Source: a virus (taxonomy: Duplodnaviria; Caudoviricetes). From it: 64,000 bases of DNA. This document shows, piece by piece, positions 1 through 64,000 of the stretch. The DNA is taken from positions 1 to 64,000 of IMG/VR virus record IMGVR_UViG_3300021387_000141; one strand, written 5' to 3'. The notes beneath the pieces are model-generated. The model did no database searches. It was not told where the DNA came from and saw nothing but the letters and a program-made list of their open reading frames with translations. Every line of letters begins with the position of its first letter. The stretch's first letter is position 1. The translations under genes were made by a program, and so were the position numbers.

Positions 1-67
1 CCCGACTCGATACGGTGCGGTTGATACCAATCAGGTTTATGAAAATCTGCCGGAAGAGTACAAACAG

Positions 68-1741
68 GTGGAATATATCGAAAGTAATGCCAGTCAATAT
101 ATTAATACGGGCTATTATCCGAATGCAGCTACCCGTTTTATAGGGAAAATGACATTATCATCTACGAATTTGAACCGTTCCGAATGCTTATATGGCGTGG
201 TAAATGGCTCCAACCAAAGCACGTCCTGGGAACTGGTATACAACCCGGCAACAAAAATTCTGGAAAATCGTATCGGAACTGATACTTCGCATAGTTTGAA
301 ATTAACAAATGGAACAACTGTTGCTTTTGAATCCGGCATGCTGCGTTCGGTCATCAACCAAAACACAAAAAAAGTATCGTCGAATGCACTCGGCGGAGTT
401 TCGGCATACAGCGCTTTTATATTTGCTGAAAACTCAAACGGAAGCGTGCTGAATCAGACCGCCAGCCGTTTATATTTCTTTAAAATTCTTGAAGGCGATG
501 ATTTGGTTCGGAATTTTGTTCCGTGTTACCGGGTGAGCGATTCGGTAATCGGTCTTTATGAAACGGTGGAAGATGTTTTTTATCCGAATCTCGGAACCGG
601 TAATTTTACAAAAGGCGATGATGTAAATCCTCCGGATTATGACAAAATTTCAAATGACGAGCTGTTTCTTTATGTTTATGATACAGATTTTGATCTGCTG
701 GCTATATATGATGAATATTCATCATTGATCTGGGCGGATCGTTATGATGAAGCTGGCGATTTCGAATTATTGCTGCCATACAGCAAAAAGCATCTTGATA
801 TTTTACAGCAGGATTATTTCTGTCGGATAGATCTTTCGGATCGCTGTATGATCATCGAAGAACGCTCCTTTGAACAAAGTGATGATGGTGAGATCATGCT
901 GTCTATTAAAGGCCGATCTGCGGAAACGCTTTTGGAACGCCGGATCGTGATCAAGAAAAAAGAATTCGGAGAAGATGATAAAAAAGTCAGCGTTCAGAAT
1001 TCATTAAAAACACTTCTGAATGAAAATTTGATCTCTCCGACCGACGAAAAACGTCAGATACCGAATTTTATATTTCAGGAATCCAAAGATGAAGCGATCA
1101 CAAAATTAAAATTCGAAGAAACTTTTCTCGGTGAAGATTTATATTCGATCGTTTCTGATGTTTGTACCGATAAGCAGATCGGGTTCAAAGTTGTGCTGAA
1201 TGCCAAGTTCCAATTTATATTCAGTTTGTATGTTGGAAAAGACCGCAGCTTTAATCAGGACGACAATGAATTTGTAATATTTTCACCGTATTATGACAAT
1301 TTAAAAAACAGCCGATATTTCAGCACAACACAGGACTATAAAAACCTGATGTATGTGGAAAAAGATGAATTCAATCATTTGACGATTTACAATACGGAAC
1401 AGCCGGTTGGCGTAAAACGCCGTGAAATTTATATTAATCAAAGTGAATTGAAAAAGAACAGTTCCACAACAACCACTTTGTCTGATAAATCGCTGCGTAC
1501 CCGCGGAAAAAAGAAACTATCGGTCGATCATAAGATCAAAACCGGTTTTGAAGGTGAAATCATACCGGATGTTTTATATATCTATCGAACCGATTATTTT
1601 ATCGGAGACAAAATTCAGTTTGAAGATTCTCTTGGAAATAATCAGCCGCTTTATATTTCGGAGATTGTGATCTCCCGTGATGACAGCGGATTGACAGTTA
1701 TCCCGACATTCAAAGAAATTGAAGAAAAATGGGATGAGTAA
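68..1741 (+). CDS. Minor tail/baseplate protein: N-terminal beta-sandwich (lectin-like) domain fused to Siphovirus ReqiPepy6 Gp37-like domain; probably 5'-truncated by the window edge
   Basis: Frame is open from base 2 (..LPEEYKQVEYIES..). LYVYDTDFDLLAIYDEYSSLIWADRYDEAGDFELLLP recalls Sipho_Gp37. The N-terminal domain is paralogous to that of 5763..7046. Confidence 0.75.
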   Translation: MEYIESNASQYINTGYYPNAATRFIGKMTLSSTNLNRSECLYGVVNGSNQSTSWELVYNPATKILENRIGTDTSHSLKLTNGTTVAFESGMLRSVINQNTKKVSSNALGGVSAYSAFIFAENSNGSVLNQTASRLYFFKILEGDDLVRNFVPCYRVSDSVIGLYETVEDVFYPNLGTGNFTKGDDVNPPDYDKISNDELFLYVYDTDFDLLAIYDEYSSLIWADRYDEAGDFELLLPYSKKHLDILQQDYFCRIDLSDRCMIIEERSFEQSDDGEIMLSIKGRSAETLLERRIVIKKKEFGEDDKKVSVQNSLKTLLNENLISPTDEKRQIPNFIFQESKDEAITKLKFEETFLGEDLYSIVSDVCTDKQIGFKVVLNAKFQFIFSLYVGKDRSFNQDDNEFVIFSPYYDNLKNSRYFSTTQDYKNLMYVEKDEFNHLTIYNTEQPVGVKRREIYINQSELKKNSSTTTTLSDKSLRTRGKKKLSVDHKIKTGFEGEIIPDVLYIYRTDYFIGDKIQFEDSLGNNQPLYISEIVISRDDSGLTVIPTFKEIEEKWDE

Positions 1742-1749
1742 GGAGGAAT

Positions 1750-3081
1750 ATGGGTGTAACTTATGGCTTTTACAATTCCCAAAATAATGACCGTGTGTAT
1801 GACGCGGATCAATTTTCAAGTTTTTTAGATGGGATTGTATATGACGGCGTCTATGGCGCTTATGGAAATAAATTTTATGTGACTGCAGGAACCGGTTTGG
1901 AAGTGATCGTGGATACCGGCCGGGCATGGTTTGACCATACCTGGACTTTGAATGATACTTATTTATATTTGAGTGATCTTCCGGTATCGGATGTTCAGTT
2001 TGACCGGATCGATGCGGTAATTCTGGAAGTGAATAAAGATACCCGGGAAAATCAGATCCGATATATTACCGGTACCGCTTCTGAAAATCCGGTAAGACCG
2101 ACACTTACCAAAACACAGACACTGAAACAATATGCAATCGCATATATTACCCGTCCGGTAAACAGTGAAGTGATCCTGCAGAATAATATTGAATATGTTG
2201 TTGGCAGTGCGGAAACCCCGCTTTGTTCGGCGCTTTCTCTGGCAGGTGTTCCTTCCGGCGGTACCGTTGGTCAGGTGCTGGCAAAATCATCATCTGAATC
2301 CGGTGCCGTGAACTGGTATAACGTGAACCAGCTCCCAACGGAAGACTGGCTGCATCCGACCGGAGTGACGGACAGTGATATTATTGCCGCCTTTCGTTTT
2401 AAAGGTGCCGCCAGTGAAGCGGACGCTTTGCAGAGCGTGAACAACGGAACAAAATACACGCTTTCCAAATCAGGATCGAATGTGACCTGGTCCAGTGGGA
2501 ATGGCTTTTTTATTCCGGCAGCCCAAAATGTAGGGTTGAAAAATACCGATATTCAGAAATTGACCTGGGGCACTGTCGCCATAAAATATTCCGGCGCGCA
2601 AACCGGTGATGCGCAGGTAGGCTTGATTCATAAATCATACAGCGTCGGTTTATATGCCAATTTTGATATGATGTACCGTACAGCGTTAAGTGACGGCAGC
2701 GGATACGAACCGCATGAATTGATTCGCCATTATCCGACGGTGACTTTGGATAAGGAGGCTACAGCCGCGTATTATTCGACCGCTTTTGGTCAAAATAAAA
2801 CAGAAGGGGTGCTTTCCACAAATTTCAGCGGGAGTCATAATTTATATATGAACAGCATCTCCGGGAGTTTGTCCAGTTCCGGTTCAGGATCCACCTGGTC
2901 CGATAGCTCCGGGTATGTTGCTGATTATTTATTCGGCCAGCTGAAATACACCCGCACGTGGGCTACCAGTGACTGGAGCATTGCTTTTGGTTCCGTCTAT
3001 ATTCACGCTGCAATTATATTTAACCGGGTTCTGTCTGATACAGAGACTCAGCATTTGCATTCTTTGATGATGACGATGTAA
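1750..3081 (+). CDS. Receptor-binding/minor tail protein
   Basis: N-terminus GFYNSQNNDRVYDADQFSSFLDG typical of siphovirus minor tail proteins; GGTVGQVLAK linker; Ser/Gly-rich variable C-terminus paralogous to 7633..8526. Confidence 0.7.
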   Translation: MGVTYGFYNSQNNDRVYDADQFSSFLDGIVYDGVYGAYGNKFYVTAGTGLEVIVDTGRAWFDHTWTLNDTYLYLSDLPVSDVQFDRIDAVILEVNKDTRENQIRYITGTASENPVRPTLTKTQTLKQYAIAYITRPVNSEVILQNNIEYVVGSAETPLCSALSLAGVPSGGTVGQVLAKSSSESGAVNWYNVNQLPTEDWLHPTGVTDSDIIAAFRFKGAASEADALQSVNNGTKYTLSKSGSNVTWSSGNGFFIPAAQNVGLKNTDIQKLTWGTVAIKYSGAQTGDAQVGLIHKSYSVGLYANFDMMYRTALSDGSGYEPHELIRHYPTVTLDKEATAAYYSTAFGQNKTEGVLSTNFSGSHNLYMNSISGSLSSSGSGSTWSDSSGYVADYLFGQLKYTRTWATSDWSIAFGSVYIHAAIIFNRVLSDTETQHLHSLMMTM

Positions 3082-3092
3082 AGGAGATAATT

Positions 3093-3416
3093 ATGATAGT
3101 ACATTGGTATGAAGAATCATTTGAATGCGAAAAAGCGGTGCGGAAAGATGCAGAAGTTCTTTTATATGATGCTGAGAATAATTTGCAGAATCGTATTTTT
3201 AATATCCGCTTTAATGAATGGGATCATATCTGGCTGGAAGATGGTGACTGGTCTGCGGAATCTGATATCCCGACGGAAGACGAAAAACTTCGTGCGGAAA
3301 TCGATTTTCTGACAATGATGAATGAAAGCCTGGAAGAAGAAAATACAGAAATCAAATCTCAGCTGGAAATTGATCGGGCAGATCTGGATTATTGTCTGAT
3401 GCTTCTTGAAGAATAG
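3093..3416 (+). CDS. Tail-associated small protein, paralog of 8529..8798
   Basis: RBS aaggag; shares KAVRKD and ADxDYCLMLLEE motifs with 8529..8798. Confidence 0.7.
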   Translation: MIVHWYEESFECEKAVRKDAEVLLYDAENNLQNRIFNIRFNEWDHIWLEDGDWSAESDIPTEDEKLRAEIDFLTMMNESLEEENTEIKSQLEIDRADLDYCLMLLEE

Positions 3417-3424
3417 GAGGGCAT

Positions 3425-3760
3425 ATGGGTTTTTGCGCCTCTGATACAACGATCAGAATGACGCGCGGAGACACTGCCAAATTTAATGTTACGATCCGTA
3501 ACAAAAATACCGGAGAACCTTACGAGCCTGTTGAAGGAGAGATCGTAAGGTTTTCTTTAAAAAAGTATCTGACAGATCCCGCGCCGATGTTGGTAAAAGA
3601 TATTCCGATCGATACCATGATTCTGAAGATCAAACCCGAAGACACCAAATCGTTTCCGTTCGGTGTCTATCATTACGATATGGAATTGATCCACAGAAAT
3701 GGCGATACGGATACTTTTATCGAAGACAGTATTTTTGAACTTACCAGAGAGGTTGGGTAA
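3425..3760 (+). CDS. BppU-like Ig-fold baseplate/tail protein
   Basis: IRMTRGDTAKFNV...LKIKPEDTK...GVYHYDMEL...DTFI pattern seen in BppU-type small tail proteins. Confidence 0.6.
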   Translation: MGFCASDTTIRMTRGDTAKFNVTIRNKNTGEPYEPVEGEIVRFSLKKYLTDPAPMLVKDIPIDTMILKIKPEDTKSFPFGVYHYDMELIHRNGDTDTFIEDSIFELTREVG

Positions 3761-3761
3761 T

Positions 3762-4028
3762 ATGCCGAAAGAATTAGTAGGATATATTTCAGGAGTTTCC
3801 GAACTTCATGGAGAAATTTCTCAGGTAAAAGAGCTTACCGGAACACTATCAATGCCGGAAAGAGCTGGTGATCCGTATACCGGATCTTACGAAGTCGTTC
3901 CATCGGATAATTTTCAGCTGATGCCGACGGCGGACTGCTATCTGGAAGAAGATATTCTGGTGCATCCGATCCCTTATGCGGCAGTCAGCAATGAATATGG
4001 TGGAATCACAGTCACAATTGGAGAATAA
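3762..4028 (+). CDS. Small tail protein (start adjusted to ATG 3762)
   Basis: C-terminus VHPIPYAAVSNEYGGITVTIG is similar to the C-terminus of 4031..4633. Confidence 0.65.
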   Translation: MPKELVGYISGVSELHGEISQVKELTGTLSMPERAGDPYTGSYEVVPSDNFQLMPTADCYLEEDILVHPIPYAAVSNEYGGITVTIGE

Positions 4029-4030
4029 AT

Positions 4031-4633
4031 ATGGCTGAAAAAAATGTTAATAAAATAGTTTATGCCGGCGAGACTTTGATTGATCTTACTCAGGATACCG
4101 TCGATGAAAGTAAAGTTCTTGCTCCGGCAACATTTCATAAGCCGGATGGAAGCATTGCAACAGGTACAAATACATTTGATGCTGATACCAAGGATGCTAC
4201 CGCCACTGATGCTGAAATTTTAGCGTCAAAGACCGCTTATAAGAATGGCGCTAAAGTTACGGGTACGATGCCGAACCGCGGAAAACAGACCGGTTCAATT
4301 TCAACAAAAACACAGTCGGTAATCATTCAAAATGGTTATCATGATGGTTCAGGTGCAGTGTCTATTGACAGCACAGAGCAGGCGAAAATCATTGCCGGGA
4401 ATATTAAAAACGGTGTAGAGATTCTTGGCGTCGAAGGCACCTATACCGGTTCCGAACGGATCAAAGCAACGACTGGATCAGCGACTCCGGCGAAGACTTC
4501 TCAGCAGGTCCTTCCGAGCGGAAGTGGTGATTATGATTATTTTACCCAGTTTACCGTGAATGCGATCCCATATACGGAAACCGAAAATGCCGCCGGCGGT
4601 AAGACAGTTACCATTGCCGGTTCGGCTTCTTAA
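4031..4633 (+). CDS. Tail fibre-related protein
   Basis: Thr/Gly-rich; NKIVYAGETLIDLTQDTV N-terminus shared with 4645..5760; AGNIKNGVEILGVEG tail-fibre-type motif. Confidence 0.65.
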   Translation: MAEKNVNKIVYAGETLIDLTQDTVDESKVLAPATFHKPDGSIATGTNTFDADTKDATATDAEILASKTAYKNGAKVTGTMPNRGKQTGSISTKTQSVIIQNGYHDGSGAVSIDSTEQAKIIAGNIKNGVEILGVEGTYTGSERIKATTGSATPAKTSQQVLPSGSGDYDYFTQFTVNAIPYTETENAAGGKTVTIAGSAS

Positions 4634-4644
4634 TGAGGTGACAT

Positions 4645-5760
4645 ATGACAGAGGTCAATAAAGTAATATACGGAAGTGATGTCCTTATTGACCTTACTTC
4701 TGATACGGTTACTGAAAATTCTTTGGCAGCCGGAGCTACGGCGCATGCTGCGGATGGCAGTATTATTACCGGAACCGGTTATAAAAATATTTATTATGTA
4801 AAGGGAACTCAAGTTTCTTCGACGGGAGCCTGGACCGGAAATCTTCCTGAAGTTGAAGAACTGTATGATGGATTGGCAATAGATTATTGGCTGCCGTATG
4901 CGGGAAGCGGCAATGCAACATTAACATTAACTTTGAAAAATGGGAACGATGTTACTGCAAATTGTTATATACAGTCAAGTTCCAGATTAACAACACATAT
5001 TGCTGCAAACAATATTTGTCATTTGGTTTATCAAACCGTTACAATAAGCGGAACCAATTATTCCGGATGGTGGCTTGTTAAAGCATGGGATGTCAATGAT
5101 ACTGCGTATCAATTATTCAGAGGATACACCTATTTTACAGCAGACAGTGCGGTTTATCGGTATCAGTTATTGTTTTCGGTTGATGAAGATAGATTGACAC
5201 CGATGAATAATGATAATAATGTTACTGCAATGACAAAAACAATGCTCACTAATGTTGAGTTTGATCCGTTTGGCAGTATTTATTTTTACACGACGACTAC
5301 GACTTATAATGCAAATGCTCTGATACCTGCTCAGTATTTATATTATGGACGTGGCGGAATTGATCTGCGGTATTCATTTAATTGCGATGCTGCAACCCTT
5401 ACCGCGAATAAAAATTTATATTTAAAAGTCATTATTGGCACAAATGGAATGGCAAAAATCGCAGACAGCAGCCCCTTAGTGCAAAGTCTACCGTCGACAA
5501 ATGATGGTTATTATTACATTCTTTTGGGACGAACTCAATCGACTTCTTATCAATGCTGCTTATTTACGGAGCATCCGGTTTTTTATTACGATGGAAATAA
5601 GATACTTCAATATTTTAATGATGGCTTGGATAAAAAAGTCAATATTTCAGATTGCGGTGGTATTCAAGTTCGTCCGAATTATATTATCAGCAATGTAGAT
5701 TTGGTCGATGGAGTATCCGAGTTAGAGGCTGGTCAATTATATTTTTATTATGAGGCATAA
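4645..5760 (+). CDS. Tail fibre/receptor-binding-like protein
   Basis: RBS gaggtg; N-terminal repeat shared with the preceding gene; AT-rich, Tyr/Thr-rich body. Confidence 0.6.
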   Translation: MTEVNKVIYGSDVLIDLTSDTVTENSLAAGATAHAADGSIITGTGYKNIYYVKGTQVSSTGAWTGNLPEVEELYDGLAIDYWLPYAGSGNATLTLTLKNGNDVTANCYIQSSSRLTTHIAANNICHLVYQTVTISGTNYSGWWLVKAWDVNDTAYQLFRGYTYFTADSAVYRYQLLFSVDEDRLTPMNNDNNVTAMTKTMLTNVEFDPFGSIYFYTTTTTYNANALIPAQYLYYGRGGIDLRYSFNCDAATLTANKNLYLKVIIGTNGMAKIADSSPLVQSLPSTNDGYYYILLGRTQSTSYQCCLFTEHPVFYYDGNKILQYFNDGLDKKVNISDCGGIQVRPNYIISNVDLVDGVSELEAGQLYFYYEA

Positions 5761-5762
5761 TT

Positions 5763-7046
5763 ATGGACTTTAATACTTATGCCGGGGGGCCATATGCTCA
5801 TGAAATGAATTCGATTTATTTTGGTAAATCTGAAAATTATATTTTTCCGGAACAAGTGTATCAGCAGGTAGAATATCTTGAAACCGATGGTAAAGCTTAT
5901 ATTATGACGACACATCAGCCAAGTCAGAATACTCGCACCGTCGCTGAATTTTCGGGGGTTGATACTTCTATAGAAACGGACTGTCCTCTTTTTGGTGCAA
6001 GAGATGAGGGCTCGCTTAGAAGTTATTTTTCATATAGTCATAGCGATTCACAAGGTACACGAGGATATGTAACTTCTTTTGGTACAGAATGGCATTTGTT
6101 TTCATTGAATCCAGGTAGCAATAGATTTACTATTGATAAAAATAAGAATATTTCAACATTATACTATAATTCTGAATCTGAATCATTAACCCAAACCGAT
6201 GACACATTTACTAAAACGAATCTTTATGGTGTAATTTTTGGAATTGCATATACTAATGAAACACAGTACGCACAAAGCGGCGTTCGTCTGTATTCTTATA
6301 AAACTTATAATTCAGATACTTTAGCAAGGGACTACATTCCTTGTTACCGAAAATCAGACAATAAACCTGGATTATATGATGTTGTGCATGGCGTATTTTA
6401 TATAAATGCAAATTCAGAGGGTGAATTTGTATGCGGACCAAATATTCCTAAATATATCGAAATGGGCTTAACAACACGAATTTTAAAAGGCTATATTGGT
6501 GATTCAAATAATATTGCCAGACAGATATATCAGTATCGTTTATATTTATTTCACAATGGTATTGATAACACTGCTTTAACAGGTGGCTGGACAGGAAGTT
6601 TTACTCATAAAACAAACTCTGGTAGTAATTACACGATGACCAGAATGGCGAATGATGGAACTTATCTTTCTGGAAGTTTTTCATCTTCAAACGGTAGCTC
6701 TGAAAAAGCATTATATGTTCGCTCTGTAAATGCCATTGATTTTAGCAATTATAAGAAATTATGTTGTAATCTTGAATGGTATACATCGAGAGCATCATCA
6801 AGTTTAAGTCCATCTTCATTTGGAGTATTCAATTCTTCATATACAACATGTGAAACTGAGCAATTAGCGACTCGTTTTTTAGTTCGCGAACAGCATACAG
6901 CGAGTAAAAATAGTGAATATACTCCAGTTCATTTAGAAATTGATCTATCTAATTTTACAGGTTCCGGATTTATTTTATATGACAATTATCAGCCGAATAT
7001 GAATGCCGCGATTAATGTTCGTATCAAAGAAATATGGCTGGAATAG
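5763..7046 (+). CDS. Tail protein with lectin-like beta-sandwich domain
   Basis: YQQVEYLETDG...DYIPCYRKSDNKPGLYD aligns with VEYIESN...NFVPCYRVSDSVIGLYE of 68..1741. Confidence 0.65.
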   Translation: MDFNTYAGGPYAHEMNSIYFGKSENYIFPEQVYQQVEYLETDGKAYIMTTHQPSQNTRTVAEFSGVDTSIETDCPLFGARDEGSLRSYFSYSHSDSQGTRGYVTSFGTEWHLFSLNPGSNRFTIDKNKNISTLYYNSESESLTQTDDTFTKTNLYGVIFGIAYTNETQYAQSGVRLYSYKTYNSDTLARDYIPCYRKSDNKPGLYDVVHGVFYINANSEGEFVCGPNIPKYIEMGLTTRILKGYIGDSNNIARQIYQYRLYLFHNGIDNTALTGGWTGSFTHKTNSGSNYTMTRMANDGTYLSGSFSSSNGSSEKALYVRSVNAIDFSNYKKLCCNLEWYTSRASSSLSPSSFGVFNSSYTTCETEQLATRFLVREQHTASKNSEYTPVHLEIDLSNFTGSGFILYDNYQPNMNAAINVRIKEIWLE

Positions 7047-7056
7047 GAGATTTAAC

Positions 7057-7401
7057 ATGACAAATCAGGAAAGATATTCTTACTTTGAAAGCGGTGTACT
7101 TCAGCGCACAACTGCAGTAGAGCTGCTTGACTGGGCCGGATATTGGACAACTACCGGTTTGGGTGAAATCACAGACCCGCTGCAGAAACTGCAAACACGG
7201 TCAGCGATCCGCATGATCCTGACAAATTTGGCTGCAACAAATAAACTGGTAGCACATTTGGCTATCAGTTATGATGAAATTAAAAATGCCGAATTTGGCG
7301 AAGTTACAGATGAAATCATTCATACTGTTGTTGTTTCCATCATGGCTACCAAGCTCGAATGGATCACCGGGATCAACCAGGTTCCGGATACGTCTGAATA
7401 A
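7057..7401 (+). CDS. Hypothetical tail-module protein (start at ATG 7057)
   Basis: RBS aggag upstream of 7057; intact ORF in the operon. Confidence 0.65.
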   Translation: MTNQERYSYFESGVLQRTTAVELLDWAGYWTTTGLGEITDPLQKLQTRSAIRMILTNLAATNKLVAHLAISYDEIKNAEFGEVTDEIIHTVVVSIMATKLEWITGINQVPDTSE

Positions 7402-7433
7402 TCAGTAAATTTTATATTTTATGGAGGACAACT

Positions 7434-7616
7434 ATGTCACAGATGGTAATTTCAAAAAATATTGAAAAAAATGAATACGGCGATCAGCTGATTATGGATG
7501 TTCTTGAAGGTGCCGCCGCTCCCGCGGATGGTTCTTACTATGTCATGCAGGACGGCGCCTGGATCAAACTTGAAGATGCTTTGACCACATTGGGTGTAGA
7601 AGTTCCCAATAAATAA
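7434..7616 (+). CDS. Small tail-module protein
   Basis: RBS ggagg; N-terminus ISKNIEKNEYGDQLI duplicated in 7633..8526 (ISKDIEKSEFGDKLI). Confidence 0.65.
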   Translation: MSQMVISKNIEKNEYGDQLIMDVLEGAAAPADGSYYVMQDGAWIKLEDALTTLGVEVPNK

Positions 7617-7632
7617 ATTATAGGAGAAGCTT

Positions 7633-8526
7633 ATGGGATCCTTGATCATTTCAAAAGATATTGAAAAATCAGAATTCGGAGATAAGCTGATCTTTAATGT
7701 TATTTCTTCTGACTACGATCCGGAACCCCCGGTTGGTCCTGGCGGCGAAGGGAGTCTTCCTGCCGGCGGAACGACCGGTCAGGTTCTGGCAAAAGCTTCT
7801 GATGAAGATAACGATGTCGGTTGGTATAATGCCAACAAGCTTCCGACTGACAAATGGTATCTTCCGACGGGAATTTCAGAAGATCAGGTGATTGCAGCTT
7901 ATCAATTTGTTGGACTCTCTAACGAGACCGAAGCACTTAGCAACATCAATGAGGGCACCAAGTATGTTCTTACGAAAAATGGCGAAATGTCCTGGAATGT
8001 TGATACGGGGTTCTTCCTGCCTGCTGAAAACGGGAACGGTTTTATTCAAAATGGTTTGAATGAACTGTATGGAAATGTAAAATCCGGTGCTTTTGGTTTT
8101 AGCGGCGCTTCTAATACGGCGGCATTCAATGGCGGGATCATCATGAATATCGAAAGAGTTCTGAGTGTTAATACTGTTGTTTCTGCCGGAAATTATACCG
8201 GTGATTACTTGACCGGTTATGCTGTGAGCGGTCCGCGTGGAGTTCCTTATCGAACTTCTGATGTAAGTCGTTCCGGTGTGCTTTCTGCTGATTGGAAAAC
8301 CACACCGAATCTTTATTTCGATGGAGCCAGTAAATCGCTCTCTACGATTCCTACGAATTTTGGAGAAGCCATTTCCGGCAATTCCATCACTCTCGGACAT
8401 ATTAATAAGTCCAAGAACAATAATCTTGATATTTACTTTACTGCTTTTGTTCTTTACAGCACATACTTGAGTCCGGAACAGCATTTGGAGCTGTCAAATA
8501 AAATTCATGCTTTGGGAGGAATGTAA
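7633..8526 (+). CDS. Second receptor-binding-like protein, paralog of the C-terminal half of 1750..3081
   Basis: LPAGGTTGQVLAKAS..GWYNANKLPT..W..PTG..IAAYQF aligns with 1750..3081. Confidence 0.7.
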   Translation: MGSLIISKDIEKSEFGDKLIFNVISSDYDPEPPVGPGGEGSLPAGGTTGQVLAKASDEDNDVGWYNANKLPTDKWYLPTGISEDQVIAAYQFVGLSNETEALSNINEGTKYVLTKNGEMSWNVDTGFFLPAENGNGFIQNGLNELYGNVKSGAFGFSGASNTAAFNGGIIMNIERVLSVNTVVSAGNYTGDYLTGYAVSGPRGVPYRTSDVSRSGVLSADWKTTPNLYFDGASKSLSTIPTNFGEAISGNSITLGHINKSKNNNLDIYFTAFVLYSTYLSPEQHLELSNKIHALGGM

Positions 8527-8528
8527 TT

Positions 8529-8798
8529 ATGGTAACTTTGCGTTGGTATAAAGAAACATTCGCTGCCGATAAAGCAGTCCGAAAAGATGACAGCATTATT
8601 CTTTATGATGAGAATAACCGTGAGATCCAGCGGATCGTGCATATTTCCGTAAATGACTGGAAACATATCACGCTGGATGGCACCTGGACAAATGCGCTGG
8701 ATATTCCAACCGATGAAGAACGGATCAACTCTTTGATGATGCAGAACGAGCAGCAGCAGGCAGATATCGATTACTGCTTAATGTTACTGGAGGAATAA
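8529..8798 (+). CDS. Tail-associated small protein, paralog of 3093..3416
   Basis: WYKETF..DKAVRKD...ADIDYCLMLLEE. Confidence 0.7.
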   Translation: MVTLRWYKETFAADKAVRKDDSIILYDENNREIQRIVHISVNDWKHITLDGTWTNALDIPTDEERINSLMMQNEQQQADIDYCLMLLEE

Positions 8799-8920
8799 TG
8801 CGCAAACTTTTATATTGGATTATGAAACCGTATTTCGAAGCGCTCCGCGCTGATGTTGACTATTGCCTTATGCTTGAAGGCGAAAACAATTTTCCCAAAG
8901 AAAAAAAATCCCGGAGGTAA
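8798..8920 (+). CDS. 40-aa ORF with third copy of RADxDYCLML motif (not in ORF track)
   Basis: MRKLLYWIMKPYFEALRADVDYCLMLEGENNFPKEKKSRR; TAATG overlap with previous stop; RBS ggagga. Confidence 0.6.
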   Translation: MRKLLYWIMKPYFEALRADVDYCLMLEGENNFPKEKKSRR

Positions 8921-8923
8921 ATT

Positions 8924-9061
8924 ATGGAACACAGTCCGAAATTTGCATTGGTAAAAGGTTATTATGATCGTGGACTCTGGAGTGAAGCCCGTGTCCATGT
9001 AGCTGTCGGTAAATGGATCACGCAGGAAGAATGCGACGAAATCCTCGGCGTTAATGCCTGA
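8924..9061 (+). CDS. xkdX: XkdX family protein (45 aa, not in ORF track)
   Basis: MEHSPKFALVKGYYDRGLWSEARVHVAVGKWITQEECDEILG matches the XkdX pattern YYDxGLW...V..G.WIT.EE..EI.G; RBS ggaggt. Confidence 0.8.
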   Translation: MEHSPKFALVKGYYDRGLWSEARVHVAVGKWITQEECDEILGVNA

Positions 9062-9076
9062 TCATTAATTAAATAA

Positions 9077-9309
9077 AATGTAGGAATAGTGTACTTAGAA
9101 GCCATTTATTCATACACTATTCCTACATTAATTGATATTTTACGAGGAAAAATCGAGCTTTTAGAATTAGATTAATACGATTAAAGTTGTATTAGAGATT
9201 CTATTTACGCTCAGCTGCATTGAATTATACGCTATTTTATGGTTTAAAAAGCCCTTAATTGACACTTATTCATACATCACTCATACAGAAATTGATATTC
9301 ATTCCTACA
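9077..9309. other. Putative attP region with integrase arm-type repeats
   Basis: Non-coding, directly downstream of int. 17-bp inverted repeat 9077-9093/9113-9129; repeated (T/C)TC(A/C)TACA motifs at about 9109, 9120, 9269, 9280, 9302 bracketing an AT-rich core. Confidence 0.5.
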
Positions 9310-9311
9310 AC

Positions 9312-10541
9312 TTACGGGATCTTCTCAATCTCGGATTTTAACCAGGAAGTATCTCTCTGGGTGTAGACAGATTCGGTAATATCTTTAATCCGATGTCCAA
9401 CGATATACTTGATCGCGTACTCATCCATTTGATATTTCTTCGCCATGGTGACAAAAGTGACCCGGCCGTCGTGCGGCTTATGATCCGGATTTAATCCGAG
9501 CTGCTCGATGAGTTTATTCAAATTTTCGAAGTATCGTATGTAGGTCATCTGATCCGCTTTCCGGCCCATGGTCGTCGGTACACTGATCAGATATTCCCGG
9601 TTTTGTGATACCCCTTCCTGATACCAACGTTCCACAATCGGAAAAATTCGGGAATGGATCGGGACAATACGGTTTTTACCGGCTTTTGTCTTCATTCCAC
9701 CGGTAATAAGACCTTCCTGTAAATCAATGTTTGATATTTTCAGGCTTTCCAGTTCTTTCGGACGCCATCCGGTATAACATTGAAACAGGATCACTTTCGC
9801 TAACGGGAACGAATTGATATTTTCCCACAAAATCTTTAATTCCTTATCGGTATACGGAATATGAGCCGTTCGTTCTTCTTCCAGTAATTGTGAATCTTTT
9901 TTCGGAACGGATGCTTCTTTCGCATAGTTACGATCCACGATTTCATACTCCAGCGCATAATCAAACATTTTATTGAACAGCGTTTTCATGTTTTTCCGTA
10001 TGACCGGCGTAGTGTGCTTTTCAACCCCTTTTGATATTACGGTGCCTTCTTCAAAGCATTGCTTAATATGCCGGGCCCGAATTTCGCGTACTTTTACTTT
10101 TTTCAGCATATCGCAATAATTCCAGGCGCCTTTCAGGTTTTTGGATGAACCATACGGGGCGTCTTTAAAGTAATTTTCACCCCAGCGCTGATAAAGTTCT
10201 TCCAGGGTGATGTCTTTATTGATATCAAATGGGTTTTTACCATATTCCATCAAAGCCTGATAAGCTTCATTATAGGTTTTAAAATATGCTTCCGGCTGCA
10301 ATAATTTGCAAATCGGTTTCCCTTCGTCGGTTTTTCCGATCGTGATCATAGCTCGGAAAGGTTTACGAAGGTTTTGGCCTTTTAATTCAGAAATCTGGCC
10401 GAATCCATTTGGAAGACGTTTCCGTCTGTTTGATATTCTTCTTTTGGAAACAGCTTCTTTCTGTAATGGATAACCGCAATGGGGACATGCCAGTGCTTTA
10501 TCACTGACCGGCAATTCACATTCTGGGCATTTTGTCAGCAT
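9312..10541 (-). CDS. int: Tyrosine recombinase (phage integrase) with N-terminal zinc ribbon
   Basis: CPEC..CPHC N-terminus; catalytic set R (TGWRPKE), K (KTKAG), HxxR (HDGR), H (VGH), Y (SVY). Confidence 0.92.
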   Translation of the reverse strand: MLTKCPECELPVSDKALACPHCGYPLQKEAVSKRRISNRRKRLPNGFGQISELKGQNLRKPFRAMITIGKTDEGKPICKLLQPEAYFKTYNEAYQALMEYGKNPFDINKDITLEELYQRWGENYFKDAPYGSSKNLKGAWNYCDMLKKVKVREIRARHIKQCFEEGTVISKGVEKHTTPVIRKNMKTLFNKMFDYALEYEIVDRNYAKEASVPKKDSQLLEEERTAHIPYTDKELKILWENINSFPLAKVILFQCYTGWRPKELESLKISNIDLQEGLITGGMKTKAGKNRIVPIHSRIFPIVERWYQEGVSQNREYLISVPTTMGRKADQMTYIRYFENLNKLIEQLGLNPDHKPHDGRVTFVTMAKKYQMDEYAIKYIVGHRIKDITESVYTQRDTSWLKSEIEKIP

Positions 10542-10555
10542 TGATATTTTCTTTC

Positions 10556-10897
10556 ATTAATTAATAGAGTAACACAGAGATTGGGTTTTATAAAAACGAT
10601 TTAGTGTTTGCTATATTCAGCTAATAACACATTTATGCTGTTTGCAAAAACCAGGCAGGGTCTTTGCGGCATGGTTTCAAGCAAATGCTTCAGATATCTG
10701 CTTATTTCGATAATATCTAATTTTTTAAAATCGAGCATATCAGCTTGCTCCTTTCTATATTCAATTTCTCATTATGCGTTATGGAACTTTTATGCCATGG
10801 CGGTTCAATGGCCGCCTATGCTCAATTTTTTGTGAAATCAAGATCCAACCTTGATCCACATGCAACATCAAATCTCTGTGTTACTGTATTAATTAAT
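10556..10897. repeat. 27-bp inverted repeat pair (1 mismatch) flanking a 288-bp segment upstream of int
   Basis: 10556-10582 attaattaatagagtaacacagagatt is the reverse complement of 10871-10897 aatctctgtgttactgtattaattaat except at one base. Confidence 0.9.
10601..10738 (-). CDS. 45-aa ORF inside the inverted-repeat segment (not in ORF track)
   Basis: MLDFKKLDIIEISRYLKHLLETMPQRPCLVFANSINVLLAEYSKH with strong RBS gaaaggag on the minus strand. Confidence 0.55.
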   Translation of the reverse strand: MLDFKKLDIIEISRYLKHLLETMPQRPCLVFANSINVLLAEYSKH

Positions 10898-10972
10898 ACT
10901 GCATAAACTGTAAAATTACAAAAGTGTATGAATAAATATTACTCCTATATCGCGATCCGGCACCAGAATAAA

Positions 10973-10998
10973 TCGCAGTTTTTGCATCTCCTTAAATG
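10973..10998 (+). promoter_or_regulatory. Phage promoter-like motif TCGC-N7-RCA-N4-CT-N2-WWTG
   Basis: tcgc agttttt gca tctcct taaatg. Confidence 0.75.
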
Positions 10999-11045
10999 AG
11001 CAGACATGGATGATCTGCTCTTTATTTTTAAAAGGAGAAAAAAAA

Positions 11046-11270
11046 ATGAAAATTTTAAAAAAAATCAATTATATATTGACAATTGTTGTCAATATCGTAT
11101 TTGTTGGTTCCTTTATTAAAGGAGCCGTTTTGGAAGCTTATAAAAGCTTTGAAAAGAAAAATGCACCGAAATACGGTGCTGACGTATTTGGGATCGAAAT
11201 AGATGATCCCATAATCGAAGAAGAGGAACTGTCAGATTATGAACAGTTCATATTTAGAAGGAAGAAATAA
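11046..11270 (+). CDS. Small single-pass membrane protein (cassette ORF)
   Basis: RBS aaaggag; hydrophobic ILTIVVNIVFVGSFI; acidic tail. Confidence 0.7.
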   Translation: MKILKKINYILTIVVNIVFVGSFIKGAVLEAYKSFEKKNAPKYGADVFGIEIDDPIIEEEELSDYEQFIFRRKK

Positions 11271-11273
11271 AAA

Positions 11274-11297
11274 AGCCCGCAAGGGCTACTCTTTTTT
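11274..11297 (+). terminator. Intrinsic terminator of cassette family
   Basis: agccc-gcaa-gggct followed by a T run. Confidence 0.7.
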
Positions 11298-11322
11298 CGC
11301 GAAATTTACACGCCCTATAATG
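11297..11322 (+). promoter_or_regulatory. Phage promoter-like motif
   Basis: tcgc gaaattt aca cgccct ataatg. Confidence 0.75.
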
Positions 11323-11343
11323 AAAAGAAGAGTCTGCGTAAAA

Positions 11344-11399
11344 TCGCAATCGTAACATCTTCTTTTCTTTTTTTCGCCGGATTTACAACTTCTTTTATT
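11344..11399 (+). promoter_or_regulatory. Two degenerate tandem copies of the promoter-like motif (11344, 11374)
   Basis: tcgc aatcgta aca tcttct; tcgc cggattt aca acttct. Spacing kept, 3' end degenerate. Confidence 0.5.
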
Positions 11400-11429
11400 T
11401 TTTGCGCCGGTTTGTGCACTTTAACGGAT

Positions 11430-11774
11430 ATGATCATTCTTGAGTGCGAACCGGTCAATTATACTGACTTTATCCGGATCATTTATAAAAAGCCGGTTTA
11501 TTGTCCGGATTGTCAAACCGGGCTGGCGATGTGGCATTACGGTTATCGGAAGCGGAAGATCCGGGATTTTCAGGGAAATATCTACTGGATCCAGCTGCCG
11601 CGCTATCGATGCCAGCAGTGCGGGAAAATGTATCTGACGCTCCCCTCCTTTCTGATCCCTTATAAACAATATGACCGGTCCACGATCCAAAGCATTCAAA
11701 ATGGTTTGACCTATGGATGCGGCGCCAGTTATCAAAGTATCTATCTCTGGTCGCGATATGCGCAAGCCCTCTAA
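11430..11774 (+). CDS. Zinc-ribbon protein resembling DUF6431 (transposase-associated type)
   Basis: CPDC...YGYRKRKIRD..WIQLPRYRCQQCGK..LPSFLIPYKQY; no adjacent transposase catalytic gene seen. Confidence 0.6.
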   Translation: MIILECEPVNYTDFIRIIYKKPVYCPDCQTGLAMWHYGYRKRKIRDFQGNIYWIQLPRYRCQQCGKMYLTLPSFLIPYKQYDRSTIQSIQNGLTYGCGASYQSIYLWSRYAQAL

Positions 11775-11776
11775 TG
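11751..11776 (+). promoter_or_regulatory. Phage promoter-like motif
   Basis: tcgc gatatgc gca agccct ctaatg. Confidence 0.75.
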
Positions 11777-11818
11777 AGGAGAGACAAACTATATTACTAC
11801 TCTCCTCTGGAGGAAAAA

Positions 11819-12169
11819 ATGAAAAAGATTAATAAAATTTGTGTATTAATAGCAATAATCTTTGCTATTATAGCCGCTGCGGCGCTTGCCGCAGAATATT
11901 ATTTTTCGCGCAATGAAGTATTTGCGCAATCAAATACTGGTAGCTATTGCTACCGAAACGGCGAATGCCGTATCGCTGTCAAAGGTGATGAAAACGAAAT
12001 TTTCTTCGTTCTTGTAAATGGGGATGAAGAAATGATTAATGTAAAGTGGCATTTGGCCCCTATAGGCTTTAATGCTGATAGTCCTGAATGGGATGAATAC
12101 GAGTATATCTGGTGGAGTTCAAACCTGCCACCGGAATATGGGGATCGATACGTAATCCCCGAATTGTAA
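11819..12169 (+). CDS. Membrane-anchored/exported hypothetical protein (cassette ORF)
   Basis: RBS ggagg; signal-anchor ICVLIAIIFAIIAAAALAA. Confidence 0.7.
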   Translation: MKKINKICVLIAIIFAIIAAAALAAEYYFSRNEVFAQSNTGSYCYRNGECRIAVKGDENEIFFVLVNGDEEMINVKWHLAPIGFNADSPEWDEYEYIWWSSNLPPEYGDRYVIPEL

Positions 12170-12181
12170 TTATAAATAAGT

Positions 12182-12207
12182 AGCCCCTAACAAGGGCTCT
12201 TATTTTT
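12182..12207 (+). terminator. Intrinsic terminator of cassette family
   Basis: agccc-ctaacaa-gggct then tatttt. Confidence 0.65.
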
Positions 12208-12232
12208 CGCAAGATTTACAGCTCCTATATTG
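12207..12232 (+). promoter_or_regulatory. Phage promoter-like motif
   Basis: tcgc aagattt aca gctcct atattg. Confidence 0.75.
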
Positions 12233-12280
12233 AGAGACAGACAGTCTCTCATAAATTTTAATTTAAAGGAGGGTTTCCAG

Positions 12281-12463
12281 ATGGAAAATTTCTGGAATTT
12301 CATGATTGTATATTGGGTTGCAATGACCCTTGTAAGTATTATTGTTTTTGTTGTACCACCGATTCGTCGATGGTTCATTAGTATTATCGCCCAGATTTGG
12401 GCGGAAGGTATTGAGCTCGGTTTTAAAATGACCGAGAAAATTGAAGAAAAATTTGAAAAATAG
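12281..12463 (+). CDS. Small membrane protein (cassette ORF)
   Basis: RBS aaggagg; FMIVYWVAMTLVSIIVFVV hydrophobic helix. Confidence 0.7.
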   Translation: MENFWNFMIVYWVAMTLVSIIVFVVPPIRRWFISIIAQIWAEGIELGFKMTEKIEEKFEK

Positions 12464-12517
12464 AAAGGAGGAACGAGCCCTACATGGGCTCTAAATTTTC
12501 AACTCCTTTTATTTTTT

Positions 12518-12543
12518 TCGCATAAATCGCAGCTCCTAAAATA
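12518..12543 (+). promoter_or_regulatory. Phage promoter-like motif
   Basis: tcgc ataaatc gca gctcct aaaata. Confidence 0.7.
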
Positions 12544-12582
12544 GAGGACAAATGCCCTTTAATATTTTTACAGGAGTAAAAA

Positions 12583-12669
12583 ATGGAAAATGAAACTTTA
12601 GTTATTAACAAGTTGTCTCCCACAGCATTGTGGGAATTGGTTATTATGTACTGTTTTCATATGATTTGA
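12583..12669 (+). CDS. 28-aa peptide (not in ORF track)
   Basis: RBS caggag; MENETLVINKLSPTALWELVIMYCFHMI. Confidence 0.5.
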   Translation: MENETLVINKLSPTALWELVIMYCFHMI

Positions 12670-12680
12670 AAGGAATAAAA

Positions 12681-13046
12681 ATGGAAGATTACAGAATTGA
12701 CTTATGTCAAAAATATACAAATCCTTGGAATGTCGAGGATACTGAATTGAAATGTAAAGGAGCACTAATCGTGCTTAAAGAAACTGCATTTAATAAAAAC
12801 TGCGAAATAGTAAGCAGAGCAAATAAATGGATCTTTACTACTGGTAAAGATTTGTATGATTTTTTGGTTAAATGTGAAATACCATTTATTGAAGAGAATT
12901 ATGTTATTGAAGAAGATGAATACGAAATGAAATACGAATTAGAAGATGTAAAAGATAATCCTGGTGGATTTACATTACATTTTCATGGTCTTAAAGCAAA
13001 CTGGGTTTTATCCGTAGATTATGTACGGGTGTTAACATCAGAATAA
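12681..13046 (+). CDS. Hypothetical protein (start at ATG 12681)
   Basis: RBS aaagga; followed by terminator agcccgcaagggct at 13051. Confidence 0.7.
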   Translation: MEDYRIDLCQKYTNPWNVEDTELKCKGALIVLKETAFNKNCEIVSRANKWIFTTGKDLYDFLVKCEIPFIEENYVIEEDEYEMKYELEDVKDNPGGFTLHFHGLKANWVLSVDYVRVLTSE

Positions 13047-13163
13047 ACTAAGCCCGCAAGGGCTTTTATTTTTTACATCTCCTTTTAAATTTTCAGTACG
13101 ACTTTTTATTTTAGATTACGTTTGGCTATCTTAGAATAGATTTCAGCGAAAGGAGCCTATTCT

Positions 13164-13412
13164 ATGAAAGATTTTATGAATGGCAATGTGCCGGTATCGA
13201 TAGCGGCAAAAGTGTATGGCAAAGACCCCAGCTGGGTTCGGGCCGGTTTGATCAACGGATGGCTGCCGATCGGGAATGCCACCCGGAACGGAAAACGAAT
13301 AACTTCGATCGAAGAAATGGACAGCCGGTTGGGGCGGATCAACTATTATATTTCCCCAAAGCTGCTGTATGAGCAGACGGGCTATATCTGGAAAGGAGAA
13401 CGGCATTTATGA
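13164..13412 (+). CDS. Small HTH-like DNA-binding protein (excisionase/Cro-like candidate)
   Basis: VPVSIAAKVYGKDPSWVRAGL...YYISPKLL resembles winged-HTH Xis-type proteins; RBS aaggag. Confidence 0.5.
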   Translation: MKDFMNGNVPVSIAAKVYGKDPSWVRAGLINGWLPIGNATRNGKRITSIEEMDSRLGRINYYISPKLLYEQTGYIWKGERHL

Positions 13413-13825
13413 GCACCGATATCCGCCCGGAAATTTCCAAACGCAATTCGTATTGGATCAGCAAACACCGTTTCTACGAGCTGAAGCACTTCTGTCTGCA
13501 GTATCCGGAATGGCAGGAAGAGCTGAAATTGATATCCGTCGGGAAGCATCCGCTGGCAGAAGAAAAAATCGGAAAATCCGCCGGTCCTGGAGACCCGGTT
13601 TTGGCCTGTGTGCTGCGCAGGGAAGTTTTATCCGATCATATTGATATTCTCAATCAGGCGGCAAAAGGTTGCAGGGAGGAACTGAGAAAATATGTCTTTA
13701 AGGGAGTTACTGAGGGCATTTCGTACGAGCATCTGGCTGCTCAGACAGGTCTGCCCTGTTGTAAAGAAATGTATTATGAGAATTTCCGGAGGTTCTTCTG
13801 GGCGCTCTCGAAACTGCGGAAATAA
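13409..13825 (+). CDS. Putative phage transcriptional regulator (ArpU/sigma region 4-like)
   Basis: ISKHRFYELKHFCLQYPEW N-terminus; C-terminal GVTEGISYEHL helical segment. Confidence 0.45.
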   Translation: MSTDIRPEISKRNSYWISKHRFYELKHFCLQYPEWQEELKLISVGKHPLAEEKIGKSAGPGDPVLACVLRREVLSDHIDILNQAAKGCREELRKYVFKGVTEGISYEHLAAQTGLPCCKEMYYENFRRFFWALSKLRK

Positions 13826-13826
13826 T

Positions 13827-13852
13827 TCGCGAAATTTACATGTTCTATAGTG
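13827..13852 (+). promoter_or_regulatory. Phage promoter-like motif
   Basis: tcgc gaaattt aca tgttct atagtg. Confidence 0.7.
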
Positions 13853-13894
13853 AGATTCAGAAGGAGGATCTCTCTATTTAGAAAGGAGTGTGTT

Positions 13895-13903
13895 ATGAAA
13901 TAA
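13895..13903 (+). other. Two-codon minigene ATG AAA TAA
   Basis: AAAGGAG RBS (13882-13888) 6 nt upstream; only ORF between promoter 13827 and terminator 13914. Confidence 0.55.
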
Positions 13904-13913
13904 GTTGTAAAAA

Positions 13914-13940
13914 GAGCCCTTACATGGGCTCTCATTTTTT
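13914..13940 (+). terminator. Intrinsic terminator of cassette family
   Basis: gagccc-ttacat-gggctc then T run. Confidence 0.7.
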
Positions 13941-13941
13941 A

Positions 13942-13967
13942 CCGCGAAATTTACATGGCCTAAAGTG
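13942..13967 (+). promoter_or_regulatory. Phage promoter-like motif
   Basis: ccgc gaaattt aca tggcct aaagtg. Confidence 0.65.
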
Positions 13968-14000
13968 GAGCTAGTTTACATTTTATAGAAAGGAGTAAAA

Positions 14001-14036
14001 ATGGACTGGCCTTTAGAGTTTGGAGAAGAGCTTTAG
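14001..14036 (+). CDS. 11-aa peptide MDWPLEFGEEL overlapping a 10-bp stem (14022-14031/14073-14082)
   Basis: Strong RBS gaaaggag; the only ORF in its cassette. Confidence 0.4.
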   Translation: MDWPLEFGEEL

Positions 14037-14097
14037 AAGGTTTATAAGCGACTGCGCAGCGCTGTAAATCACGCTCTTCTCCTTTTATTTTTCAGGT

Positions 14098-14123
14098 TCG
14101 TGATAAAAACATGGACTCTAATG
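14098..14123 (+). promoter_or_regulatory. Phage promoter-like motif
   Basis: tcgt gataaaa aca tggact ctaatg. Confidence 0.6.
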
Positions 14124-14210
14124 AAAAGAAGTTAAAGCAGCGTAAGCTGTGAGTGGGCGACGGGTCTTGTCTGCCCGCCTGGAATGGTTCGATTCCGTTC
14201 AACTTCTTTT
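14124..14210 (+). ncRNA. tRNA-like structured RNA, possibly Y RNA-like (YrlA-type)
   Basis: Closing stem aaaagaagtt/aacttctttt; hairpin gcagc-gtaa-gctgt; stem gggcgac-gggtctt-gtctgccc; T-arm gaatgg-TTCGATT-ccgttc; no CCA and non-canonical anticodon loop. Confidence 0.65.
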
Positions 14211-14246
14211 ATTTTTTTTTATTTGGTTTGAATTGGAGGAAATTGT

Positions 14247-15008
14247 ATGTTTATTGATAATAATAAATTATTTGTTAAAAATTGGGACAAAATCGAATTA
14301 ATAGCTGATATCGAAGAAAAAGAAGATCAGATTCAGGCGATGATCAAATACGACGATCATGGCGACGAATTCATTTATATTCGGACAAAGAAAGGTCCTG
14401 ATTATGAATACGGATGGTATTTGAATCGGAGAGGATATCCTGAATACGATGAGCTGGATAATTATATGTCTCGCTGGTATTCGAACTTATTTATACGAAA
14501 GCCGATCTTGCTTGCCGGTTATCCAAAAAATTCGGACGAATCAAATGAGATTTATTTTTATACAAAAGAGATCTTATTTGATCAAGATAAATGGCATTGG
14601 TTTTCAGATGATCGATATAAAAAATATGATCAATCCAAATCTGCACAGTCTAACTTTGATTTCTATTTTGATATTATAGAAGGAATATATGAAAATCATA
14701 AAACCGCATATCACACAAATCATTGTGATGATGTGATGGGATATTTAAGGGTAAATCAGATTGAAACTGAAGAAAATCTGGCTAAGGTCAGGGAACTGGC
14801 CCATTTTTATCGGATTGGTGCTATTGATGGTACCGCTGGTAAAAAAGAAATTTCAGATAATGATTCTTTATATGGTGATTCTGTAATTTGGGTCTGGCGA
14901 AATAATAAATTTCTTAATAAAGGCGAATATAAAATCCGCAGAACACGTGAGACTGATGAGTGGGGCTGCGATCAGTTTAAGCTGAATTTGAAACAGTTTG
15001 ATAAATAA
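14247..15008 (+). CDS. Hypothetical protein
   Basis: 253-aa ORF with RBS ggagg. Confidence 0.75.
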   Translation: MFIDNNKLFVKNWDKIELIADIEEKEDQIQAMIKYDDHGDEFIYIRTKKGPDYEYGWYLNRRGYPEYDELDNYMSRWYSNLFIRKPILLAGYPKNSDESNEIYFYTKEILFDQDKWHWFSDDRYKKYDQSKSAQSNFDFYFDIIEGIYENHKTAYHTNHCDDVMGYLRVNQIETEENLAKVRELAHFYRIGAIDGTAGKKEISDNDSLYGDSVIWVWRNNKFLNKGEYKIRRTRETDEWGCDQFKLNLKQFDK

Positions 15009-15020
15009 ATTGGAGGAAGA

Positions 15021-15452
15021 ATGACTGAATCTGAAAAGATTGAAAAATTGCTGCAGGATCGTGAAAATCTGTCCATTTTTATTTTATTCAAAAAACTGCA
15101 GGAAGCCGGAATTCCATGCGAGTTCAATGACCGGAGCACTCCGGATGATGGATACGGCGGAACATTTCGCTATCAGATTTGCTATCCGGATATTGAGCAT
15201 CAGAAAGCGGATGTTCTTCAGGCGTATTTAATATCAGCCCGTTTTATGAATATTCCCGATGCTTATACCAGCATGTCTTATGGCGCTGAAGATAATTTGA
15301 TGGAAGCCTACGGCTTTGATGAACTCCCGGATGGAGACGTCCGCGGATGGCTGGATGTTGATGCCGCTTTTGAAATGTTCAAAAACGAGTATTACGGCCT
15401 TAACCGCCGGGAGAAAAAAGATGCTGATTTTACATTGTGGAACGGAGATTAA
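15021..15452 (+). CDS. Hypothetical phage protein
   Basis: RBS ggagg; intact ORF. Confidence 0.75.
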   Translation: MTESEKIEKLLQDRENLSIFILFKKLQEAGIPCEFNDRSTPDDGYGGTFRYQICYPDIEHQKADVLQAYLISARFMNIPDAYTSMSYGAEDNLMEAYGFDELPDGDVRGWLDVDAAFEMFKNEYYGLNRREKKDADFTLWNGD

Positions 15453-15455
15453 TGC

Positions 15456-15776
15456 ATGAAACTTTATATTGTCCGAAATAACAAGATCAACGTTCTTTCA
15501 GAAGCTCACAAAAGAGCGAATGAATTCAATGAACGGTTTACTGATGAAATCCAGAAAAATCTGCAGCGAAACTATATCCAGGAAGTCCGCCGAAAAAACG
15601 GAAAGAAAGACATGGATATTATCGAATGTTACGAAAGCGCGGTTCTTGCGCATGAACTGTACGCCTGTCTGGTGGAAGAAGATCCGGAAAGGCTCCGGGA
15701 ATGCGTTCAGCATCTGGCAGATGAAAAGTTGAACCGAATCGTTCCGATTTTATATGAAATCGGTTATGTAATCTGA
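15456..15776 (+). CDS. Hypothetical protein
   Basis: RBS ggag; operon position. Confidence 0.7.
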   Translation: MKLYIVRNNKINVLSEAHKRANEFNERFTDEIQKNLQRNYIQEVRRKNGKKDMDIIECYESAVLAHELYACLVEEDPERLRECVQHLADEKLNRIVPILYEIGYVI

Positions 15777-15793
15777 TTCAAAATGGGAGGAAT

Positions 15794-16588
15794 ATGCAGA
15801 ATCCGTTTTGGTATGATGCTTTAACAAATTCGTGTTTTTGTGCCTGTGAAAATGACATTCGGCATTTTCAGGATAAGATCAAAAATGGTTTTGAAGAAAA
15901 GGAGCAGCCCATGACAAAAATCGAAACTCACGCCGCGATTTGTAAAGAATTAACCGATTTGTACGAACGTAAAAACGCCGACTACGGCGATAGTTTTGCT
16001 GAACTTCGGAAGGAATTTCCGAATTCCATCACTTACCGCCTGACAGATAAACTGAACCGGCTGAAGAAACTCTATGATCCGGAGCATCAGCAGCAGGTAA
16101 AAGATGAATCTGTTGATGACACCCTGAAAGATATCGCCAATTACGCGATCCTGGAGCTGATCGAACGGGGATATGAACCGGATTATGAGAATGTTACGAA
16201 CATAACTCCGAATAAGCGTTTTCATCGGGTATTCAGCATATCTAATGAAAATTATAGCGATAATGATGGAAGAAATTTGTATTATTTGCATTTAGTAGAA
16301 CAAACAGTAAATAATACATTGCAAGGCAGAACCACCGATACAACCAACGGATGGGTTTTTTTAAATGAAGTTCTTGTGCCGCTTGGCTTTAAACCAACAG
16401 CTGAAGGCTTTCAGTATGGCTGGGTTTACAGCAAATTTGATCAGAAATATATGAATACTCGAATTGAATTTGAAATACGCTCAATTCCGATTTATACGCC
16501 AATGAGATACAATCTTTTTTTCGATTGCGTCCGGATCGATTTTGAAAAAGATCTGAATATTGGTTCTGAAATCACCGTACGCGGGTGA
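15794..16588 (+). CDS. DUF1599-like (nucleotide-modification-associated) domain fused to a DUF6353-like C-terminal domain
   Basis: LYERKNADYGDSF...RLTDKLNRL...ESVDDTLKDIANYAIL; C-terminal NGWVFLNEVLVPLGFKPTAEGFQYGWVYSK aligns with 23381..24310. Confidence 0.65.
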   Translation: MQNPFWYDALTNSCFCACENDIRHFQDKIKNGFEEKEQPMTKIETHAAICKELTDLYERKNADYGDSFAELRKEFPNSITYRLTDKLNRLKKLYDPEHQQQVKDESVDDTLKDIANYAILELIERGYEPDYENVTNITPNKRFHRVFSISNENYSDNDGRNLYYLHLVEQTVNNTLQGRTTDTTNGWVFLNEVLVPLGFKPTAEGFQYGWVYSKFDQKYMNTRIEFEIRSIPIYTPMRYNLFFDCVRIDFEKDLNIGSEITVRG

Positions 16589-16637
16589 CAATTCAAAATG
16601 GTATATTTTTAGTGTGAAAAATTCCCGGGAGAAAAAA

Positions 16638-16817
16638 ATGAAAAACTTTTTAGTTCGTGTTATCTATTTATTTGCAGGCATGATTTTGGGTGCCGGCTGT
16701 GTTTATAAAGTCATACTTGATATGCTAAACAACAGTGAATGGTGCTGTAAAAATAAATATATTCCAAAAGTCGCCGGAACTGATTACACAAGTAAATATA
16801 AAAGGTGGGATCAATAA
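16638..16817 (+). CDS. Small membrane protein
   Basis: VIYLFAGMILGAGCVY hydrophobic helix; RBS ggag. Confidence 0.6.
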   Translation: MKNFLVRVIYLFAGMILGAGCVYKVILDMLNNSEWCCKNKYIPKVAGTDYTSKYKRWDQ

Positions 16818-17098
16818 TGGGTGCTTTTCTTTTATCTTTGCCGGACTGGGCGCTGGCGATTCTGGTTTTTGTGATCTCTGCGCCGATCGGATGGCTTGCC
16901 GGAAAATTGGTCATGAAATCCATTGATAACCGAATTGAGAAAAAATTGCCAGAGCCGGCAGGGACGCTTTTTATCATAACCAGCCATTCAGCTGACTCGA
17001 TAGAATGTTATATGGAAATTGCTGATCGGGAAAGTCTGGTGAAAGCCGCTGAAGAAGGGTACGCTGTTTTATCTGTAAAACATTCGGTTGTGGAGTGA
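16817..17098 (+). CDS. Membrane protein
   Basis: WALAILVFVISAPIGWLAG helix; translational coupling. Confidence 0.6.
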   Translation: MGAFLLSLPDWALAILVFVISAPIGWLAGKLVMKSIDNRIEKKLPEPAGTLFIITSHSADSIECYMEIADRESLVKAAEEGYAVLSVKHSVVE

Positions 17099-17124
17099 TC
17101 GCAAAATTTTCATCTCCTTAAATG
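17099..17124 (+). promoter_or_regulatory. Phage promoter-like motif
   Basis: tcgc aaaattt tca tctcct taaatg. Confidence 0.7.
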
Positions 17125-17173
17125 AAGAGACTGCAGGGTCTCTTTTATTTTTTAAATAAGGAAAGGAAAACGA

Positions 17174-17644
17174 ATGAAAACCAAATTTAAAAACTGTAAC
17201 GAAGAAGATTTTGAAGAGTTCGATGATGAACTTGAACTCGAACTGGATGAAGAAATCGAAGAGGACGAAGAAATCCTTGACGAATATGAAAAAGGCAGCA
17301 ACAAGCTGCTGAAGGAAGTGAATGAACTCCCCAACGGGGAGGATCGCTCTCGGGCGATTAAAGATCTTGAGGTTATGTCGCGGATTGCGAATGACCGGAA
17401 GAAATTGCGGAATGAAAACCGCAAAATTAAGAAGGAATTGGCCCTTCGTGAAGAAGAGGTCGATAATGTAAAGCGCAACGGTGTGCTGAACACCATTGTG
17501 AATATCGGCGGCACGATTGTGTCATTTGTGGCCTACGGAATCTTGTTAGGCCGTCAGAACCGCTTTGAAAGCGGAGAAACGTATACGACATCAGGTTCCC
17601 GTAACCTGGTGAACAGTATCAATAGGATCATTAAACGGTCCTGA
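17174..17644 (+). CDS. Protein with acidic N-terminus, coiled coil and C-terminal membrane helix
   Basis: EEDFEEFDDELELELDEEIEEDEEILDEYE; IVNIGGTIVSFVAYGILLG. Confidence 0.7.
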   Translation: MKTKFKNCNEEDFEEFDDELELELDEEIEEDEEILDEYEKGSNKLLKEVNELPNGEDRSRAIKDLEVMSRIANDRKKLRNENRKIKKELALREEEVDNVKRNGVLNTIVNIGGTIVSFVAYGILLGRQNRFESGETYTTSGSRNLVNSINRIIKRS

Positions 17645-17701
17645 TTCAAAATGGAGTATGTGCTTCGGCATGTACTCCTCTTTTTATTTTTAGAGGTCAT
17701 T

Positions 17702-17944
17702 ATGCAAAAATACGAAAATCGAACGATATACGAGTGTGAAGTATGCGGGCTGCTGTATGCAAAAAGAGAAGACGCGATACAGTGTGAAGAAAATCACATC
17801 GATAAATTGACCGAAGCCAAGATCATTTATCCTCCCACCCCGGCCGGATTTTACAGTGTAAGAATGTTTGATGGGGTTTATCCAAATGCGATCACCGTCA
17901 ATTTTTGTGACGGAAGCAAACATATTTATAAACTTTTGCGGTAA
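17702..17944 (+). CDS. Small zinc-binding protein
   Basis: YECEVCG...CEENH. Confidence 0.6.
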   Translation: MQKYENRTIYECEVCGLLYAKREDAIQCEENHIDKLTEAKIIYPPTPAGFYSVRMFDGVYPNAITVNFCDGSKHIYKLLR

Positions 17945-17947
17945 ATC

Positions 17948-18307
17948 ATGCGCTATCACTATACCCCGTCCGACCATGGAGATGACGTCTATGGCCGGCT
18001 TTATTTTTGTGACCATCCAGTTTATAACCGCTGCACTTTATTTTTGATCCGGGGCCGCGGACTGGCGGTGATCCGGCAGTATTTCAATAAAAAAGACAAA
18101 CGCACTTACTGGCGGGAAATTGGACGAAATATCGCTGCGGACATTTACCTGAATCCGAAATTTCCGGAGATTTTTGAAAAACGGGCAAAGCCTTGTAAGG
18201 ACGGCCTTTATCCGACAATGACCGTCCGTCAAATCATGTGGGCTTTACGCATGAAGCCCTTACCGAAAAAACGTTGGGAAACTGTTTTTGACAGAAAGGA
18301 TATTTGA
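17948..18307 (+). CDS. Hypothetical phage protein
   Basis: Intact ORF in operon. Confidence 0.7.
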   Translation: MRYHYTPSDHGDDVYGRLYFCDHPVYNRCTLFLIRGRGLAVIRQYFNKKDKRTYWREIGRNIAADIYLNPKFPEIFEKRAKPCKDGLYPTMTVRQIMWALRMKPLPKKRWETVFDRKDI

Positions 18308-18308
18308 G

Positions 18309-18524
18309 ATGAACAAGATTACAAAATGCGATATCCATCGCTGTATCAGTGATCCTACGCTGATGGGCGTTTTTGTGTGGATCGATGATGATCCTGACTG
18401 GAAATTATTGTTTACTTATTATCCGAACGAATTGGTTTTTGATGCTGATGAATTTATTGGTTTGACCGAAGAAGACGCACTGGACCTTCACTGGCAGCGC
18501 GATCTGGAATATTTTCAATCATAA
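18309..18524 (+). CDS. Hypothetical protein
   Basis: RBS aaagga; operon position. Confidence 0.65.
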   Translation: MNKITKCDIHRCISDPTLMGVFVWIDDDPDWKLLFTYYPNELVFDADEFIGLTEEDALDLHWQRDLEYFQS

Positions 18525-18533
18525 GGAGCTATT

Positions 18534-18830
18534 ATGAATAATCATGAAAACATTTATTACCCCTTGCAAAATTTTATGCCGCCGGTTAAAGAAGAAAAAA
18601 TTTCTTTGCGGGAATGCAAAATCAGCAAAATTCAATGGGAATTGGAAAAATATATTACCCGTTCCCGAGCAGCATCATTAACCAAAATCCTTGAAGAAAA
18701 CGGTTTTACCTATTTTCAAAAATTGCTGGATGCGAATTTTGATCAATTCCGTGCGATCAAAGGGATCGGTCCGGTTTCATTGGACGCGATCCGGTCGGTT
18801 CGAAAAGCTTATGGTGTAAAGGAGAACTAA
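18534..18830 (+). CDS. RNA polymerase alpha-CTD-like (helix-hairpin-helix) protein
   Basis: RAASLTKILEENGFTYFQKLLDANFDQFRAIKGIGPVSLDAI parallels alpha-CTD RSYNCLKRAGINTVQEL...VRNLGRKSLEE. Confidence 0.6.
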   Translation: MNNHENIYYPLQNFMPPVKEEKISLRECKISKIQWELEKYITRSRAASLTKILEENGFTYFQKLLDANFDQFRAIKGIGPVSLDAIRSVRKAYGVKEN

Positions 18831-18832
18831 AT

Positions 18833-19156
18833 ATGGTAGCTACTTCAGAAAACTCAAACATTTCTATCGAAAAAATTATTGTCACCCGTCATCAGGGACT
18901 TGTTGACTGGCTGGAACGTCAGGGCATCACCGGAGAAGTAAAACCCAGCGTAACCGTAGATGATATCAAAGGAAAACATGTGATCGGCGCTTTGCCGGCG
19001 CATATTGCCCAGCATGCTTATCTGGTTACTTCCGTGGATTACACCTGCCCGTTTGAAAAGCGCGGTAAAAATCTGACCGCTGATGAACTGGACGAACTCG
19101 GCGCAAAGCTGTTTACGTACCGTGTTGTCCCGGTGTCCTGTGTTTCATTCAACTGA
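18833..19156 (+). CDS. csx16: Csx16 (VVA1548)-like protein; candidate viral ring nuclease
   Basis: IIVTRHQGLVDWLERQG...VIGALPAHIA...RGKNLTADELDELGAKLFTYRV matches the Csx16 pattern SRHxGAxxW...VIGTLP...RGRELSAEEL...GARLExY. Confidence 0.7.
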   Translation: MVATSENSNISIEKIIVTRHQGLVDWLERQGITGEVKPSVTVDDIKGKHVIGALPAHIAQHAYLVTSVDYTCPFEKRGKNLTADELDELGAKLFTYRVVPVSCVSFN

Positions 19157-19176
19157 TATTTCAAAATGGAGGAAAT

Positions 19177-19623
19177 ATGAAGGCAAAATATATCTTTACA
19201 AAAATCGGTTATCGCAAAAACGATCTTGAAGTAATGAATATCGTTCCGGAAACGGATGAAGATTATGATGTTGCTGATATTTTTCTCTCTGATTATTATT
19301 CTGATGAAGGGGAAACGATCTCGGTGGAAGCGAATGACCTGGATGAAGCAGTCGAACAGGCAAACCGTTGGTTCGGCACCTGTGCCACGGCGAATAATGT
19401 GCTGATCTCCTACACCTGCGATAATGCACCGGCATTGTCCAAAAATGATCATTATCGGGATATTCCGATCCCGGTGAAGACCCTTCATCATAATTTTCCG
19501 AAATGGTCAACCCTGACGGATAAACGCACCCGGAAATATTACGGAAAAAAGACCCAGCGTCCGGTTTATGACCCGGAAGGCTTGATTTTTGATTACCGGC
19601 AGTATACTTACCAGCCATACTGA
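19177..19623 (+). CDS. Hypothetical protein
   Basis: RBS ggagg; intact ORF. Confidence 0.7.
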   Translation: MKAKYIFTKIGYRKNDLEVMNIVPETDEDYDVADIFLSDYYSDEGETISVEANDLDEAVEQANRWFGTCATANNVLISYTCDNAPALSKNDHYRDIPIPVKTLHHNFPKWSTLTDKRTRKYYGKKTQRPVYDPEGLIFDYRQYTYQPY

Positions 19624-19624
19624 T

Positions 19625-19650
19625 TCGCGAAATTTACACCTCCTTAAATG
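19625..19650 (+). promoter_or_regulatory. Phage promoter-like motif
   Basis: tcgc gaaattt aca cctcct taaatg. Confidence 0.75.
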
Positions 19651-19702
19651 AAGAGACATTTGGTCTCTTTTAATTTTTTGTAATTTAAACTAAGGAGGTT
19701 TA

Positions 19703-19828
19703 ATGACAGCTATTGTATTAGCTTTATGTGGAATTTTTGTTTATAGCGACATTCGTGTCGCGTTATATGTTGGGATAGGCTTTCTATTAGCGAAAGCCTT
19801 AATTAATAGTGTCTTGAAACATAAATAA
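19703..19828 (+). CDS. 41-aa membrane peptide (not in ORF track)
   Basis: RBS aaggagg; MTAIVLALCGIFVYSDIRVALYVGIGFLLAKALINSVLKHK. Confidence 0.65.
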   Translation: MTAIVLALCGIFVYSDIRVALYVGIGFLLAKALINSVLKHK

Positions 19829-19885
19829 TTGTAATAAAAAGCGTAAGCATTGCTTGCGCTTTTATTTTTTACGAAAGGAAACAAA

Positions 19886-20251
19886 ATGAAAAAATTATTC
19901 GCAAAAATTAAGAAATTCGCCGGAAAGTGCTGGCGCAAGTTTAAGAAACTCTGTAAGTTCGTTGTCGATGAAATCAAAAACGCCGCTCAGTGGTGCATGG
20001 ATAATCAGGAAGTTGTTTATGTCATCAGCGGAATTTCCACAATTGCTTATTCTATTATAAAAAAGATTCGTAAGAACGCTGTGCTGAAAGAACAGGAATT
20101 TCATCGCACACATATTTTTGACCGGAGCCTCAACCATTGGTGGAGCTTAAAACGGGACTTGACGACCAATGAAATGCTCGAATATGAGCACCGCCGGGCG
20201 ACCGGAGAAACCATTGGCGAGATTTTGGAAAGTATGAAGGTCCTTGCTTAG
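19886..20251 (+). CDS. Conserved-type phage hypothetical protein (start at ATG 19886)
   Basis: RBS gaaagga; basic amphipathic N-terminus. Confidence 0.7.
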   Translation: MKKLFAKIKKFAGKCWRKFKKLCKFVVDEIKNAAQWCMDNQEVVYVISGISTIAYSIIKKIRKNAVLKEQEFHRTHIFDRSLNHWWSLKRDLTTNEMLEYEHRRATGETIGEILESMKVLA

Positions 20252-20260
20252 GAGGGATTT

Positions 20261-21034
20261 ATGAATTTGGTAAAAACCGGAGGCATGATTGCCAGAGTTA
20301 TCGGCAAAAATGCCCCGATACTGATCAGCGCTGCGGCCGGGATTGGTCTGATAGCGCTTTATATTTTAACGATCAAAGAAACAGAAGAAGCACAGGAAGT
20401 ATTGAATGAAATGCCTGAGGAGGAGACTCAGGGTTTCAAAACTGCGGGAAAAATCGTAAAAATTTATGCTCCTTCTTTTATTTGCCTGATCGTTACCCTG
20501 TTTTGTATCGTAAGTTCGGCTTTGATCAGCCATCATCGGATCCGGGATCTGACGGCGTATGCCGCGGGGCTTAGTGCGGCATTCAATCAATATCGCCAGC
20601 AGATCATTTTTCAAAATGGAAAAGAGATGGATCAGAAAGTGATGGCAAAAGTGGCCAGAGCCCGTGTTGAAGAAGATCCTCCTAAAGATAAAGATGACGA
20701 CAGTGTTTTATGTCTGCTGCCCGGGTATGACTGCTTTTTTCATGTTCCAAGCACGGCGAATGTCTCGGAAGCATTTTTGGAATTGAACAAAAAGATCAAA
20801 GATGGCTATCGGGTGATCGAATTTCCGGAGTTTATGAAACTGGCCAAGGCAAAAGAACCGGTAAAACCGAAATTTTTATGTTATGGCTGGGAAACTTTTT
20901 ATCTGGAAGATAATTACCAGACGGATGCGTTTTATCCGAACATTTTCAAAGAAACAGATGACGATGGTCTGGAATATTATGTGATCGATAATGTTCCGAT
21001 GCCGAGACTGCTGGAAGAAAGGATATTCTTTTGA
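20261..21034 (+). CDS. DUF6353-like protein, paralog 1
   Basis: Two hydrophobic segments then AAYAAGLSAAFNQYR-type helix; same architecture as 21394 and 23381. Confidence 0.6.
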   Translation: MNLVKTGGMIARVIGKNAPILISAAAGIGLIALYILTIKETEEAQEVLNEMPEEETQGFKTAGKIVKIYAPSFICLIVTLFCIVSSALISHHRIRDLTAYAAGLSAAFNQYRQQIIFQNGKEMDQKVMAKVARARVEEDPPKDKDDDSVLCLLPGYDCFFHVPSTANVSEAFLELNKKIKDGYRVIEFPEFMKLAKAKEPVKPKFLCYGWETFYLEDNYQTDAFYPNIFKETDDDGLEYYVIDNVPMPRLLEERIFF

Positions 21035-21384
21035 TGGTTTATTACAATCCGGAGGATGAAGAACTGGATCCTCCGGATCTGTTATTTGATGTGCAGAATG
21101 CCTTGGACGCAATCACCGGATTCACGGACGCTGAATACAGCTATCCAGTATATCCGATATCCAAAGAAAAAGAACTGGAGATCTGTTACAAACGGCAGGG
21201 TCTGGATGAGCTGAAAAAGTTTATTGTTGAGCATCGTTATGAAGATCGTGTTGTAAACCTGGTTGACCGGTTCAGCTGCCGAATGAATATTCAGGCGGCA
21301 AAAAGTGTACCGGGCAGTGAAGCGTATCAACTCTTCTGCATGATGCGTGATGCAGCGGAAGAAGTAGCAGTAAGGTTTTTATAG
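21031..21384 (+). CDS. Hypothetical protein
   Basis: Intact ORF coupled to neighbours. Confidence 0.7.
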   Translation: MMVYYNPEDEELDPPDLLFDVQNALDAITGFTDAEYSYPVYPISKEKELEICYKRQGLDELKKFIVEHRYEDRVVNLVDRFSCRMNIQAAKSVPGSEAYQLFCMMRDAAEEVAVRFL

Positions 21385-21393
21385 GAGAAACTA

Positions 21394-22185
21394 ATGATAA
21401 AAATTCCATTTGGTGCTGCTGCCAGGAGTGTGCTCACCCTGGCAAAAGCAAACGCCACTCCGATTTCCACCGCAATGGTGATCCTCGGAATGGTTTCTGC
21501 GGTCGTTCTGGCGGTAAAAGCCGGAAAAGAATCTGTTGAAGATATTGAGGAAGCCAAAGAAGAGCTTGAAACGGATGAGCTGACTTTCGGAGAAATCATC
21601 CGTGCGACATGGAAACGCTTTCTTCCGGTATTTTTGATCCTTGGTCTGTCGATCGCCTGTCTGGTGGTGAACACGAATCGAATGATGAAGCGCTATGCCG
21701 CATTATCGACAGCATATGCGCTTTCTGAAAGTTATTTGAAAGATTATATGGAAACCACCAAGGAAACGGTCGGCGCGAAAAAAGAACAGCAGATCCGTGA
21801 TGATGTTATGGATAAACAGGTGAAGGACCATCCGTTTGATAAAGAAGCTGAACGTGGGATCGTTGAAACCGGAAAAGGCAATACTTTATTTTATGACGCG
21901 ATCACAACCCGGTTTTTTCGTTCATCCATGGATAAGGTAAAAGCCGCGGAGCGTGACCTTGCCGGGATTTATGCAACGGAAGATGTCGTATATCTGGATG
22001 ATTATACCAATGCTCTCGGGCTTGGTAAATATTCAGAATGCGGAAATTATCTCGGCTGGCAGAAAACCGGTAAATTTGACGGATCCGAAAATCTGATGTT
22101 TGATTATTCTTCCGGTTTGACAGCCAGCGGTGAACCGTATGTGGCAATTTATCATTATCGCAACCGATTGAGCGTTATCCGCTGA
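21394..22185 (+). CDS. DUF6353-like protein, paralog 2
   Basis: KRYAALSTAYALSESYLKDY...TLFYDAITTRFF...LGW. Confidence 0.65.
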   Translation: MIKIPFGAAARSVLTLAKANATPISTAMVILGMVSAVVLAVKAGKESVEDIEEAKEELETDELTFGEIIRATWKRFLPVFLILGLSIACLVVNTNRMMKRYAALSTAYALSESYLKDYMETTKETVGAKKEQQIRDDVMDKQVKDHPFDKEAERGIVETGKGNTLFYDAITTRFFRSSMDKVKAAERDLAGIYATEDVVYLDDYTNALGLGKYSECGNYLGWQKTGKFDGSENLMFDYSSGLTASGEPYVAIYHYRNRLSVIR

Positions 22186-22186
22186 A

Positions 22187-22212
22187 TCGCGAAAAAAACA
22201 AAGGCTTTAAAG
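22187..22212 (+). promoter_or_regulatory. Phage promoter-like motif
   Basis: tcgc gaaaaaa aca aaggct ttaaag. Confidence 0.65.
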
Positions 22213-22266
22213 AGAGACAGACAGTCTCTCTTTATTTTTTCAAAAAAGGAACGAAAGGAAAATATT

Positions 22267-22719
22267 ATGTCTAACAATAATAATGTTGTTGAAGGGACTA
22301 CGGTCCCGTTTGTTGAACCCGCTGATAATAGCGGGGTGGAAATCGTCCCTGTTAATCAGGGCGAAATTGAAGAAATCACCCCGGGCCAAATGGCTCTGGG
22401 ATTAGGTGTAACCGCATTGGTCGGTTACGGAATTGGGAAGCTCGGTGAGCTTTTCTATAATAAAATAATTTTGCCCGGCTATGTTAAAGCCGTGGACAAA
22501 ATAGAAGAAAACAAAAAGAAAAGGAACAAAAAGCTGCGCCGAAAGGCAAAGCGCAATGAAGTAATCGTTGAGGCTGAAGAAGCCGAAGACGATAATTTGG
22601 AAGCTCTTGAGGAAGAAGAGCTGGAATATGAAGAAGATGATGAGGAAACTGAAGAAGAACCTCGTCAGGTTTCGAAAAAGGCGGCTAAAAAAGCCGCAAA
22701 GAAAAAGAAGCGTCATTAA
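22267..22719 (+). CDS. Membrane-anchored protein with acidic tract and histone-like basic tail
   Basis: LGLGVTALVGYGIG; EEEELEYEEDDEETEEE; KKAAKKAAKKKKRH. Confidence 0.7.
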   Translation: MSNNNNVVEGTTVPFVEPADNSGVEIVPVNQGEIEEITPGQMALGLGVTALVGYGIGKLGELFYNKIILPGYVKAVDKIEENKKKRNKKLRRKAKRNEVIVEAEEAEDDNLEALEEEELEYEEDDEETEEEPRQVSKKAAKKAAKKKKRH

Positions 22720-22789
22720 TATGACGTATCGTCCGGAGAAGAATGAATAATTCTTCTCCTCTTTTTTTTCTTTTAAATAAAGGAGGACC

Positions 22790-23371
22790 GTGAGTAACGA
22801 AAATGAAAGAAAAACCCAAATCGCCAACGGATCCATGCGCAGAAAAAACATTTTTAAATTTCTGATGGATGAGATCATTCTAAAAAACTTTCAGGATATC
22901 AAAACCAATTTTATCGAAGATGTAATTCTTCCGAGTACTGTCGATTGGCTTTATGATGTTGGAGAAAGTTTCGTCGGCAATATGTTCAAAAGCCCCGGAG
23001 GCGGAAGCCGCGGCAGTACCCTGCCGAAACAGTACAGCCGGACTTCTTATTCCAATTATTATAAAAGTTCTTCCCGTTCATCTAGAAGAGATTATCGGGA
23101 AGAAGCAGATGAAAACGATGTGGCTTCGTATGAGGATATTAATTTTAAATCCCGTGCAGAAGCCGAAAAAATTCTGGCGGCCATGCGCGATGATTTAAAG
23201 CATGGCTATATTGTCAGCGTGATGGACCTGTGCGATTATTCCGGCGTCGGCTCCAGCTGGGCAGATAACAGCTATGGCTGGACAAGCCTGGATAAAGCAC
23301 GTGTGATCCGCGGAAGAGATGGAAGATTTTATCTGGACCTTCCGAAACCGCACCCTATTGATAATGACTAA
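22790..23371 (+). CDS. Conserved-type phage hypothetical protein
   Basis: GTG start with RBS aggagg; FKSRAEAEKILAAM...WADNSYGWTSL...YLDLPKP. Confidence 0.75.
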   Translation: MSNENERKTQIANGSMRRKNIFKFLMDEIILKNFQDIKTNFIEDVILPSTVDWLYDVGESFVGNMFKSPGGGSRGSTLPKQYSRTSYSNYYKSSSRSSRRDYREEADENDVASYEDINFKSRAEAEKILAAMRDDLKHGYIVSVMDLCDYSGVGSSWADNSYGWTSLDKARVIRGRDGRFYLDLPKPHPIDND

Positions 23372-23380
23372 GGAGAAACG

Positions 23381-24310
23381 ATGAATTTAAAACTGATTTT
23401 AGCCAAAACCGGGCTTGTCTTAAAACAGGCAAGCCCTGAACTTTTAACCGGCGGCGGGATTATTCTGAGTATTGCTGCTCTGATCACTGCCTGTTCGAAA
23501 ATGAAAGAAACCGAAGAAGTAAATGAAGAAATCCAGGATGAAATTGAAACCATTCAGGATGAAGAAGAACGCGGAACAAAAGAATATGTCGGCCGCATGT
23601 TTAAACTTGCGATGAAGGCCGTCTGGAAGTATCTGAAGATTTTCTGGATCCCAGTGCTGTTGGAATTGATGTCGATTTTCGGCATCTGGTATTCTCATGG
23701 GATCATGGTGAAACGGAATGCCGATCTGGCTTCAGCGGCAGTGATCCTAACCCAGCAAATGGATAAATATCGAGCCCGGGTCCGGGATAAAGTCGGCGAA
23801 GAAACGGAAAATGATCTGTTTTACGGTCTGACCAATAAAAAAGTCGGTGAAGTGACTGAAGATCTCGGTGATGGAAAAACCAAAAAGCGCCCTATTTATG
23901 AAAAAGAAATGACGGATGGCGCTGAAGGTCCGTTTGACCGTATTTTTGACCGATCGAATCATAACTATCAAAGCACTCCGGGCGCGAACATGGTTTTTCT
24001 GGATATGGTCCGGAAATCCTGTAAAAGCATTATGGAAGGCCGCGCAACGAACCATTCCAACGGCTGGTATTTGATGAGCGAAGTTTACCAGCAGCTTGGT
24101 TACGAACCGACTGCCGAAAGTTTCCATTGGGGCTGGGTCTGGAGTAAGTATGATCCGAAATTCAGCGGTACATTCATTGATTTTGGTATCAATGATTACA
24201 GCGATTCGGTTGTACACGACTTTGTAAATGGTTTGGAACCGGCGATCCCGCTGCATTTCAACTGCCAGCCGGTGGATGTATTTAAAGATCTCAACCTGAT
24301 GAAGATCTAA
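23381..24310 (+). CDS. DUF6353-like protein, paralog 3
   Basis: KRNADLASAA...KYRARVRDKVGEE...EVYQQLGYEPT..GW..IDFG. Confidence 0.65.
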   Translation: MNLKLILAKTGLVLKQASPELLTGGGIILSIAALITACSKMKETEEVNEEIQDEIETIQDEEERGTKEYVGRMFKLAMKAVWKYLKIFWIPVLLELMSIFGIWYSHGIMVKRNADLASAAVILTQQMDKYRARVRDKVGEETENDLFYGLTNKKVGEVTEDLGDGKTKKRPIYEKEMTDGAEGPFDRIFDRSNHNYQSTPGANMVFLDMVRKSCKSIMEGRATNHSNGWYLMSEVYQQLGYEPTAESFHWGWVWSKYDPKFSGTFIDFGINDYSDSVVHDFVNGLEPAIPLHFNCQPVDVFKDLNLMKI

Positions 24311-24320
24311 AGGACTACGG

Positions 24321-24416
24321 ATGAAAAAGATATTATCTCTTTCATTAGGCGCTTTGTCTACATTTTTGATGATCAGCGGAATCGTGGTCCTGAATGGCGG
24401 AGATAACCGGGAATGA
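24321..24416 (+). CDS. 31-aa membrane peptide (not in ORF track)
   Basis: MKKILSLSLGALSTFLMISGIVVLNGGDNRE; RBS aagga. Confidence 0.55.
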   Translation: MKKILSLSLGALSTFLMISGIVVLNGGDNRE

Positions 24417-24577
24417 TCGATAAACTGGATTATTTTCTTTCGACCATTGATGGTTTGCTGGATACGAACCGGAAACGTCATTTATTCGGCGGGCTCTTAA
24501 TGAGCCTGTCGTTTTTATTTGGCGGAATGTCAATCACCGTGATAACAGTAAAGGAAGATAAAAAAGATGAACAATGA
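24413..24577 (+). CDS. 54-aa membrane protein (not in ORF track)
   Basis: MIDKLDYFLSTIDGLLDTNRKRHLFGGLLMSLSFLFGGMSITVITV; ATGA overlap with previous ORF. Confidence 0.65.
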   Translation: MIDKLDYFLSTIDGLLDTNRKRHLFGGLLMSLSFLFGGMSITVITVKEDKKDEQ

Positions 24578-25274
24578 AATTTTGAAAGGAATCCTTCTGT
24601 TTCTTGCAGGAGGAGCGGCCGGTGCAGGCGTTACCGGTTTTATATTTAAACGAAAATTAAATGAAATGGAAGAATCGATTGACGATATCGTTGAAGAACG
24701 CGTTGAAGAGATCGCCGAGATTCGTATGGACGAAGATTTTGATGACGAAGAAGAGGACGAGGAAGAAGATGATGAACTGGATGAAGAAAGTGATGACGAA
24801 GATGATTCGGATATTGATGAGGAAAAACTGACGGAGATCACACAAAGCGTCGTGAAAAAGATCAACCGGGCGCGCACCGCAAAACCCGATCCGATCGAAC
24901 TGGCAAAAGAACTGGTTGATAAAAACAATTATGTCAGTTATTCCGGAAAAAAAGATCCCGTAACGAAAAACGAAACCCCTGATGATTACTGGGTCGAACA
25001 GAACGAACCGGAAGATATCGAAATCATCAGCCCACAGGAATTCGGCGACATCGCCGGTTATGATAAGGTTAATTTATATTTCCTCAGCCGGGATGAAGTC
25101 CTGGTCGATGATGAAGGGAACCCGGTAGAGAACATCGTTTCCTTGATCGGTCCGGACGCATTGGAGAATTTCGGTACTTATGAACCGGATTCTGTCTGCG
25201 TGCGGAACAACCGCCTGGAAACTGATTTTGCGATTTTTATCCGGAACGAGACCCTTTCCAATTTCTCATTATAA
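24567..25274 (+). CDS. Membrane-anchored highly acidic protein
   Basis: N-terminal ILLFLAGGAAGAGVTGFIF; long D/E tract. Confidence 0.75.
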   Translation: MNNEILKGILLFLAGGAAGAGVTGFIFKRKLNEMEESIDDIVEERVEEIAEIRMDEDFDDEEEDEEEDDELDEESDDEDDSDIDEEKLTEITQSVVKKINRARTAKPDPIELAKELVDKNNYVSYSGKKDPVTKNETPDDYWVEQNEPEDIEIISPQEFGDIAGYDKVNLYFLSRDEVLVDDEGNPVENIVSLIGPDALENFGTYEPDSVCVRNNRLETDFAIFIRNETLSNFSL

Positions 25275-25287
25275 ATAAGGAGCAGTT

Positions 25288-25842
25288 ATGCGAGATTATG
25301 AGCTTGAAGAACAATACTTTAATTGGCTCTATAATCTCGTCTGCAGTGACGGTTATGTGAAGAAGCTCAGTTATTATGAGCTTCTTTTTCATTTGCATCA
25401 TATGGATTTTGTTTATATTCTTTCCCGGGACGAAAACCGGTATGCGGATGGGATCAATCTCCGTTACCGGTTTGGTTCCGAAAATGATATTCCTTACCGC
25501 TGCATCAGCCGGATCCTGGATGTTCGGCCGTGCAGTGTTTTGGAAATGATGGTCGCATTGGCGCTTCGCTGTGAAACGGAAATTATGATGGATACCGAGA
25601 TCGGCGACCGGACCTGGAAATGGTTCTGGAAGATGATGACAAATATGAATCTCGGTGGGATGACCGATGATAAATATGATGAAGAATATGTAGACAGAAT
25701 TATAGAGCGTATGCTGGTTCGTAAGTACGAAGCCAACGGAAGAGGAGGCCTGTTTACTATAGCGAATTGCAAAGAAGATTTACGAAATGTTGAGATCTGG
25801 ACACAGCTGTGCTGGTATCTCAACTCCATGAATGAGGTCTGA
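25288..25842 (+). CDS. Conserved-type phage hypothetical protein
   Basis: RBS aaggag; DENRYADGINLRYRF...PCSVLEMMVALA. Confidence 0.75.
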   Translation: MRDYELEEQYFNWLYNLVCSDGYVKKLSYYELLFHLHHMDFVYILSRDENRYADGINLRYRFGSENDIPYRCISRILDVRPCSVLEMMVALALRCETEIMMDTEIGDRTWKWFWKMMTNMNLGGMTDDKYDEEYVDRIIERMLVRKYEANGRGGLFTIANCKEDLRNVEIWTQLCWYLNSMNEV

Positions 25843-25843
25843 T

Positions 25844-26056
25844 ATGTTTGATATTTACAAACCGAAAAATTTAACGATCGAAGCCGAACATCTGAAAACG
25901 GATGTGGAGCTGACGGTCCCGGTTAAAGGAACCAAGATTTATGTCCAGGGCGGAAATTATCTGATTAAAACACCGAACGGACGGGTTTATCCGGCAAAGA
26001 AAGATCTTTTTGAGTTTTTATTTGAGAAAGTTGAGGAAAACAATGAAATTCAATAA
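25844..26056 (+). CDS. Hypothetical protein
   Basis: RBS gaggt; GNYLIKTPNGRVYP. Confidence 0.65.
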   Translation: MFDIYKPKNLTIEAEHLKTDVELTVPVKGTKIYVQGGNYLIKTPNGRVYPAKKDLFEFLFEKVEENNEIQ

Positions 26057-26303
26057 CCATAAGAAATATGACAACAATGATTTTTATCAAAACGGGAAAG
26101 ATCTGCAGCGTCTTGAAGATCAGATGACCATGCAGCAGCTTATCAATAAAGATCATGACCGCAGGCTGCGTTTTGCCGGACTCGGGATCATCACCCTTTC
26201 CGGGCTGACTTATTTGTGTGTCAGCTGTATCAAAGAACTTTATCAGCGCATAAGAAAACTGGAAGAACGGAACGAACCGACCGAAAAGAATGATGAGGCC
26301 TGA
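26043..26303 (+). CDS. Small membrane-anchored protein
   Basis: FAGLGIITLSGLTYLCV helix; overlaps start of the polymerase gene. Confidence 0.6.
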   Translation: MKFNNHKKYDNNDFYQNGKDLQRLEDQMTMQQLINKDHDRRLRFAGLGIITLSGLTYLCVSCIKELYQRIRKLEERNEPTEKNDEA

Positions 26304-29300
26304 TGGATTTTTTAGAGATCACCGAATCTGAAACAAAAAAAGGTACGGAGATCTATCCAAGCTTCATTGTCAACAACAAAACAACTGATCTGATGGTTCG
26401 CGGTAAAGATTTTTATGCCGTGTGGGTCGAAGAAAAAGGAATGTGGTCCACGGACGAACAGGACCTGATCGAACTGGTCGACAGCGAACTGGACCAATAT
26501 TACGAAGCAAACAAGGGCAAATGGGAACGGCGTCCGAAAATTCTTCATCTTCGCCGTGGAAACACAAAGATGATCGATGTTTTTCATCATTACTGCAAAG
26601 ATCAGATGCGTGAAAACTTTCATCCGCTGGATGAAAAATTGATATTTGCAAACCAGAAAACGAAAAAGAAGGACTATGCCAGTAAAAGATTGAACTATCC
26701 TTTGGAAAAAGGTCCGATCACCGCATGGGACCATATCCTGTCCGTTTTATATTCTGATGAAGAACGTCATAAGATCGAATGGTCCATTGGTTCGATCATC
26801 AGCGGAGATTCGAAAACGAATCAGAAGTTCGCGGTATTTTACGGACCCCCGGGTTCCGGTAAATCCACCATTCTGGACGTTATTGAGAAACTGTTCAAAG
26901 GATATTATTGTGTGTTCGATGCAAAATCGTTAGGCTCTTCCAACAGCCGTTTTGCATTGGAACCGTTCAAGATCAATCCGCTGGTCGCGATCCAGCATGA
27001 CGGTGATCTATCCAAAATTGAAGATAACCATTTGCTGAATTCGATCGTTTCTCATGATGAAATCCAAATCGAAGAAAAATTCAAAAGCCAATACCCGATG
27101 CGCTTTAAATGTTTTCTCTTTATGGGGACAAACAAGCCGGTGCGGATCACAGATGCAAAGTCCGGTCTGCTGCGGCGTCTGATTGATATTTCCCCGAAAG
27201 GGAAAGAAAAAATTCCCCGAAAAGAGTACAACGCACTGATCAAAATGATCGACTTTGAACTTGGTGCGATCGCGTGGCACTGCAAACAGGTCTATCTGGA
27301 AGACCCGCAGTATTACGACGACTATGTACCTTTGAAGATGTTGAACGCGTCAAATGATTTCTTTAATTTTGTCGCGGACAACTATTTTGTATTTAAAAAT
27401 GAAGACGGAATTACCCGGAATGCCGCTTATGAAAAGTATAAGGCTTATTGTGATGAAGCCAAGGTGACCTATCCGCTTTCCAGGCGCGCTTTCGGGGAAG
27501 AACTGACAAACTATTTTGATAATTTTGCGGACCGTGTTGTTCTGGAAGACGGGACCCGTGTACGAAGCTGGTACAGCGGTTTCCGTTCTGATAAATTTGA
27601 ACAGCAATGGAAAAAGAAGGATGAACCGGCAGAAAAGGATCCGAAAGAAAGATCCTGGCTGGAATTCAACAGCAAAGTAAGCCTGTTGGATGAAATGTTG
27701 AAAGATTGCCCTGCGCAATATGCAAACAGTGAAGGAACACCTCAGAAAGCATGGGACAGCTGTTTTACCAAACTTTCCGGGATCGATACGCATAAACTGC
27801 ATTATGTGAAAGTTCCGCTGCAGCATATTGTTATTGACTTTGATATTCCGGATGAAAACGGAAATAAGTGCTTTGAAAAAAATCTGGAAGCAGCTTCAAA
27901 ATGGCCACCGACTTATGCCGAACTCAGCAAAAGCGGAGCCGGGATCCACCTTCATTATATTTATCAGGGGGATCCGCTGGAACTGCGGATGAATTATGAT
28001 GACCACATTGAGATCAAGGTTTTTAATGGCGGCAGCAGCCTGCGAAGAATGCTGACACTGTGTAATACGATTGCCGTAGCCGTGATCAGTTCCGGTCTCC
28101 CCTTGAAGGAGAAAAAGAAAGTGGTAAATTTCAAGTCGTTCATCAACGACAAAGCGCTGATCAAAGCCATTGAACGAAACCTGAACAAAGAAAATGTGAA
28201 CGGCACATACAACAGCGTCAATCTGATCTATAAGGATCTGGAACGGGCTTATGCGGACGGCCTCCGTTATGACGTGCGGAAAATGAAGGACTCAATCCAT
28301 GATTTCGCCGCCAATTCGACGCATCATGACAAAGAAGCGATCAAGCTGGTCAACAAAATGAAGCTCTGTTCGGATGATTTTCTGGAACCTGAACCGATCC
28401 CTGAAGAGCAACCACAGACGAACTTCCCATTGATATTTTTCGATGTGGAAGTTTTTATTAATCTGCTGCTGATCTGCTGGAAGTATCCGGGTCCGGATAA
28501 AAAAGTCATACGGATGTTCAACCCCAGTCCCGAAGAGGTCTACTCACTGATGACCAATTACCGGCTGGTCGGGTTCAACTGCCGCAGATATGACAACCAT
28601 ATTCTGTATGCAAGAGCGCTCGGAAAAAACCTGAAACAGATCTATGAAGTTTCTCAGGGCATTATCAATAAAGATAAAAATGCATTTTTCCGGGAAGCGT
28701 ATGATGTTTCCTATACGGATATTTATGACTTCAGCAGTGTGAAACAATCTCTGAAAAAATTTGAGATCGATCTCGGGATCCATCATAAGGAATTGCCGAT
28801 CCCATGGGATCAGCCCTGTCCGGAGGAACGATGGAATGAAGTAGCGGAATATTGTGATAATGATGTGATCGCTACGGAAGCGGTGTTCAACGCCCGTCAG
28901 GATGATTTTCTGGCAAGGGAAATTCTGGCAGACATTGCCGGAATGAACGTAAACACCACGACCAACACGCTGACCACGCGGATCATTTTCGGAACAGACC
29001 GCGCGCCGCAGAACCAGTTCAATTATCGGAACCTTGCGGAACCGGTCGGTGCGGATCAGTATCAGAAGTATCGTGAACTTTTTGGAGCGGATTATGAATT
29101 TCGAGTATTTGACGAACGGGGATTGCCGCTGTACGAAACCTATCAGGGAGGACAGCTCTCGGCTGGATACTCTATCCTTCCGTTCTTCCCCGGATATGAA
29201 TTCGATGCCGGCAAATCCACCTATCTTGGTGATGAGATCGGAGAAGGCGGACGTGTATATGCTGAACCCGGCATGTATGCAGATGTGGATGCGGAAGACG

Positions 29301-30322
29301 TGACCTCCATGCACCCGCATTCGATCTGGGCGGAACGCTTGTTCGGTCCGAAATACAGCAAAAAGTTCTATGACCTGGTTGAGATCCGTGTAGCGATCAA
29401 AAAGGCGATCAAAACCGGAAATTATGACGATGCTTCCATGCTGATGGAAGGCAAGCTGACGAAATGGCTGACCAACGAAGACCAGGCAAAAGGCCTCGCG
29501 AACGCTTTGAAGATCGCGATCAACTCCGTATACGGTCTGACCAGCGCCCGGTTTGAAAACCCGTTCCGTGATATTCGGAACAAGGACAACATCGTTGCCA
29601 AACGCGGCGCTTTATTTATGACACTGCTGAAGCAGGAAGTCCAAAAGAGGGGTTTTCAGGTCTGCCATATTAAGACCGACTGTATCAAGATCCCGAATGC
29701 CACCCCGGAGATCATTGATTTCGTAAGGACATTCGGTAAAGAATTCGGTTACAGTTTCGAATGTGAAGCGCTTTATGACCGGTTCTGTCTGGTTAACGAC
29801 GCCGTTTATATTGCTCATGATAAAAACTGGCGCAAAGCGGTCGAAAAAGAAAAGGACCCGGTGAAAAAAGCAAAACTGGAACTGCTGAAAGGCTGGACCG
29901 CGACCGGGACCCAATTCCAGATCCCGTATGTGTTCAAAACCTTATTCACCCGGGAGCCGATCGAATTTGAAGATATGTGCGAAACCAAGCAGGTTACCAC
30001 CTGTTTATATCTGGATAAAGATGAAAATCTTCCGGAAGGTGAGCATGATTATCAATTCGTCGGACGCGTCGGCCAGTTTTGTCCGGTGAAATCCGGGCGG
30101 AACGGCGGACGGCTCGTTCGGGAAGCGACCGATAAAAACGGAAACGTCAAATACGATTCCGCCACCGGTGCGAAAGATTACCGCTGGATGGAATCGGAAG
30201 ATATCCGTGACTTCGGAAACGCAGATTATTGGATCGACCGCGGATATTATGACCGTCTGGTGGATGAAGCAGTCAATGATATTTCACAGTATGGCAATAT
30301 CGATTGGTTCCGTGATGTGTAA
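26303..30322 (+). CDS. Fused SF3 helicase - primase-like - family B DNA polymerase (with 3'-5' exonuclease)
   Basis: Walker A GPPGSGKST; IVIDFD...ELSKSGAGIHLHY prim-pol-like motifs; Exo I FFDVEV, Exo II GFNCRRYD, Exo III YCDND; PolB motifs DVTSMHP, KIAINSVYG, KTDC. Confidence 0.88.
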   Translation: MDFLEITESETKKGTEIYPSFIVNNKTTDLMVRGKDFYAVWVEEKGMWSTDEQDLIELVDSELDQYYEANKGKWERRPKILHLRRGNTKMIDVFHHYCKDQMRENFHPLDEKLIFANQKTKKKDYASKRLNYPLEKGPITAWDHILSVLYSDEERHKIEWSIGSIISGDSKTNQKFAVFYGPPGSGKSTILDVIEKLFKGYYCVFDAKSLGSSNSRFALEPFKINPLVAIQHDGDLSKIEDNHLLNSIVSHDEIQIEEKFKSQYPMRFKCFLFMGTNKPVRITDAKSGLLRRLIDISPKGKEKIPRKEYNALIKMIDFELGAIAWHCKQVYLEDPQYYDDYVPLKMLNASNDFFNFVADNYFVFKNEDGITRNAAYEKYKAYCDEAKVTYPLSRRAFGEELTNYFDNFADRVVLEDGTRVRSWYSGFRSDKFEQQWKKKDEPAEKDPKERSWLEFNSKVSLLDEMLKDCPAQYANSEGTPQKAWDSCFTKLSGIDTHKLHYVKVPLQHIVIDFDIPDENGNKCFEKNLEAASKWPPTYAELSKSGAGIHLHYIYQGDPLELRMNYDDHIEIKVFNGGSSLRRMLTLCNTIAVAVISSGLPLKEKKKVVNFKSFINDKALIKAIERNLNKENVNGTYNSVNLIYKDLERAYADGLRYDVRKMKDSIHDFAANSTHHDKEAIKLVNKMKLCSDDFLEPEPIPEEQPQTNFPLIFFDVEVFINLLLICWKYPGPDKKVIRMFNPSPEEVYSLMTNYRLVGFNCRRYDNHILYARALGKNLKQIYEVSQGIINKDKNAFFREAYDVSYTDIYDFSSVKQSLKKFEIDLGIHHKELPIPWDQPCPEERWNEVAEYCDNDVIATEAVFNARQDDFLAREILADIAGMNVNTTTNTLTTRIIFGTDRAPQNQFNYRNLAEPVGADQYQKYRELFGADYEFRVFDERGLPLYETYQGGQLSAGYSILPFFPGYEFDAGKSTYLGDEIGEGGRVYAEPGMYADVDAEDVTSMHPHSIWAERLFGPKYSKKFYDLVEIRVAIKKAIKTGNYDDASMLMEGKLTKWLTNEDQAKGLANALKIAINSVYGLTSARFENPFRDIRNKDNIVAKRGALFMTLLKQEVQKRGFQVCHIKTDCIKIPNATPEIIDFVRTFGKEFGYSFECEALYDRFCLVNDAVYIAHDKNWRKAVEKEKDPVKKAKLELLKGWTATGTQFQIPYVFKTLFTREPIEFEDMCETKQVTTCLYLDKDENLPEGEHDYQFVGRVGQFCPVKSGRNGGRLVREATDKNGNVKYDSATGAKDYRWMESEDIRDFGNADYWIDRGYYDRLVDEAVNDISQYGNIDWFRDV

Positions 30323-30336
30323 AGGAGAAAGAAATT

Positions 30337-30606
30337 GTGAGAAAAATTGTATTGTTTTTATTGAATAAGATCGTAACGACTCTGACGGTCGTATGGACGG
30401 TCCTGGCATTCATTCCGCTGCTGCTCGGCGGATTCATGATTGATATTTTGCTTCGCATTATGGGGGTCGAAAAGATGTTCATGATGCTGACGAACCTGGC
30501 AAACTGGTGCGAATTGGTCAGCATTTATCTGAAGACCCGTAAAAGTAAAAATAATTTAGAAAAAAATAATAATGAACCTTTAGGAGAAAATAAAGAATAT
30601 GTCTGA
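30337..30606 (+). CDS. Membrane protein
   Basis: GTG start, RBS aaggag; long hydrophobic segment. Confidence 0.6.
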   Translation: MRKIVLFLLNKIVTTLTVVWTVLAFIPLLLGGFMIDILLRIMGVEKMFMMLTNLANWCELVSIYLKTRKSKNNLEKNNNEPLGENKEYV

Positions 30607-31165
30607 TATGAGATTTATTGTCAATGATCATGGTAAAGAACAGTTGGTGATTGAAGATGCGGTTATCCGTTTTCATAATTATTCCGGTCTGCAGACTGAA
30701 TTCAACAACCCGGGAAACCGGAATTTTGATGTGATCCTGCCGAACAATGATATGGCCGTTGAAATGGGTGAAAAAGGCTGGAATGTCAAGATCCGCAAAC
30801 CGCGCGATCCGGAAGAAGAGCCGTATTATACCCTGAACGTGAAGATCAACATGGACAGCAAATGGCCTCCGACGATCGAAGAAGTCTGCCGCAATAAGCA
30901 TATTACTTATGATAAGGAAATGGTCGGCCAGTTTGATCCGAAACACCCGGACAAATACCTAGATAATAATAAGGGCATGGATGGTATTCCGATGACGGAT
31001 ATCGGCCTGGTCATCAACGGTTCCGAGTGGGATTCCAAATTTGGACATGGCATCAAGGCCTACCTGGACCAGTTCTATTTCCGCACGAAGCCTTCGATCT
31101 TCGGCAATAAATATGATGTCGAAGAAACCGCTGCACCCGTTGAAGAAGACGACATTCCGTTCTAA
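30599..31165 (+). CDS. ssb: Putative single-stranded DNA-binding protein
   Basis: Acidic C-terminal tip EEDDIPF; position after the polymerase. Confidence 0.7.
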   Translation: MSDMRFIVNDHGKEQLVIEDAVIRFHNYSGLQTEFNNPGNRNFDVILPNNDMAVEMGEKGWNVKIRKPRDPEEEPYYTLNVKINMDSKWPPTIEEVCRNKHITYDKEMVGQFDPKHPDKYLDNNKGMDGIPMTDIGLVINGSEWDSKFGHGIKAYLDQFYFRTKPSIFGNKYDVEETAAPVEEDDIPF

Positions 31166-31229
31166 CGAACCGTAACACAAAGGAGCAGGATTAATATTCT
31201 GCTCCTTCACTTTTTAAAAAGGAAATGAA

Positions 31230-31385
31230 ATGGCGCTGGTTCTATTGATATTTGCTTTGGAACTATTGCTCAGCGGGCTGATCTTCCGGGTTCTCGGCGA
31301 ATTAACGCTCGGACTTCTCGGAGGCGTCCTGCTGCTTGACGGGGTCTTCCTGCTGCTCGGGGCGATCCTGGCATTGATATTTTAA
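31230..31385 (+). CDS. 51-aa extremely hydrophobic two-helix peptide (not in ORF track)
   Basis: MALVLLIFALELLLSGLIFRVLGELTLGLLGGVLLLDGVFLLLGAILALIF; RBS aaagga. Confidence 0.6.
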   Translation: MALVLLIFALELLLSGLIFRVLGELTLGLLGGVLLLDGVFLLLGAILALIF

Positions 31386-31397
31386 AGGCAGGGAAAC

Positions 31398-31841
31398 ATG
31401 TTCCTTACCAGTAACCATGAGCGCTGGATGGCTTATCTGAAACATAAAAAGACCGTCTATGAGCTCATGCATGAAGAATTAAATGAATTTATGGAGAAAA
31501 AAATTATGGCAAAAAAAGTTGAAAAACAGGAAGGCGTTGAACTCGCTAATACATATATGCTGAAAAAAATCGCGGCGTTTCTGGCCGGCAAGAAATTCTA
31601 TGGAAAAGAGCTGCCTGATGCGGAACAGATGAAAAAAGCGGCGTTTGATATTTCCAAACGCGGAAAGCTTTACAAGATGCTGGCTGCTGCCGGTATCCAA
31701 ACGCACTTCGATCTTGCCATGGGTACAGAAAAGACCAACATCAATGAAGCCTCTTTCGGTATTTATGCAAAGATCATTCAGCAGTATCGTGCACAGGTGA
31801 TCAAAAAGTCTTTTGCGCATCGTAAGGACGAATGCAAATGA
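31398..31841 (+). CDS. Hypothetical protein with weak alpha-CTD-like segment
   Basis: RGKLYKMLAAAGIQTHFDLA. Confidence 0.6.
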   Translation: MFLTSNHERWMAYLKHKKTVYELMHEELNEFMEKKIMAKKVEKQEGVELANTYMLKKIAAFLAGKKFYGKELPDAEQMKKAAFDISKRGKLYKMLAAAGIQTHFDLAMGTEKTNINEASFGIYAKIIQQYRAQVIKKSFAHRKDECK

Positions 31842-32515
31842 TAAGCATTTCCGATTGGTCTGTTTATGGCTGGCAGGAAGCGATCCGCGGAGCACGAAAC
31901 AGCTGGCATTCACATGAAAGATGCGACAGCGAATTTGATACTCACGGTAATCTGCTGTCGCTGGGGAATAATGACTACAGCTTGCTGAAAATGCTTTCGG
32001 AAGCCGGCGGCTCTCATGCAAAATACCGCAGAATGATCGCGGTTTACTGTGATATTACCGCACCGCTTTACTGGTGGAAGGAATTTGATACCTATAAAGT
32101 CGGAACTGTGGCAAATTCCGAAAGCACGATGCACACCCTTCTGGATAAACCGCTTGATATTTCCCGGTTCAGTGTGGATCAACTTTTCATCAAACCGTGG
32201 GAAGATAAAAATCAGACGAAATCTTCAATGGACACCATGACAGTGGTCATTAATCAGATGAATTTCTGGCGGGATCTTTATCTGGATGAACCGGATCCAA
32301 AGGTTAAAAAAGATATTTGGTACCAGATCATCCAGCTGCTGCCTTCTTCTTTCAACCAGAAACGGACGGTCATGCTGAACTACGAAGTCCTGGCAAACAT
32401 TTATAAAGACCGGAAGAACCATAAACTGGAAGAATGGCAGGAATTCTGTAAATGGATCAAATTCTTTATACCGTATTCTTATCTGATCACCGGTGAAGAA
32501 ACACATGGTATTTAA
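31832..32515 (+). CDS. thyX: ThyX-like (flavin-dependent thymidylate synthase family) protein, divergent motif
   Basis: HAKYRRMIAVYCDITAPLYWWKEFDTY...NSESTMH...QLLPSSF..RTVMLNYEVL; located next to dUTPase. Confidence 0.55.
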   Translation: MQMISISDWSVYGWQEAIRGARNSWHSHERCDSEFDTHGNLLSLGNNDYSLLKMLSEAGGSHAKYRRMIAVYCDITAPLYWWKEFDTYKVGTVANSESTMHTLLDKPLDISRFSVDQLFIKPWEDKNQTKSSMDTMTVVINQMNFWRDLYLDEPDPKVKKDIWYQIIQLLPSSFNQKRTVMLNYEVLANIYKDRKNHKLEEWQEFCKWIKFFIPYSYLITGEETHGI

Positions 32516-32536
32516 TTTGAAACGAAAGGGAAACAA

Positions 32537-33055
32537 ATGATTCGATTTTTCAGAGTAAGCGACGAACAGTTGAAACGCGATTGGGAAAAATTGCACTGGC
32601 CGATGACCGACGAAAACAGTCTGGAAGATGCGGTCTTCCGGATGCCGACACGAGCCACGATGGACAGCGCCGGGTATGATATTTTCGCCCCGATCAACCT
32701 GCTGCTGCGGGCCGGAGAATCCATGACCATCCCTACCGGATGGAAAGTGGCTTTGCCGACCGGATCATTTTTGATGCTGGTCCCGCGGTCGGGGCTGGGG
32801 TTCAAATATCAGATCGGTCTGGCAAACACCGTCGGGATCATTGATGCTGATTATTATGATAATCCCGACAACGAAGGCCACATCATGGTGAAACTGGTCA
32901 ACCGCGGAGATAAAGACTGCCGGATCTATGCCGGAAAAAACGCGATCTGCCAGGGGATCATTCTGGATTATTTGATCACAGATGATGATTTCCCCGGAAA
33001 AGATATTCGCGCCGGCGGATTCGGTTCGACGGATGTGATTAAGGAGAACTTATGA
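32537..33055 (+). CDS. dut: Trimeric dUTPase
   Basis: Motifs SAGYDI, PRSGLG, GIIDADY, CQGI, RAGGFGST. Confidence 0.92.
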   Translation: MIRFFRVSDEQLKRDWEKLHWPMTDENSLEDAVFRMPTRATMDSAGYDIFAPINLLLRAGESMTIPTGWKVALPTGSFLMLVPRSGLGFKYQIGLANTVGIIDADYYDNPDNEGHIMVKLVNRGDKDCRIYAGKNAICQGIILDYLITDDDFPGKDIRAGGFGSTDVIKENL

Positions 33056-33318
33056 TCGTTTTATATTCAACCGGATGCCCGCTTTGTAAAACTCTTGAAA
33101 TGAAGTTAAACCAGGCGGGCGTCTCTTATACCAAAATTACGGATACCGAAGAGATGGAAAAGCTTGGTTTGCAATCTGTGCCGGTGCTTTCCGTGAATGG
33201 TGAACTGATGTATTTTTCAGATGCGATGAAATACGTATCCGGTAACCTTTCAGGAAGCATCCACATGGCTAACGAGGAGAACCGAATAAATGAAGATCAA
33301 CATCAAACTGGATCCTGA
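33052..33318 (+). CDS. nrdH: Glutaredoxin/NrdH-like redoxin
   Basis: YSTGCPLC CxxC motif; SVPVL cis-Pro motif. Confidence 0.8.
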   Translation: MIVLYSTGCPLCKTLEMKLNQAGVSYTKITDTEEMEKLGLQSVPVLSVNGELMYFSDAMKYVSGNLSGSIHMANEENRINEDQHQTGS

Positions 33319-35209
33319 TTTTTCTTATGAATTTACAAAATTGAAAAGCATTTATGGTGAAGATCTGGCTGCGCTGAACGGACTTTCGGACAGCCAACTG
33401 GATTACACCGATTTTATTGATAACTTTATTGATACCGAAACGGTGGCGGACGCTTCCGTGGATGCAAATGCCAACGTTTCCAACAAATCCGTAGTCACGC
33501 TGCTGAATGAAATGGCAAAACCGCATCAGAAGCTGCTGGCTTTCAATAAGATATTTTATGAAATGAAAAAGAAATATGGCCTCGAAACTGCCAGACACTG
33601 GCTGGAAACGGAATGGATCGGTGCGCTTTATATGCATGATGCGCATCATGCCTCTTACCTGCATTACTGCTGGGCATCCAGCCTGCAGGACCTGGCGGAA
33701 AAAGGCCTGTACTTCATTGATAATTTCAATGCGGAACCCCCGAAACATTTGGGGACTTTTGTTGATTTTGTCAAGGAGTTCATCAGCTTCTGCGCAAACA
33801 GCTCCTCCGGTGCGGTCGGGCTCCCGGATCTGATCATCTATATGTATTATTTCTGGGATCGGGATATCCAAAAAGACTATTACACCGAAACACCGGTGAA
33901 GTACGCTAAACAGCAGATCCAGCGGCTGATCTATGCTTTGAACCAGCCGTTCCTGCGCGGAAACATTCAATCCGCTTTTACCAATACTTCTATTTTTGAC
34001 CATCCTTATCTGGAAGCGCTGTTCGGCGGGATGACTTTTCCGGATGGAAAGCTCATGTATGACGAGATCGAAGAGATCATGAATTTCCAGAAACTTTTTA
34101 TGGAAACCATGCATGAAATTCGGGAAAAGAACATGATGACTTATCCGGTCAACACGATCAGTCTGCTGAAAGATGAAAACGGAAACTTTGTGGATGAGCC
34201 TTTTGCTGAATGGGCCTGCGAACAGAACATGAAGTGGTGCGACAGCAATTTCTTCATTGATGACTCGGTCACCAGCCTCAGTTCCTGCTGCCGGCTTTCC
34301 AACAACGTGAAAGACCTTTACATGAACTCGATCGGCGGCACCGCGCTGAAGGTCGGTTCGGAAAAGGTGAACACGATCAATCTGGCGATGATCGCTTATG
34401 AATCCAAAGGTGAAAAGGACAAATACTTTGATATTCTGAAAGATCGTGTTGAGATCTGCCTGAAGGCTTTGGATGTCGTCCGTCATATCATCCAGCGGAA
34501 TATCGAAAAAGGGCTGATGAAGAACTTTGATAAAGGCATCGTGGAAATGGATAAACTGTATTCCACGATCGGGATCATCGGGATCTATGAAACACTGGAA
34601 AAATTCGGCTATGTAAAAAAAGACGATTTCGGCTACACCACCTATACGGAAGAAGGATTGACATTTGCCGAAGAGATCCTGAAGTTCATCCATAAAATGA
34701 AAGATGAATTTAAAAAGGATCAGGCCGTTGACTACATGATCAACATCGAAGCCGTCCCGGCGGAAAGCGCCGCGGCAAAGCTGATGCAGAAAAACAAGAT
34801 TCTGTTCCCGGATGAAAAGTATGACCTTCCGCTTTACGCGAACCAGTGGATTCCGCTGGCGGTTCGCACTTCGATCCAGAACAAGATTGATATTTCCGCA
34901 CGGCTGGATGAAGCCTGTACCGGCGGGTCGATCTGCCATATTAATATTGACAGCCCATTCCAGAGCTTTGATATTGCCTGGGACCTGCTGCGGGATCTGG
35001 CGAAATCCGGCGTGAAGTATTTCGCTTTCTGCACCCGGATCAGCGCCTGTAAACACAACCATGGTTTTTACGGCGAAACCTGTCCGGTCTGCGGAGAAAA
35101 GAAAGTGACGACTTACCAGCGGATCGTCGGATTTCTGACACCCGTACGGAGCTACAGTGAGCCGCGTAAGGAGGAATTCTATATGCGGGATTGGATGAAA
35201 GTCGAATGA
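33290..35209 (+). CDS. nrdD: Anaerobic (class III) ribonucleoside-triphosphate reductase, no ATP cone
   Basis: YMHD N-terminal motif; SSCCRL finger loop; EAVPAESAA; C-terminal CKHNH..CPVC zinc site and glycyl-radical loop YQRIVGFL. Confidence 0.9.
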   Translation: MKINIKLDPDFSYEFTKLKSIYGEDLAALNGLSDSQLDYTDFIDNFIDTETVADASVDANANVSNKSVVTLLNEMAKPHQKLLAFNKIFYEMKKKYGLETARHWLETEWIGALYMHDAHHASYLHYCWASSLQDLAEKGLYFIDNFNAEPPKHLGTFVDFVKEFISFCANSSSGAVGLPDLIIYMYYFWDRDIQKDYYTETPVKYAKQQIQRLIYALNQPFLRGNIQSAFTNTSIFDHPYLEALFGGMTFPDGKLMYDEIEEIMNFQKLFMETMHEIREKNMMTYPVNTISLLKDENGNFVDEPFAEWACEQNMKWCDSNFFIDDSVTSLSSCCRLSNNVKDLYMNSIGGTALKVGSEKVNTINLAMIAYESKGEKDKYFDILKDRVEICLKALDVVRHIIQRNIEKGLMKNFDKGIVEMDKLYSTIGIIGIYETLEKFGYVKKDDFGYTTYTEEGLTFAEEILKFIHKMKDEFKKDQAVDYMINIEAVPAESAAAKLMQKNKILFPDEKYDLPLYANQWIPLAVRTSIQNKIDISARLDEACTGGSICHINIDSPFQSFDIAWDLLRDLAKSGVKYFAFCTRISACKHNHGFYGETCPVCGEKKVTTYQRIVGFLTPVRSYSEPRKEEFYMRDWMKVE

Positions 35210-35394
35210 GCCTGGATAAAGCGATCGAGCATAAAAAGGAACATCGGAAGCCTTACCGCGGTGCCAAAGCCATCGACAGCACCTGCCGGAATCACGGGTC
35301 CTGTCCCTGGTGCCGCAGCAACCGGCTGCATAAATTCAGGAAAAAAGAGCCAGAGGATGAGATTGATATTTCTGAAACGGAGGAAGAGCGTTGA
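35206..35394 (+). CDS. Small basic Cys/His protein
   Basis: KEHRKPYRGAKAIDSTCRNHGSCPWC. Confidence 0.7.
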   Translation: MSLDKAIEHKKEHRKPYRGAKAIDSTCRNHGSCPWCRSNRLHKFRKKEPEDEIDISETEEER

Positions 35395-35639
35395 AAAATT
35401 TACCGCTTACATGGGAAGAAATCCAAGAAATGAATAACTGTCCGGTCTGGATCAAGATCGGCTATAGTGGTTTTTGGGCGGTCATTGAAGCTCATTCGTA
35501 TAACAACTTCATGTATGATTGCATTGATTTTTATACCAATCCGAAATTATTCGACAAACGCGGTTTGACGGCCAGCGTTCTTCATCGATTCCAGATGGGT
35601 GAATTTTGGGAAGCTTATCGGGACGATCCTCATGGATAG
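35391..35639 (+). CDS. Hypothetical protein; PLTWEEIQ..CPVW motif shared with 47156..47623
   Basis: TTG start with RBS ggagg; internal paralogy. Confidence 0.65.
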   Translation: MKNLPLTWEEIQEMNNCPVWIKIGYSGFWAVIEAHSYNNFMYDCIDFYTNPKLFDKRGLTASVLHRFQMGEFWEAYRDDPHG

Positions 35640-35904
35640 TTATATGCTTAGATTAATGTATGCTGACAAAAGCTATCGGGATTACGGCATGATATTTGAA
35701 GAATCCGTCAGTACTGCGGAATCTCAGCATTTTGTTGAACAGTTTTTAGAAGGAAATGACTTCAAAAAATGCTCGGAAAACTTATGGATAAATCAAAATA
35801 CCGGAACTCAGGTTTTTGTCATGTATAAAAAAATTGAGAAAGAGGAAATAAATGGAAAAAATGATTCACTGCCGTCTGGAAGCGCCGACGGAAATATTGA
35901 ATAA
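35632..35904 (+). CDS. Hypothetical protein
   Basis: Intact ORF in operon. Confidence 0.55.
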   Translation: MDSYMLRLMYADKSYRDYGMIFEESVSTAESQHFVEQFLEGNDFKKCSENLWINQNTGTQVFVMYKKIEKEEINGKNDSLPSGSADGNIE

Positions 35905-36499
35905 ATACATTATTAATGAAGAGTTCAACTTCCATGAAGTGATCCCGAGACCGGGGATTTATGACGATCCGGAACTGTCGGAGGACAATGACCCGAACGC
36001 CTGCATCTACTGGTATCTCAGCCGGCGCGGAAAACTAAGCATTGCCGAGGTTTTGGAGCAGTATCCTGATTCTAAATATTTCAAAACACCGTCCGCAGGT
36101 GCTTTAATTCAGGAATTGGTTGACTCTATTGATGAATTAAAACAGGGCTCCGATTGGTTTTATCATCTCGGTGAAAAATTCGTGGATGCCATTCAGCGTT
36201 ACGGATACCGCAGCTGGTATTACTGGGATCTGGCAAATTGGGGAACAAAATATAACGCGCTGAATACCGATTATGACTGGGAATTACCGGACTTTCATTA
36301 TGTGGAATTTGATGCTGCCTATACTCCGCCCATGGATGTCATCTATAAGATATTTAAATGCCATCCGGATGATTTTCTTCACTTTGAATGGTGGGAAGCA
36401 AATAAATATGACAGCGATCATTATGGTCTTATAAAAGATGAATGCGGAGAATGGACCCAGATCCATAGCTGGAAGGAAATCCCGGATGCAGCTGTTTGA
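35852..36499 (+). CDS. DUF1281/YubB ferredoxin-like domain protein
   Basis: FNFHEVIPRP...WYYWDLANWGTKYNA...EFDAAYTPP. Confidence 0.6.
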   Translation: MEKMIHCRLEAPTEILNKYIINEEFNFHEVIPRPGIYDDPELSEDNDPNACIYWYLSRRGKLSIAEVLEQYPDSKYFKTPSAGALIQELVDSIDELKQGSDWFYHLGEKFVDAIQRYGYRSWYYWDLANWGTKYNALNTDYDWELPDFHYVEFDAAYTPPMDVIYKIFKCHPDDFLHFEWWEANKYDSDHYGLIKDECGEWTQIHSWKEIPDAAV

Positions 36500-36731
36500 T
36501 ATTTTCCCGAAACCGCAAGTAGTTTATACAAAATGGGTCCGTATCTGTAAAGTTACCGGATGCGGGCTAGATTGTATAGAATGTCCTTATGGCAAAACAG
36601 TTCGTGAAAACACCTGCTTTGATATTTGCCTGAAGGGCGATTGGGACTTATGGATGCACTACTACGATATGTCCAAGCCTTTGCTGCGCCGGTACATCGG
36701 ACCGTATGAATGGGAGAAAGACGAATGCTGA
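36486..36731 (+). CDS. Cys-rich hypothetical protein
   Basis: CKVTGCGLDCIECPYG..C..C. Confidence 0.55.
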   Translation: MQLFDIFPKPQVVYTKWVRICKVTGCGLDCIECPYGKTVRENTCFDICLKGDWDLWMHYYDMSKPLLRRYIGPYEWEKDEC

Positions 36732-36892
36732 TGCGGACATTACAAATATTGATGGAAATCAATTTAATGCTTTTTCTCATGACTTCTTTTGGCGCATACG
36801 TATTGAAAAGCGATGAATTCAAAGGCGCGACGATCATTCTGCTGATAGAGATGATCATTCTCGGCGGATGTTTATATTACGGAGGTGCATGA
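36725..36892 (+). CDS. Small two-helix membrane protein
   Basis: Two hydrophobic segments. Confidence 0.55.
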   Translation: MLMRTLQILMEINLMLFLMTSFGAYVLKSDEFKGATIILLIEMIILGGCLYYGGA

Positions 36893-36925
36893 CATGAAGC
36901 TTGTAAACCTGATTGAAGAGGTAAA

Positions 36926-37504
36926 ATGAGTTACTTGACAACAATGTGGAAACATTTTAAAACTGTATGCCGGCATAAGATATATGTTTTTCAGGAATGC
37001 CGGGCCTGCGGAATAACCTGGCAGGGGATAACACACGATCTATCCAAGTTCAGCTGGGTCGAGTTCGGTCCGGCCGCAAGATATTTTCAGGGGAACCGGA
37101 GTCCGATCGAGGCGGAAAAAGAAGATCTGGGATATTCCTTTGCCTGGCTGCATCACAAAGGCATCAATCCGCATCACTGGGAATTCTGGACTGATTTTGC
37201 GGAAGAAGACGGAAGCATCATCACCAACAAGATCCCGTTCAACTATGTTGTTGAGATGGTCTGTGATTGGGTCGGCGCCGGGAAAGCCTACCAGAAAGAA
37301 CAGTGGACCACAGATTCTCCGATGAATTATTTCATAAAGACGCGGAAAGGCCGCCATTTTCATCCGGACACGGAAGACCTGATTGTGCTGTTTTTGGACG
37401 GCATCAAATTTAAAGGTCTGGCTGAATTCCATAAAATGGCTAAATGTGAATCCCCTTATTCGTATTTGCGTGTTGATTACGAAGGGAAGTATTATATACC
37501 ATGA
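36926..37504 (+). CDS. DUF5662-like His-rich metal-binding (HD-like) protein
   Basis: RHK...HDLSKFS...WLHHKGINPHHWE...EMVCDWVGA. Confidence 0.65.
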   Translation: MSYLTTMWKHFKTVCRHKIYVFQECRACGITWQGITHDLSKFSWVEFGPAARYFQGNRSPIEAEKEDLGYSFAWLHHKGINPHHWEFWTDFAEEDGSIITNKIPFNYVVEMVCDWVGAGKAYQKEQWTTDSPMNYFIKTRKGRHFHPDTEDLIVLFLDGIKFKGLAEFHKMAKCESPYSYLRVDYEGKYYIP

Positions 37505-37719
37505 TATTTCTATATAATAAAGCAGCTAAGAAAAACGGAAAACTCTATTTAGGTACACAAAAGACTTTTTATTATCCAGAAGAATGCTATGATGCATTAC
37601 TGAAAGATATGAAAGATGGTGAAACCGTATACATTATCGAAAAACTACAGGAGTCATCCATTATTCATGATGTATGGGATGAAAAACAACAGGCAGAAGT
37701 TCGGGGAAAATTTGGATAA
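37501..37719 (+). CDS. Hypothetical protein
   Basis: Overlapping-stop coupling; intact ORF. Confidence 0.6.
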   Translation: MIFLYNKAAKKNGKLYLGTQKTFYYPEECYDALLKDMKDGETVYIIEKLQESSIIHDVWDEKQQAEVRGKFG

Positions 37720-37722
37720 GTT

Positions 37723-38286
37723 ATGAAATTAGTTAACTTAATTGAAGAAGATTTTACAAACTTTAAAAAGCCGGGGATGTTCCTCGGCTTTCCTTATTGT
37801 TCCGGTAAATGTAACAGCCCGGGAATGACCGTCTGTCAGAATGAGGAACTCCGCCATGTTCCGGAACGGGATCTGATTGATATTTCAGCAGAAGAAATCG
37901 TCGAACGATATGCTAAAAACCCGATCACAAAGTGTTTGATCATCGGCGGTTTAGAGCCTTTTGACAGTTTTGATGATCTTTGTGAAATTGTAAAAGCACT
38001 GCGACTTGCATGTTGGCGTAATATCGCAGACGAAAAAAATGGCCGCCTTTGGTGGTTGGATCCTATCGTGATCTATACCGGGTATTATCCATTTGAAATT
38101 AAAGATAAGATCAAAAAACTTTTAGAAAACAACCGATACAGAACGATGATCATTAAGTTCGGAAGATATATTCCCGGACATCAGCCGCATTATGATGAAG
38201 TTTTGGGAGTAAATCTCGCTTCTGATAATCAGTATGCATTAATGTATGCGGCATTCGACGGTGAGGAATGGGGCACTTTTATATGA
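37723..38286 (+). CDS. nrdG: Anaerobic RNR activating enzyme (radical SAM)
   Basis: CSGKC...CQN cluster motif; IIGGLEPF; IYTGY; NLASDNQ. Confidence 0.82.
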   Translation: MKLVNLIEEDFTNFKKPGMFLGFPYCSGKCNSPGMTVCQNEELRHVPERDLIDISAEEIVERYAKNPITKCLIIGGLEPFDSFDDLCEIVKALRLACWRNIADEKNGRLWWLDPIVIYTGYYPFEIKDKIKKLLENNRYRTMIIKFGRYIPGHQPHYDEVLGVNLASDNQYALMYAAFDGEEWGTFI

Positions 38287-38302
38287 CAGGGATTGATATT
38301 TC

Positions 38303-39481
38303 ATGATTGAACTTTACGACTACCAGGCGGATGCGGTTCGGCGCATGAAAAACGGCTGCATCCTCTGCGGTGGAGTCGGAAGCGGAAAATCCAGAACGGC
38401 ATTGGCCTATTATTTTACACAATACGGCGGAGATCTGAAAAAGCCCAAAAAGCTGAAAGGAGCTCCGCCTCTTTTTATTATCACAACGGCCCGCAAACGG
38501 GACACACAGGAGTGGGAGAAGGAACTGGAACCGTTTAATATTTCGGCGAAGGTGATCGATTCCTGGAATAAGATCAAAGATTACCGTGAGGTGGAAAATG
38601 GGTTCTTTATATTTGATGAGCAGCGTGTCGTGGGATATGGCACCTGGGCAAAAAGTTTCATCCGTATCGCCAGACATAACCGATGGATACTTCTTTCGGC
38701 CACGCCGGGAGACACCTGGTCTGACTATATACCTGTCTTCATCGCCAACGGATTTTACAAAAACAAATCTGAGTTTGTATCAAGACATGTTATATGGAGT
38801 CACTTCGCCAAGTTTCCAAAGATCGACCATTATGTCGGACAGGCCGTTCTGAACCGTTACCGGAAAGATATTCTGGTGACAATGGACTTTCATCGGGAAG
38901 CGGTGCAGCACCATGAAGATATCTGGTGCGAGTATGACCCACTGATTTATAAAAGTCTGATCAAGACACGCTGGGATCTTTTCAAAGAGAAACCGATGGA
39001 AAACGCCGGAGAGCTTTGTTATTGTCTCAGAAGGGTCGTAAATACGGACGACACCCGTGCACAGGAGATCCAACGCCTGACTAAACAGCACCCGAAGGTG
39101 ATCATTTTCTACAACTTTGACTATGAGCTGGAGCTGCTGAAAGATATTTCGTATACCCAAGGGACTACAGTCGCGGAATGGAACGGGCATAAGCATGAGC
39201 CGATTCCGGAGACGGACCGCTGGGTCTACCTGGTGCAGTATACCGCCGGATGCGAAGGCTGGAACTGCACGGAAACGGATACGATCATATTTTTCAGCCA
39301 GAATTATTCTTATAAAGTCATGCTGCAGGCGTCGGGACGCATCGACCGCCTGAACACGCCATTTAAAGATCTTTATTATTATCACCTGAAGTCGCACAGC
39401 AGCATCGACCTGGCGATCCTCAAAGCGCTGAAGCTGAAAAAGAATTTTAACGAAAAAAGTTTCGTCGAAGGATCGCAATAA
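38303..39481 (+). CDS. Superfamily 2 DNA helicase
   Basis: LYDYQ Q-motif, GVGSGKS Walker A, FDEQ, LSATP, QASGRIDR motif VI. Confidence 0.88.
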   Translation: MIELYDYQADAVRRMKNGCILCGGVGSGKSRTALAYYFTQYGGDLKKPKKLKGAPPLFIITTARKRDTQEWEKELEPFNISAKVIDSWNKIKDYREVENGFFIFDEQRVVGYGTWAKSFIRIARHNRWILLSATPGDTWSDYIPVFIANGFYKNKSEFVSRHVIWSHFAKFPKIDHYVGQAVLNRYRKDILVTMDFHREAVQHHEDIWCEYDPLIYKSLIKTRWDLFKEKPMENAGELCYCLRRVVNTDDTRAQEIQRLTKQHPKVIIFYNFDYELELLKDISYTQGTTVAEWNGHKHEPIPETDRWVYLVQYTAGCEGWNCTETDTIIFFSQNYSYKVMLQASGRIDRLNTPFKDLYYYHLKSHSSIDLAILKALKLKKNFNEKSFVEGSQ

Positions 39482-39498
39482 GAACATCTCCTCATATG
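39473..39498 (+). promoter_or_regulatory. Phage promoter-like motif
   Basis: tcgc aataaga aca tctcct catatg (overlaps the helicase stop). Confidence 0.7.
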
Positions 39499-39512
39499 AA
39501 AGGAGATTAAAA

Positions 39513-39632
39513 ATGAAAAATTTTATAATTGATGCTATCATCGTGATGGCATTTTTATACTTTTTATTGTTGTGCTCCGGTTTATTGCCGGAGACTTTAA
39601 ATTGGTTTAATTTAAACCCCAGCCTTTGGTAA
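39513..39632 (+). CDS. 39-aa membrane peptide (not in ORF track)
   Basis: RBS gaaaggag; MKNFIIDAIIVMAFLYFLLLCSGLLPETLNWFNLNPSLW. Confidence 0.65.
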   Translation: MKNFIIDAIIVMAFLYFLLLCSGLLPETLNWFNLNPSLW

Positions 39633-39655
39633 AAAGAGCTGGGGCTCTTAAATTT

Positions 39656-39681
39656 TCGCATAAATAACATATGCTAATATG
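39656..39681 (+). promoter_or_regulatory. Phage promoter-like motif
   Basis: tcgc ataaata aca tatgct aatatg. Confidence 0.65.
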
Positions 39682-39886
39682 GAAAACTAATTTGTAGTTT
39701 TTTGTAAATATGAGCCGAGTAGCAAGCTGCTGTGAAAGGCTGGAAGTATAGTATGCAGCGGTTTATTTTGTAAATTCCGGTACAAAATAAATGCGAATTA
39801 TCCCGGAATAGTACTGTAATTTATGTGGTTTTAGCAGTACTGGATATATAAACCACAAATGAATAAGAGCCCTTCATGGGCTCTTA
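39682..39886 (+). ncRNA. Candidate structured RNA with two tandem H-type pseudoknots
   Basis: No RBS-led ORF between promoter 39656 and terminator 39866-39885; pairings listed under findings. Confidence 0.6.
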
Positions 39887-39891
39887 AAATT

Positions 39892-39917
39892 TCGCAGGAT
39901 TTGCATCTCCTAAAATG
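39892..39917 (+). promoter_or_regulatory. Phage promoter-like motif
   Basis: tcgc aggattt gca tctcct aaaatg. Confidence 0.75.
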
Positions 39918-39957
39918 GAGGACAAAAGTCCTCTAAAAATTTTTTAGGAGAAAAAAA

Positions 39958-40404
39958 ATGGAAAAAATTCAAAATATTGTTGTTTTGATCGCTGCGGTGA
40001 TCATTGTGCTGTTTGCGATCTATAAGGTCGCGGAAAACATTGCAGGTTTTATTGCCCGCAAAATTGTAGAAAAGCGTTCACAAAATGAACGCATTAACAA
40101 AAAGCTTGATTGTCAATGGACGACGATCAAAGAAATAAAAAAAGAAATCCTTGCTCTCCAACAGGAGAATAAGAAACATTGGTCTGTAGTTAACGGTGTG
40201 AATGCCACCGTTCTGCGAACAGAAAAAGCTTTGAAAGAAGCTTATGATCCCGATAATTTTTATACTTATCGGATGAATAAAACAGAATTTGGAACCTTTC
40301 TCGCGAAATGCGAGGAATGGCTCAACCGTCTTGAAAAAGACGGAACAATTGATTTGGAAGATATTAAAGAAAATCTTTCAAAGGAAGAAAAACCCGCTGA
40401 ATAA
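39958..40404 (+). CDS. Membrane-anchored coiled-coil protein (cassette ORF)
   Basis: IVVLIAAVIIVLFAIY anchor; RBS aggag. Confidence 0.72.
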   Translation: MEKIQNIVVLIAAVIIVLFAIYKVAENIAGFIARKIVEKRSQNERINKKLDCQWTTIKEIKKEILALQQENKKHWSVVNGVNATVLRTEKALKEAYDPDNFYTYRMNKTEFGTFLAKCEEWLNRLEKDGTIDLEDIKENLSKEEKPAE

Positions 40405-40415
40405 GCAGGTAAAAA

Positions 40416-40440
40416 AGAGTCCGCAAGGACTCTTAAATTT
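40416..40440 (+). terminator. Intrinsic terminator of cassette family
   Basis: aagagtcc-gcaa-ggactctt. Confidence 0.7.
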
Positions 40441-40466
40441 TCGCGTAAATTACAGCTCCTGTAATG
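40441..40466 (+). promoter_or_regulatory. Phage promoter-like motif
   Basis: tcgc gtaaatt aca gctcct gtaatg. Confidence 0.75.
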
Positions 40467-40509
40467 AGAGGACATGGATGATCCTCTTATTAATTTATAG
40501 GAGTAAATT

Positions 40510-40710
40510 ATGAGAAATATTTTAGGTATAATCGCAGGCGCGATTGGATTATTAATAGCTATTTATAATATAAAAAGTTATTATAATGAAATTAAAAAGA
40601 TTCAGGAAACTGATAAATCAATAAAAGATATGGATTTGCAATTAGAAATGTTGCTTAAATCATGTACATTATATGATTATAAAAAAGATACGGCAGTATC
40701 TGATAAATAA
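40510..40710 (+). CDS. Small membrane-anchored protein (cassette ORF)
   Basis: ILGIIAGAIGLLIAIY; RBS aggag. Confidence 0.7.
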   Translation: MRNILGIIAGAIGLLIAIYNIKSYYNEIKKIQETDKSIKDMDLQLEMLLKSCTLYDYKKDTAVSDK

Positions 40711-40743
40711 TTAATAAAAAGAGTCCGCAAGGGCTCTTATTTT

Positions 40744-40769
40744 TCGCATAAATTACAACTCCTATAATG
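40744..40769 (+). promoter_or_regulatory. Phage promoter-like motif
   Basis: tcgc ataaatt aca actcct ataatg. Confidence 0.75.
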
Positions 40770-40816
40770 AGAGGACACGGATGATCCTCTTATTATTTTT
40801 AAAAAAGGAGATAATT

Positions 40817-41356
40817 GTGGGAATTTGGACTCACACTAATAATATTGTTAAAGTCGATTGCAAAAATAAAATCGATGATTTTTCCGAATACTTTGGAAAA
40901 GAAATTGTATATATGGTACATTCAGAGAATTACAGGAATAAAAAAACATGGAAAATTGATTGGGATCGATATGATCTCGCTAAGAAAAAAGAATTTGAAA
41001 GCCATAAAAAACTATGGGATGAATATAAAGTGCATCCCGAATTGTTTCTGCCTATGGGCAGTGAAGGAAGTCTGCATTTAAAAAGCAGGCTGCTAACAAG
41101 AGTGAAAAATTCTTTATACCCTTACCGGTATAAAGTTGAAATTTATGGTGATCTTCGCGATCACTATGATGTAGAGGAAGTTATTGACTGCATCCGAAAT
41201 GGAGTCAATAAATTAAAAGCGCGGCATGACTGTTGTATATCAACAGAGGCCAACGTTCGTAATTATTTGGACGGAATGGCATCGTATAAATTTGAAGATG
41301 CTTATTTTCGTAATAAAGATTTCTATAAAATCAGGGAGCCTTATAAAGGATCCTGA
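40817..41356 (+). CDS. Hypothetical protein (GTG start)
   Basis: RBS aaaggag upstream of 40817; terminator agccctaacaagggct follows. Confidence 0.7.
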   Translation: MGIWTHTNNIVKVDCKNKIDDFSEYFGKEIVYMVHSENYRNKKTWKIDWDRYDLAKKKEFESHKKLWDEYKVHPELFLPMGSEGSLHLKSRLLTRVKNSLYPYRYKVEIYGDLRDHYDVEEVIDCIRNGVNKLKARHDCCISTEANVRNYLDGMASYKFEDAYFRNKDFYKIREPYKGS

Positions 41357-41402
41357 TTATGAAAGCCCTAACAAGGGCTATTTATTTTTTTCTGAGGAGC
41401 CA

Positions 41403-41606
41403 ATGAAGAGAGTTTATTTGGTATTGTACAGTCCGTTTTGGAATGGAATGATTGCACCGGAATGTATTGAAAAAGCATTCGCATCTAAACATATGGCAGA
41501 AGAATATATTCATGATCAGTGTATTAAATGTGGCTGCGACAGATCCTCTTATGAAATTTACAGTATTAATGTAGAAAATTCATCGCGATATGAACAAAGC
41601 CTTTAA
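41403..41606 (+). CDS. Small hypothetical protein
   Basis: RBS gaggag; MKRVYLVLY...KAFASKHMAEEYI. Confidence 0.6.
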   Translation: MKRVYLVLYSPFWNGMIAPECIEKAFASKHMAEEYIHDQCIKCGCDRSSYEIYSINVENSSRYEQSL

Positions 41607-41608
41607 TA
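41583..41608 (+). promoter_or_regulatory. Phage promoter-like motif
   Basis: tcgc gatatga aca aagcct ttaata. Confidence 0.65.
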
Positions 41609-41742
41609 GAGAAAGAGAAAGGTCGTAAGGACGCATCAAAGGACTGAACACCCATTGATGAACGGATCACTGTCAAAGTTCAGGGCAGTATTCGTACAAG
41701 AGGGAATTACGGCCCCTTGAGTATCAGGTACTTTTATTTTTT
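41609..41742 (+). ncRNA. Candidate non-coding cassette RNA
   Basis: Between two promoter motifs, no well-spaced RBS-ATG; stems ctgaac/gttcag, gtc-gtaag-gac, caag.ggg/ccc.cttg; ends in a T run. Confidence 0.35.
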
Positions 41743-41745
41743 CAA

Positions 41746-41771
41746 TCGCGATTTAAACAGCTCCTTTAATG
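41746..41771 (+). promoter_or_regulatory. Phage promoter-like motif
   Basis: tcgc gatttaa aca gctcct ttaatg. Confidence 0.75.
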
Positions 41772-41815
41772 AAGAGAGACAAGCAGTCTCTCTAATTTTT
41801 TAAAGGAGATAAAAA

Positions 41816-42052
41816 ATGAAAAAGATTAATTTAATTTATGGATGCATTCTGCATCCAGAAAAAAATGTCGTAAAAATTATTGCCGGCAAAATTCTGTCGG
41901 CTTTGATTGGATACAAAATTTGGGGCGTTTTTGCCTCAAACAAACGGTGCTATGCATTTGGCACCAAAAAACAGGCGATTAATTTCGCCAAAGCAATCTG
42001 GGATTGTAATGGACACAATCCTGTAATAGTAGTGGAACAACACTACTATTAA
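41816..42052 (+). CDS. Small hypothetical protein (cassette ORF)
   Basis: RBS aaaggag. Confidence 0.7.
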   Translation: MKKINLIYGCILHPEKNVVKIIAGKILSALIGYKIWGVFASNKRCYAFGTKKQAINFAKAIWDCNGHNPVIVVEQHYY

Positions 42053-42066
42053 ATAAAAATTTAAAA

Positions 42067-42090
42067 AGGAGTCTTACAAAGACTCCTGAA
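42067..42090 (+). terminator. Terminator-like hairpin duplicated at 42361
   Basis: aggagtct-tacaa-agactcct, identical copy at 42362-42382. Confidence 0.6.
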
Positions 42091-42102
42091 TTTCGTGTAG
42101 AT

Positions 42103-42128
42103 TCGCAAAATTTACAGCTCCTTTAATG
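42103..42128 (+). promoter_or_regulatory. Phage promoter-like motif
   Basis: tcgc aaaattt aca gctcct ttaatg. Confidence 0.75.
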
Positions 42129-42170
42129 AAGAGAGACAAGCAGTCTCTCTAAATTTTTAAGGAGATAAAA

Positions 42171-42356
42171 ATGGAAGTTTTAAAAACAGAACAGCTCCCT
42201 GATGGGAGCAAAAAGTATTATTTTGTGGATGGTACATCGACCATCCTGTCTAAGGAATTTCTCGCACGTTGCGAGAAAATTAGTCGGAAAAACCCGTCCG
42301 TTGGACGGAAGAACGCGAATTGCCCCAGAATGAGGGCAATAGTTGTAAATAAATAA
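42171..42356 (+). CDS. Small hypothetical protein (cassette ORF)
   Basis: RBS aaggag. Confidence 0.7.
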   Translation: MEVLKTEQLPDGSKKYYFVDGTSTILSKEFLARCEKISRKNPSVGRKNANCPRMRAIVVNK

Positions 42357-42431
42357 AAATAAGGAGTCTTACAAAGACTCCTAAAATTTTTGTTATACTT
42401 GTTTCATAGAAAAGGAGCAAAAGATGTAGAA

Positions 42432-42713
42432 ATGATTAATAAATGGCTATGTTGTTTACTTGTTTTAATTGCATTTGGGTTAGGAGCATTGCTTGTTGCA
42501 ATATATCATAAAAAAGCATATGAAAAAGGCGTTCAGGATGGAAAGAATCTTGTCATGAATGAATGGGTTCAATATATGACCCCGGAAGAAGTGATAGATA
42601 TTTGCCATGAATTTTTGGAAGATGATGATCATTGTCCTTTACTATTAATTCGACCGGATAAATACGATTATATTGATGGTCATGGTGAAGGCATACAAAA
42701 GATATTTCAATAA
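42432..42713 (+). CDS. Membrane-anchored hypothetical protein
   Basis: WLCCLLVLIAFGLGALLVAIY. Confidence 0.65.
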   Translation: MINKWLCCLLVLIAFGLGALLVAIYHKKAYEKGVQDGKNLVMNEWVQYMTPEEVIDICHEFLEDDDHCPLLLIRPDKYDYIDGHGEGIQKIFQ

Positions 42714-42783
42714 ACCTCATACTCACTGATCTTTAGAACAGCTCGCATTACGCGGGCTTTTTTATTTAATCGAAAGGAAACAA

Positions 42784-43638
42784 ATGACTAGTTTTATCTC
42801 TATGCTGGGCGGCGCGGATGCCAAATCGATCGAAGCCAAATTCAATGATATTTCTGAGAATCTGAACGTGCTTTCTTCCAGAATTGCTGAGCTGGATGCA
42901 GTTGTGACTAAGCTGGACAAATACACGATGAATCTGGAAGCCGGTATTCGCAATAACGAGATCTGCTGCACTGAACTGAAGCAAAAATACAGCAGCGAAG
43001 GCCTGACCAAGCGGGTTGATGACGTCGATCGCATGGTCCGGTATTTCCAATCCTCTCACGGCAAGGTACTGAATGATATTCGGGACCTGAAAAAGGAACT
43101 CCATGGTTTGTACGGACGCCAGTGCCCGCCCCCACAGGAAGAACTGGATAAATCCATCGCGAAGGACAACAGCGAGATCCTGCTGAGTGATATTATTACG
43201 AACCTGATTCCGGAATACCATGAACGCGGATGTGTATTAAAAGCCATGAAACGAAATGGTTGGAAGACCGTTTCCGATCTGCTGGCGGTTCCTTATTCTC
43301 AGCTTCCGGACAGGCCATGGCTCGGTAAGAAAGTCCTTGCAGTTTTTCAGTGCATTTACGAACAATACGGGAAGATCGACCCGAAGGCCGTATCGGATGA
43401 TATTCCGGACACGGATCTGAAAAAGGCAATCTTTGACATGGAAGGCAGCACCAAGACCAAATCCAGGGTCTATAACATGCTGAAAAAAGAGGGCATTTTT
43501 ACGCTTGAACAGCTGGCGCAGAAATCCTTGCTGCAGTTATGCACGGATCATCCCGATTTTCGTAAAGGCCGTGCAGGCGATCTTTTGTCGGCTGTTTATA
43601 CCAAATACATCTGGACCGAAGGAGAAAAGGATGCGTAA
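42784..43638 (+). CDS. Coiled-coil protein with two C-terminal RNAP alpha-CTD-like domains
   Basis: CVLKAMKRNGWKTVSDLLAVPYSQL..RPWLGKK and RVYNMLKKEGIFTLEQLAQKSLLQL. Confidence 0.65.
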   Translation: MTSFISMLGGADAKSIEAKFNDISENLNVLSSRIAELDAVVTKLDKYTMNLEAGIRNNEICCTELKQKYSSEGLTKRVDDVDRMVRYFQSSHGKVLNDIRDLKKELHGLYGRQCPPPQEELDKSIAKDNSEILLSDIITNLIPEYHERGCVLKAMKRNGWKTVSDLLAVPYSQLPDRPWLGKKVLAVFQCIYEQYGKIDPKAVSDDIPDTDLKKAIFDMEGSTKTKSRVYNMLKKEGIFTLEQLAQKSLLQLCTDHPDFRKGRAGDLLSAVYTKYIWTEGEKDA

Positions 43639-43879
43639 TTTTTTCAAAGGCTTTTGGGAATATCTCAAAAACTGGGCATGGTCTTTGTTTGCCATGGCTT
43701 TATGGATGTTCGTCGGGATCGTGATCAGCTTGTTTTGTGTCTGGTACGGAATTATCGGCACCGGACCGGTGTTTATGATTGACCCCAAATTCATTGATTT
43801 TCTCCGGGAAGCTGCCGACAAAAGTGAGGAGCTCCGAAAGAAACGTTTAGAAGAGGAAATTGAAAATGAAGAAAATTAA
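43631..43879 (+). CDS. Membrane protein
   Basis: WAWSLFAMALWMFVGIVISLFCVWYGII. Confidence 0.65.
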   Translation: MRNFFKGFWEYLKNWAWSLFAMALWMFVGIVISLFCVWYGIIGTGPVFMIDPKFIDFLREAADKSEELRKKRLEEEIENEEN

Positions 43880-44090
43880 AAGCTATTTAAGAAACTGGAT
43901 GGATTTTCTGACTATGAGCTTTCTATTGTTTGTCCTAAGTTTCATGGACTTCATCACTGGATTTTTTGCTGCACTTACCAACAATCAGGGCTGGTGGTAT
44001 CGTATAGTTCATATTTATAAAAATATGGGTGATCGTATGTATGCGGTTATGGAAAAGGAGAAGGAAGATGGAAACGATGAAACCATTTGA
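43866..44090 (+). CDS. Membrane protein
   Basis: FLTMSFLLFVLSFMDFITGFFAAL. Confidence 0.6.
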   Translation: MKKIKSYLRNWMDFLTMSFLLFVLSFMDFITGFFAALTNNQGWWYRIVHIYKNMGDRMYAVMEKEKEDGNDETI

Positions 44091-44475
44091 TTTTTGGGTC
44101 GAATACGGTCCTGAAGGCAAACTTCAGACAATCAGCTTTATGGATATTTCATTGACCGATGCTTTATCGGCGCTCCTTTTTTTGAAAAACACGGAACCCT
44201 GTGATTCAGAACCCAACCCGGAAGCCCGTCCGAAATCGATTTTTGAAAACCCGATGGTGGCGGTTAAAGACTACATCGGAAAGTATCCCGTTTGCTATTT
44301 TACGCCGCAGGGTCAGTATTTTGAAGTCAAGACTTATTTACCGAAAGATAAAGGCTGGATCTGCCATTTGATGACCTATACCGGAAACGATAACGACGGT
44401 TATCGCTGGTACCATGCCGATGACAGCATTTATATTTACGATGCTTATCTCACATTGGTTCGTAAGGAGGGGTAA
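44068..44475 (+). CDS. Hypothetical protein
   Basis: RBS aaggag; intact ORF. Confidence 0.65.
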   Translation: METMKPFDFWVEYGPEGKLQTISFMDISLTDALSALLFLKNTEPCDSEPNPEARPKSIFENPMVAVKDYIGKYPVCYFTPQGQYFEVKTYLPKDKGWICHLMTYTGNDNDGYRWYHADDSIYIYDAYLTLVRKEG

Positions 44476-44759
44476 TGGAACCTACAATGATTGCTGTATC
44501 CGGCGAGGAATCCCGGATCATTTCGATCGAAGATCAATATTATGTGATCACCGATTACAAAACTGCCGCGGACATGGAAGAAGAAAACTGGCACGCATTC
44601 AAAGTCGTGCGCTTTAATAATTCCTGGTGGCAGCCGCAGCTGAACGAGCGGTATTTGATCAACCGGGAAACGCTGGAGATCACGGACGATCCCCGGGAAT
44701 ATTATGAAGAGCCGGTTATTCCGGATGAACCTGTTGAAGAAGAGGAGCCCAATGAATAG
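44475..44759 (+). CDS. Hypothetical acidic protein
   Basis: RBS aaggagg; TAATG coupling. Confidence 0.7.
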   Translation: MEPTMIAVSGEESRIISIEDQYYVITDYKTAADMEEENWHAFKVVRFNNSWWQPQLNERYLINRETLEITDDPREYYEEPVIPDEPVEEEEPNE

Positions 44760-45063
44760 TTATCTGATCGCAGCCTGTGTTCCGTTAGCTGTTTTGGTAT
44801 TAGAACTGTTAAGTGAACAATACAACCTTCGGAAAAAGAATCGTGAAATATCGGAAGATATTTTTAATATCAGTTCTGAAATGACAGATTTGAGAATGTT
44901 TTATGACCGGCAGCAGAAAGAGCTGACGAAATTGCGCGCAGAGCTGGAAAAAGTCAGCAATGAACTCGTTGGGACGAAAGAGATGATCACCCAGATGCAG
45001 GAGAACTACGGCCGGTTTTTCGGCGACGCGCAGATCGAAGGACAGTATAAACTTCACTTTTAA
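44752..45063 (+). CDS. Membrane-anchored coiled-coil protein
   Basis: RBS aggag; YLIAACVPLAVLVL then coiled coil. Confidence 0.65.
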   Translation: MNSYLIAACVPLAVLVLELLSEQYNLRKKNREISEDIFNISSEMTDLRMFYDRQQKELTKLRAELEKVSNELVGTKEMITQMQENYGRFFGDAQIEGQYKLHF

Positions 45064-45064
45064 T

Positions 45065-45090
45065 TCGCAGGATTTACAAAGCCTATATTG
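45065..45090 (+). promoter_or_regulatory. Phage promoter-like motif
   Basis: tcgc aggattt aca aagcct atattg. Confidence 0.75.
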
Positions 45091-45136
45091 AGCAGACATG
45101 GATGATCTGCTCTTTATTTTTAAATAGGAGAAAAAA

Positions 45137-45355
45137 GTGGAAACTATTGTTGTAGTTTGTGCTGTTGTCGCTACTGCGACATTTGTTGTTAAAACAATCG
45201 TTTCCTGGATTAAATCCGGGAAATACGAAAAGGAAGCGGCTTTGCGCCGCAAAGAAAATGAAACGCGAAGGGCGACCTTCGCAGAAGCCAGGCTGAACCG
45301 CCTGGAAGAAAAACTGAAAGAAAAAGAAAATGTCAATGAGGACATTGATTGGTAA
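45137..45355 (+). CDS. Small membrane-anchored protein (cassette ORF, GTG start)
   Basis: IVVVCAVVATATFVV; RBS aggag; terminator gagtccgcaagggctc follows. Confidence 0.7.
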   Translation: METIVVVCAVVATATFVVKTIVSWIKSGKYEKEAALRRKENETRRATFAEARLNRLEEKLKEKENVNEDIDW

Positions 45356-45437
45356 ATGAAAAGAGAGTCCGCAAGGGCTCTTATTTTTTTCAATCGCTGG
45401 CTGACCACAAGTCACCAGCCACTAAAGGAGAAATCTT

Positions 45438-45599
45438 ATGTCTAAAACTTTGAAAACTGTATTGTTCGGCATTTTTGGCCTGGTCGTTGTCGGTGTGTTG
45501 GGTTATGGGATCTACAGCTACGCCACCCATACCGGATATTTTGCTCCGGCAGAAACGGAAGTAACGGAAACGGTCGAAGAAGTAGAAATCAGCGAATAA
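45438..45599 (+). CDS. 53-aa membrane protein with acidic tail (not in ORF track)
   Basis: RBS aaaggag; MSKTLKTVLFGIFGLVVVGVLGYGIYSY...ETEVTETVEEVEISE. Confidence 0.7.
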   Translation: MSKTLKTVLFGIFGLVVVGVLGYGIYSYATHTGYFAPAETEVTETVEEVEISE

Positions 45600-45602
45600 A
45601 GA

Positions 45603-45628
45603 TCGCGATATGCGCATGGCCTCTAATG
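45603..45628 (+). promoter_or_regulatory. Phage promoter-like motif
   Basis: tcgc gatatgc gca tggcct ctaatg. Confidence 0.75.
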
Positions 45629-45670
45629 AGGAGAGATAAACTATATTACAACTCTCCTCTGGAGGAAAAA

Positions 45671-46066
45671 ATGACATCAATGTATAAAGTAGTTGTATCC
45701 ACTATTGGATACAATCCAAATAATGAATGCCCAGAAAATCTCTGGGTAAATGTGAGCGATCCTAAACGGATCGTATCAAATAAAGCGCTTGGGCGTTTAA
45801 ATGCCCAAGTGATAAAATTGAACAATGAAGTCGAAAGACTTCAATCTACTAATGGGTATTATGTACCCAGAAGAGACTACTTTTTCTACGTCGAAAAAGA
45901 CGTAGAACATATAGGTAGGATTCAAATCCGCTATGAAGATAATGGCGGATACACTTACGAACCAGAGTACGAGTTGGTTATTACTGCCAACTCGGCTAGA
46001 CAGGCCCGAAGATGGGCCTTGAAGTGGACATTATTTAAAGTCCATAAATGGGAGATAGAGGATTAA
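45671..46066 (+). CDS. Hypothetical protein (cassette ORF)
   Basis: RBS ggagg; leader nearly identical to that of 11819. Confidence 0.72.
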   Translation: MTSMYKVVVSTIGYNPNNECPENLWVNVSDPKRIVSNKALGRLNAQVIKLNNEVERLQSTNGYYVPRRDYFFYVEKDVEHIGRIQIRYEDNGGYTYEPEYELVITANSARQARRWALKWTLFKVHKWEIED

Positions 46067-46095
46067 TTTCCTCACTCCCTATTTTTTTTTCAACT

Positions 46096-46222
46096 TCACC
46101 TCTCATTAAAAGCACATACAGCAAGTCGTTATTTTGGAAGAGATGGCCGGGGAACTCCCGGCGATGCTTTGTCCGGAGAGGTGAGCATTGAGGAGCATGA
46201 AACATTGCTCCTCTTTTTTTTC
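46096..46222 (+). ncRNA. Candidate structured intergenic RNA/leader
   Basis: tcacctctc/gagaggtga (46096-46104/46176-46184), aaagca/tgcttt, gccggg-gaact-cccggc, then gaggagca..tgctcctc plus T run. Confidence 0.35.
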
Positions 46223-46240
46223 TTAGTGAAAGGAAACAAA

Positions 46241-46720
46241 GTGGAATATTCTAAAAAAGAGATCACAGCAAAAGATAAGATCAAAAAATTAATGGACTAT
46301 GTACAAGCTGCGCAGGAGTTTACAAACCAATTGATCAATTATTTAAAGGGGATCGACTGCATGACTCACAACAGCGAAGGCGTTTACGCGGATGAGATTG
46401 AAGAAAGCGAACTGCACGGTTTTGACTGGGATGACGGTCACGCTTATTTAGCTACGGATTTTACCATTGATGAACTTCCGGAAGCTTTAGCCTCTATCAG
46501 CAATGACATGGATGAAAAAATACGGGATCTTGAAGAAAAAGATCGAATGAATGACGCATATCGAAAGATCTATACTTATTTTAAAAATGATCCGTCCTTA
46601 TGTTTCAGTTCTGTTTCAGAAACAAAACTGAAGGAATTTTATCATGTCTGCCTGAACATTGCCGAAATGTCGGAAAGCAAATTCATTGAAAATGTTTTTG
46701 AAGCGCAGAAAGGAAAATAA
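46241..46720 (+). CDS. Hypothetical acidic protein (GTG start)
   Basis: RBS gaaagga 6 nt upstream. Confidence 0.65.
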   Translation: MEYSKKEITAKDKIKKLMDYVQAAQEFTNQLINYLKGIDCMTHNSEGVYADEIEESELHGFDWDDGHAYLATDFTIDELPEALASISNDMDEKIRDLEEKDRMNDAYRKIYTYFKNDPSLCFSSVSETKLKEFYHVCLNIAEMSESKFIENVFEAQKGK

Positions 46721-46722
46721 GT

Positions 46723-47154
46723 ATGTCCATGTTTTTTGTAGTGCAGTGCAACGGCAAATTCGATAAAAAAGATCACCTCTGGGATGACGGCATTACTTTA
46801 TTCCAGGAACCTGATCATATGACCAAAAGAGAGGTCCTTGAATTCATTGATATTCTCAAAGCAGACATGCCGAACCTGGATAAGTCAACCTGCCCGGACG
46901 TGCAGGAGCTGCAGTGCCGGGAACCGGACACCGGGATGCGTCTGGTGATTTTACTGGTGAAAGCCAAGGGCTATCAGCAGGCGGCGGAAAAAGCGCGGAA
47001 ATTCTGTGATATTTGGTATAAGCCGAAAAAGACCCCGCGTAAAAAGCAGTTCACGGCCAAAGAACTGCTCAATGCTATTCCGAAAGGGATCCGGCAGGCT
47101 TCGCAAGGGCAATATGATTTTCCCTATTATTCCAAACGCCTGAACTGGAGATGA
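46723..47154 (+). CDS. Hypothetical protein
   Basis: Intact ORF in operon. Confidence 0.7.
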   Translation: MSMFFVVQCNGKFDKKDHLWDDGITLFQEPDHMTKREVLEFIDILKADMPNLDKSTCPDVQELQCREPDTGMRLVILLVKAKGYQQAAEKARKFCDIWYKPKKTPRKKQFTAKELLNAIPKGIRQASQGQYDFPYYSKRLNWR

Positions 47155-47155
47155 A

Positions 47156-47623
47156 ATGAACCTTGATAAACTGAATGAATTATTTCCGATAAACGATGAG
47201 ACGGTCAATATTGACTGGACTCACAAATCAACTTCGACCGCTCCCGAGGGTTATTCCAAAACAAATGGTAATGTCTATTCTCCGTCTGATAAATGGACAG
47301 CTGAACCGATTTCGGAAAAAAACTTTGAAATCTGTCATCCGGTCCAGGTTATGTCCGGAGAACAAAATACTGAAGTATTGAATAATCCGCTGACCTGGGA
47401 AGAGATCCAGAATTATGTCGGCTGTCCGGTTTGGACGGTGCCGGATAACAGTAAAGAATTACCGGCATGGAGTTTACTTGTCAGAACGCAGAACATTTTT
47501 GATGCCGGCAGCTGGGATACAAAGAAAACGGTCGTGATCACTTCGATAATTTCGTTCGATCGGGTCGTTGATTTTTGCAAGTATCGGTTTTACAAAGAAC
47601 CACAGCCGGTCGATAAAAGGTGA
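47156..47623 (+). CDS. Hypothetical protein, partial paralog of 35391..35639
   Basis: NPLTWEEIQNYVGCPVW. Confidence 0.7.
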   Translation: MNLDKLNELFPINDETVNIDWTHKSTSTAPEGYSKTNGNVYSPSDKWTAEPISEKNFEICHPVQVMSGEQNTEVLNNPLTWEEIQNYVGCPVWTVPDNSKELPAWSLLVRTQNIFDAGSWDTKKTVVITSIISFDRVVDFCKYRFYKEPQPVDKR

Positions 47624-48192
47624 TCAACATGAATGAAGAGATAAATTGGAATGTTCCGTACGCGTCATTTTTTAATGCCGGTGAATGGAACGCGACGATC
47701 GAAATAGACGAACTCAATGAAAATGCAATAAAGGATATTTTTGATATGAACAATAATGATGTGAAATCTTACACTTTTAAATTGGTTTACCCATGGTGTA
47801 AACAGGATGAAGAAAAAACGACTGAACCCCTTGGGAAAGTCAAACTTGAAAATGCGAATCAGGCGATGCTCCGATTTTTACAGAGCAACGGCTTTGTGAT
47901 CTACAAAGATATTTACGACGCTTTCGGCATGAAGTACAAAAAAGCAGACCCGGAAGTCTTTCGTTTTTACTGCGGGGATTACAAAGCTTACCAGCTTTAT
48001 CTTCGGAAACTGATCGCCGTCGGGAAAGAACGTGTGACCGGCGCGGAAGCGAATGCTGACGGCCTGCACCGGGACGCTGAACGTTATCTTAACCTTGAGC
48101 AGCGCGAACGGGAAAAAGCGAAACGATGGAACGAAGACGCGAACCGGCTGCAGGATTTTCTGGATTTTACTTATGAAAAGGAAGAGGATTAA
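47620..48192 (+). CDS. Hypothetical protein, F/LYCGD motif family member 1
   Basis: FRFYCGDYKAYQLY; also FVIYKDIYDAFG segment. Confidence 0.7.
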   Translation: MINMNEEINWNVPYASFFNAGEWNATIEIDELNENAIKDIFDMNNNDVKSYTFKLVYPWCKQDEEKTTEPLGKVKLENANQAMLRFLQSNGFVIYKDIYDAFGMKYKKADPEVFRFYCGDYKAYQLYLRKLIAVGKERVTGAEANADGLHRDAERYLNLEQREREKAKRWNEDANRLQDFLDFTYEKEED

Positions 48193-48563
48193 TGATAGAA
48201 AAAGATATTTACATCAAGCTGACGCTTCAGATCGAAGATGAATCAAAAGATGAGCAAAATCTGCGCGAAGCATTTTCCGAACTGATCAAACGCCGGAAGC
48301 GCTGCGGATTTTTGATCGCCCATGACCTGGATGCTCTGTTGGATCTGGAATCGGAGAATCCTTATATTCTCTACTGCGGTGATAAGAAGCTTTACCGCGA
48401 ATGGATCGATTTACAAATTAAACTTTGTTCAATACGAAAATCATATTTTAGGGATTATTATAAACAATACCCATGGCTTTTGGAAAACACGATAAAAGAA
48501 ATTTCCGATGAAGAAACACAGATGAGAATGGCTTTAAAAGAACTGGATAAGGACGAAGAATGA
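48192..48563 (+). CDS. Hypothetical protein, F/LYCGD motif family member 2
   Basis: ENPYILYCGDKKLYREW. Confidence 0.7.
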   Translation: MIEKDIYIKLTLQIEDESKDEQNLREAFSELIKRRKRCGFLIAHDLDALLDLESENPYILYCGDKKLYREWIDLQIKLCSIRKSYFRDYYKQYPWLLENTIKEISDEETQMRMALKELDKDEE

Positions 48564-48955
48564 TCGAAAAAACTTTTACCTTTGATAACAATACCATGCC
48601 GATGGTAAACATCAAGATCGATTTTGACATTGTGGGCTATGATCCTGCCGATGACAAACTTTGTGAAGGTTTTTCAAAATTGATGCAGCTCCGCAATAAC
48701 AGAAAGTTTTTGATCATGAAGGATCTGAAAGACTGTCTTAATCTGAAATCTATTGAAAATCCTTATATTTTCTACTGCGGTGATAAAAAAATTTATCGCC
48801 AATGGGCCGATAATGAACTGCAGATGCTTTTAGTTGAACTTAGAATGAATGGTGTTAATCATTGGAATTCCTGTTTTAAAGATTATGAAATGAGAAAAAA
48901 ACTCGATCTTATTCGATCAGCTATAATAGCTGATGAATTGGACAAGGAGAACTGA
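48560..48955 (+). CDS. Hypothetical protein, F/LYCGD motif family member 3
   Basis: ENPYIFYCGDKKIYRQW. Confidence 0.7.
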   Translation: MIEKTFTFDNNTMPMVNIKIDFDIVGYDPADDKLCEGFSKLMQLRNNRKFLIMKDLKDCLNLKSIENPYIFYCGDKKIYRQWADNELQMLLVELRMNGVNHWNSCFKDYEMRKKLDLIRSAIIADELDKEN

Positions 48956-49494
48956 TGAAAAAAGCATATATTGTTCTGCTGTTTATCATTTTTGTGATGC
49001 TCCTGACCGGATGTGATAGCTTTTACACGCCCAGTGAAAAGGAAGTCAAAAGTCAGATGAATATTGCGGACCGCATGGTCGAAGCTCAGCCAATCCCTCA
49101 GGATATCGAATACTCGCTGGAACGCTATAACCTGATCCGGCGGGCTTATTGGGTGAACGGACAGCGGGAGAAGGCTAACTCCTTCCCCTGTATCGTTTCC
49201 AAACCGCTGGGTTATATTCTGCTCTTCACCGAATCCGGTTCCATCGTCGGGAATTTCATCGTTGACGGAAAAGTATCTTCCCTGAATGCATATTTAACAC
49301 CGGACAGTGAATACTATTCCACCACCAGCAGTTTTAATGCCTGGCTGGCAGATGTGGATGGAAGCTACGGCCAAAACGACTCCGGCATTTTCTTCTTCAC
49401 GCCGGACGGTAAATACATCGAATGGACCGGGATCTATTTATATTCCGATATCCCGTTCGAAGTCGAAACGACTTTGTTGACCATAGGAAAGTGA
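48955..49494 (+). CDS. Phage lipoprotein
   Basis: Signal peptide with lipobox LLTGC. Confidence 0.75.
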   Translation: MKKAYIVLLFIIFVMLLTGCDSFYTPSEKEVKSQMNIADRMVEAQPIPQDIEYSLERYNLIRRAYWVNGQREKANSFPCIVSKPLGYILLFTESGSIVGNFIVDGKVSSLNAYLTPDSEYYSTTSSFNAWLADVDGSYGQNDSGIFFFTPDGKYIEWTGIYLYSDIPFEVETTLLTIGK

Positions 49495-49495
49495 T

Positions 49496-49888
49496 ATGAA
49501 TAAATTCTTGTATACTTTACTGCTCGTTATTCTGGTGCTTGCCCTCGCGGCAGGCTTTTATTTTACCTGTTTCCCTCAGGGACGTGCTATGTGGAACACC
49601 TACCAAAACTCTCTTCATAAAATCGACGACCGGACCACGTATGAACAGCGCAAGCTGGTCGAAGACACCTGCCGTTCGATGATCGCATCCTGGAATGCGG
49701 ATATTCTGATCTATAAACAATATCGTAAGTCCGACTCGCCCGAAAAGCAGAGTTGGGCGGAAGAAGCCCTGATGCGTGCCAACAAAACGGCCGTGACTTA
49801 CAACGAGTATATTCTCAAGAACAGCTATGTCTTCCAGGGCAACATCCCTTCTGATATTTATGCTGTCATCACTCCGATCACGGATTAA
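49496..49888 (+). CDS. Membrane-anchored protein paired with the lipoprotein
   Basis: N-terminal LLLVILVLALAAGFYF; periplasmic/extracellular helical domain. Confidence 0.7.
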   Translation: MNKFLYTLLLVILVLALAAGFYFTCFPQGRAMWNTYQNSLHKIDDRTTYEQRKLVEDTCRSMIASWNADILIYKQYRKSDSPEKQSWAEEALMRANKTAVTYNEYILKNSYVFQGNIPSDIYAVITPITD

Positions 49889-49897
49889 GGAGAAACA

Positions 49898-50272
49898 ATG
49901 AAAGCGACTGACTTGCAAGGTATTGAACTGTCTTATAACGAAAACGGTGAGATCGAATTTCTGGTGTCCTATGGTTACGGCGCCGGTTGGCTGACCTGGA
50001 ACGGTTATGATTACCGCCTGATATTTGACAAGCGTATCATCGATTATCTGCGTGAGCATCAGGGCAATATTAATCGAATAAATGATGATGAAGTCAAAGC
50101 ATTTTTCAAGCAGCTCGGCTACTATGACGATGACCACTATTTATATTTCGGCGGCTTTTGGAAATGTCAAATCGAATCTCTTCCGAAAGGAACCATATTT
50201 CGGCTTGACGAGTATGATGGATCGGAAAGCGTTGAAATTTATGATCCCGATTATTCTTTTATGGAAGTTTAA
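49898..50272 (+). CDS. Conserved-type phage hypothetical protein
   Basis: SYGYGAGWLTWN...LPKGTIFRLDEYDGSE; RBS aaggag. Confidence 0.75.
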   Translation: MKATDLQGIELSYNENGEIEFLVSYGYGAGWLTWNGYDYRLIFDKRIIDYLREHQGNINRINDDEVKAFFKQLGYYDDDHYLYFGGFWKCQIESLPKGTIFRLDEYDGSESVEIYDPDYSFMEV

Positions 50273-50290
50273 TATGAATAAGGAAGGTAC

Positions 50291-50770
50291 ATGGAATACA
50301 CACTGCAGAATTGTATTTTAAACGCAAGCAGACTGAAACGCCGTGAACATGTTCTCAGCGTCCTGACGGACAATGATATTCTGAACTTCACCGACCTTGT
50401 GAACCGGCCGCTCCCGACCAAAGGCCTCTGGAAATCGGAGTTCGCATATTTGCGGGATCTTCGGCAGAAAGAAGCCGCGCTTCAATCCATGTTCCACCAC
50501 AGCGAGATCGAATTGAAACGGACGCTGGATGGATATTTTACCAAACATGAGGCCAGCCGGGTATTCCACGTTTTGACGGCAAATAAAATCTCGTCGGTAC
50601 GCTTACTGGCCAGTGCCAGCATCAGCAGACTCCGGGATATTTACGGCATCGGCCCCAAGTCGATTGATATTTTGATGAAACTCAAAACCGATCTCTGGAA
50701 TCGGGCGGAAGAAGACGCAAAGTATAAAGCGCAGTACACGCAAACTGCCGTGTCTTTGACCGCCTTCTGA
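50291..50770 (+). CDS. Protein with tandem RNAP alpha-CTD-like domains
   Basis: RVFHVLTANKISSVRLLASASISRLRDIYGIGPKSIDIL and a more degenerate N-terminal copy. Confidence 0.65.
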   Translation: MEYTLQNCILNASRLKRREHVLSVLTDNDILNFTDLVNRPLPTKGLWKSEFAYLRDLRQKEAALQSMFHHSEIELKRTLDGYFTKHEASRVFHVLTANKISSVRLLASASISRLRDIYGIGPKSIDILMKLKTDLWNRAEEDAKYKAQYTQTAVSLTAF

Positions 50771-50852
50771 GCTTCATACTCACTGATATTTCAAACCAAG
50801 GCCCGTGAGATTTGCACGGGCTTTTATTTTTTAAAGGAGAACAACAAATACT

Positions 50853-51035
50853 ATGCCGGGAGATCCCTATCGCAAAGAACAACTGGTATTAAAAATTTAC
50901 AAGTATCTGGATGAAGGATATTTGGTCAGCGAGATCGCTGAAATTCTGGACATGCCGGAAGAAAAGATCTGGCAGATCATTGAGTCCGTTGAAAAGGAAG
51001 ACGAACCGAAAGGTTATGAATATTATCGAAGGTAA
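50853..51035 (+). CDS. Small HTH protein
   Basis: EGYLVSEIAEILDMPEEKIWQII. Confidence 0.7.
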   Translation: MPGDPYRKEQLVLKIYKYLDEGYLVSEIAEILDMPEEKIWQIIESVEKEDEPKGYEYYRR

Positions 51036-51038
51036 GCC

Positions 51039-51308
51039 ATGAACACATGCTACTGGAACTGCCTCAGCTGGAACAAGCTCACTTCTCCTGAAATGATCGA
51101 CAAAGATATTCTGATCATTTACCGCGGACCGGACTTTGATGATATTCATCTGGCCCCGCAGAAAGTCGTTCAGATCATCGGGACCGATCATGTGGAGAAC
51201 GAGCGGGTCCTCATTGTTTATGATCACGATGAGGATGATATTTTTCTGATCACCCGGGAGGGCAAAGGCCGTCTCTGGGAGACCTATCAGATCATGGAAG
51301 GGTTTTGA
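51039..51308 (+). CDS. Hypothetical protein
   Basis: Intact ORF in operon. Confidence 0.65.
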   Translation: MNTCYWNCLSWNKLTSPEMIDKDILIIYRGPDFDDIHLAPQKVVQIIGTDHVENERVLIVYDHDEDDIFLITREGKGRLWETYQIMEGF

Positions 51309-51311
51309 TTT

Positions 51312-51512
51312 ATGACACAGCCGATCAGTAATGTTATTTCCGGTGTGAAATGCTGCATCAGTGATTGCGGGACCGCTTCCCACTGCAAGAGTTGTCCGTA
51401 CGACTCTTTAGATCCCGAAAAGGAATCCTGCGAGGATGCGCTGGCCCGTGACATTTTAGTATATTTAACAAACTATGAAGAACTTTTAGAAAAAGTTCCT
51501 TGTACGGAGTAA
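51312..51512 (+). CDS. Cys-rich small protein
   Basis: CC..C...C..CPY..C...L; paralog of the next gene. Confidence 0.65.
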   Translation: MTQPISNVISGVKCCISDCGTASHCKSCPYDSLDPEKESCEDALARDILVYLTNYEELLEKVPCTE

Positions 51513-51514
51513 GA

Positions 51515-51796
51515 ATGGCAATCAGAAAAGATCTTGATCAAGTGATCGAAGGATTTTTACAATGTGAATATCGAGACTGCACCTGTACCGCCTGTCCTTA
51601 TAACGAATCAGACGATTGTACGGCCGAACTGCGGGATGATATTTGGTATTACCTGCATCAGTTATATTTGCAGGAACAACCGACGACGATCGAACAGCCG
51701 CCGCTTCCGGGTCTGGAAGCAGAACCCGAGACGTTTGAAGACAAGCTGGAACGGATCGCGGATATTTTGAAAGAGAAACAACATGAACGAAGATGA
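51515..51796 (+). CDS. Cys-rich small protein, paralog of 51312..51512
   Basis: C...C.C.ACPYN...C..EL..DI..YL. Confidence 0.65.
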   Translation: MAIRKDLDQVIEGFLQCEYRDCTCTACPYNESDDCTAELRDDIWYYLHQLYLQEQPTTIEQPPLPGLEAEPETFEDKLERIADILKEKQHERR

Positions 51797-51962
51797 TGAA
51801 CTGGATCCGCTGGTCCGACAATATTTTGATGCACTTCGGAAGATTGGTGCGCTGTTCATAGAAGCCGCCGATAATTTTCAGAATGACTGTCCTGAACCTG
51901 ACGATGTTGTCGAAGTTTATGAAGTGAAACGGGAGCTTCCGGAGGGTAAAAAAGAATCGTAA
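51783..51962 (+). CDS. 59-aa acidic protein (not in ORF track)
   Basis: MNEDDELDPLVRQYFDALRKIGALFIEAADNFQNDCPEPDDVVEVYEVKRELPEGKKES. Confidence 0.55.
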   Translation: MNEDDELDPLVRQYFDALRKIGALFIEAADNFQNDCPEPDDVVEVYEVKRELPEGKKES

Positions 51963-51974
51963 GGACGCGATTTT

Positions 51975-52260
51975 CTGTGCCCACTTTTGTGGCCAGAAAG
52001 AAGCCAATGCCCACTTTTTTTGAAAACTTGATGATTTTCAGCCTTGGCCAAAATGCAAAATGGCCAGAAAAAGTGGGCACGTGGCCAGTTTTTTTTAAAA
52101 AGTGGGCACGGATTTTTTAGCAATTTCCCGAGTAAAATCGGGCAAAAAAGGGCTTTCTGCCCACTTGCCCACTTTTTTTTCTTATTTAATGCGCAAAGTA
52201 AAAAAATTAAAATATATAATAAATAGAGAAAAAAACTGGCCATCTGGCCACAGCCCATTT
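51975..52260. repeat. Putative replication origin with interspersed repeats
   Basis: Six TGCCCACTT/AAGTGGGCA copies in both orientations and six TGGCCA palindromes, A/T tracts and an AT-rich segment (about 52199-52226) in non-coding DNA. Confidence 0.65.
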
Positions 52261-52332
52261 TTTTACTGATAAAAGGCCCCTCCTTCTGATTTTTCATGCT
52301 ATACTTTGAAAACAGAAAGGAGGTCGAATTCA

Positions 52333-52629
52333 TTGCCCGGTTATTTTTACGATCCTGATTACGGAGCCCGTTTTATGGATCAGTTGGAAGAAGTGTATGA
52401 TCACCACGGAAACTGTATTTTAACAGAATGCTGCGGCGTCTATTGGATGTGGGATCCGTATCATGAAAACTATATTTGTCCGAAGTGCGGAAGAACGGTG
52501 TCACGCAGCTCATTTTTGAAAAACTACGTTCCGGCATACGGCCCGGAATGTTTCAGCTGTCGGACCAACTTTCCGCAGTGTGTTATTTGTCATAAGAACC
52601 ATCAGAAAGAGTTAGATGATAGGGAATAG
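52333..52629 (+). CDS. Zinc-finger protein (TTG start)
   Basis: RBS gaaaggagg; ECCG, CPKCG, CFSC..FPQCVIC. Confidence 0.7.
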   Translation: MPGYFYDPDYGARFMDQLEEVYDHHGNCILTECCGVYWMWDPYHENYICPKCGRTVSRSSFLKNYVPAYGPECFSCRTNFPQCVICHKNHQKELDDRE

Positions 52630-52722
52630 GTCATAGGGACTGGGGAATAGTTTTAATAAGATGACAGCGAAGCTGTCTTCCTATTTTTAACTAGCCCCTA
52701 ATCCCTAACCCCTAAAAAGCTC

Positions 52723-52748
52723 TCGCGAAATTTACATCCCCTCTTATA
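52723..52748 (+). promoter_or_regulatory. Phage promoter-like motif upstream of the nuclease/RNAP operon
   Basis: tcgc gaaattt aca tcccct cttata. Confidence 0.65.
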
Positions 52749-52830
52749 GAGAGAAGTAGATATTACATCGACTTTTCGGTTTTGTCTTACAAGACTTTTT
52801 GAGACCATGAACACATGGCCTCTTCTTTTT

Positions 52831-52997
52831 TAAGAACAGCGTTTGTCCGCTTTCCACTTTTCAGCCCACTTCCAATGTTTGGCTTAATCGTGCTAACGAC
52901 CTTTTTCATTTTTACTCCTTTCAAATAGATGAATCCTTCTAAATAATCAACATTTTCCGCTCCGGACGTAAGTGGAAGGCGGATGAGCGCTGTTCTT
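52831..52997 (+). ncRNA. Long stem-loop RNA 1 (28-bp helix, loop antisense to phage RBS/start regions)
   Basis: 52831-52858 pairs with 52970-52997 at all 28 positions (4 G.U). Confidence 0.7.
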
Positions 52998-53020
52998 ATT
53001 TTTTAACAGGAGGAGCTATA

Positions 53021-53311
53021 ATGCTCGAACGAAAGTTTCAATCCAAAGTTATTTCTGAATTGAAAGAGCTCTTTCCCGGCTGCGTTATTTTAAAGAATGA
53101 CGCGAACTATCTTCAGGGGATCCCTGATATTTTGATCCTCTATGAAGATCGCTGGGCTATGCTCGAAACAAAAAAATCTGCAAAAGAACATAAACAACCT
53201 AATCAGGAATATTACGTCGACAAGCTGAATCGCATGTCCTTTTCAAAATTTATTTATCCGGAGAACAAGGAGGAAGTTTTTTATGAACTTCAACGTGCAT
53301 TCAAATCTTGA
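53021..53311 (+). CDS. VRR-NUC family nuclease (Holliday junction resolvase-like)
   Basis: ERKFQSKV...GIPDILIL...MLETK PD-(D/E)xK pattern. Confidence 0.8.
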   Translation: MLERKFQSKVISELKELFPGCVILKNDANYLQGIPDILILYEDRWAMLETKKSAKEHKQPNQEYYVDKLNRMSFSKFIYPENKEEVFYELQRAFKS

Positions 53312-53846
53312 AGGCCGCCATGCATTTTTAGGTGCGAGCAAATACCATTGGATCAACTATGACGAAAGCAAGATCGCTGAAGCATACCGAAATGACCTGG
53401 CAAAAGAACGCGGAACCATATTGCATGATTTTGCTTCCCAGTGTATTCGGCTGAACCAGCGTCTGCCGAAATCCTCGCAGACATTGAACATGTTTGTGAA
53501 TGACGCGATCGGCTATAAGATGCGTTCCGAACAGCCGCTATATTTCAGCGAGAACTGTTTCGGGACCGCGGATGCGATCTGTTTTCGGAAGAACCTGCTG
53601 CGCATCCATGACCTGAAGACCGGTTTCACACCGGCGCATATGGAGCAGCTCTATATTTACAATGCGCTATTTTGCCTTGAGTACCATTTCGATCCGCATG
53701 AGATCGAGACCGAACTTCGTATTTATCAGTCGAATGAGGTCTTATGTGAAGAACCGGATCCGGACAATATTTCTGAAATTATGGAAAAGATCAAAGCTTT
53801 TGACAAAATTTTACGAGATATTCAGCTGAAGGAGAGTGAAGCCTGA
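53283..53846 (+). CDS. PD-(D/E)xK (Cas4/DUF2800-like) exonuclease
   Basis: RGTILH...SEQPLY...FGTADAI...IHDLKTG...QLYIY. Confidence 0.75.
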   Translation: MNFNVHSNLEGRHAFLGASKYHWINYDESKIAEAYRNDLAKERGTILHDFASQCIRLNQRLPKSSQTLNMFVNDAIGYKMRSEQPLYFSENCFGTADAICFRKNLLRIHDLKTGFTPAHMEQLYIYNALFCLEYHFDPHEIETELRIYQSNEVLCEEPDPDNISEIMEKIKAFDKILRDIQLKESEA

Positions 53847-56655
53847 TATGAGCAATAGTACAGCAATTAATATTTTAATTACCATGGCTAAGAAAGCCAA
53901 AAACCCGACGGTCAAGGATATTTTGCTTAGCGCAGCGGACATGAGCGATTCCGATTTTATTATGCATTACGGAACAAAGCGTCACTCCGGACGATATCCC
54001 TGGGGTTCAGGCGACAATCCATATCAGCATGAAATCGATTTTTTGAATCGTGTCCGCAAGATGCGGAACAAGGGATATTCCGAACTGACCATTGCAAAGA
54101 AGTGCGGATATTCTACGACCAGCGAACTGCGTTCCGCAGTCCGTTCGGCCAATAATGACATTTCTCAATATCGTATCCAGTGGGCCAACCAGTTATTAAA
54201 AGATGGCTTGACCCAGACCGAAGCCGCCCGGCGCATGGATATTCCGGAATCGACATTTCGTTCGATCATGGACAAACAGCGACAGGCCCGCGCTAATAAA
54301 GCGCAGTCGACTGCTAATTTTCTGAAATCCGTTGTTGACGAACGCGGCCCGATCGATATTGGTGCCGAAGTCAACCGTGAATTGAATATTTCCAACGAGA
54401 AACTGACACAGGCAGTCGATATTTTAAAGAAGCAGGGTTATGAAGTCCGTGTCGGTTCCATGCCTCAGGTAACGAATGAGCATGGCCAGCGGACGACCCT
54501 TAAAATTTTATGTCCTCCCGGATCTCCGAAGAACCAGGCATATTTGTATGACGATATTTCTCCGTTATTTGACTATGCCAAAGAATATTCTTCTTCCGAT
54601 GGAGGCAAAACTTTCGATAAATTCGAATATCCTGCATCCATGGACTCCAAAAGAATATTTGTCCGATATTTGGAAGACGGCGGTGCGGACCGTGACGGAT
54701 TAATTGAACTCCGCCGCGGTGTTGAGGATTTATCGCTCGGCGGTTCCCGATATTCTCAAGTCCGAATATTAGTGGACGGGAATAAATATATGAAAGGAAT
54801 GGCCGTATATTCCGACAATATTCCGGATGGCTACGATGTTATTTACAACAGCCGTAAGTCCAGGGAAAAGGGCGAAGACCCGTTTAAGGATATTAAAAAA
54901 GATGACCCGACGAACCCCTTCGGTTCCTATATTTCACCAAGGGGTCAGAGCCATTATATTGACTCGAAGACCGGAGAACGAAAATTATCTCTGATCAATA
55001 AACGTGCCGACGAAGGCGACTGGAACGACTGGTCCAAGTCCCTGCCTTCCCAATTTTTGTCCAAGCAGAACAAGAAGCTGATCGAGAATCAGTTAAATTT
55101 GTCCATTGCTGACAAGATGGCCGAGTACGAGGATATTTGCAACCTGACCAACCCGACCGTAAAGCGCCGATTATTAGAGACCTTTGCTGAGGATTGTGAC
55201 GCGACTTCCGTCCATCTGGACGCGGCTGCCCTTCCCAGACAGCGCTATCAGGTTATTATTCCGCTGCCCTCCCTAAAGAAGGATCAAATTTATGCTCCGA
55301 ATTTTAAGGATGGCGAGAAAGTGGCTTTGGTCCGCTACCCTCATGGCGGGATTTTTGAGATCCCCGTCCTTACCGTAAATAACAAAAATCGGGAAGGGAT
55401 TTCTATATTATCTAAAAATCCGACCGACGCCGTAGGCATCAATATTGAGGCCGCCAAACAGCTGTCCGGCGCGGACTTTGACGGTGACACGGTCATGGTG
55501 ATCCCGTTATCCTCTAAGGTGCAGGTCTCTCACAGACCATATTTGGACGCCCTGAAAGGCTTCGACCCTGAAGTCGAATATCCGAAACGTGAAGGCATGA
55601 AGCCCATGCAGCGTACGGATATTGAGATGGGCAAGATCACCAATCTTATTATGGACATGACTCTTGCAGGCGCCCCTGAAGACGAGGTTGCCCGTGCCGT
55701 CAAGCACTCCATGGTTGTTATTGACGCCAAGAAGCACGAGCTTGACTGGCAGCTCTCTGAAGAACAGAACAAGATCAAGGAGCTGAAGGACAAGTATCAG
55801 GGCCACTATGATGAGAACGGCCGCTGGCGCCATGGTTCGGGTACCATCGTGACCCGTGCCAAGAGCCCGGAACGCGTCACCAAACGCCGTGGTGAGTTCG
55901 ACATCGATCCCGAGACAGGCAAGAAGATCTGGAAGGAAGCCTTCGATGCTCACTACGAAGACGCAAAGGGCAAGCCCAAGACGCGTACTCAGGAAAGCTA
56001 CCGAATGCTCGAGACCGATGACCCTTACAGTCTTGTCTCCGGCATGAACACGCAGACCGAACAGCTTTACGCCCGCTATGCGGCGCAGCTGAAAGCGCTG
56101 GCCAATCAGGCACGTAAAGAGTACAAGTACAACACGCCGAACCTGGAATACAGCCCTTCGGCTCACAAAGTGTACAAGAAGGAAGTCGATTCCCTCACTG
56201 AAAAGCTGCGCCAAAGCCGCTTGAACGCTCCCCGTGAACGTGAAGCGCAGCGCCGCGCCAATGTGCAGCTGGAACGGCTTTTTAAAGAAAATCCGGAACT
56301 CCGGGACGATAAAAAACAAAGAGGCAAATACGCTCAGCAATATTTGACCGCTGCCCGTGTGGCAGTAGGCGCTCAGCGCTATAAGATTGAGATCACGCCG
56401 GCCGAATGGACCGCGATCCAGGCCGGAGCAATATCTGACAGCCTGCTGAAGCAAATATTAGACGCAACGGACACCAATACGGTGCGCGAATACGCGACTC
56501 CGCGCAATTCAGACACCATGTCCAATGCTAAAAAAGCCAGATTATTTTCTCTTCGTCGTTCCGGTTACAGTAATGCGGAGATCGCAGACGCGCTCAATGT
56601 GCCTGTCTCGACGATCCTTTATTACGTACGCCAGGAAAAAGAAGGCAAACTCTAG
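53836..56655 (+). CDS. Putative single-subunit two-barrel (DPBB) DNA-dependent RNA polymerase with terminal HTH domains
   Basis: LSGADFDGD (55468-55488) catalytic loop preceded by LVRYP; QVRI..KG; HSMVVIDAKKH; HTHs TQTEAARRMDIPESTFRS and SNAEIADALNVPVSTI. Confidence 0.72.
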   Translation: MKPDMSNSTAINILITMAKKAKNPTVKDILLSAADMSDSDFIMHYGTKRHSGRYPWGSGDNPYQHEIDFLNRVRKMRNKGYSELTIAKKCGYSTTSELRSAVRSANNDISQYRIQWANQLLKDGLTQTEAARRMDIPESTFRSIMDKQRQARANKAQSTANFLKSVVDERGPIDIGAEVNRELNISNEKLTQAVDILKKQGYEVRVGSMPQVTNEHGQRTTLKILCPPGSPKNQAYLYDDISPLFDYAKEYSSSDGGKTFDKFEYPASMDSKRIFVRYLEDGGADRDGLIELRRGVEDLSLGGSRYSQVRILVDGNKYMKGMAVYSDNIPDGYDVIYNSRKSREKGEDPFKDIKKDDPTNPFGSYISPRGQSHYIDSKTGERKLSLINKRADEGDWNDWSKSLPSQFLSKQNKKLIENQLNLSIADKMAEYEDICNLTNPTVKRRLLETFAEDCDATSVHLDAAALPRQRYQVIIPLPSLKKDQIYAPNFKDGEKVALVRYPHGGIFEIPVLTVNNKNREGISILSKNPTDAVGINIEAAKQLSGADFDGDTVMVIPLSSKVQVSHRPYLDALKGFDPEVEYPKREGMKPMQRTDIEMGKITNLIMDMTLAGAPEDEVARAVKHSMVVIDAKKHELDWQLSEEQNKIKELKDKYQGHYDENGRWRHGSGTIVTRAKSPERVTKRRGEFDIDPETGKKIWKEAFDAHYEDAKGKPKTRTQESYRMLETDDPYSLVSGMNTQTEQLYARYAAQLKALANQARKEYKYNTPNLEYSPSAHKVYKKEVDSLTEKLRQSRLNAPREREAQRRANVQLERLFKENPELRDDKKQRGKYAQQYLTAARVAVGAQRYKIEITPAEWTAIQAGAISDSLLKQILDATDTNTVREYATPRNSDTMSNAKKARLFSLRRSGYSNAEIADALNVPVSTILYYVRQEKEGKL

Positions 56656-56669
56656 AAAGGAGCTCAATC

Positions 56670-56987
56670 ATGGAGAAAGATCAGACCTGTTACCTGACAA
56701 CGTTCGACAATCCGTTCAATCCTGACACACAGTTCGATCTATGGTTGGACTTCGACATCGATCACGGCTATTACAGCTGCGCTTACCTGGATCGGATCGC
56801 CAAGATCAGTCCCGCAATGAGCGAGATCGAGAAGGAACTGGAGATTGAACGCGCGATTGACGAGATCATCAAATATGACTTCCGAAATATATACACAAAA
56901 ATATACGTAAAAAAACAAAATGACACCCCCGTTGTTGATGACGACGAGGATTTTGACAAATTAATTGACCGCAGCCATTACGCATAA
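56670..56987 (+). CDS. Conserved-type phage hypothetical protein
   Basis: RBS aaggag; LTTFDNPFNPDTQFDLW..FD..HGY. Confidence 0.75.
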   Translation: MEKDQTCYLTTFDNPFNPDTQFDLWLDFDIDHGYYSCAYLDRIAKISPAMSEIEKELEIERAIDEIIKYDFRNIYTKIYVKKQNDTPVVDDDEDFDKLIDRSHYA

Positions 56988-56992
56988 AATAG

Positions 56993-57070
56993 ACACACCC
57001 CGGGGGGATAGGCGAAAATCCCACCCCCTCCCCCAATCGCGGGGGTCTCCAAAAATTCTCCGGGGGAGTT
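56993..57070. other. Putative genome terminus (cos-like) region
   Basis: Non-coding G/C homopolymer tracts (ccccggggggg, cccaccccctccccc, cgcgggggtct, ccggggg) between the RNAP operon and the packaging genes. Confidence 0.4.
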
Positions 57071-57133
57071 TTTTAGGACGCGTTTTATATTTTAGCGTGG
57101 TGTTAATAACTTTAGTAAAAAATTTATATTTGT

Positions 57134-57170
57134 AATAGCCCTTTGAAGAGTGATTCAAAGGGCTTTGTTT
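57134..57170. terminator. Hairpin upstream of packaging operon
   Basis: agccctttgaa-gagtga-ttcaaagggct, 11-bp perfect stem. Confidence 0.5.
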
Positions 57171-57206
57171 AATGAAAGAAAAGACAAATGGATATTTTAG
57201 AAGGAT

Positions 57207-57326
57207 TTAGAAAGTACTTTCAGGGGCTCAAGGTTTCCATTTGTTTCCTTTCGTTCCTAACATTATTCGTCTTATGATATGTGCTTGGTTTTTTCGTTGC
57301 TTTGAGCCTCTGAAAGTACTTTCTAA
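57207..57326 (+). ncRNA. Long stem-loop RNA 2 (26-27-bp helix, loop antisense to phage RBS/start regions)
   Basis: 57207-57232 pairs with 57301-57326 at all positions (2 G.U). Confidence 0.65.
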
Positions 57327-57351
57327 CAAAGGAAAAGAATGAGGTAAGCGT

Positions 57352-57696
57352 ATGAGAAAGAAAGAGAAAGACCTTGAAACTCCGGTAAAGCGAAAACAAA
57401 GGCCGGGAATGTCGGTCGAAGCTCGTGAAAATCAGCTCATTTCGCTTGCCGTTGATCTTGCTGAAAAACAATTATTGGAAGGAACAGCTTCGTCACAAGT
57501 AATTACACATTATTTGAAGCTTGGTTCTACAAAAGAACGATTAGAAAAAGAAATTTTAAAACAACAAAAAGAATTAATTGAAGCGAAGACTGAAGCTTTG
57601 CATTCATCGAAACGAATAGAAGAATTATATTCAAACGCATTGAATGCTATGCGGAATTATCGCGGTGACATTAATTCTGATGAAGATGAAGACTAA
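57352..57696 (+). CDS. Putative terminase small subunit
   Basis: First gene of the packaging operon; helical, ARENQLISLAVDLAEKQL..GTASSQVITHYLKLGS. Confidence 0.45.
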   Translation: MRKKEKDLETPVKRKQRPGMSVEARENQLISLAVDLAEKQLLEGTASSQVITHYLKLGSTKERLEKEILKQQKELIEAKTEALHSSKRIEELYSNALNAMRNYRGDINSDEDED

Positions 57697-58119
57697 ATGG
57701 ATACTCTGCGAACATATACAGAATTAATAAAACGTTCAACTTTTATGGATCGTTTTAATTATCTAAAACTGGATGGAAAAATCGGTGAAGATACTTTTGG
57801 ATTCGATCGATATTTGAATCAAATATTATATCGTTCTCCAGAATGGCGAAAAGTTCGGGACATTGTAATTGTCAGAGATAATGGAAATGATTTAGGATTG
57901 GAAGGTTTTCAGATCGGTAAAAAGAATCTGATTGTCCATCATATGAATCCGATCACGTATCATGATATTGTCCAAAAGAATGATGAGATCATGAACCCTG
58001 AATTTTTAATATGTGTATCCCGACTGACGCATCAAGCGATCCATTATGGTAATTTGGATCTTTTGCCAAAAGAACCAATAGAAAGATCATTGAATGATAC
58101 CTGCCCCTGGCGGCATTAA
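57697..58119 (+). CDS. HNH endonuclease (packaging-associated)
   Basis: W..VR..V..RD...IVHHMNPI...N..LICVS..THQAIH. Confidence 0.85.
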   Translation: MDTLRTYTELIKRSTFMDRFNYLKLDGKIGEDTFGFDRYLNQILYRSPEWRKVRDIVIVRDNGNDLGLEGFQIGKKNLIVHHMNPITYHDIVQKNDEIMNPEFLICVSRLTHQAIHYGNLDLLPKEPIERSLNDTCPWRH

Positions 58120-58141
58120 ATATTATTAGGAGAAAATCAAA

Positions 58142-58360
58142 ATGAAAACCAGTAATCCGCTTTATGCGGTTGTTGTAAATTGCTTATGGGCTCCGGTTCA
58201 TGAAAAACCGAATAATCAATCAGATGTTATTTGCGAGCTGGCGTGTTTAAGCGAAGTTGAAGTTCTTGAAGAAAAGTCAATTGACGTTTTCTATTATATT
58301 TGTGCGCCTTCGGGAGATGAGGGATACTGTTTAAAAGAGTATCTGGTTTTAAGAAAATAA
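58142..58360 (+). CDS. SH3-like domain protein
   Basis: VVNC.....HEKP...S.VI..L....EVEV...FY.I....G.EGYC...YL. Confidence 0.6.
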   Translation: MKTSNPLYAVVVNCLWAPVHEKPNNQSDVICELACLSEVEVLEEKSIDVFYYICAPSGDEGYCLKEYLVLRK

Positions 58361-58389
58361 TTAAATAATTCAGCGATAGGAGAAACATT

Positions 58390-58734
58390 ATGGATGAAAG
58401 TATATTGAACTCGATAAAAAAATTGCTCGGTATCGCTGAATTTGATACCAGTTTTGATCAGGATATTATTATTCACATAAATACAATATTAGTAATTTTA
58501 TGGCAGATGGGGGTGGGTCCTACATCCCCTCTTCGAATTTCGGGTCCTGAGGAAAAATGGAGTGATTTTGCGGAAGATTTATCAAAAATTGAGATGGTGA
58601 AGTCTTATATTCACCTAAGAGTGGCACAATTGTTTGATCCGACAACCAGTACAGCGGTAGATGAAAGTCGAAATAATTTAATTAAAGAACTGGAATGGCG
58701 GTTATATGTAAGCGGAGATAGTGATATTTTATAA
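58390..58734 (+). CDS. Head-tail connector (gp6/gp15-like) protein
   Basis: SILNSIKKLLG....FDQDII.HIN...VKSYI.L.V..LFDP...E.EWRL. Confidence 0.6.
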   Translation: MDESILNSIKKLLGIAEFDTSFDQDIIIHINTILVILWQMGVGPTSPLRISGPEEKWSDFAEDLSKIEMVKSYIHLRVAQLFDPTTSTAVDESRNNLIKELEWRLYVSGDSDIL

Positions 58735-59049
58735 TTTAATTGCAATTGCAGATAAAAAAAGTACTGACAGCACTATTATTATAAGCAAAGCGATAATTAT
58801 TTTAAATTCAAAAGAATCTTTATTTGATCGGTATTTAAAATATTTACTTATTTGTTTCGTTTTTTCTTTTTCTTTTTTTAAATAATTTAAAGATTGTTTA
58901 GAGCGTTCTTTTTCTGATAAAAGATGCTCCAAATTGTTTATATCTAAAAATAACTTAGAGCCACAATATTGGCAATATGCTTGTAAATGATCTAAATCCA
59001 AAACTAAATCAGCACCGCATTTTTTACATTTCATTTCGATAGTTTTCAT
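58729..59049 (-). CDS. Zinc-ribbon protein with C-terminal membrane helix; moron-like insertion
   Basis: CKKCG...CQYCG; IIIALLIIIVLSVLFLSAIAI; very AT-rich; opposite strand to the operon. Confidence 0.65.
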   Translation of the reverse strand: MKTIEMKCKKCGADLVLDLDHLQAYCQYCGSKLFLDINNLEHLLSEKERSKQSLNYLKKEKEKTKQISKYFKYRSNKDSFEFKIIIALLIIIVLSVLFLSAIAIKL

Positions 59050-59082
59050 ATTATCAATTTTACTACAAAATAAGGAGGTCCC

Positions 59083-59646
59083 ATGGATTTTGACGAATTA
59101 AAACATTGGGGAATCTTTGGTATGAAATGGGGCGTCCGTCGTTATCAAAATGAAGACGGCTCTTTGACAGATGAAGGGCGGGAACATTATAATGTCGGCC
59201 CTGCTAGAACCAAAGGCTATGAACGAGCAGAAGGCAATTTTAATAGAAATCGTTCTGATAATTATAACATTTCTAAAAAAAATAAGAGCTCTATATTTGA
59301 TTCTAAAAACAAAAAACAAAAATTGCCGGAATTAATGTCAGATGATGAATTGTTTAAGATGACAAAAAGATTTAAAAGCCAGGCAAATTTTTATAATGCG
59401 CAAAATGACTATATAAAAAGTAAAGCATATAATGCTGAACTCACCAAAAAGAAAAGCAAATTAGGACAATTTTTAAATAAAATATTAGTCCAACCCGCAG
59501 AAAATGTATTATCAAGAAGTGTTGAATTTGGATTATCTGTAAGTACTGCGGCCTTTCTGGATTCTATAGATTCAAAATATGCAGATGATTATACAAAATT
59601 TGTTCTAAAAAGTGGTAATAAAAATAAAAAGAAAGATGATGATTAA
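59083..59646 (+). CDS. ELxHxG..GMKWG (DUF7211-like) tagged protein 1
   Basis: MDFDELKHWGIFGMKWGVRRYQNEDGSLTDEGREHY. Confidence 0.75.
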   Translation: MDFDELKHWGIFGMKWGVRRYQNEDGSLTDEGREHYNVGPARTKGYERAEGNFNRNRSDNYNISKKNKSSIFDSKNKKQKLPELMSDDELFKMTKRFKSQANFYNAQNDYIKSKAYNAELTKKKSKLGQFLNKILVQPAENVLSRSVEFGLSVSTAAFLDSIDSKYADDYTKFVLKSGNKNKKKDDD

Positions 59647-59651
59647 TTATT

Positions 59652-61382
59652 ATGCTTTCAAATACCGCTACACCACGTTATTACGGCGAATTTCGTCAGA
59701 AAGTTTTGCGGGGTGAAATACCGGTTCCAAAAACCATAGAAATGGAAATGAATCGGATCGATGATCTGATTCGAAACCGTGGAATTTATTATGATGATCA
59801 AGCCGTAGAAGGATTTATTCGTTATTGTGAAAATGAATTGACATTAACGGATGGATCTGATCTGAAATTATTAGACACTTTTAAACTTTGGGCAGAACAA
59901 ATTTTTGGTTGGTATTATTTCGAAGAGCATTCTATTTACGATCCCAAAAAGAAAAGATATGTAAACCGCCGAATAAAGAAACGCCTTGTAAATAAGCAAT
60001 ATTTAATCATTGCCCGTTCGGCTGCTAAATCTTTATATGCATCCTCAATCCAAAGTTATTTTTTAACGGTTGATACGACAACTACGCACCAAATTACGAC
60101 CGCTCCAACGATGAAACAGGCAGAAGAAGTTCTTTCGCCGATTCGTACTGCGATCAGCAGATCCAGAGGGCCTTTATTTTCATTTTTAACAGAAGGCTCT
60201 ATTCAAAATACGACCGGATCCAAAATGGACCGGGTGAAATTGGCGGCAACAAAAAAGGGTGTCGAGAATTTTTTGACCGGATCCCTACTTGAAGTTCGTC
60301 CGATGAGCATTTCGAAACTTCAAGGACTTCGCTGTAAAATCGCGACGGTTGATGAATGGCTTTCCGGTGATATTCGTGAGGATGTGATCGGTGCAATCGA
60401 ACAGGGTGCTGCAAAAGTAGATGATTATTTGATCCTGGCAGTATCTTCAGAAGGAACTGTCCGAAATGGTGCCGGTGATACGATCAAGATGGAATTGATG
60501 GATATTCTCAAAGGAGAATATATTAATCCGCATGTTTCCATTTGGTATTATAAGCTTGACTCAATCGATGAAGTAAATCAACCGGAAATGTGGCCGAAAG
60601 CGAACCCGAATCTTGGCTATACCGTTAGTTACGAAACTTATCAGTTGGATAAAGAACGGGCTGAAAAAGCTCCGGCAGCCAGAAATGATATTTTGGCAAA
60701 ACGTTTTGGTATTCCGATGGAAGGATATACCTATTATTTTACTTATGAAGAAACACTTCCGCATCGTAAACGAGATTATTGGAATATGCCCTGCGCTATG
60801 GGTTGCGATCTGTCTCAGGGGGATGATTTTTGCGCTTTTACATTTTTATTCCCCTTACGCGGAGGAGCTTTTGGCATTAAAACCAGAAATTATATTTCTT
60901 CTACAACTTTAAATAAACTTCCTGCAGCTATGCGTATTAAATACGATAGCTTTATGAATGAAGGGTCTTTGATCGTATTAAATGGTCCGGTCTTAAATAT
61001 GATGGAAGTTTATGAAGACCTGGATGCGCATATTAATCGCTGTGGCTATGATATTCGCTGTGTTGGCTACGATCCCTATAATGCCCGGGATTTTATTGAA
61101 CGCTGGGCATCTGAAAATGGTCCTTATGGAATTGAGAAAGTAAAACAGGGCTCACGGACAGAATCTGTACCTTTGGGAGAATTAAAGAAACTTTCGGAAG
61201 AGCGAATGCTTTTGTTTGATGAAGACCTGATGACTTTTACTATGGGTAATTGTATTACGCTTGAAGATTCCAATGGTAATCGTAAATTATATAAGAAACG
61301 CTATGACCAGAAAATCGATGCTGTTGCGGCTATGATGGATGCTTATATAGCATTTAAACTGAATCGAGAATCTTTTGAATAA
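59652..61382 (+). CDS. terL: Terminase large subunit
   Basis: IARSAAKS Walker A; ATVDEW Walker B; VSSEG; nuclease GCDLSQGDD and KIDAVAAMMDA. Confidence 0.92.
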   Translation: MLSNTATPRYYGEFRQKVLRGEIPVPKTIEMEMNRIDDLIRNRGIYYDDQAVEGFIRYCENELTLTDGSDLKLLDTFKLWAEQIFGWYYFEEHSIYDPKKKRYVNRRIKKRLVNKQYLIIARSAAKSLYASSIQSYFLTVDTTTTHQITTAPTMKQAEEVLSPIRTAISRSRGPLFSFLTEGSIQNTTGSKMDRVKLAATKKGVENFLTGSLLEVRPMSISKLQGLRCKIATVDEWLSGDIREDVIGAIEQGAAKVDDYLILAVSSEGTVRNGAGDTIKMELMDILKGEYINPHVSIWYYKLDSIDEVNQPEMWPKANPNLGYTVSYETYQLDKERAEKAPAARNDILAKRFGIPMEGYTYYFTYEETLPHRKRDYWNMPCAMGCDLSQGDDFCAFTFLFPLRGGAFGIKTRNYISSTTLNKLPAAMRIKYDSFMNEGSLIVLNGPVLNMMEVYEDLDAHINRCGYDIRCVGYDPYNARDFIERWASENGPYGIEKVKQGSRTESVPLGELKKLSEERMLLFDEDLMTFTMGNCITLEDSNGNRKLYKKRYDQKIDAVAAMMDAYIAFKLNRESFE

Positions 61383-61391
61383 GGAGTTTTT

Positions 61392-62033
61392 ATGAATGAC
61401 TATGAATTGAAACATTATAGAACTCCGGGTTCAAAAAACGGAGTTCGCAAGTATCAAAATTATGATGGGACTTTGACGCCATTGGGTTATATACATTATG
61501 GTATAGAAAAAAACGGAAAAAGCTACAGCGGAAATAAAACATTAGAGAAAAAAAGCGGATGGAATACTGTTAAAACTATAAATAAATATAACCCAAGCCG
61601 TTTGCTTAGAGAACCTATTGATATAGCTATAAATATGCATGATGGTTCTAATATAAGAAAACGTAAAAATGTTACGGGCGGAGTATCTATTTCTAAAAAA
61701 GAAAATGATCAAACTGTACAAAATATACAGGAATCTTATAAACCCGTAGAGCAGCAATTAGAGAAAGCTGCACAAGAACATTATGACGGTGTTTATTTGT
61801 CAGATTTAATGAGTAATGCAAACCGTCAAATATTGGCAGCCGGTGATCAATTTGTTCATAGTCCTATCGTTAAAGAAAAAATGATACGAGGTGGTTTTAC
61901 TGAGTCATTGATTAGAGTAATTCAATATTTATCTAAAAATCCGGACGACTATTCTAAAAATAGATCCATTATAAAATCTCCGGCCTATTGGATGAACTTT
62001 GGTGGTAGACCAAGAATTAATCAAACACGATAA
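61392..62033 (+). CDS. ELxH-tagged (DUF7211-like) protein 2
   Basis: YELKHYRTPGSKNGVRKYQNYDGTLTPLG. Confidence 0.7.
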   Translation: MNDYELKHYRTPGSKNGVRKYQNYDGTLTPLGYIHYGIEKNGKSYSGNKTLEKKSGWNTVKTINKYNPSRLLREPIDIAINMHDGSNIRKRKNVTGGVSISKKENDQTVQNIQESYKPVEQQLEKAAQEHYDGVYLSDLMSNANRQILAAGDQFVHSPIVKEKMIRGGFTESLIRVIQYLSKNPDDYSKNRSIIKSPAYWMNFGGRPRINQTR

Positions 62034-62043
62034 AGGAGGTTAT

Positions 62044-62958
62044 ATGCTGGATTTAGTACATACAGATATTTATCCCAATGATGAATTGAAACATTGGGGT
62101 GTTTTAGGAATGAAATGGGGCATCCGGCGTTTTCAAAATCCAGATGGATCATTAACTCCTGAAGGAAGAGAAAGATATGGAGTTAAATCTGCTCATGAAG
62201 CCAGAAAATTATCTTATGCTAAAGAATATTTAGTATTAAAACAAAAGAAAAATAGAACAGAAAAAGAAAATGAACGACTTAAAATCCTTGAAAAAGGAAA
62301 AAAACATTTTGAAAGAAGTATTAATGATGCTGATTATTGGGAAAAAATGAAAGATAATTATAGCTTAGATGAATATGAAGACGCTTCACAGGCTTATCAA
62401 CAATATTTTAATTCTACTAATTATGGTAAAGGCATGAATGAAGCTAAAGCTTTAATGAGCATTCCTACGACTATAATTGGGGCTGCAATAGATGCCGGTG
62501 CTATTTATGCACAATTTAATCTCGGTTCGCCGGTCGCTTTTTATGGTATTCCAACTGCTTTAGGACTTGGAATAGGTGCTAATATTGGTGAATCAAAATA
62601 TGAAGAAAAGCATTTAGAAGAATTAAAGAAAGAATTAAATAGCAATAATACTAAAAATAAAAATTATGAGTTTGAAAAGCATATTGTTAAAAATCCTAAA
62701 AAAGAATTAAATGACTATCACAATAGGCTTGAAAAACGGAGAAAAAATTCAAATTCATCTTATTATCGTGATGCAACAGCTGTTAATTCAGCTGCTAAAA
62801 AGGCAATTGAAATAATAAATGAAGATAAAGCGTATTCAATGGTATTTTCAAACCCTAATTATTATTTAAATAACGGCCAATGGACATTTGAAGGTAAAAC
62901 ATATGGATCTGTAGATGGCCTTGTGAACGCTTTAATAAAAAGTGATGTTATAAAATAA
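62044..62958 (+). CDS. ELxH-tagged (DUF7211-like) protein 3 (start at ATG 62044)
   Basis: RBS aaggagg; DELKHWGVLGMKWGIRRFQNPDGSLTPEGRERY; internal hydrophobic Gly/Ala segment. Confidence 0.75.
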   Translation: MLDLVHTDIYPNDELKHWGVLGMKWGIRRFQNPDGSLTPEGRERYGVKSAHEARKLSYAKEYLVLKQKKNRTEKENERLKILEKGKKHFERSINDADYWEKMKDNYSLDEYEDASQAYQQYFNSTNYGKGMNEAKALMSIPTTIIGAAIDAGAIYAQFNLGSPVAFYGIPTALGLGIGANIGESKYEEKHLEELKKELNSNNTKNKNYEFEKHIVKNPKKELNDYHNRLEKRRKNSNSSYYRDATAVNSAAKKAIEIINEDKAYSMVFSNPNYYLNNGQWTFEGKTYGSVDGLVNALIKSDVIK

Positions 62959-62974
62959 ATCGGAGGAAATTCAT

Positions 62975-63799
62975 ATGTATAGTAATTATATGTATAGTAA
63001 TGCACCTGCATCCAGCCGCAGAGGTGGTGGATCCTGGGTTTATGTAAATGGAGAACTTTATCATTTTGGTATTAAAGGTATGAAATGGGGTGAACATCTT
63101 CCATTTACTGATTATTGGAAAGTTGGCAAGAATGCTTATGGCAATTATATGAAAAAAAACACAACAGTAGGATTTAATAAAGATGCTAACGGTGTAATGA
63201 CAACTTATAATAAAAAGCCTAGCAAGCTTAAAGCTTTTGGATATGCAGTCAATGCAGCTGGTACTTATGCTCGCAATCGAGCTCGTAATGATATTCGTCG
63301 TGCTAAAGACGCCGCTATAAATAAACGTAATGCTATTAACCAGAACATTCGATATAAAACCACAGACCGATATTATAGTAATTTAAATAATTTTTCAGAG
63401 GGCATGAAAAATATGCCGACGTCACATTTGGAAGAACGAATGGGGAAATTGCTAAATAGAGGCAATGATTATATTGAAGCTCTCAAACAGAATCCAAATA
63501 GCGGCATTGCAGTATTGAATTTGGCTATTAAAAATGCACAATTTAATGTACTGAATGGCATTAATAGTTTTCTTAAAAAAACAGGACTTGATAAAAAAGT
63601 AGATAAATTCTTAAGCAAATTCTTGGGTGAATCCAATGCTGTTAAAAGTGCTCGCTTAGCTGAAAAATCTGCTAATTTACCAAAGATTGGACCTACCAAC
63701 ACTCGGGGCTATGATCGTGCCGAAGCTGCTTCGCCAAGTTATACATTTGACACAAGAGTTAAACGAGCTGCTAAAAAACCTAAAGGTGTTTTAGTATAA
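62975..63799 (+). CDS. ELxH-tagged (DUF7211-like) protein 4, very basic
   Basis: GELYHFGIKGMKWG; Lys/Arg/Asn-rich body. Confidence 0.75.
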   Translation: MYSNYMYSNAPASSRRGGGSWVYVNGELYHFGIKGMKWGEHLPFTDYWKVGKNAYGNYMKKNTTVGFNKDANGVMTTYNKKPSKLKAFGYAVNAAGTYARNRARNDIRRAKDAAINKRNAINQNIRYKTTDRYYSNLNNFSEGMKNMPTSHLEERMGKLLNRGNDYIEALKQNPNSGIAVLNLAIKNAQFNVLNGINSFLKKTGLDKKVDKFLSKFLGESNAVKSARLAEKSANLPKIGPTNTRGYDRAEAASPSYTFDTRVKRAAKKPKGVLV

Positions 63800-63822
63800 A
63801 AGATTAGGAAGAATAATTCAAA

Positions 63823-64000
63823 ATGGAGCTAACATTCACAGCCAGGCTGAAACAGGCCTGGAATGCTTTTTTAAATAACAAGGATCCGACAATACCGGAG
63901 TACCGCGATATTGGAACATCATATGCAATTCGTCCAGATCGGCCCCGGCTGACTCCGGGGAATGAGCGCTCCATTATTACTTCGGTATTTAATCGGATTG
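63823..64000 (+). CDS. Portal protein, N-terminal fragment (runs off the window)
   Basis: MELTFTARLKQAWNAF...RPDRPRL..GNERSIITSVFNRI; position after the terminase. Confidence 0.7.
   Translation, partial: MELTFTARLKQAWNAFLNNKDPTIPEYRDIGTSYAIRPDRPRLTPGNERSIITSVFNRI

Follow-up and report, generated by a model that had tools for sequence, protein, structure and literature searches.

Described Two-Barrel Polymerases and the PHROG 4291 Family

Two-barrel RNA polymerases perform all cellular transcription, and the small single-chain enzymes among them show the minimum needs of the fold and are candidate orthogonal transcription tools. YonO of phage SPbeta, a single-chain two-barrel phage polymerase, was shown to be DNA-dependent (PMC5467207). 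The Thermus phages P23-45 and P74-26, which belong to another phage lineage and host than the phage described here, encode non-virion polymerases (gp64 and gp62, respectively) of ~600 aa. QDE-1 of Neurospora and RDR2 of plants serve RNA silencing on RNA or single-stranded DNA, not promoters. In phage N4 and the crAss-like podovirus phi14:2, a particle-carried enzyme acts on phage-specific early promoters; the N4 vRNAP is T7-like rather than two-barrel, and phi14:2 gp66 is a QDE-1-like two-barrel enzyme of > 2000 aa.

A further group is the PHROG 4291 family, whose isolate members include Lactococcus phage 1706 ORF75, FP_oengus gp55, ReqiPepy6 gp106 and Mudcat gp94. It was predicted to comprise RNA polymerases in 2010 and again in 2021 (PMC2919709; bioRxiv 10.1101/842583), was listed next to YonO as a separate YonO-like family (PMC2919709), and was named 'HTH domain-containing putative RNA polymerase' by Koert et al. 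2021. PHROG 4291 and RefSeq carry the product name 'RNA-dependent RNA polymerase'. A literature search for biochemistry or activity assays on any member of this family found none.

Here, we analyzed a member encoded in a 64,000-nt stretch of phage DNA (the window; positions 1 to 64,000 of IMG/VR record IMGVR_UViG_3300021387_000141). Its preliminary description had presented the polymerase reading as if it were novel, a point on which it is superseded by the family naming and the two earlier papers: the protein is one more member of an already predicted family and has no distinguishing feature of its own. What is new here is a promoter-like motif, its distribution, and hints of a virion location.

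Gene, Start Codon and Family Assignment

The polymerase gene, encoding an HTH-flanked single-chain two-barrel protein, occupies 53836..56655 on the + strand. The ORF is real, and the strings quoted from it in the preliminary description (LVRYPHGG...INIEAAKQLSGADFDGDTVMVIP, QVRILVDGNKYMKG, GKITNLI and HSMVVIDAKKH) were all found. The length of 939 aa given there holds for translation from GTG 53836, from which residues are numbered throughout; the true start is most likely ATG 53848, giving 935 aa, because the Shine-Dalgarno sequence AGGAGA (53830-53835) immediately abuts the GTG, the stop codon of the upstream gene lies at 53844-53846, and an identical database protein has 935 aa.

The PHROG 4291 profile matches the protein over its full length (E = 0, 1083.8 bits), with aa 34-932 aligning to profile positions 4-906 of 909. 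Homologs at 33-45% identity are present in about 250 phage records, and the four reference phages named above (FP_oengus, Mudcat, ReqiPepy6 and 1706) share this identity over 95% of the length, together with the HTH–core–HTH layout, the operon synteny and the promoter-like motif. Unlike these phages, the present one has a larger, 90-kb genome (90,190 bp) from ruminant gut, which also encodes an integrase and an anaerobic ribonucleotide reductase. Among representative metagenome clusters (50% identity), 2263 match the family at E <= 0.001, and 820 of them at E <= 1e-30, which, with the 250 isolate genomes, makes this family very common.

Catalytic Core

The AlphaFold2 model of the polymerase (mean pLDDT 88.4, pTM 0.79) contains two double-psi beta-barrels that form one active site in a single chain. 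Foldseek comparison of the model with the PDB returned two-barrel RNA polymerases as all of its best matches, with QDE-1 at E 2e-8, and every match at E <= 0.001 was a two-barrel polymerase. Structural matches in BFVD include P23-45 gp64, fragments of crAss-like proteins and giant-virus polymerase subunits. Sequence searches of the PDB, whether from this protein or from the family profile, gave HTH matches and no polymerase, so that the polymerase link is made solely by fold comparison; in particular, no sequence similarity to P23-45 gp64 or P74-26 gp62 was detectable in the PDB sequence search.

The first, beta-subunit-like barrel (aa 262-392; 54619..55011, + strand), delimited by structural alignment and invariant residues, carries D287 (54694-54696) and Q308-x-R310...K320-G321 (54757-54798); the structural alignment to QDE-1 679-1186 and RDR2 517-976 begins here. 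The second, beta'-like barrel (aa 470-557; 55243..55506, + strand), delimited in the same way, carries R500-x-P502-H503 (55333-55344) and the metal-binding loop D547-F-D549-G-D551, whose three Asp residues are encoded at 55474-55488, exactly where they had been placed. Downstream of the catalytic loop, the model and the alignment show two long helices (aa 594-634; 55615..55737, + strand) with invariant M598-G599, N603-L604, D630, K633 and H634. These helices fall inside the stretch aligned to QDE-1, RDR2 and gp62 and may occupy the bridge helix position.

In an alignment of 89 relatives (42-83% identity), D287, Q308, R310, K320, G321, R500, P502, H503, D547, D549, D551, D630, K633 and H634 are all invariant, and the catalytic motifs pointed out earlier (DxDGD, R-x-P, QxR..KG and D..K) are not a chance resemblance. 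The eight invariant residues of the superfamily, in QDE-1 numbering D709, R738, K743, R962, P964, D1007, D1009 and D1011 (PMC2919709), map to D287, R310, K320, R500, P502, D547, D549 and D551, a correspondence that follows the cited paper and is based on the order of the motifs and the structural span rather than on residue-level superposition. The spacing also resembles that of QDE-1 (47 vs 45 from R to D; 23 vs 29 from D to R). Together, the two-barrel fold and the eight residues, each invariant across the 89 sequences, support the earlier reading of the protein as a single-chain two-barrel polymerase; the refuting outcome named with that reading, a model devoid of a two-DPBB fold, did not occur.

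We propose that aa 262-770 form the catalytic core of a ~106-kDa single-polypeptide two-barrel RNA polymerase. By analogy with the superfamily, D547, D549 and D551 would coordinate the catalytic Mg-A, with D287 assisting at Mg-B; contacts to the RNA 3' end and the incoming NTP would come from R310 and K320, and the active-site strand would owe its shape to R500 and P502.

The protein differs from the described enzymes of this fold. Identity to QDE-1 and RDR2 is just 12-16%, and those enzymes, like the ~600-aa Thermus phage polymerases and YonO, have no fused HTH domains. The Pfam RdRP model PF05183 matches aa 538-603 only (E 0.0075), at 15.4 bits against a gathering cut-off of 23.8, and published HHpred with the family alignment gave 95.7% probability to cellular RdRP (bioRxiv 10.1101/842583); this indicates remote homology, not family membership, and filing under PF05183 was rejected. 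Membership of the YonO family (phrog_8308) was likewise rejected: the weak local match over the catalytic barrel spans some 90 residues (aa 478-570, E 1.4e-4, 21.5 bits, as compared to 1220 bits for YonO itself) with no full-length homology, and hhalign between the family profile and the YonO sequence alone returned no polymerase alignment (probability 0.2).

The same comparisons bear on whether the protein could be a true RNA-dependent RNA polymerase, copying phage or host RNA, for example into double-stranded or antisense RNA. RDR2 and QDE-1 are the best structural matches and PF05183 is the sole Pfam polymerase match, yet that match lies under its cut-off, the RefSeq/PHROG product name was taken from the Pfam family name and not from an assay, and QDE-1 also accepts DNA templates (PMC9508822). 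Moreover, the phage members of the superfamily that have been tested, YonO (PMC5467207) and P23-45 gp64/gp96 (bioRxiv 10.1101/2022.12.01.518664), are all DNA-dependent, and three or four fused DNA-binding HTH domains combined with a genome-wide promoter-like motif suit DNA templates. We therefore regard RNA-templated synthesis as quite improbable.

Terminal HTH Domains and N-Terminal Peptide

HTH domains had been described at both ends of the protein, and Pfam matches above the cut-offs at aa 113-149 and 902-933 bear this out. The N-terminal HTH (aa 113-149; 54172..54282, + strand) matches HTH_23 (9.3e-9) and HTH_28 (9.4e-7) and is helical in the model, which has a second N-terminal helical HTH-like unit at aa 69-89. 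The C-terminal HTH (aa 897-935; 56524..56640, + strand) is sigma region 4-like, matching HTH_38 (6.1e-7) and, over aa 902-933, Sigma70_r4_2 (1.3e-6; 28.3 bits vs a 25.7-bit cut-off). The 90-kb genome contains only two sigma region 4-like matches, and these are the N-terminal and C-terminal HTH of the polymerase; a search of the phage genome for sigma region 2 or a sigma factor gene found neither.

Given these domains, the protein might be a DNA-binding regulator or packaging-recognition protein only, retaining a dead relic of a polymerase core. Most GenBank records indeed use the product name 'helix-turn-helix DNA-binding domain protein', the HTH regions weakly resemble those of small terminases (phrog_4102, 7e-5; Terminase_5, 0.04), and in relatives the gene adjoins the genome end and the packaging genes. 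However, the eight catalytic residues and many of their neighbors are invariant in 89 sequences sharing only 42-55% identity overall, which indicates selection on catalysis and leaves a dead core scarcely credible.

Between the N-terminus and the HTH units lies a conserved peptide, HYG-x-x-R-H-SGRYPWGSG-x-x-PYQH (aa 40-66; 53953..54033, + strand), recognized by alignment and HMM. It is predicted to be disordered (pLDDT < 55), and G46, S51, G52, R53, G57 and G59 are invariant among the 89 relatives. The peptide HMM matches other ORFs in two related phages at E 1e-15 to 1e-17; in one (G006) the peptide-bearing ORFs flank the large terminase gene, and in the other (G023) the bearer is a 162-aa ORF. 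Positions 8-136 of the PHROG 4291 profile match the same ORFs. Judged by these matches, the peptide is a portable module that relatives also carry on small terminase-adjacent proteins.

Within its own 90-kb genome, the polymerase alone matched the peptide HMM: the DUF7211-type ORFs 59083, 61999 and 62975 were unmatched and ORF 61392 reached E 8. The terminase-flanking ORFs of this genome carry a DUF7211-type variant. A shared N-terminal tag is thus statistically unsupported in this phage, and sequence comparison supports it in G006 and G023.

Operon Organization

The polymerase gene is the third gene of an operon on the + strand. The operon is headed by a copy of the promoter-like motif, the last of 22 (52723..52756; PWM 29.5 bits), followed by a leader with a long stem-loop (52831..52997; ~29 bp stem; RNA fold -88.5 kcal/mol, z = -6.84 vs shuffles). 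A T-run lies 3' of this stem-loop, and then comes the ribosome-binding site of the first gene, a small endonuclease gene (53021..53311; phrog_93, 3.5e-13), whose positional equivalents are annotated 'endonuclease' in FP_oengus, Mudcat, ReqiPepy6 and 1706. A Cas4-like exonuclease gene (53283..53846; phrog_3953, 3.5e-80; syntenic in relatives) is translationally coupled to the polymerase gene, and a conserved small ORF (56670..56987; phrog_4303, 1.3e-29) follows the polymerase gene here and in four of four reference phages. A terminator-like hairpin with an 11 bp stem and a T-rich tail (57137..57174, + strand), detected by consensus scan only, is a candidate operon end right before the packaging genes. 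The order of endonuclease, Cas4-like exonuclease, polymerase and small ORF, then HNH and terminase genes, was found in the window and in the four reference phages.

Promoter-Like Motif

The motif measures 26-30 nt and has the consensus TCGC-R-N6-ACA-N4-CT-N-TAATGAG with a purine-rich start region. The strict pattern occurs 21 times in the window, as compared to 0.63 expected, with all matches on the + strand, and a PWM scan of the 90,190 bp genome (>= 21.7 bits) found 22 copies on the + strand but none on the - strand. Besides the copy heading the operon, 21 copies identified by strict pattern and PWM lie within 10973..45637 (+ strand), starting at 10973, 11297, 11751, 12207, 12518, 13827, 13942, 14098, 17099, 19625, 22187, 39473, 39656, 39892, 40441, 40744, 41583, 41746, 42103, 45065 and 45603, and every one of them precedes an early or replication-module gene. 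The copies are limited to 10.9-52.7 kb, precede small early-type and replication genes and are absent from the structural module, a pattern of positions and not of timing.

Twelve copies were found in FP_oengus, 6 in Mudcat and 16 in ReqiPepy6, with few or no exceptions on the coding strand, and a diverged form is present in Lactococcus 1706; a scan of SPbeta, the home of YonO, used as a control, found none. At 80 IMG/VR polymerase loci, 191 PWM matches fall on the coding strand vs 1 on the opposite strand, with 190 upstream of the polymerase gene, 0 within it and 1 downstream, although many of these loci come from one metagenome project and are not fully independent. At 65 of 65 related IMG/VR loci, a copy heads the endonuclease–exonuclease–polymerase operon, 911-1403 nt ahead of the polymerase gene. 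Conversely, among near-complete genomes chosen by the motif alone, 21 of 23 encode a full-length polymerase. We propose such a companion motif, represented here by the copy at 52723, as a mark of the family, in addition to published definitions, which do not include it.

Co-occurrence and position link the putative promoter to the polymerase, and co-occurrence is no proof of recognition: a small phage-encoded factor acting with the host polymerase could yield the same pattern. The host polymerase might accordingly use the motif as its promoter, relying on an unusual upstream element or on a small activator encoded by the phage, and the two-barrel protein would have another role, such as synthesizing replication primers or non-coding RNA. 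A TATAAT-like hexamer is present in many copies, perfect in Mudcat and ReqiPepy6 and good in actinophages and in some copies of this phage, but in most Firmicutes-phage relatives it decays to TTTTAT or TTTATG, without the critical second A, while the remaining motif and the spacing stay constant. There is no usable -35 at 16-18 nt. The TTTACA-like and TATAAT-like parts of the motif are only 5 nt apart, and phages with hosts from two phyla retain the same architecture. A search of the phage genome revealed no sigma factor gene, and the phage has its own primase-polymerase (26303-30322). Host-driven transcription from the motif thus appears unlikely, and we favor a promoter-like, non-sigma70 signal common to phages of two bacterial phyla. 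The sole RNA run among the metagenomes with this stretch consists of contigs with small shares, which show neither transcript starts nor strand and carry no information on transcription.

Proposed Transcription System and Virion Delivery

Overall, the protein is probably a sigma-independent, DNA-dependent two-barrel RNA polymerase, possibly carried in the virion. The genomic evidence fits DNA dependence and promoter recognition by the HTH domains, and it pairs a defined enzyme with a defined 26-30 nt candidate promoter. Most likely, the enzyme copies the double-stranded phage DNA and needs no sigma factor, the compact promoter being read by its HTH domains (two N-terminal and one or two C-terminal). 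The motif copies would then serve 22 early and replication transcription units on one strand, the last driving the endonuclease, exonuclease, polymerase and small ORF. Initiation would be expected a few bases past TAATG and to be rifampicin-resistant.

With less certainty, virions may contain some of the enzyme and inject it, as those of N4 and crAss-like phages do. In EU081845, the depositors labeled 1706 ORF75 'structural protein', a label that also appears in the ReqiPepy6 record. Virion packaging is suggested by this label combined with the shared N-terminal peptide and the position of the polymerase gene behind its own kind of promoter. The 1706 label reportedly rests on virion mass spectrometry. 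The functional analogy with the N4 vRNAP and phi14:2 gp66 is a proposal in which the virion location derives from the annotation of the 1706 homolog and the shared peptide.

It is conceivable, and we put it forward tentatively, that a large group of siphoviruses of Firmicutes and Actinobacteria carry in the virion a self-sufficient two-barrel polymerase, targeted there by its N-terminal HYG...WGSG...PYQ peptide, which after injection reads a ~28-nt promoter through its HTH domains and transcribes its own gene along with those for early functions and replication, independently of the host polymerase or sigma. If so, the virion transcription systems of N4 and crAss-like phages would be joined by one of a third type, and the enzyme would amount to 'core plus sigma' in a minimal, naturally fused form. 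The group would span 1706-, FP_oengus-, ReqiPepy6- and Mudcat-like phages, along with thousands of relatives from gut and soil. The stretch analyzed here is itself present in gut metagenomes from sheep, cattle and other animals.

Gene Assignment and Family Membership of the Polymerase

The IMG/VR phage record is complete at 90,190 bp and has terminal repeats; the window represents its first 64 kb. The polymerase is encoded by an ORF at 53836–56655 (+ strand) comprising 939 open codons counted from GTG, and its translation contains all peptide strings cited in the preliminary description; the three Asp codons lie at 55474–55488, as given there. The start codon is most likely the ATG at 53848, since GTG 53836 directly adjoins the Shine-Dalgarno sequence AGGAGA, the upstream exonuclease gene has its stop at 53844–53846, and an identical database protein is 935 residues long. 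Residue numbers below are counted from the GTG.

A Pfam search detected only helix-turn-helix (HTH) domains above threshold (aa 113–149 and 902–933), while an RdRP match at aa 538–603 was sub-threshold. Against PHROGs, the protein matched family 4291 along its whole length (E = 0, 1083.8 bits); that family bears the name “RNA-dependent RNA polymerase”. Using tblastn, we found homologues in 250 phage genomes (33–45% identity over ~95% of the length), with hosts including Arthrobacter, Gordonia, Streptomyces, Curtobacterium, Microbacterium, Rhodococcus (ReqiPepy6), Lactococcus (the 1706 group) and Faecalibacterium (FP_oengus). These homologues are mostly labeled “HTH DNA-binding protein” in GenBank, whereas RefSeq uses “RNA-dependent RNA polymerase”. 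Searched exhaustively with HMMER, the family yielded 2263 representative clusters at E ≤ 0.001, 820 of them at E ≤ 1e-30. Four related IMG/VR genomes (G008, G016, G017 and G022) carry one in-frame TGA inside the polymerase match, and a fifth, G006, carries an in-frame TAG and a TAA; these could be terminal stops, recoded stops or signs of a broken gene.

The polymerase adds one more member to a family that both papers and databases have recognised before. The phage 1706 protein was placed among five “YonO-like” families in 2010 (PMC2919709). Koert et al. (bioRxiv 10.1101/842583) reported the protein from an actinophage supercluster as well as from FP_oengus and 1706-type phages. They noted the DxDGD loop, an HHpred match to RdRP and an HTH at each end, and proposed RNA polymerase activity, with no mention of promoters. 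Our literature search found no biochemical study of the family. YonO itself belongs to a different family, PHROG 8308, to which the polymerase showed a weak match in the catalytic barrel (E 1.4e-4); comparison of the family profile with YonO gave no match. The value of the present finding lies in a sharply testable model rather than in gene discovery.

Predicted Fold and Active Site

The two-barrel fold, on whose presence the preliminary description had staked its claim, was recovered in an AlphaFold2 model (mean pLDDT 88.4, pTM 0.79), for which Foldseek returned QDE-1 as the best PDB match (E 2e-8), followed by plant RDR2, the Thermus-phage polymerases gp62/gp64 and gp96, and beta'/Rpb1 subunits. 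Matches in BFVD comprised phage “RdRPs”, P23-45 gp64, crAss-like proteins and giant-virus polymerase subunits. Ruprich-Robert and Thuriaux list eight residues invariant across two-barrel polymerases, in QDE-1 D709, R738, K743, R962, P964, D1007, D1009 and D1011 (PMC2919709). Their counterparts in the polymerase, assigned from order and spacing, are D287, R310, K320, R500, P502, D547, D549 and D551, each of which is invariant in an alignment of 89 relatives (42–83% identity). The protein is predicted, with near certainty, to be an active nucleotide polymerase of the two-barrel class.

A Promoter-like Motif Linked to the Polymerase

The pattern TCGC-N7-RCA-N4-CT, put forward in the preliminary description, occurs 21 times in the window against 0.63 expected, always on the + strand. 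A weight-matrix scan of the whole genome found 22 strong copies between 10973 and 52723 (the last extending to 52756); the structural module and the opposite strand had no copies. The copies precede early and replication genes only, usually in the order terminator hairpin, motif, short hairpin, ribosome-binding site, gene. Their consensus is TCGC-R-N6-ACA-N4-CT-N-TAATGAG. Because its TTTACA-like and TATAAT-like parts are only 5 nt apart, the motif is unusable by sigma70. A genome search found no sigma region 2, and the sole sigma-region-4-like HTHs of the genome are those inside the polymerase.

The motif is conserved among Firmicutes and Actinobacteria phages having this polymerase, as seen in four comparison sequences (L002, L003, L006 and L007) and in 80 IMG/VR loci fetched via the polymerase. 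FP_oengus has 12 copies, Mudcat 6 and ReqiPepy6 16, in each case ahead of early genes; in phage 1706 the motif has diverged to TTTTACA-N5-CTATAGTAGA, and the control phage SPbeta, scanned likewise, has none. The final part makes a poor -10 element in most Firmicutes-phage relatives, where it reads TTTTAT or TTTATG. Matrix matches on the 80 loci numbered 191 on the coding strand versus 1 on the opposite strand. In all 65 loci with sufficient upstream sequence, a motif lies 911–1403 nt (median 952) upstream of the polymerase gene; by position, 190 matches are upstream of the gene, 0 inside and 1 downstream. Tested in the other direction, a scan for the exact pattern matched at least 120 stretches, and 21 of 23 near-complete genomes selected by the motif alone encode a full-length polymerase. 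We consider it probable that the protein is a sigma-independent DNA-dependent RNA polymerase with the conserved motif as its promoter.

Organization of the Polymerase Operon

Here, as in each of the four reference phages (FP_oengus, Mudcat, ReqiPepy6 and Lactococcus phage 1706), the last motif copy heads a conserved cassette. On the + strand, the cassette encodes a small endonuclease (53021–53311), a Cas4-like exonuclease immediately before the polymerase (53283–53846), the polymerase, and a small conserved ORF (56670–56987). The leader contains a very stable long-range stem of ~29 bp (52831–52997, z = -6.8) that may regulate the operon; a T-run comes after it, directly upstream of the endonuclease gene. 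A terminator-like hairpin at 57137 may close the operon, with HNH and terminase genes downstream.

Among the related contigs L011–L090, many end 300–450 nt past the polymerase gene, and ReqiPepy6 has a cos end annotated at the matching place; the operon therefore lies at one physical genome end in many relatives. A perfect sigma70 consensus (TTGACA, 18 nt, TATAAT; 12/12) is present at 59164–59193 (+), within ORF 59083–59646 and just ahead of the large terminase gene; it may be either a late promoter of host type or a chance occurrence.

Gene content elsewhere includes a tyrosine integrase gene on the opposite strand (9312–10541, -), so that the phage is probably temperate, together with a 1339-aa primase-polymerase fusion (26303–30322) and an anaerobic ribonucleotide reductase (NrdD) gene (33290–35209). 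This gene content fits an anaerobic gut host, and the phage DNA was found again in sheep and bovine gut metagenomes. Three phrog_2152 paralogues lie at 20261–21034, 21394–22185 and 23381–24310, and FP_oengus has three genes annotated DUF6353 at a comparable place. Asp/Glu-rich acidic repeats occur at 22600–22656, 23512–23566 and 24717–24824.

Possible Virion Carriage and the N-Terminal Peptide

The polymerase gene itself sits behind a copy of its own candidate promoter. If the motif were read by the polymerase alone, some enzyme would have to come in with the phage DNA. The 1706 homologue, ORF75, is a “structural protein” in the depositors' annotation, a label repeated in the ReqiPepy6 record. 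These points, and the N-terminal peptide described next, bear indirectly on delivery in the virion, which is possible, although we lean slightly against it.

Outside the core, the most conserved stretch is a predicted disordered N-terminal peptide, HYG..R.SGRY.WGSG..PYQ. In G006, two small ORFs flanking the large terminase start with this peptide, and in G023, another related genome, it is found on a 162-aa ORF; the matches in the two genomes have E 1e-15 to 1e-17. The window ORFs at the same positions (59083–59646 and 61392–62033) bear a DUF7211-like variant that the polymerase-peptide HMM does not match, and for this reason the peptide link to the terminase-flanking ORFs is only suggestive. 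On either side of the gene for the large terminase, ORFs 59083–59646, 61392–62033, 61999–62958 and 62975–63799 share the start (E)L.H[WF]G..GMKWG followed by unrelated bodies, with Pfam DUF7211 detected in two of them; this shared N-terminal peptide may serve as a tag for packaging or virion targeting.

Follow-up and report, generated by a model that had tools for sequence, protein, structure and literature searches.

Related systems

The c4 antisense RNA of phages P1 and P7 is processed from the leader of the immI operon, out of which it is cut by RNase P, and it pairs with phage ribosome-binding site (RBS) regions and blocks their translation, targeting two specific sites in its own transcript. 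Among bacteria, the hairpins of S. aureus RNAIII, the streptococcal csRNAs and the alphaproteobacterial Cuckoo RNAs (CcsR, NfeR1; CCUCCUCCC loops) are pyrimidine-rich and pair with the Shine-Dalgarno (SD) sequences of several mRNAs, and in S. aureus the resulting sRNA-mRNA duplexes are cleaved by RNase III. Pope and colleagues are said to have described, in 2011, the SAS/ESAS of cluster K mycobacteriophages, a fixed SD-containing motif before the start codons of about a dozen genes; to our knowledge, no antisense partner of SAS has been described. RsaE and RoxS pair with SD regions through C-rich loops (PMC4409812, PMC5419742). In phage T4, RegB cuts within GGAG, RegA binds translation initiation regions, and one class of early messages is shut off at the RBS (PMC3014915).

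Here we describe a stem-loop in a stretch of 64,000 nucleotides of phage DNA (Caudoviricetes; positions 1 to 64,000 of IMG/VR record IMGVR_UViG_3300021387_000141), which is called the window below. Like c4 (RF01695), P22 sar and lambda OOP, it is a phage RNA, here a predicted one, with an exposed sequence complementary to phage RBS regions. It differs from c4 in its duplex of 27-40 bp, in its invariant and generic anti-SD and in finding its best matches in the leaders of other operons, and the c4 covariance model RF01695 gave no match at E<=10 in positions 56500-58000. The csRNAs and the window loop are alike in presenting an anti-AUG at the right spacing besides the anti-SD. However, the bacterial anti-SD sRNAs are encoded by the host, each with a promoter and a terminator of its own, whereas the hairpin described here lies in a phage leader, its basal helix is very long, and a terminator tail is lacking. 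Its motif is UUCCUUUC or CUCCUUUC, the latter being the last bases of 16S rRNA, and not UCCC or CCUCCUCCC, and the hairpin had no Rfam match to RNAs of the RsaE/RoxS type or to the Cuckoo RNAs. SAS/ESAS resemble the ACGAAAGGAAACAAATG cassettes of this phage in being reused, a likeness that concerns the candidate targets and not the hairpin. RegA and RegB are proteins, whereas the agent proposed here is an RNA.

As a long, nearly perfect duplex in an untranslated region between parts of a transcription unit, the hairpin also recalls the T7 R sites, the lambda N-leader site and the 16S stalk. The leader-trailer stalk of pre-16S rRNA is presumably similar in a further respect, as it encloses an RNA whose 3' part carries CCUCCUUUC. 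Cleavage of the present hairpin is a prediction, and the T7 sites differ from it in possessing internal loops and in lacking a conserved anti-SD loop.

A long hairpin stands before the packaging operon

The hairpin starts 160 nt inside the inferred left cohesive end of a 90-kb phage and has the same orientation as the leftmost (packaging) operon, whose first gene, 57352, begins 25 nt after it (Table 1). An earlier note on this DNA had placed a stem-loop before the packaging operon, and the genes downstream bear this out: they encode a 114-aa conserved protein, an HNH endonuclease, a connector protein and TerL. The full pairing of 57207-57232 with 57301-57326, including two G.U pairs, was confirmed and extended to 27 pairs, with the G.U pairs at 57224.57309 and 57232.57301; RNAfold adds a 28th pair (U.G). 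The predicted folding energy of the + strand RNA is -46.1 kcal/mol (z -4.7; 0 of 200 shuffles equal or better), as against only -36.7 kcal/mol for the - strand version. Uninterrupted RNA duplexes of about 20 bp or more are suitable substrates for RNase III, and both the window helix (27-28 bp, with G.U as its only wobbles) and those of the relatives described below reach this length. The loop, mostly unpaired in the predicted fold, carries the UUCCUUUC variant on its 5' side. It is atypical of the family because it has no covarying apical helix, which most relatives possess.

Table 1 Coordinates of the hairpin, its neighbours, its second copy and the candidate target leaders in the window
Feature	Position	Strand	Remarks
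Inferred cos overhang CGCGGGGGT	57038..57046		9 nt, 3' protruding; physical genome ends 57037 and 57047
Intrinsic-terminator-like hairpin	57137..57170	+	11-bp stem + TTGTTT; between cos and long hairpin
5' arm of long hairpin	57207..57233	+	Pairs with 57300-57326
66-nt loop	57234..57299	+	Mostly unpaired in predicted fold
Anti-RBS 21-mer CATTTGTTTCCTTTCGTTCCT (predicted)	57238..57258	+	Anti-AUG (CAU), 5-nt spacer, anti-SD UUCCUUUC
3' arm of long hairpin	57300..57326	+	Partner of 5' arm
114-aa conserved protein	57352..57696	+	phrog_4259; first gene after hairpin; basic tail, two helices
HNH endonuclease of cos-packaging module	57697..58119	+	phrog_4321, E 5e-57
Terminase large subunit (TerL)	59652..61382	+	phrog_9, E 1.5e-109; Pfam TerL_nuclease, TerL_ATPase
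Second hairpin, same type	52831..52998	+	29-bp arms, 110-nt loop; ACTCCTTTCAAA at 52913-52924
Best candidate target: leader CGAAAGGAAACAAATG of gene 42784-43638	42771..42786	+	Exact 16-nt complement of 57238-57253
Candidate target: leader of gene 22267-22719	22247..22261	+	Exact 15-nt complement of 57244-57258; -24.2 kcal/mol
Candidate target: leader of gene 19886-20251	19871..19885	+	Exact 15-nt complement of 57240-57254; -22.1 kcal/mol
Candidate target: leader of gene 46241-46720 (GTG start)	46228..46240	+	Exact 13-nt complement
Candidate target: leader of dUTPase-like gene 32537-33055	32523..32539	+	One mismatch to leader motif; -22.4 kcal/mol

The hairpin does not have the form of an intrinsic terminator, that is, a G+C-rich stem followed by a U-run: its 3' arm is followed by CAAAGGAAAAG, and a terminator scan around it reported solely the separate small terminator at 57137-57164. 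The nearest relatives, L005 and L006, have terminator-like hairpins of different sequence at the place of this small terminator. A search for sigma-70-type or phage-type promoters between cos and the hairpin found none. The second hairpin of the window carries the canonical ACUCCUUUCAAA and heads an endonuclease/exonuclease/RNA polymerase operon, with a promoter-like motif at 52723 and a terminator at 52797-52830 upstream of it; the sequence directly 3' of it, checked for a terminator tail, is TTATTTTTT.

Several other readings of the locus were dropped. The earlier note had pointed out a DNA palindrome in each arm, and GAAAGTACTTTC is indeed found in both; its use as an operator, or as a protein-binding site near the genome end as the note had suggested, is disfavoured because GAAAGTACTTTC is lost in L005 and L006, which argues that the palindrome is not the functional unit. 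An attenuator in which the small terminator alternates with the long hairpin was abandoned, as the resemblance to the arms occurs in the window only and not in L005 or L006. A + strand ORF of 29 codons that enters the loop (57189-57278) is missing from the same two relatives and was treated as chance, and the ends of a MITE or transposon were rejected because the arms have no further copies in the genome.

Covariation defines an RNA family

Judged from sequence and predicted fold, the hairpin is a member of a large and widespread RNA family that is missing from Rfam. Rfam 15 matched no family in positions 56500-58000, and a literature search for the element found no description of it. Plant miRNA-precursor models of Rfam came up below threshold (31 bits against a gathering score of 71) and were discarded, since they merely reflect a long hairpin. 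The family comprises more than 50 distinct copies in related cos/HNH siphophages, among them uncultured phages from gut and digester, Lactococcus phage 1706 and phages of Arthrobacter, Microbacterium and Curtobacterium. Its members are predicted to form a nearly perfect basal helix of 25-42 bp, to which a short covarying helix at the apex is usually added, and to expose a pyrimidine loop complementary to the RBS. CUCCUUUC, the complement of the SD sequence GAAAGGAG, lies in the loop, where it is invariant in nearly all copies and is usually held within an apical loop of 13-16 nt that is closed by a covarying helix of 4-5 bp (TCTTT/AAGGA, GCGTT/GGCGC, GCACT/AGTGT, CTGC/GCAG).

In the relatives, the hairpin is found at the same place with unrelated arm sequences, yet the arms always pair. 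Compensatory changes were present at 9 of 33 pairs in the subfamily alignment. In the model-guided alignment of 92 matches, 92% of the cells were paired and none of 500 shuffles was as good, whereas slid controls showed pairing of just 31-49%; both sides had changed at all 33 pairs, which supplies the covariation in related phages that the earlier note had named as a check. Stem mismatches were G.U on the + strand in 113 cases versus 26 A.C, which would be G.U on the - strand, and among the 53 distinct copies aligned with the model the + strand G.U counts were 227 versus 29. This excess indicates that selection acts on the + strand RNA, and it agrees with the covariation in favouring the strand that had first been preferred from the two G.U pairs of the window. 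A covariance model, R1, built from 16 relatives with the window excluded, matched the window on the + strand at 57202-57332 with 34 bits and an E value of 2.4e-4, which is rough owing to a short calibration, and gave zero - strand matches in the window. Whatever its function, the element is a well-supported structured RNA that can be added to annotation.

The loop is complementary to translation starts of the phage

Although the arms diverge between the window, L005 and L006, the 21-mer CATTTGTTTCCTTTCGTTCCT is the same in all three, and it is the longest invariant block of the intergenic region across these diverged relatives. Conservation of the loop, which had been proposed as a check, is thus found in these relatives, and the prediction that the loop is an anti-RBS sequence under purifying selection is supported. 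The three complementarities originally noticed, of 16, 15 and 15 nt at 42771, 22247 and 19871, are all exact, and the near matches were recovered at 32523 (dUTPase leader) and 46227. The duplex of the loop with its best candidate target has an energy of -23.6 kcal/mol, compared with a genome median of -14.2. With the 8-nt core held fixed and only the loop flanks shuffled, 0 of 300 sequences reached the observed sum of 46 for the three longest matches (mean 30-31), so the complementarity passed the shuffled null on which it had been made to depend. A reversed-sequence control gave 1 + strand match of at least 11 nt, versus 7 observed. The UUCCUUUC of the window loop matches the leader cassette ACGAAAGGAAACAAATG of its own lineage, which is reused in front of this phage's genes and has GGAA, not GGAG. 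In a linear relative, G001, the loop matches the phage's own leaders over 21, 17, 15, 14 and 14 nt, with 8 forward matches versus 0 for the reversed pattern.

Matches of the flanks to own leaders were then compared for 16 hairpins from 15 full genomes. They reached p<=0.05 in 6-7 of the 16 and p 0.06-0.10 in 5 more; in G005, G006, G011 and the second copy of the window, the loop fitted its own leaders no better than shuffled flanks did. The family-wide invariant is only the generic 8-nt anti-SD, which would not discriminate between mRNAs. Invariance limited to the octamer, significance in 6-7 of 16 hairpins and the presence of non-early targets suggest that silencing of early or middle genes may be lineage-specific. 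The proposal that the RNA silences one RBS class of such genes therefore stands in part: complementarity to a leader class beats shuffled sequences in this phage, but the targets are not early-only in all lineages.

Candidate targets are about 2.7-fold commoner away from the late region (40 of 348 versus 8 of 188 genes), which may simply be explained by stronger stand-alone RBSs at gene starts there. The extended matches could come from a loop that holds an inverted copy of the reused leader cassette. The flanks also contain T-runs, which pair with any RBS through its A-rich spacer and are broken up by shuffling, so the significance belongs partly to the antisense of a generic RBS and not to that of particular genes.

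Proposed action of the hairpin RNA

Our data suggest that the hairpin probably controls translation. For this phage, the best-supported reading would be that the leader of the packaging (late) operon contains a structured + strand RNA which is released by RNase III and acts on RBSs in trans; we put the complete account forward tentatively, as possible rather than probable. Strand-specific structural selection and position suggest that the RNA is made as part of the leader, and its expression would be late, to go by position only. Host RNase III would then cut the long duplex and free the upper hairpin, as predicted from helix length only. The loop (CAU, 5 nt, UUCCUUUC) would pair with leaders of the form ACGAAAGGAAACAA(A)ATG, the candidates being those of genes 42784, 22267, 19886, 46241 and 32537, all of which lie in the 17-47 kb region. 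Pairing would cover the SD and the start codon and lower translation; complementarity and conservation are what we observe, and from them we infer repression. The same loop could additionally act in cis on 57328-57341, beside the SD of the first packaging gene.

A wider and more doubtful extension is that in cos/HNH siphophages of Firmicutes and Actinobacteria, among them dairy phage 1706 and many SEA-PHAGES Arthrobacter and Microbacterium phages, the late operon begins with an element that does as RNA what the RegA and RegB proteins do in T4. RNase III would excise the hairpin, whose loop would mimic the 3' tail of 16S rRNA, occupy the RBSs of earlier phage (possibly also host) messages and switch translation to the late genes, and the loop would co-evolve with the leader cassettes of each phage. 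If this were true, an RNA that copies the mRNA-docking sequence of the ribosome would constitute a common, unrecognised layer of temporal translation control in a very large group of temperate and virulent siphophages of Gram-positive bacteria. Direct tests of the idea are feasible, since the element is carried by culturable and genetically tractable phages (Lactococcus phage 1706, Arthrobacter phages Breylor17, Circum and Qui, and Microbacterium phage Camille).

Alternative functions of the hairpin

The hairpin always lies before the first gene of an operon, with the start codon 22-90 nt away (200 nt in Qui), a position that would also suit a leader acting in cis only. By analogy with the lambda N leader and the RNase III sites of T7, the anti-SD loop would pair with the first RBS of its own operon and lower translation, and RNase III would remove the loop and thereby activate or stabilise the late mRNA. 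Positions 57238-57251 can form 12-13 of 14 pairs with 57328-57341, which adjoins the SD of gene 57352, and pairing is likewise possible in the canonical subfamily, between the invariant RBS GAGAGGAGGCAGUAAGGAUG and the equally invariant loop blocks UCUUUC..CUCCUUUC; by duplex energy, the leader of the own gene ranks 8/67 in G002, 9/75 in G004 and 3/73 in G005. Co-evolution of the loop with its own leader, however, gave no signal (own versus foreign -0.8 kcal/mol, own better in 62% of 50 cases), and in the window lineage the own leader is worse than foreign leaders. The partner 57328-57341 is missing from L005 and L006 despite their invariant 21-mer, and an SD lying only 10-20 nt past the base of the stem would be sterically awkward to reach for an anti-SD presented about 30 bp up the helix, on an apical loop. 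We regard an exclusively cis-acting leader as unlikely and prefer an anti-RBS RNA acting in trans.

The loop flank CAAGAG or CAAAGG is common to Arthrobacter, Microbacterium and Curtobacterium phages and to phages of Firmicutes, which is more than would be required if it tracked each phage's own leaders. Such conservation would be in keeping with an RNA element recognised by protein, namely a nut/put-like site of processive antitermination, composed of the helix and a boxA-like CUCCUUUCAA and bound by NusB/S10 or the 114-aa protein, through which transcription would pass the many internal terminators, or else with a site that serves solely for RNase III processing or for stability. The two hairpins of the window stand at the head of long operons, and many terminators in the genome have an RBS immediately after them and thus need read-through. 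The neighbouring 114-aa protein has a disordered N-terminal tail rich in Arg and Lys, and AlphaFold models it as a helical hairpin (pLDDT 78). It had no Pfam match, no PDB sequence match and no Foldseek match at E<=0.001; these results support neither a small-terminase nor an RNA-binding assignment, and it is possibly a small-terminase-like packaging protein. Against an element of this kind, the invariant octamer is the exact complement of the SD and in the window lineage has changed along with the SD variant of the leaders, and the terminators lie upstream and not downstream of both window hairpins. The 114-aa gene, moreover, occurs without the hairpin in Rima, Artorias and ReqiPoco6, and the similarity between CUCCUUUCAA(G)A and the boxA of E. 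coli (UGCUCUUUAACAA) is partial and weak. A protein-bound element is decidedly improbable in our judgement, and the anti-RBS RNA is again preferred.

Like lambda cosB, the repeat has inverted elements between the cohesive end and the first packaging gene, and in most relatives it starts 40-60 bp from the left end. It could accordingly be a DNA site in which inverted binding sites for terminase or HNH surround a bendable pyrimidine tract beside cos, and the differences between the arms of different phages could mirror co-evolving protein specificity. A site of the cosB type would have a fixed position next to cos and a symmetric constraint on both strands. Instead, the distance from cos varies from about 40 bp to 2.1 kb (300-550 bp from the genome end in Arthrobacter phages, 1.9-2.1 kb in Camille and Yotsuba), the second copy of the window lies 4.2 kb off, the hairpin of L016 is on the opposite side of cos, and Rima keeps the cos motif and has no hairpin. 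The nested palindrome is unconserved, and the strand-asymmetric G.U excess (113:26, 227:29) is not expected of double-stranded DNA. Strand-specific G.U pairs, the second copy and the variable distance argue for RNA, not DNA, and make a packaging site very improbable.

Hardly credible is a function of the minus strand, on which the loop would be a true RBS for a minigene (METLSP in the window) or a ribosome-binding stabiliser of an antisense transcript: that strand does hold a complete RBS, which is followed at a suitable spacing by ATG in the window, L005 and L006, and about half of the relatives have a start codon 3-10 nt past the SD, but the encoded peptides of 3-20 residues are unrelated (METLSP, MLL, MSL, MNKSTL, MKGRRRST), many lineages have no minus-strand start codon at all, structural selection points to the + strand, and the flanking genes and terminators are all on the + strand, minus-strand promoter-like sites being weak. 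A conserved minus-strand peptide was rejected because the peptides are unrelated between lineages, and a minus-strand promoter (TTGAAA in the motif and a TATAAT-like box downstream) fits a few relatives, but TTG is unconserved, unlike GAAAGGAG.

Physical ends of the genome

The record is a circular assembly with a 107-bp terminal repeat. The linear relative G001 (90,166 bp) ends in ...cccccaat and starts with ctccaaaa, and exactly the 9 nt homologous to the inferred cos overhang are missing from it. Many contigs of relatives begin at the base homologous to the cos cut, 2 of them fused to Illumina adapter remnants. These contig ends place the cut at 57037/57047, and the stem-loop, which had been described as near the genome end, is so in the physical sense. 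Phages of the 1706 type have 3' overhangs of 9-10 nt (PMC4110766). The physical ends, a cos with a 9-nt 3' overhang, are thereby located for this and many related metagenomic phage genomes, and the hairpin serves as a marker for the start of the packaging operon. In the end-determined phages Rima, 1706 and Breylor17, the genome starts at the same motif as the inferred cos.

A conserved hairpin on the + strand precedes the packaging operon

The long stem that the earlier note described ahead of the packaging operon was recovered: 57207-57233 pairs with 57300-57326 over 27 positions, with G.U wobbles at 57224.57309 and 57232.57301, and a further U.G pair brings the RNAfold prediction to 28. The + strand folds at -46.1 kcal/mol (z -4.7; equalled by 0 of 200 shuffles), the - strand at only -36.7 kcal/mol. 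A long inverted repeat occupies the corresponding site in nearly all relatives, with arms of 25-42 nt and loops of 37-123 nt, and an ungapped repeat search found the arm sequences to be unrelated from lineage to lineage. RNAalifold analysis of a 16-member subfamily gave 33 pairs, with compensatory changes in nine. A covariance model built from this subfamily and run against 89 sequences matched the + strand of most, including MT835495 and Breylor17, and matched the window at 57202-57332 (34 bits, E 2e-4). In the model-guided alignment, which is biased towards structure because it was fitted to the model but agrees with the independent repeat search, 92% of cells were paired and 33 of 33 pairs had changed on both sides; none of 500 shuffles reached any of the measures, and slid controls paired at 31-49%. 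Related phages display the covariation by which the stem was to be checked, their arms diverging yet pairing. The hairpin is real, conserved and structured, and lies on the + strand. No Rfam 15 family matched it, and no description of the element was found in the literature.

Mismatches in 44 distinct stems, located without credit for wobble pairs, were G.U on the + strand in 113 cases, A.C (G.U on the - strand) in 26 and other in 32, and 53 distinct aligned copies gave 227, 29 and 35, respectively; since the copies are kin, a binomial p-value overstates this bias, which still recurs lineage after lineage. For a double-stranded DNA protein site, G.U and A.C are expected at 1:1. The A>T skew of the genome offers no hint of a + strand C-to-T bias able to mimic the excess. 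From this departure from the ratio of a DNA site, we conclude that selection acts on the + strand as a single strand, most simply as a sense RNA, in line with the earlier claim of a + strand RNA.

The loop carries an anti-Shine-Dalgarno octamer

The octamer CUCCUUUC, invariant in nearly all hairpin copies, is exactly complementary to the Shine-Dalgarno (SD) sequence GAAAGGAG and has the same sequence as the 16S rRNA end. Most lineages hold it in an apical loop of 13-16 nt closed by a short covarying helix (TCTTT/AAGGA, GCGTT/GGCGC, GCACT/AGTGT or CTGC/GCAG). The actinobacterial phages Breylor17, Shepard, Tenno, Qui, Circum, Camille and Yotsuba keep CTCCTTTCAAGAG, with stems of 30-38 bp. In a deviant lineage, comprising the window and the related contigs L005 and L006, a large loop carries UUCCUUUC in its 5' part, inside the 21-mer CATTTGTTTCCTTTCGTTCCT. 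No other invariant stretch of the 300-nt intergenic region is as long as this 21-mer, the arms differing by 4-5 substitutions among the three, and the loop variant fits the leader cassette of the lineage, GGAA and not GGAG. A 29-codon ORF, MDILEGFRKYFQGLKVSICFLSFLTLFVL (57189-57278, + strand), with a hydrophobic tail, begins at a leader-like SD and crosses the 5' arm to end within the loop; as L005 and L006 lack it, it is probably a chance ORF.

The hairpin is separable from the genome end

The full IMG/VR record is a circular assembly of 90,190 bp with a 107-bp terminal repeat, the window being its first 64 kb. In many of 80 IMG/VR relatives, the conserved motif c(c/t)t(a/c)aaaaattctccggggg marks the contig end, 200-290 nt 5' of the 114-aa protein gene; in contigs L010 and L019 an Illumina adapter remnant (..tcttccgatct) is joined directly to the physical left end. 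Three end-determined genomes, Streptomyces phage Rima, Lactococcus phage 1706 and Arthrobacter phage Breylor17, begin at the same motif. The linear near relative G001 (90,166 bp) ends in ...cccccaat, starts with ctccaaaa and lacks exactly CGCGGGGGT, window 57038-57046. End-repair of a 3' overhang removes the overhang bases, and the lack of precisely CGCGGGGGT is the outcome expected of it. Phages of the 1706 type have 3' overhangs of 9-10 nt (PMC4110766). From the contig ends, the end-determined genomes, the G001 ends and these overhangs, we infer that cos is at 57038-57046, cut at 57037/57047 with the 9-nt 3' overhang CGCGGGGGT, which places the hairpin start 160 nt inside the left end.

The hairpin is very unlikely to be a cos accessory site. 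The window holds a second hairpin of the same design, 3' of a terminator and 5' of the first gene of an endonuclease/exonuclease/RNA polymerase operon, with a promoter-like motif copy at 52723 upstream; the distance from the end varies, being 1.9-2.1 kb in Camille and Yotsuba, where the hairpin is immediately 5' of the 114-aa gene; in L016 and L017 the hairpin is on the opposite side of cos; and Rima keeps cos and lacks the hairpin. The first gene after the hairpin is a different one in 1706, Qui, Tenno and contigs L009, L041 and L060. The feature common to all copies is an operon leader, usually that of the packaging operon. In G001 (86047-86246), the long stem of the second hairpin is lost and its loop motif is retained ahead of a terminator.

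Features in and around the hairpin region (window coordinates unless stated)
Feature	Position	Strand	Remarks
Second hairpin	52831-52998		29-bp arms; loop with ACTCCTTTCAAA / canonical ACUCCUUUCAAA
105-aa protein and 939-aa RNA polymerase-like protein	53836-56655 (939-aa protein)		5' of main hairpin; phrog_4291 (939-aa protein)
Conserved cos region	56996-57094
Terminator-like hairpin	57137-57170		between cos and long hairpin
114-aa conserved protein	57352-57696		phrog_4259; 3' of main hairpin, followed by HNH endonuclease, connector protein and TerL
Leader motif (A)CGAAAGGAAAcaa(a)ATG	17160, 19872, 22252, 32523, 42771, 46227, 68797		after terminator T-runs; 68797 is a genome coordinate beyond the window, the other six lie within it
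Promoter-like motif TCGCGAAATTTACAnCTCCTnTAAT	10973-22211, 39473-45627, 52723	+

The loop is complementary to phage leaders

The three exact complementarities of 16, 15 and 15 nt to phage translation starts reported earlier hold to the base, and all sit on a single leader motif (Table). Shuffling the loop flanks around a fixed 8-nt core never equalled, in 300 trials, the summed length of the window's three longest matches (46 vs 30-31). In G001 the same loop is complementary to leaders over 21, 17, 15, 14 and 14 nt, and the 17-mer pattern, at up to 3 mismatches, has 8 forward matches versus 0 for the reversed control. The flank test was applied to 16 hairpins from 15 complete genomes and gave p<=0.05 in 6 (7 if G001 is scored on TTCCTTTC), 0.06-0.10 in 5 more and no signal in the remainder; any RBS has an A-rich spacer that would pair with the T-runs destroyed by shuffling, so part of the signal is antisense of a typical RBS and not of particular genes. 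In six genomes, leaders perfectly matched over at least 10 nt belong to 40 of the 348 genes in the half far from cos versus 8 of the 188 in the late half, next to cos, and late genes are among the best loop-leader duplexes in relatives G003 and G005.

The hairpin likely belongs to the mechanism class of anti-RBS base pairing, within which mode and targets are proposals. For this phage we tentatively favour the trans-acting RNA of the earlier note, because the evidence for action in cis is mixed and the strongest loop partners in the window are leaders of other operons; the 27-40 bp duplexes suggest that RNase III may release it. The nearest functional precedents include the c4 RNA of P1/P7, RNase III processing hairpins, the anti-SD sRNAs RsaE/RoxS (PMC4409812, PMC5419742), RNAIII, csRNAs and Cuckoo RNAs, and also T4 RegA/RegB, which are, however, protein regulators (PMC3014915). 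Pairing of the loop with the leader of its own operon is doubtful: 57328-57341 pairs with the loop at 12-13 of 14 positions, but is missing from L005 and L006, and although the canonical subfamily has invariant loop blocks able to pair with the invariant RBS GAGAGGAGGCAGUAAGGAUG, and the leader of the hairpin's own gene comes 8th among 67, 9th among 75 and 3rd among 73 in relatives G002, G004 and G005, a test that permuted the pairing of loops with their own leaders across 50 copies gave no signal. A protein-mediated role, in antitermination or processing, seems somewhat less likely still. A minus-strand minigene is unlikely, for although the minus strand of the loop resembles a full RBS, followed in the window by ATG and six codons, roughly half of the lineages lack a start codon at a usable distance, the encoded peptides are short and show no relationship to one another, and the strand bias is against it.

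Transcription signals and gene neighbourhood

The compact promoter-like motif TCGCGAAATTTACAnCTCCTnTAAT has about 22 + strand copies (27 matches vs 7.6 expected), with none ahead of the packaging operon. Its spacing is not that of sigma-70 promoters, and it may therefore be used by the 939-aa RNA polymerase-like protein that the phage encodes. At all seven leader sites, the terminator T-run is followed at once by (A)CGAAAGGAAAcaaaATG, leaving no room for a promoter, so that these genes would be expressed only via terminator read-through, a need that points to a possible antitermination system or to a polymerase insensitive to terminators. The leader cassettes resemble the start-associated sequences of cluster K mycobacteriophages.

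The 114-aa protein has homologues in 241 phage records, mostly encoded among the first genes at the left end; its gene nearly always adjoins one for an HNH endonuclease. The protein is strongly conserved (37 residues invariant across 27 sequences). Its N-tail is disordered and rich in Lys/Arg, its C-tail is acidic, and helices span 22-43 and 48-108; no known fold or family matched the protein. A two-codon ORF, NTG-AGG-TAA (57339-57347), overlaps the SD of its gene, opening with ATG in the window, GTG in L005 and TTG in L006, and may be a start-stop element coupled to the gene. In Yotsuba (about 2030-2120), a tRNA-like 3' half (..ggttcgaatc..) lies between the hairpin and the 114-aa gene. Several head-module proteins of the window (59083-63799) share a DUF7211 N-terminal tag (ELxHYGxxGMKWG), and in L009 (about 2260) the first gene after the hairpin encodes a protein with this tag, not the 114-aa protein.

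Follow-up and report, generated by a model that had tools for sequence, protein, structure and literature searches.

A short peptide of the DUF7211 family, repeated at the N-termini of otherwise unrelated proteins in this gut phage, most likely marks those proteins for loading into the virus particle, and the phage's two-barrel RNA polymerase, which carries a diverged relative of the same peptide close to its N-terminus, would be marked for the same incorporation. A six-frame regular-expression scan of the whole 90,190-bp genome (the first 64,000 nucleotides of which form the window analyzed here) returned exactly five copies of an ELxHxG-type motif, all of them on the plus strand and at the N-termini of real open reading frames (ORFs). 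Four copies begin the ORFs at 59083, 61392, 62044 and 62975 (p1 to p4), and the fifth lies near the N-terminus of the polymerase; the four tagged reading frames, and the N-terminal sequences quoted for them in the preliminary description, were all found as claimed, both in an ORF check and in that scan. The features concerned are as follows.

53836-56655, plus strand: single-chain two-barrel RNA polymerase candidate (phrog_4291, E 0), with DFDGD at 55474
53953-54030, plus strand: variant tag at the polymerase N-terminus, DFIMHYGTKRHSGRYPWGSGDNPYQH (93% probability in a profile-profile comparison with the tag)
58390-58734, plus strand: head-tail connector protein (PF24829, E 1e-30), left border of the first tag slot
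59083-59646, plus strand: p1, tagged basic protein of 187 aa, with its tag at 59092-59169 (DUF7211, 34.9 bits by hmmscan)
59652-61382, plus strand: terminase large subunit (phrog_9, E 1.5e-109; PF20441)
61392-62033, plus strand: p2, 213 aa, with a degenerate tag at 61401-61478 (core GSKNG, not GMKWG)
62044-62958, plus strand: p3, tagged protein of 304 aa, with its tag at 62080-62157 (DUF7211, 30.7 bits by hmmscan)
62975-63799, plus strand: p4, tagged protein of 274 aa, with its tag at 63050-63091 (aa 26-39; subtype KWG-E-HL)
63823-64000 (continuing to 65091 of the genome), plus strand: start of the portal gene (phrog_12, E 3.8e-49; PF04860), right border of the second tag slot

The Pfam model of DUF7211 (PF23847), a family listed there as being of unknown function, comprises 25 positions and has a gathering score of 27 bits; a literature search did not find DUF7211 in any paper and returned nothing relevant for GMKWG. 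The first half of the tag reads acidic-x-Leu-x-His, and its most conserved part, G-x-x-G-M-K-W-G followed by R-R-Y-Q-N-x-D-G-S-L-T, lies after that histidine, which falls at residues 5 to 42 in N-terminal tags (n = 143). The earlier assignment of the tag as DUF7211-like was borne out by matches of p1, p3 and p4 to the Pfam model, with p4 scoring 26.4 bits by hmmscan (below the 27-bit cut-off) and 30.4 bits in a six-frame search; its subtype, KWGKHL, also occurs in L125 and L128. No PF23847 match to p2 was obtained by hmmscan or by a six-frame search of the genome, and its tag was recognized by phrog_32444 (E 5e-5) and by a custom HMM of the tag (26.7 bits, E 1.6e-6).

The bodies that follow these tags are mutually unrelated (blastp E > 1 among p1 to p4), as had also been claimed. 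Many synonymous differences separate the tags of p1 and p3 while their amino acids are kept, indicating that the likeness is maintained at the level of the protein and does not reflect a recent duplication; no near-identical phages were found in the phage collection. The protein p1 lies in the slot between connector and terminase, and its body is found elsewhere as the second unit of two-tag proteins, as is that of p3 in P0098 and P0067. Translation of p3 is assigned to the ATG at 62044, immediately 3' of a ribosome-binding site (AAGGAGG), and the protein displays LVHTD before its tag as well as a hydrophobic, Gly/Ala-rich stretch. Net charges of +9, +13 and +29 were calculated for p1, p2 and p4, respectively. 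In the AlphaFold2 model of p1 the tag is a coil (pLDDT 47-59), residues 21-40 reach pLDDT values of 82-87, and a long helix spans residues 87-161; the tag, while nearly invariant, is predicted to be disordered both there and in the polymerase.

The polymerase candidate displays the two features of YonO/QDE-1-type enzymes, namely a DxDGD metal-binding loop (its DFDGD is the only DxDGD in the genome) and a predicted double-psi beta-barrel fold, and its activity is putative; QDE-1 (2j7n) is the best structural match of its model (Foldseek E 3.4e-7), and helix-turn-helix modules are found at both ends. Stand-alone two-barrel RNA polymerases of this kind are little-studied enzymes. The variant tag occupies residues 40-59 of the GTG frame that starts at 53836 (the candidates for the true start are two ATG codons, one at 53848 that overlaps with the upstream stop within TGATATG, the other at 53941), and 12 of its residues (H, Y, G, SGRYP, G, SG, Q) are invariant in 19 aligned homologues. 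A profile-profile comparison of 30 polymerase N-termini with 213 tags (hhalign) gave a probability of 93% and a P value of 3.5e-7 over 28 columns, in agreement with the variant tag proposed earlier for this protein. Outside that comparison the likeness is modest: plain HMM scores are weak (E 0.1-7, with Pfam E values of 0.004-0.007 in two relatives), and neither hmmscan nor the six-frame search returned a PF23847 match to the polymerase N-terminus in this genome. By these comparisons, the p2 tag and the polymerase N-terminus are best called diverged DUF7211 relatives. In the AlphaFold2 model of the polymerase, residues 1-32 have no secondary structure and a pLDDT of about 30 (mean for the protein, 79), and the N-terminal peptide is unpacked from the body of the enzyme. 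Co-variation of polymerase tag and cargo tags within genomes, striking in ReqiPepy6 and 1706, was set aside, as a comparison of 24 genomes showed it to be weak and G+C content acted as a confounder.

That the tag loads its cargo into the particle (more narrowly into the head, in the preliminary description) is supported by the record of Lactococcus phage 1706 (GenBank EU081845), whose depositors gave the annotation 'structural protein' to the two-tag orf7, next to the terminase gene, and also to orf75, a homologue of the polymerase. A literature search provided nothing useful on cluster AM proteomics or on the fused capsid gene. It is unlikely, though conceivable, that the polymerase is not delivered by the particle, that its peptide instead serves the enzyme, and that the host RNA polymerase reads the leading-end operon first. 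Homologues of the polymerase were found in 250 phage records, and in nearly all of the matches listed the gene is the one placed furthest to the right, at the genome end; if that end enters first, host transcription could also start the programme, and the stand-alone gp64 of Thermus phage P23-45 is itself absent from virions (PMC10770324). Such a course of events is opposed by the structural annotation of the 1706 homologue, by the disorder of a peptide that is unpacked from the enzyme in the model, and by the presence of a single DxDGD in the genome, with no DxDxD in the tape measure protein. A tape-measure-fused virion polymerase resembling that of P23-45 was rejected, as the 5,224-aa tape measure protein contains no DxDxD and its only Pfam matches are TMP_3 and DUF2268. 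Around the polymerase operon, 22 sigma-70 promoter sites were counted against 16.4 +/- 4.1 in shuffled sequences, which does not constitute an excess.

DUF7211 is a hallmark of a phage lineage that includes Lactococcus phage 1706, FP_oengus, Mudcat and ReqiPepy6, and it spans phages of both Actinobacteria and Firmicutes. At 101 loci from viral and bacterial-genome collections, one to seven tagged genes were found in the connector-terminase or terminase-portal slots, and the gene content of these two fixed slots is highly variable; in individual isolates, the tagged genes around the terminase number eight (ReqiPepy6), five (Bing), four (Conley), three (Mudcat) and two (CHPC971). In an unbiased DNA-pattern scan, a marker gene of the lineage was present in 78 of 79 loci (the remaining one being only 4.3 kb in length). 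Separately, wherever the flank upstream of a tagged locus extended for 4.5 kb or more (29 loci), the polymerase gene was present in it. Polymerase, tag and fused protease-capsid gene are inherited as a set within one lineage; their co-occurrence is not in itself proof of a functional link.

A search with the tag returned 29,521 cluster representatives at E <= 0.001, the best-scoring of which carry two to five tags per chain. Upstream of internal tags, a histidine in the context hydrophobic-K-H-S-D was found at a distance of 6 to 25 residues in 172 of 196 cases (background histidine frequency, 1.8%), and the same context surrounds five histidines of the spacer in the protease-scaffold-capsid fusion; these are conserved in 100, 93, 82, 90 and 99% of 73 such fusions. 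Since both kinds of site share it, hydrophobic-K-H-S-D is a likely candidate for the cut site of the head protease, with cleavage after the histidine suggested by its conservation, and a link of the tagged proteins to the prohead protease is plausible on the same sequence grounds. Multi-tag chains would probably be cut upstream of each tag, in which case the tag would stay on the released unit.

The first half of the tag itself (acidic-x-Leu-x-His) resembles the motif at the conserved spacer histidines of the capsid precursor, and class-1 sites precede the internal tags, both of which would suit a reading in which the motif is a maturation-protease site and nothing else, trimming a short leader while loading proceeds via charge or via the bodies. 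That reading appears improbable for several reasons: (i) the conserved GxKWG part of the tag follows its candidate scissile histidine and is absent from the spacer sites; (ii) the residue after the tag's histidine is aromatic, whereas that at the spacer sites is small, so that the tag itself may be uncut; and (iii) the bodies, being unrelated, leave no other shared loading feature visible.

With regard to the cargo, a net positive charge was calculated for 94% of 252 tagged ORFs, with a median of +14, as compared to 30% of other ORFs. The survey of cargo domains in related phages that had been suggested earlier revealed a glutamine-deamidase toxin fold, GNAT acetyltransferases and sigma-70-like domains, all of them rare; no Pfam match to a Phage_Mu_F / SPP1 gp7-like (MuF) domain was found in p1 to p4 or in 74 tag-bearing proteins. 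A hydrophobic 19-mer is present in 24% of tagged proteins versus 11% of other ORFs, some relatives are annotated as 'membrane protein', and the segment found in about a quarter of the tagged proteins could have a membrane role in the infected cell. These last observations, and the fact that linear binding motifs of any kind are typically conserved and disordered, might indicate that the peptide binds a partner after entry or within the cell (a host factor, the membrane, the cell wall or a DNA end) and has no part in encapsidation; we regard that as improbable to a similar degree as a role in processing only, as the genes are strictly confined to the two terminase-flanking slots of the late structural module at more than 100 loci, two tag carriers of 1706 are annotated as structural, and the candidate cut-site motif upstream ties the tagged proteins to the head protease. 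The idea that the shared stretch is a DNA-level recombination linker for cassette swapping at a hot spot, with a roleless peptide, can draw on the variable content of the two slots and on the shifting of tag-plus-body units between stand-alone genes and polyprotein-internal positions, but is barely credible given the synonymous differences between the p1 and p3 tags, the conservation of the peptide across phages of 32% to 61% G+C, and its retention inside long ORFs.

The account that we favor, and consider somewhat probable when taken as a whole, is that DUF7211 acts as a short, intrinsically disordered address peptide, located within about 5-25 residues of a free N-terminus, by which very basic accessory proteins of varying identity and, in a diverged form, the two-barrel polymerase would be marked for incorporation as the particle assembles. 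Its likely partner would be the N-terminal protease/scaffold part of the protease-scaffold-capsid fusion, which lines the interior of the procapsid, with the first half of the tag copying the motif found at each of the five spacer histidines. In fused units, the head protease would probably cut hydrophobic-K-H-S-D between H and S, a few residues before each tag, thereby releasing tag-headed units equivalent to the products of stand-alone genes. At the next infection the DNA would be accompanied into the host by the loaded proteins, so that a polymerase made beforehand could begin transcribing from phage-type promoters. A more specific and decidedly tentative proposal, which we think has a minority chance of being correct, is that the tag sits as a pseudo-substrate in the substrate groove of the prohead protease, making the protease, which in this lineage is joined to each capsid subunit (and which would also make the K-H-S-D cuts), a receptor for cargo, including the RNA polymerase, which would thereby be packed and co-injected; if true, this would represent an encapsidation route that is not known to have been described for any phage, and one that is reprogrammable by a 25-residue peptide.

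Very few systems are known in which short peptides direct proteins into phage heads, and tens of thousands of protein clusters contain the present tag; because it occurs in many easily grown phages of teaching collections, its proposed role is directly testable. If true, that role would: (i) explain how a stand-alone two-barrel RNA polymerase gets into the next host early enough to read phage-specific early promoters; (ii) define a large and rapidly changing repertoire of proteins that are co-injected, some of which have toxin-like or sigma-like domains; (iii) offer an easy means of putting foreign proteins into the capsids of siphoviruses; and (iv) provide the fused protease-capsid gene, which is widespread, with a cut motif specific for histidine.

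Among known families, PF23847 matches p1, p3 and p4, whereas its 25-residue model misses p2 and the polymerase variant. The internal proteins IPI-III and Alt of phage T4 carry a short N-terminal capsid-targeting peptide and are unrelated, mostly basic proteins that are packed into the head and injected. The T4 analogy drawn in the preliminary description holds for the short N-terminal peptide on unrelated, mostly basic proteins and, plausibly, for the link to the prohead protease; the two differ in that the T4 peptide lies before its cut site and is removed, whereas the conserved part here follows the candidate sites and would be retained. There is also no sequence similarity, and the protease here, fused to the capsid protein, belongs to the HK97/S78 type. 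The cargo-loading peptides of encapsulins and the C-terminal targeting tail of the HK97 prohead protease are again short, disordered peptides that bring diverse cargo to the inner face of an HK97-fold shell or to an assembly partner, but they are mostly C-terminal and have other sequences, whereas the peptide here is N-terminal and its docking site putative.

The N4 gp50 and crAss-like phi14:2 gp66 proteins are virion RNA polymerases, which, like gp96 of P23-45, are two-barrel or related enzymes that transcribe the first phage genes from phage-specific promoters. The candidate described here differs from them in standing alone, as a chain of about 900 aa that is unfused to any structural protein and bears a short peptide resembling an address; it would similarly be carried by the particle, its presence there being based on one database annotation of a homologue. 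In P23-45, the tape-measure-fused gp96 is injected, and the stand-alone gp64 is not found in virions (PMC10770324). Further parallels are the MuF-domain polymorphic toxins found in temperate phages of Firmicutes and the ejection proteins of phiKZ and SPN3US, which bear propeptides (PMC7411985, PMC10052503). The tagged proteins differ from the former in lacking a MuF domain, their common module being a peptide of about 25 residues and not a folded domain, and from those of SPN3US in that the cut motif of the latter ends in Glu and the candidate motif here in His; they resemble these systems in the combination of variable cargo, some of it toxin-like, with a common head-incorporation module or propeptide, and in its putative processing by a prohead protease.

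The preliminary description of this phage had placed a shared N-terminal peptide on four open reading frames of the head module (p1 to p4) and, in diverged form, on a putative RNA polymerase; the tag sequences that it cited were correct on re-reading, and a scan of all six frames across the entire genome (90,190 bp with terminal repeats; its first 64 kb make up the window) recovered those five copies and none elsewhere. The surrounding genes are arranged as follows.

Gene order around the tagged genes (window positions, except where genome positions are indicated)
5' of the RNA polymerase candidate: exonuclease gene
53836-56655: two-barrel RNA polymerase candidate, 939 aa
Between polymerase candidate and connector: small genes and an HNH endonuclease
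58390-58734: connector protein
58729-59049, minus strand: zinc-ribbon ORF, 106 aa (N-terminal zinc ribbon, C-terminal hydrophobic segment)
59083-59646: p1
59652-61382: terminase large subunit
61392-62033: p2
62044-62958: p3
62975-63799: p4
Directly after p4: portal gene
Genome 65133-67373 (L001:3133-5373), downstream of portal: protease-scaffold-capsid fusion, 746 aa
Downstream: tail genes
Genome 72198-87872 (L002:198-15872), downstream: tape measure protein, 5,224 aa

The same gene order is found in Faecalibacterium phage FP_oengus, which carries a single tagged gene (gp69) immediately 5' of its portal gene. The zinc-ribbon ORF is the packaging module's only reverse-strand gene, and in FP_oengus a reverse-strand gene likewise adjoins the tagged gene. 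A strong terminator-like hairpin (57137-57164; 11 pairs, T-rich tail) separates the polymerase operon from the packaging genes, near the site of relatives' genome ends, and a perfect sigma-70 consensus (TTGACA, 18 nt, TATAAT; 12/12) lies at 59164-59193 within the p1 coding region, just past its tag and 5' of the terminase gene.

The proposed assignment of the tag to DUF7211, a term absent from the literature searched, was borne out by Pfam matches to p1, p3 and p4, while p2 carries a degenerate copy that was detected by phrog_32444 and by a tag HMM built from 213 tags. The bodies of p1 to p4 display no pairwise similarity; numerous synonymous differences separate the tags of p1 and p3, so selection acts on the tag peptide. 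The variant tag on the polymerase fared less evenly, giving weak matches with plain HMMs but a profile-profile match at 93% probability (P 3.5e-7), with an alignment that takes in the WG and YQ positions. In 27 relatives some 3-40 residues, most of them acidic, precede the polymerase peptide as a leader, and the true start of the gene is uncertain (GTG 53836, ATG 53848 or ATG 53941).

The distribution of both elements was traced in related phages. The polymerase family comprises 250 phage records, including Arthrobacter, Gordonia and Streptomyces phages, the Lactococcus 1706 group, FP_oengus and others, with the gene at the genome's right end in nearly all of those listed; every member examined carries DUF7211 genes in its head module (Mudcat 3, ReqiPepy6 8, CHPC971 2, Bing 5, Conley 4), and in ReqiPepy6 gp015-gp021 form a tandem run of seven in the terminase-portal slot. 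Across 80 loci on viral contigs and 23 in bacterial genomes or MAGs, the tagged genes, one to seven per locus, always occupied one of two slots, connector-terminase or terminase-portal, among neighbours homologous to genes of the studied phage. The polymerase was found in 29/29 loci with flank reaching 4.5 kb upstream, and a search by degenerate DNA pattern, free of neighbour bias, returned 79 loci (G+C 32-61%), 78 of them with a lineage marker. A profile of the four tags matched 29,521 cluster representatives among 1.84 billion proteins (E <= 0.001). Phages of this type also occur within 174-544 kb bacterial-genome contigs (L102, L104, L113 and L118; Oscillospiraceae, Lachnospiraceae, Christensenellaceae), and because of that setting some members may be integrated prophages, though isolates look virulent.

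Among 252 unique tagged ORFs (median length 192 aa), 94% are net-positive, versus 30% of other ORFs, and 24% contain a hydrophobic 19-mer, versus 11%. Pfam found almost nothing besides DUF7211 in 74 tag-bearing proteins, the exceptions being two papain-fold glutamine-deamidase toxin folds, GNAT acetyltransferases, and sigma-70 region 3/4-like or HTH domains; Gordonia phage Mossy has an annotated acetyltransferase that bears the tag. The sigma-70-like and glutamine-deamidase proteins of other phages are candidates for co-injection as transcription factors or effectors. In the AlphaFold2 model of p1, residues 1-20 form coil (pLDDT 47-59), the RYQNEDGSLT-EGR part a small confident turn-helix (82-87), and the body a long helix. 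The polymerase model, for which QDE-1 polymerase is the best structural match, has a pLDDT of about 30 over residues 1-32 against a mean of 79, and 12 invariant residues fall within that N-terminal segment; since strong conservation coincides with predicted disorder, the segment fits a linear motif that would bind a partner.

Motifs shared with the protease-scaffold-capsid fusion suggest that the tag is tied to the prohead protease. Longer relatives carry 2-5 tags per polypeptide (median spacing 233 residues), in polyproteins that occupy the terminase-portal slot, and 172 of 196 internal tags have a second histidine 6-25 residues upstream, within a hydrophobic-K-H-(S/D/G/A)-(D/E) context (overall histidine frequency 1.8%). 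The same motif recurs in the fusion spacer of the studied phage as VKHSD, VKHNV and LSHSD. Across an alignment of 73 protease-capsid fusions, five histidines are kept in 100, 93, 82, 90 and 99% within an otherwise variable spacer, lying after the protease domain, in the scaffold repeats, and just N-terminal to GIDNID-LFP, the conserved start of the capsid body; this is the pattern that would be expected of maturation cut sites, with histidine preceding the scissile bond and a small residue following it. The first half of the tag (D-E-L-x-H) has the acidic and leucine positions of these sites in common; after that half come an aromatic residue and an invariant glycine. Because the distance from upstream site to tag histidine matches that from initiator methionine to tag histidine in stand-alone genes, cleavage at the upstream K-H site would release units equivalent to p1-p4, and the p1 and p3 bodies do recur as second units of two-tag proteins. 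The spacer of the studied phage also contains a duplicated scaffold-like helix (TV-DV---NE-QKAV-YA-IG-AL; residues 165-260), and an acidic run plus a V-K-H motif comes after each repeat unit; in most relatives the helix is present once.

Annotation-level evidence for a place in the virion comes from Lactococcus phage 1706, whose original GenBank entry labels both orf75 (the polymerase homologue) and orf7 (462 aa, connector-terminase slot, two tags at His 34 and His 183, net charge +39) 'structural protein', labels that the ReqiPepy6 record repeats by similarity. The 117-aa orf71 of phage 1706 (L014:3659-4012), from the replication/polymerase region, is also so labelled and is untagged, and the tag is therefore not the sole route to that annotation.

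The reading that we favor, by a modest balance of probability, is that throughout the lineage the tag serves to load virion cargo, polymerase included; it may act as docking peptide, cut site, or both. Infection could instead begin with host transcription of a polymerase gene at the leading end of the genome, which is a live alternative. Delivery of polymerase as tagged cargo would differ from the arrangement in Thermus phage P23-45, where the virion polymerase is fused to the tape measure protein and the stand-alone polymerase is absent from virions (PMC10770324): the 5,224-aa tape measure protein of the studied phage lacks a DxDxD motif, unlike P23-45 gp96 (5,002 aa), and DxDGD occurs once in the studied genome. 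That tape measure protein matches TMP_3 and the Zn-protease-like DUF2268. The analogy drawn earlier with the capsid-targeting sequences of T4 departs from the studied phage in where the peptide lies and what becomes of it, and holds for the job that the system performs.
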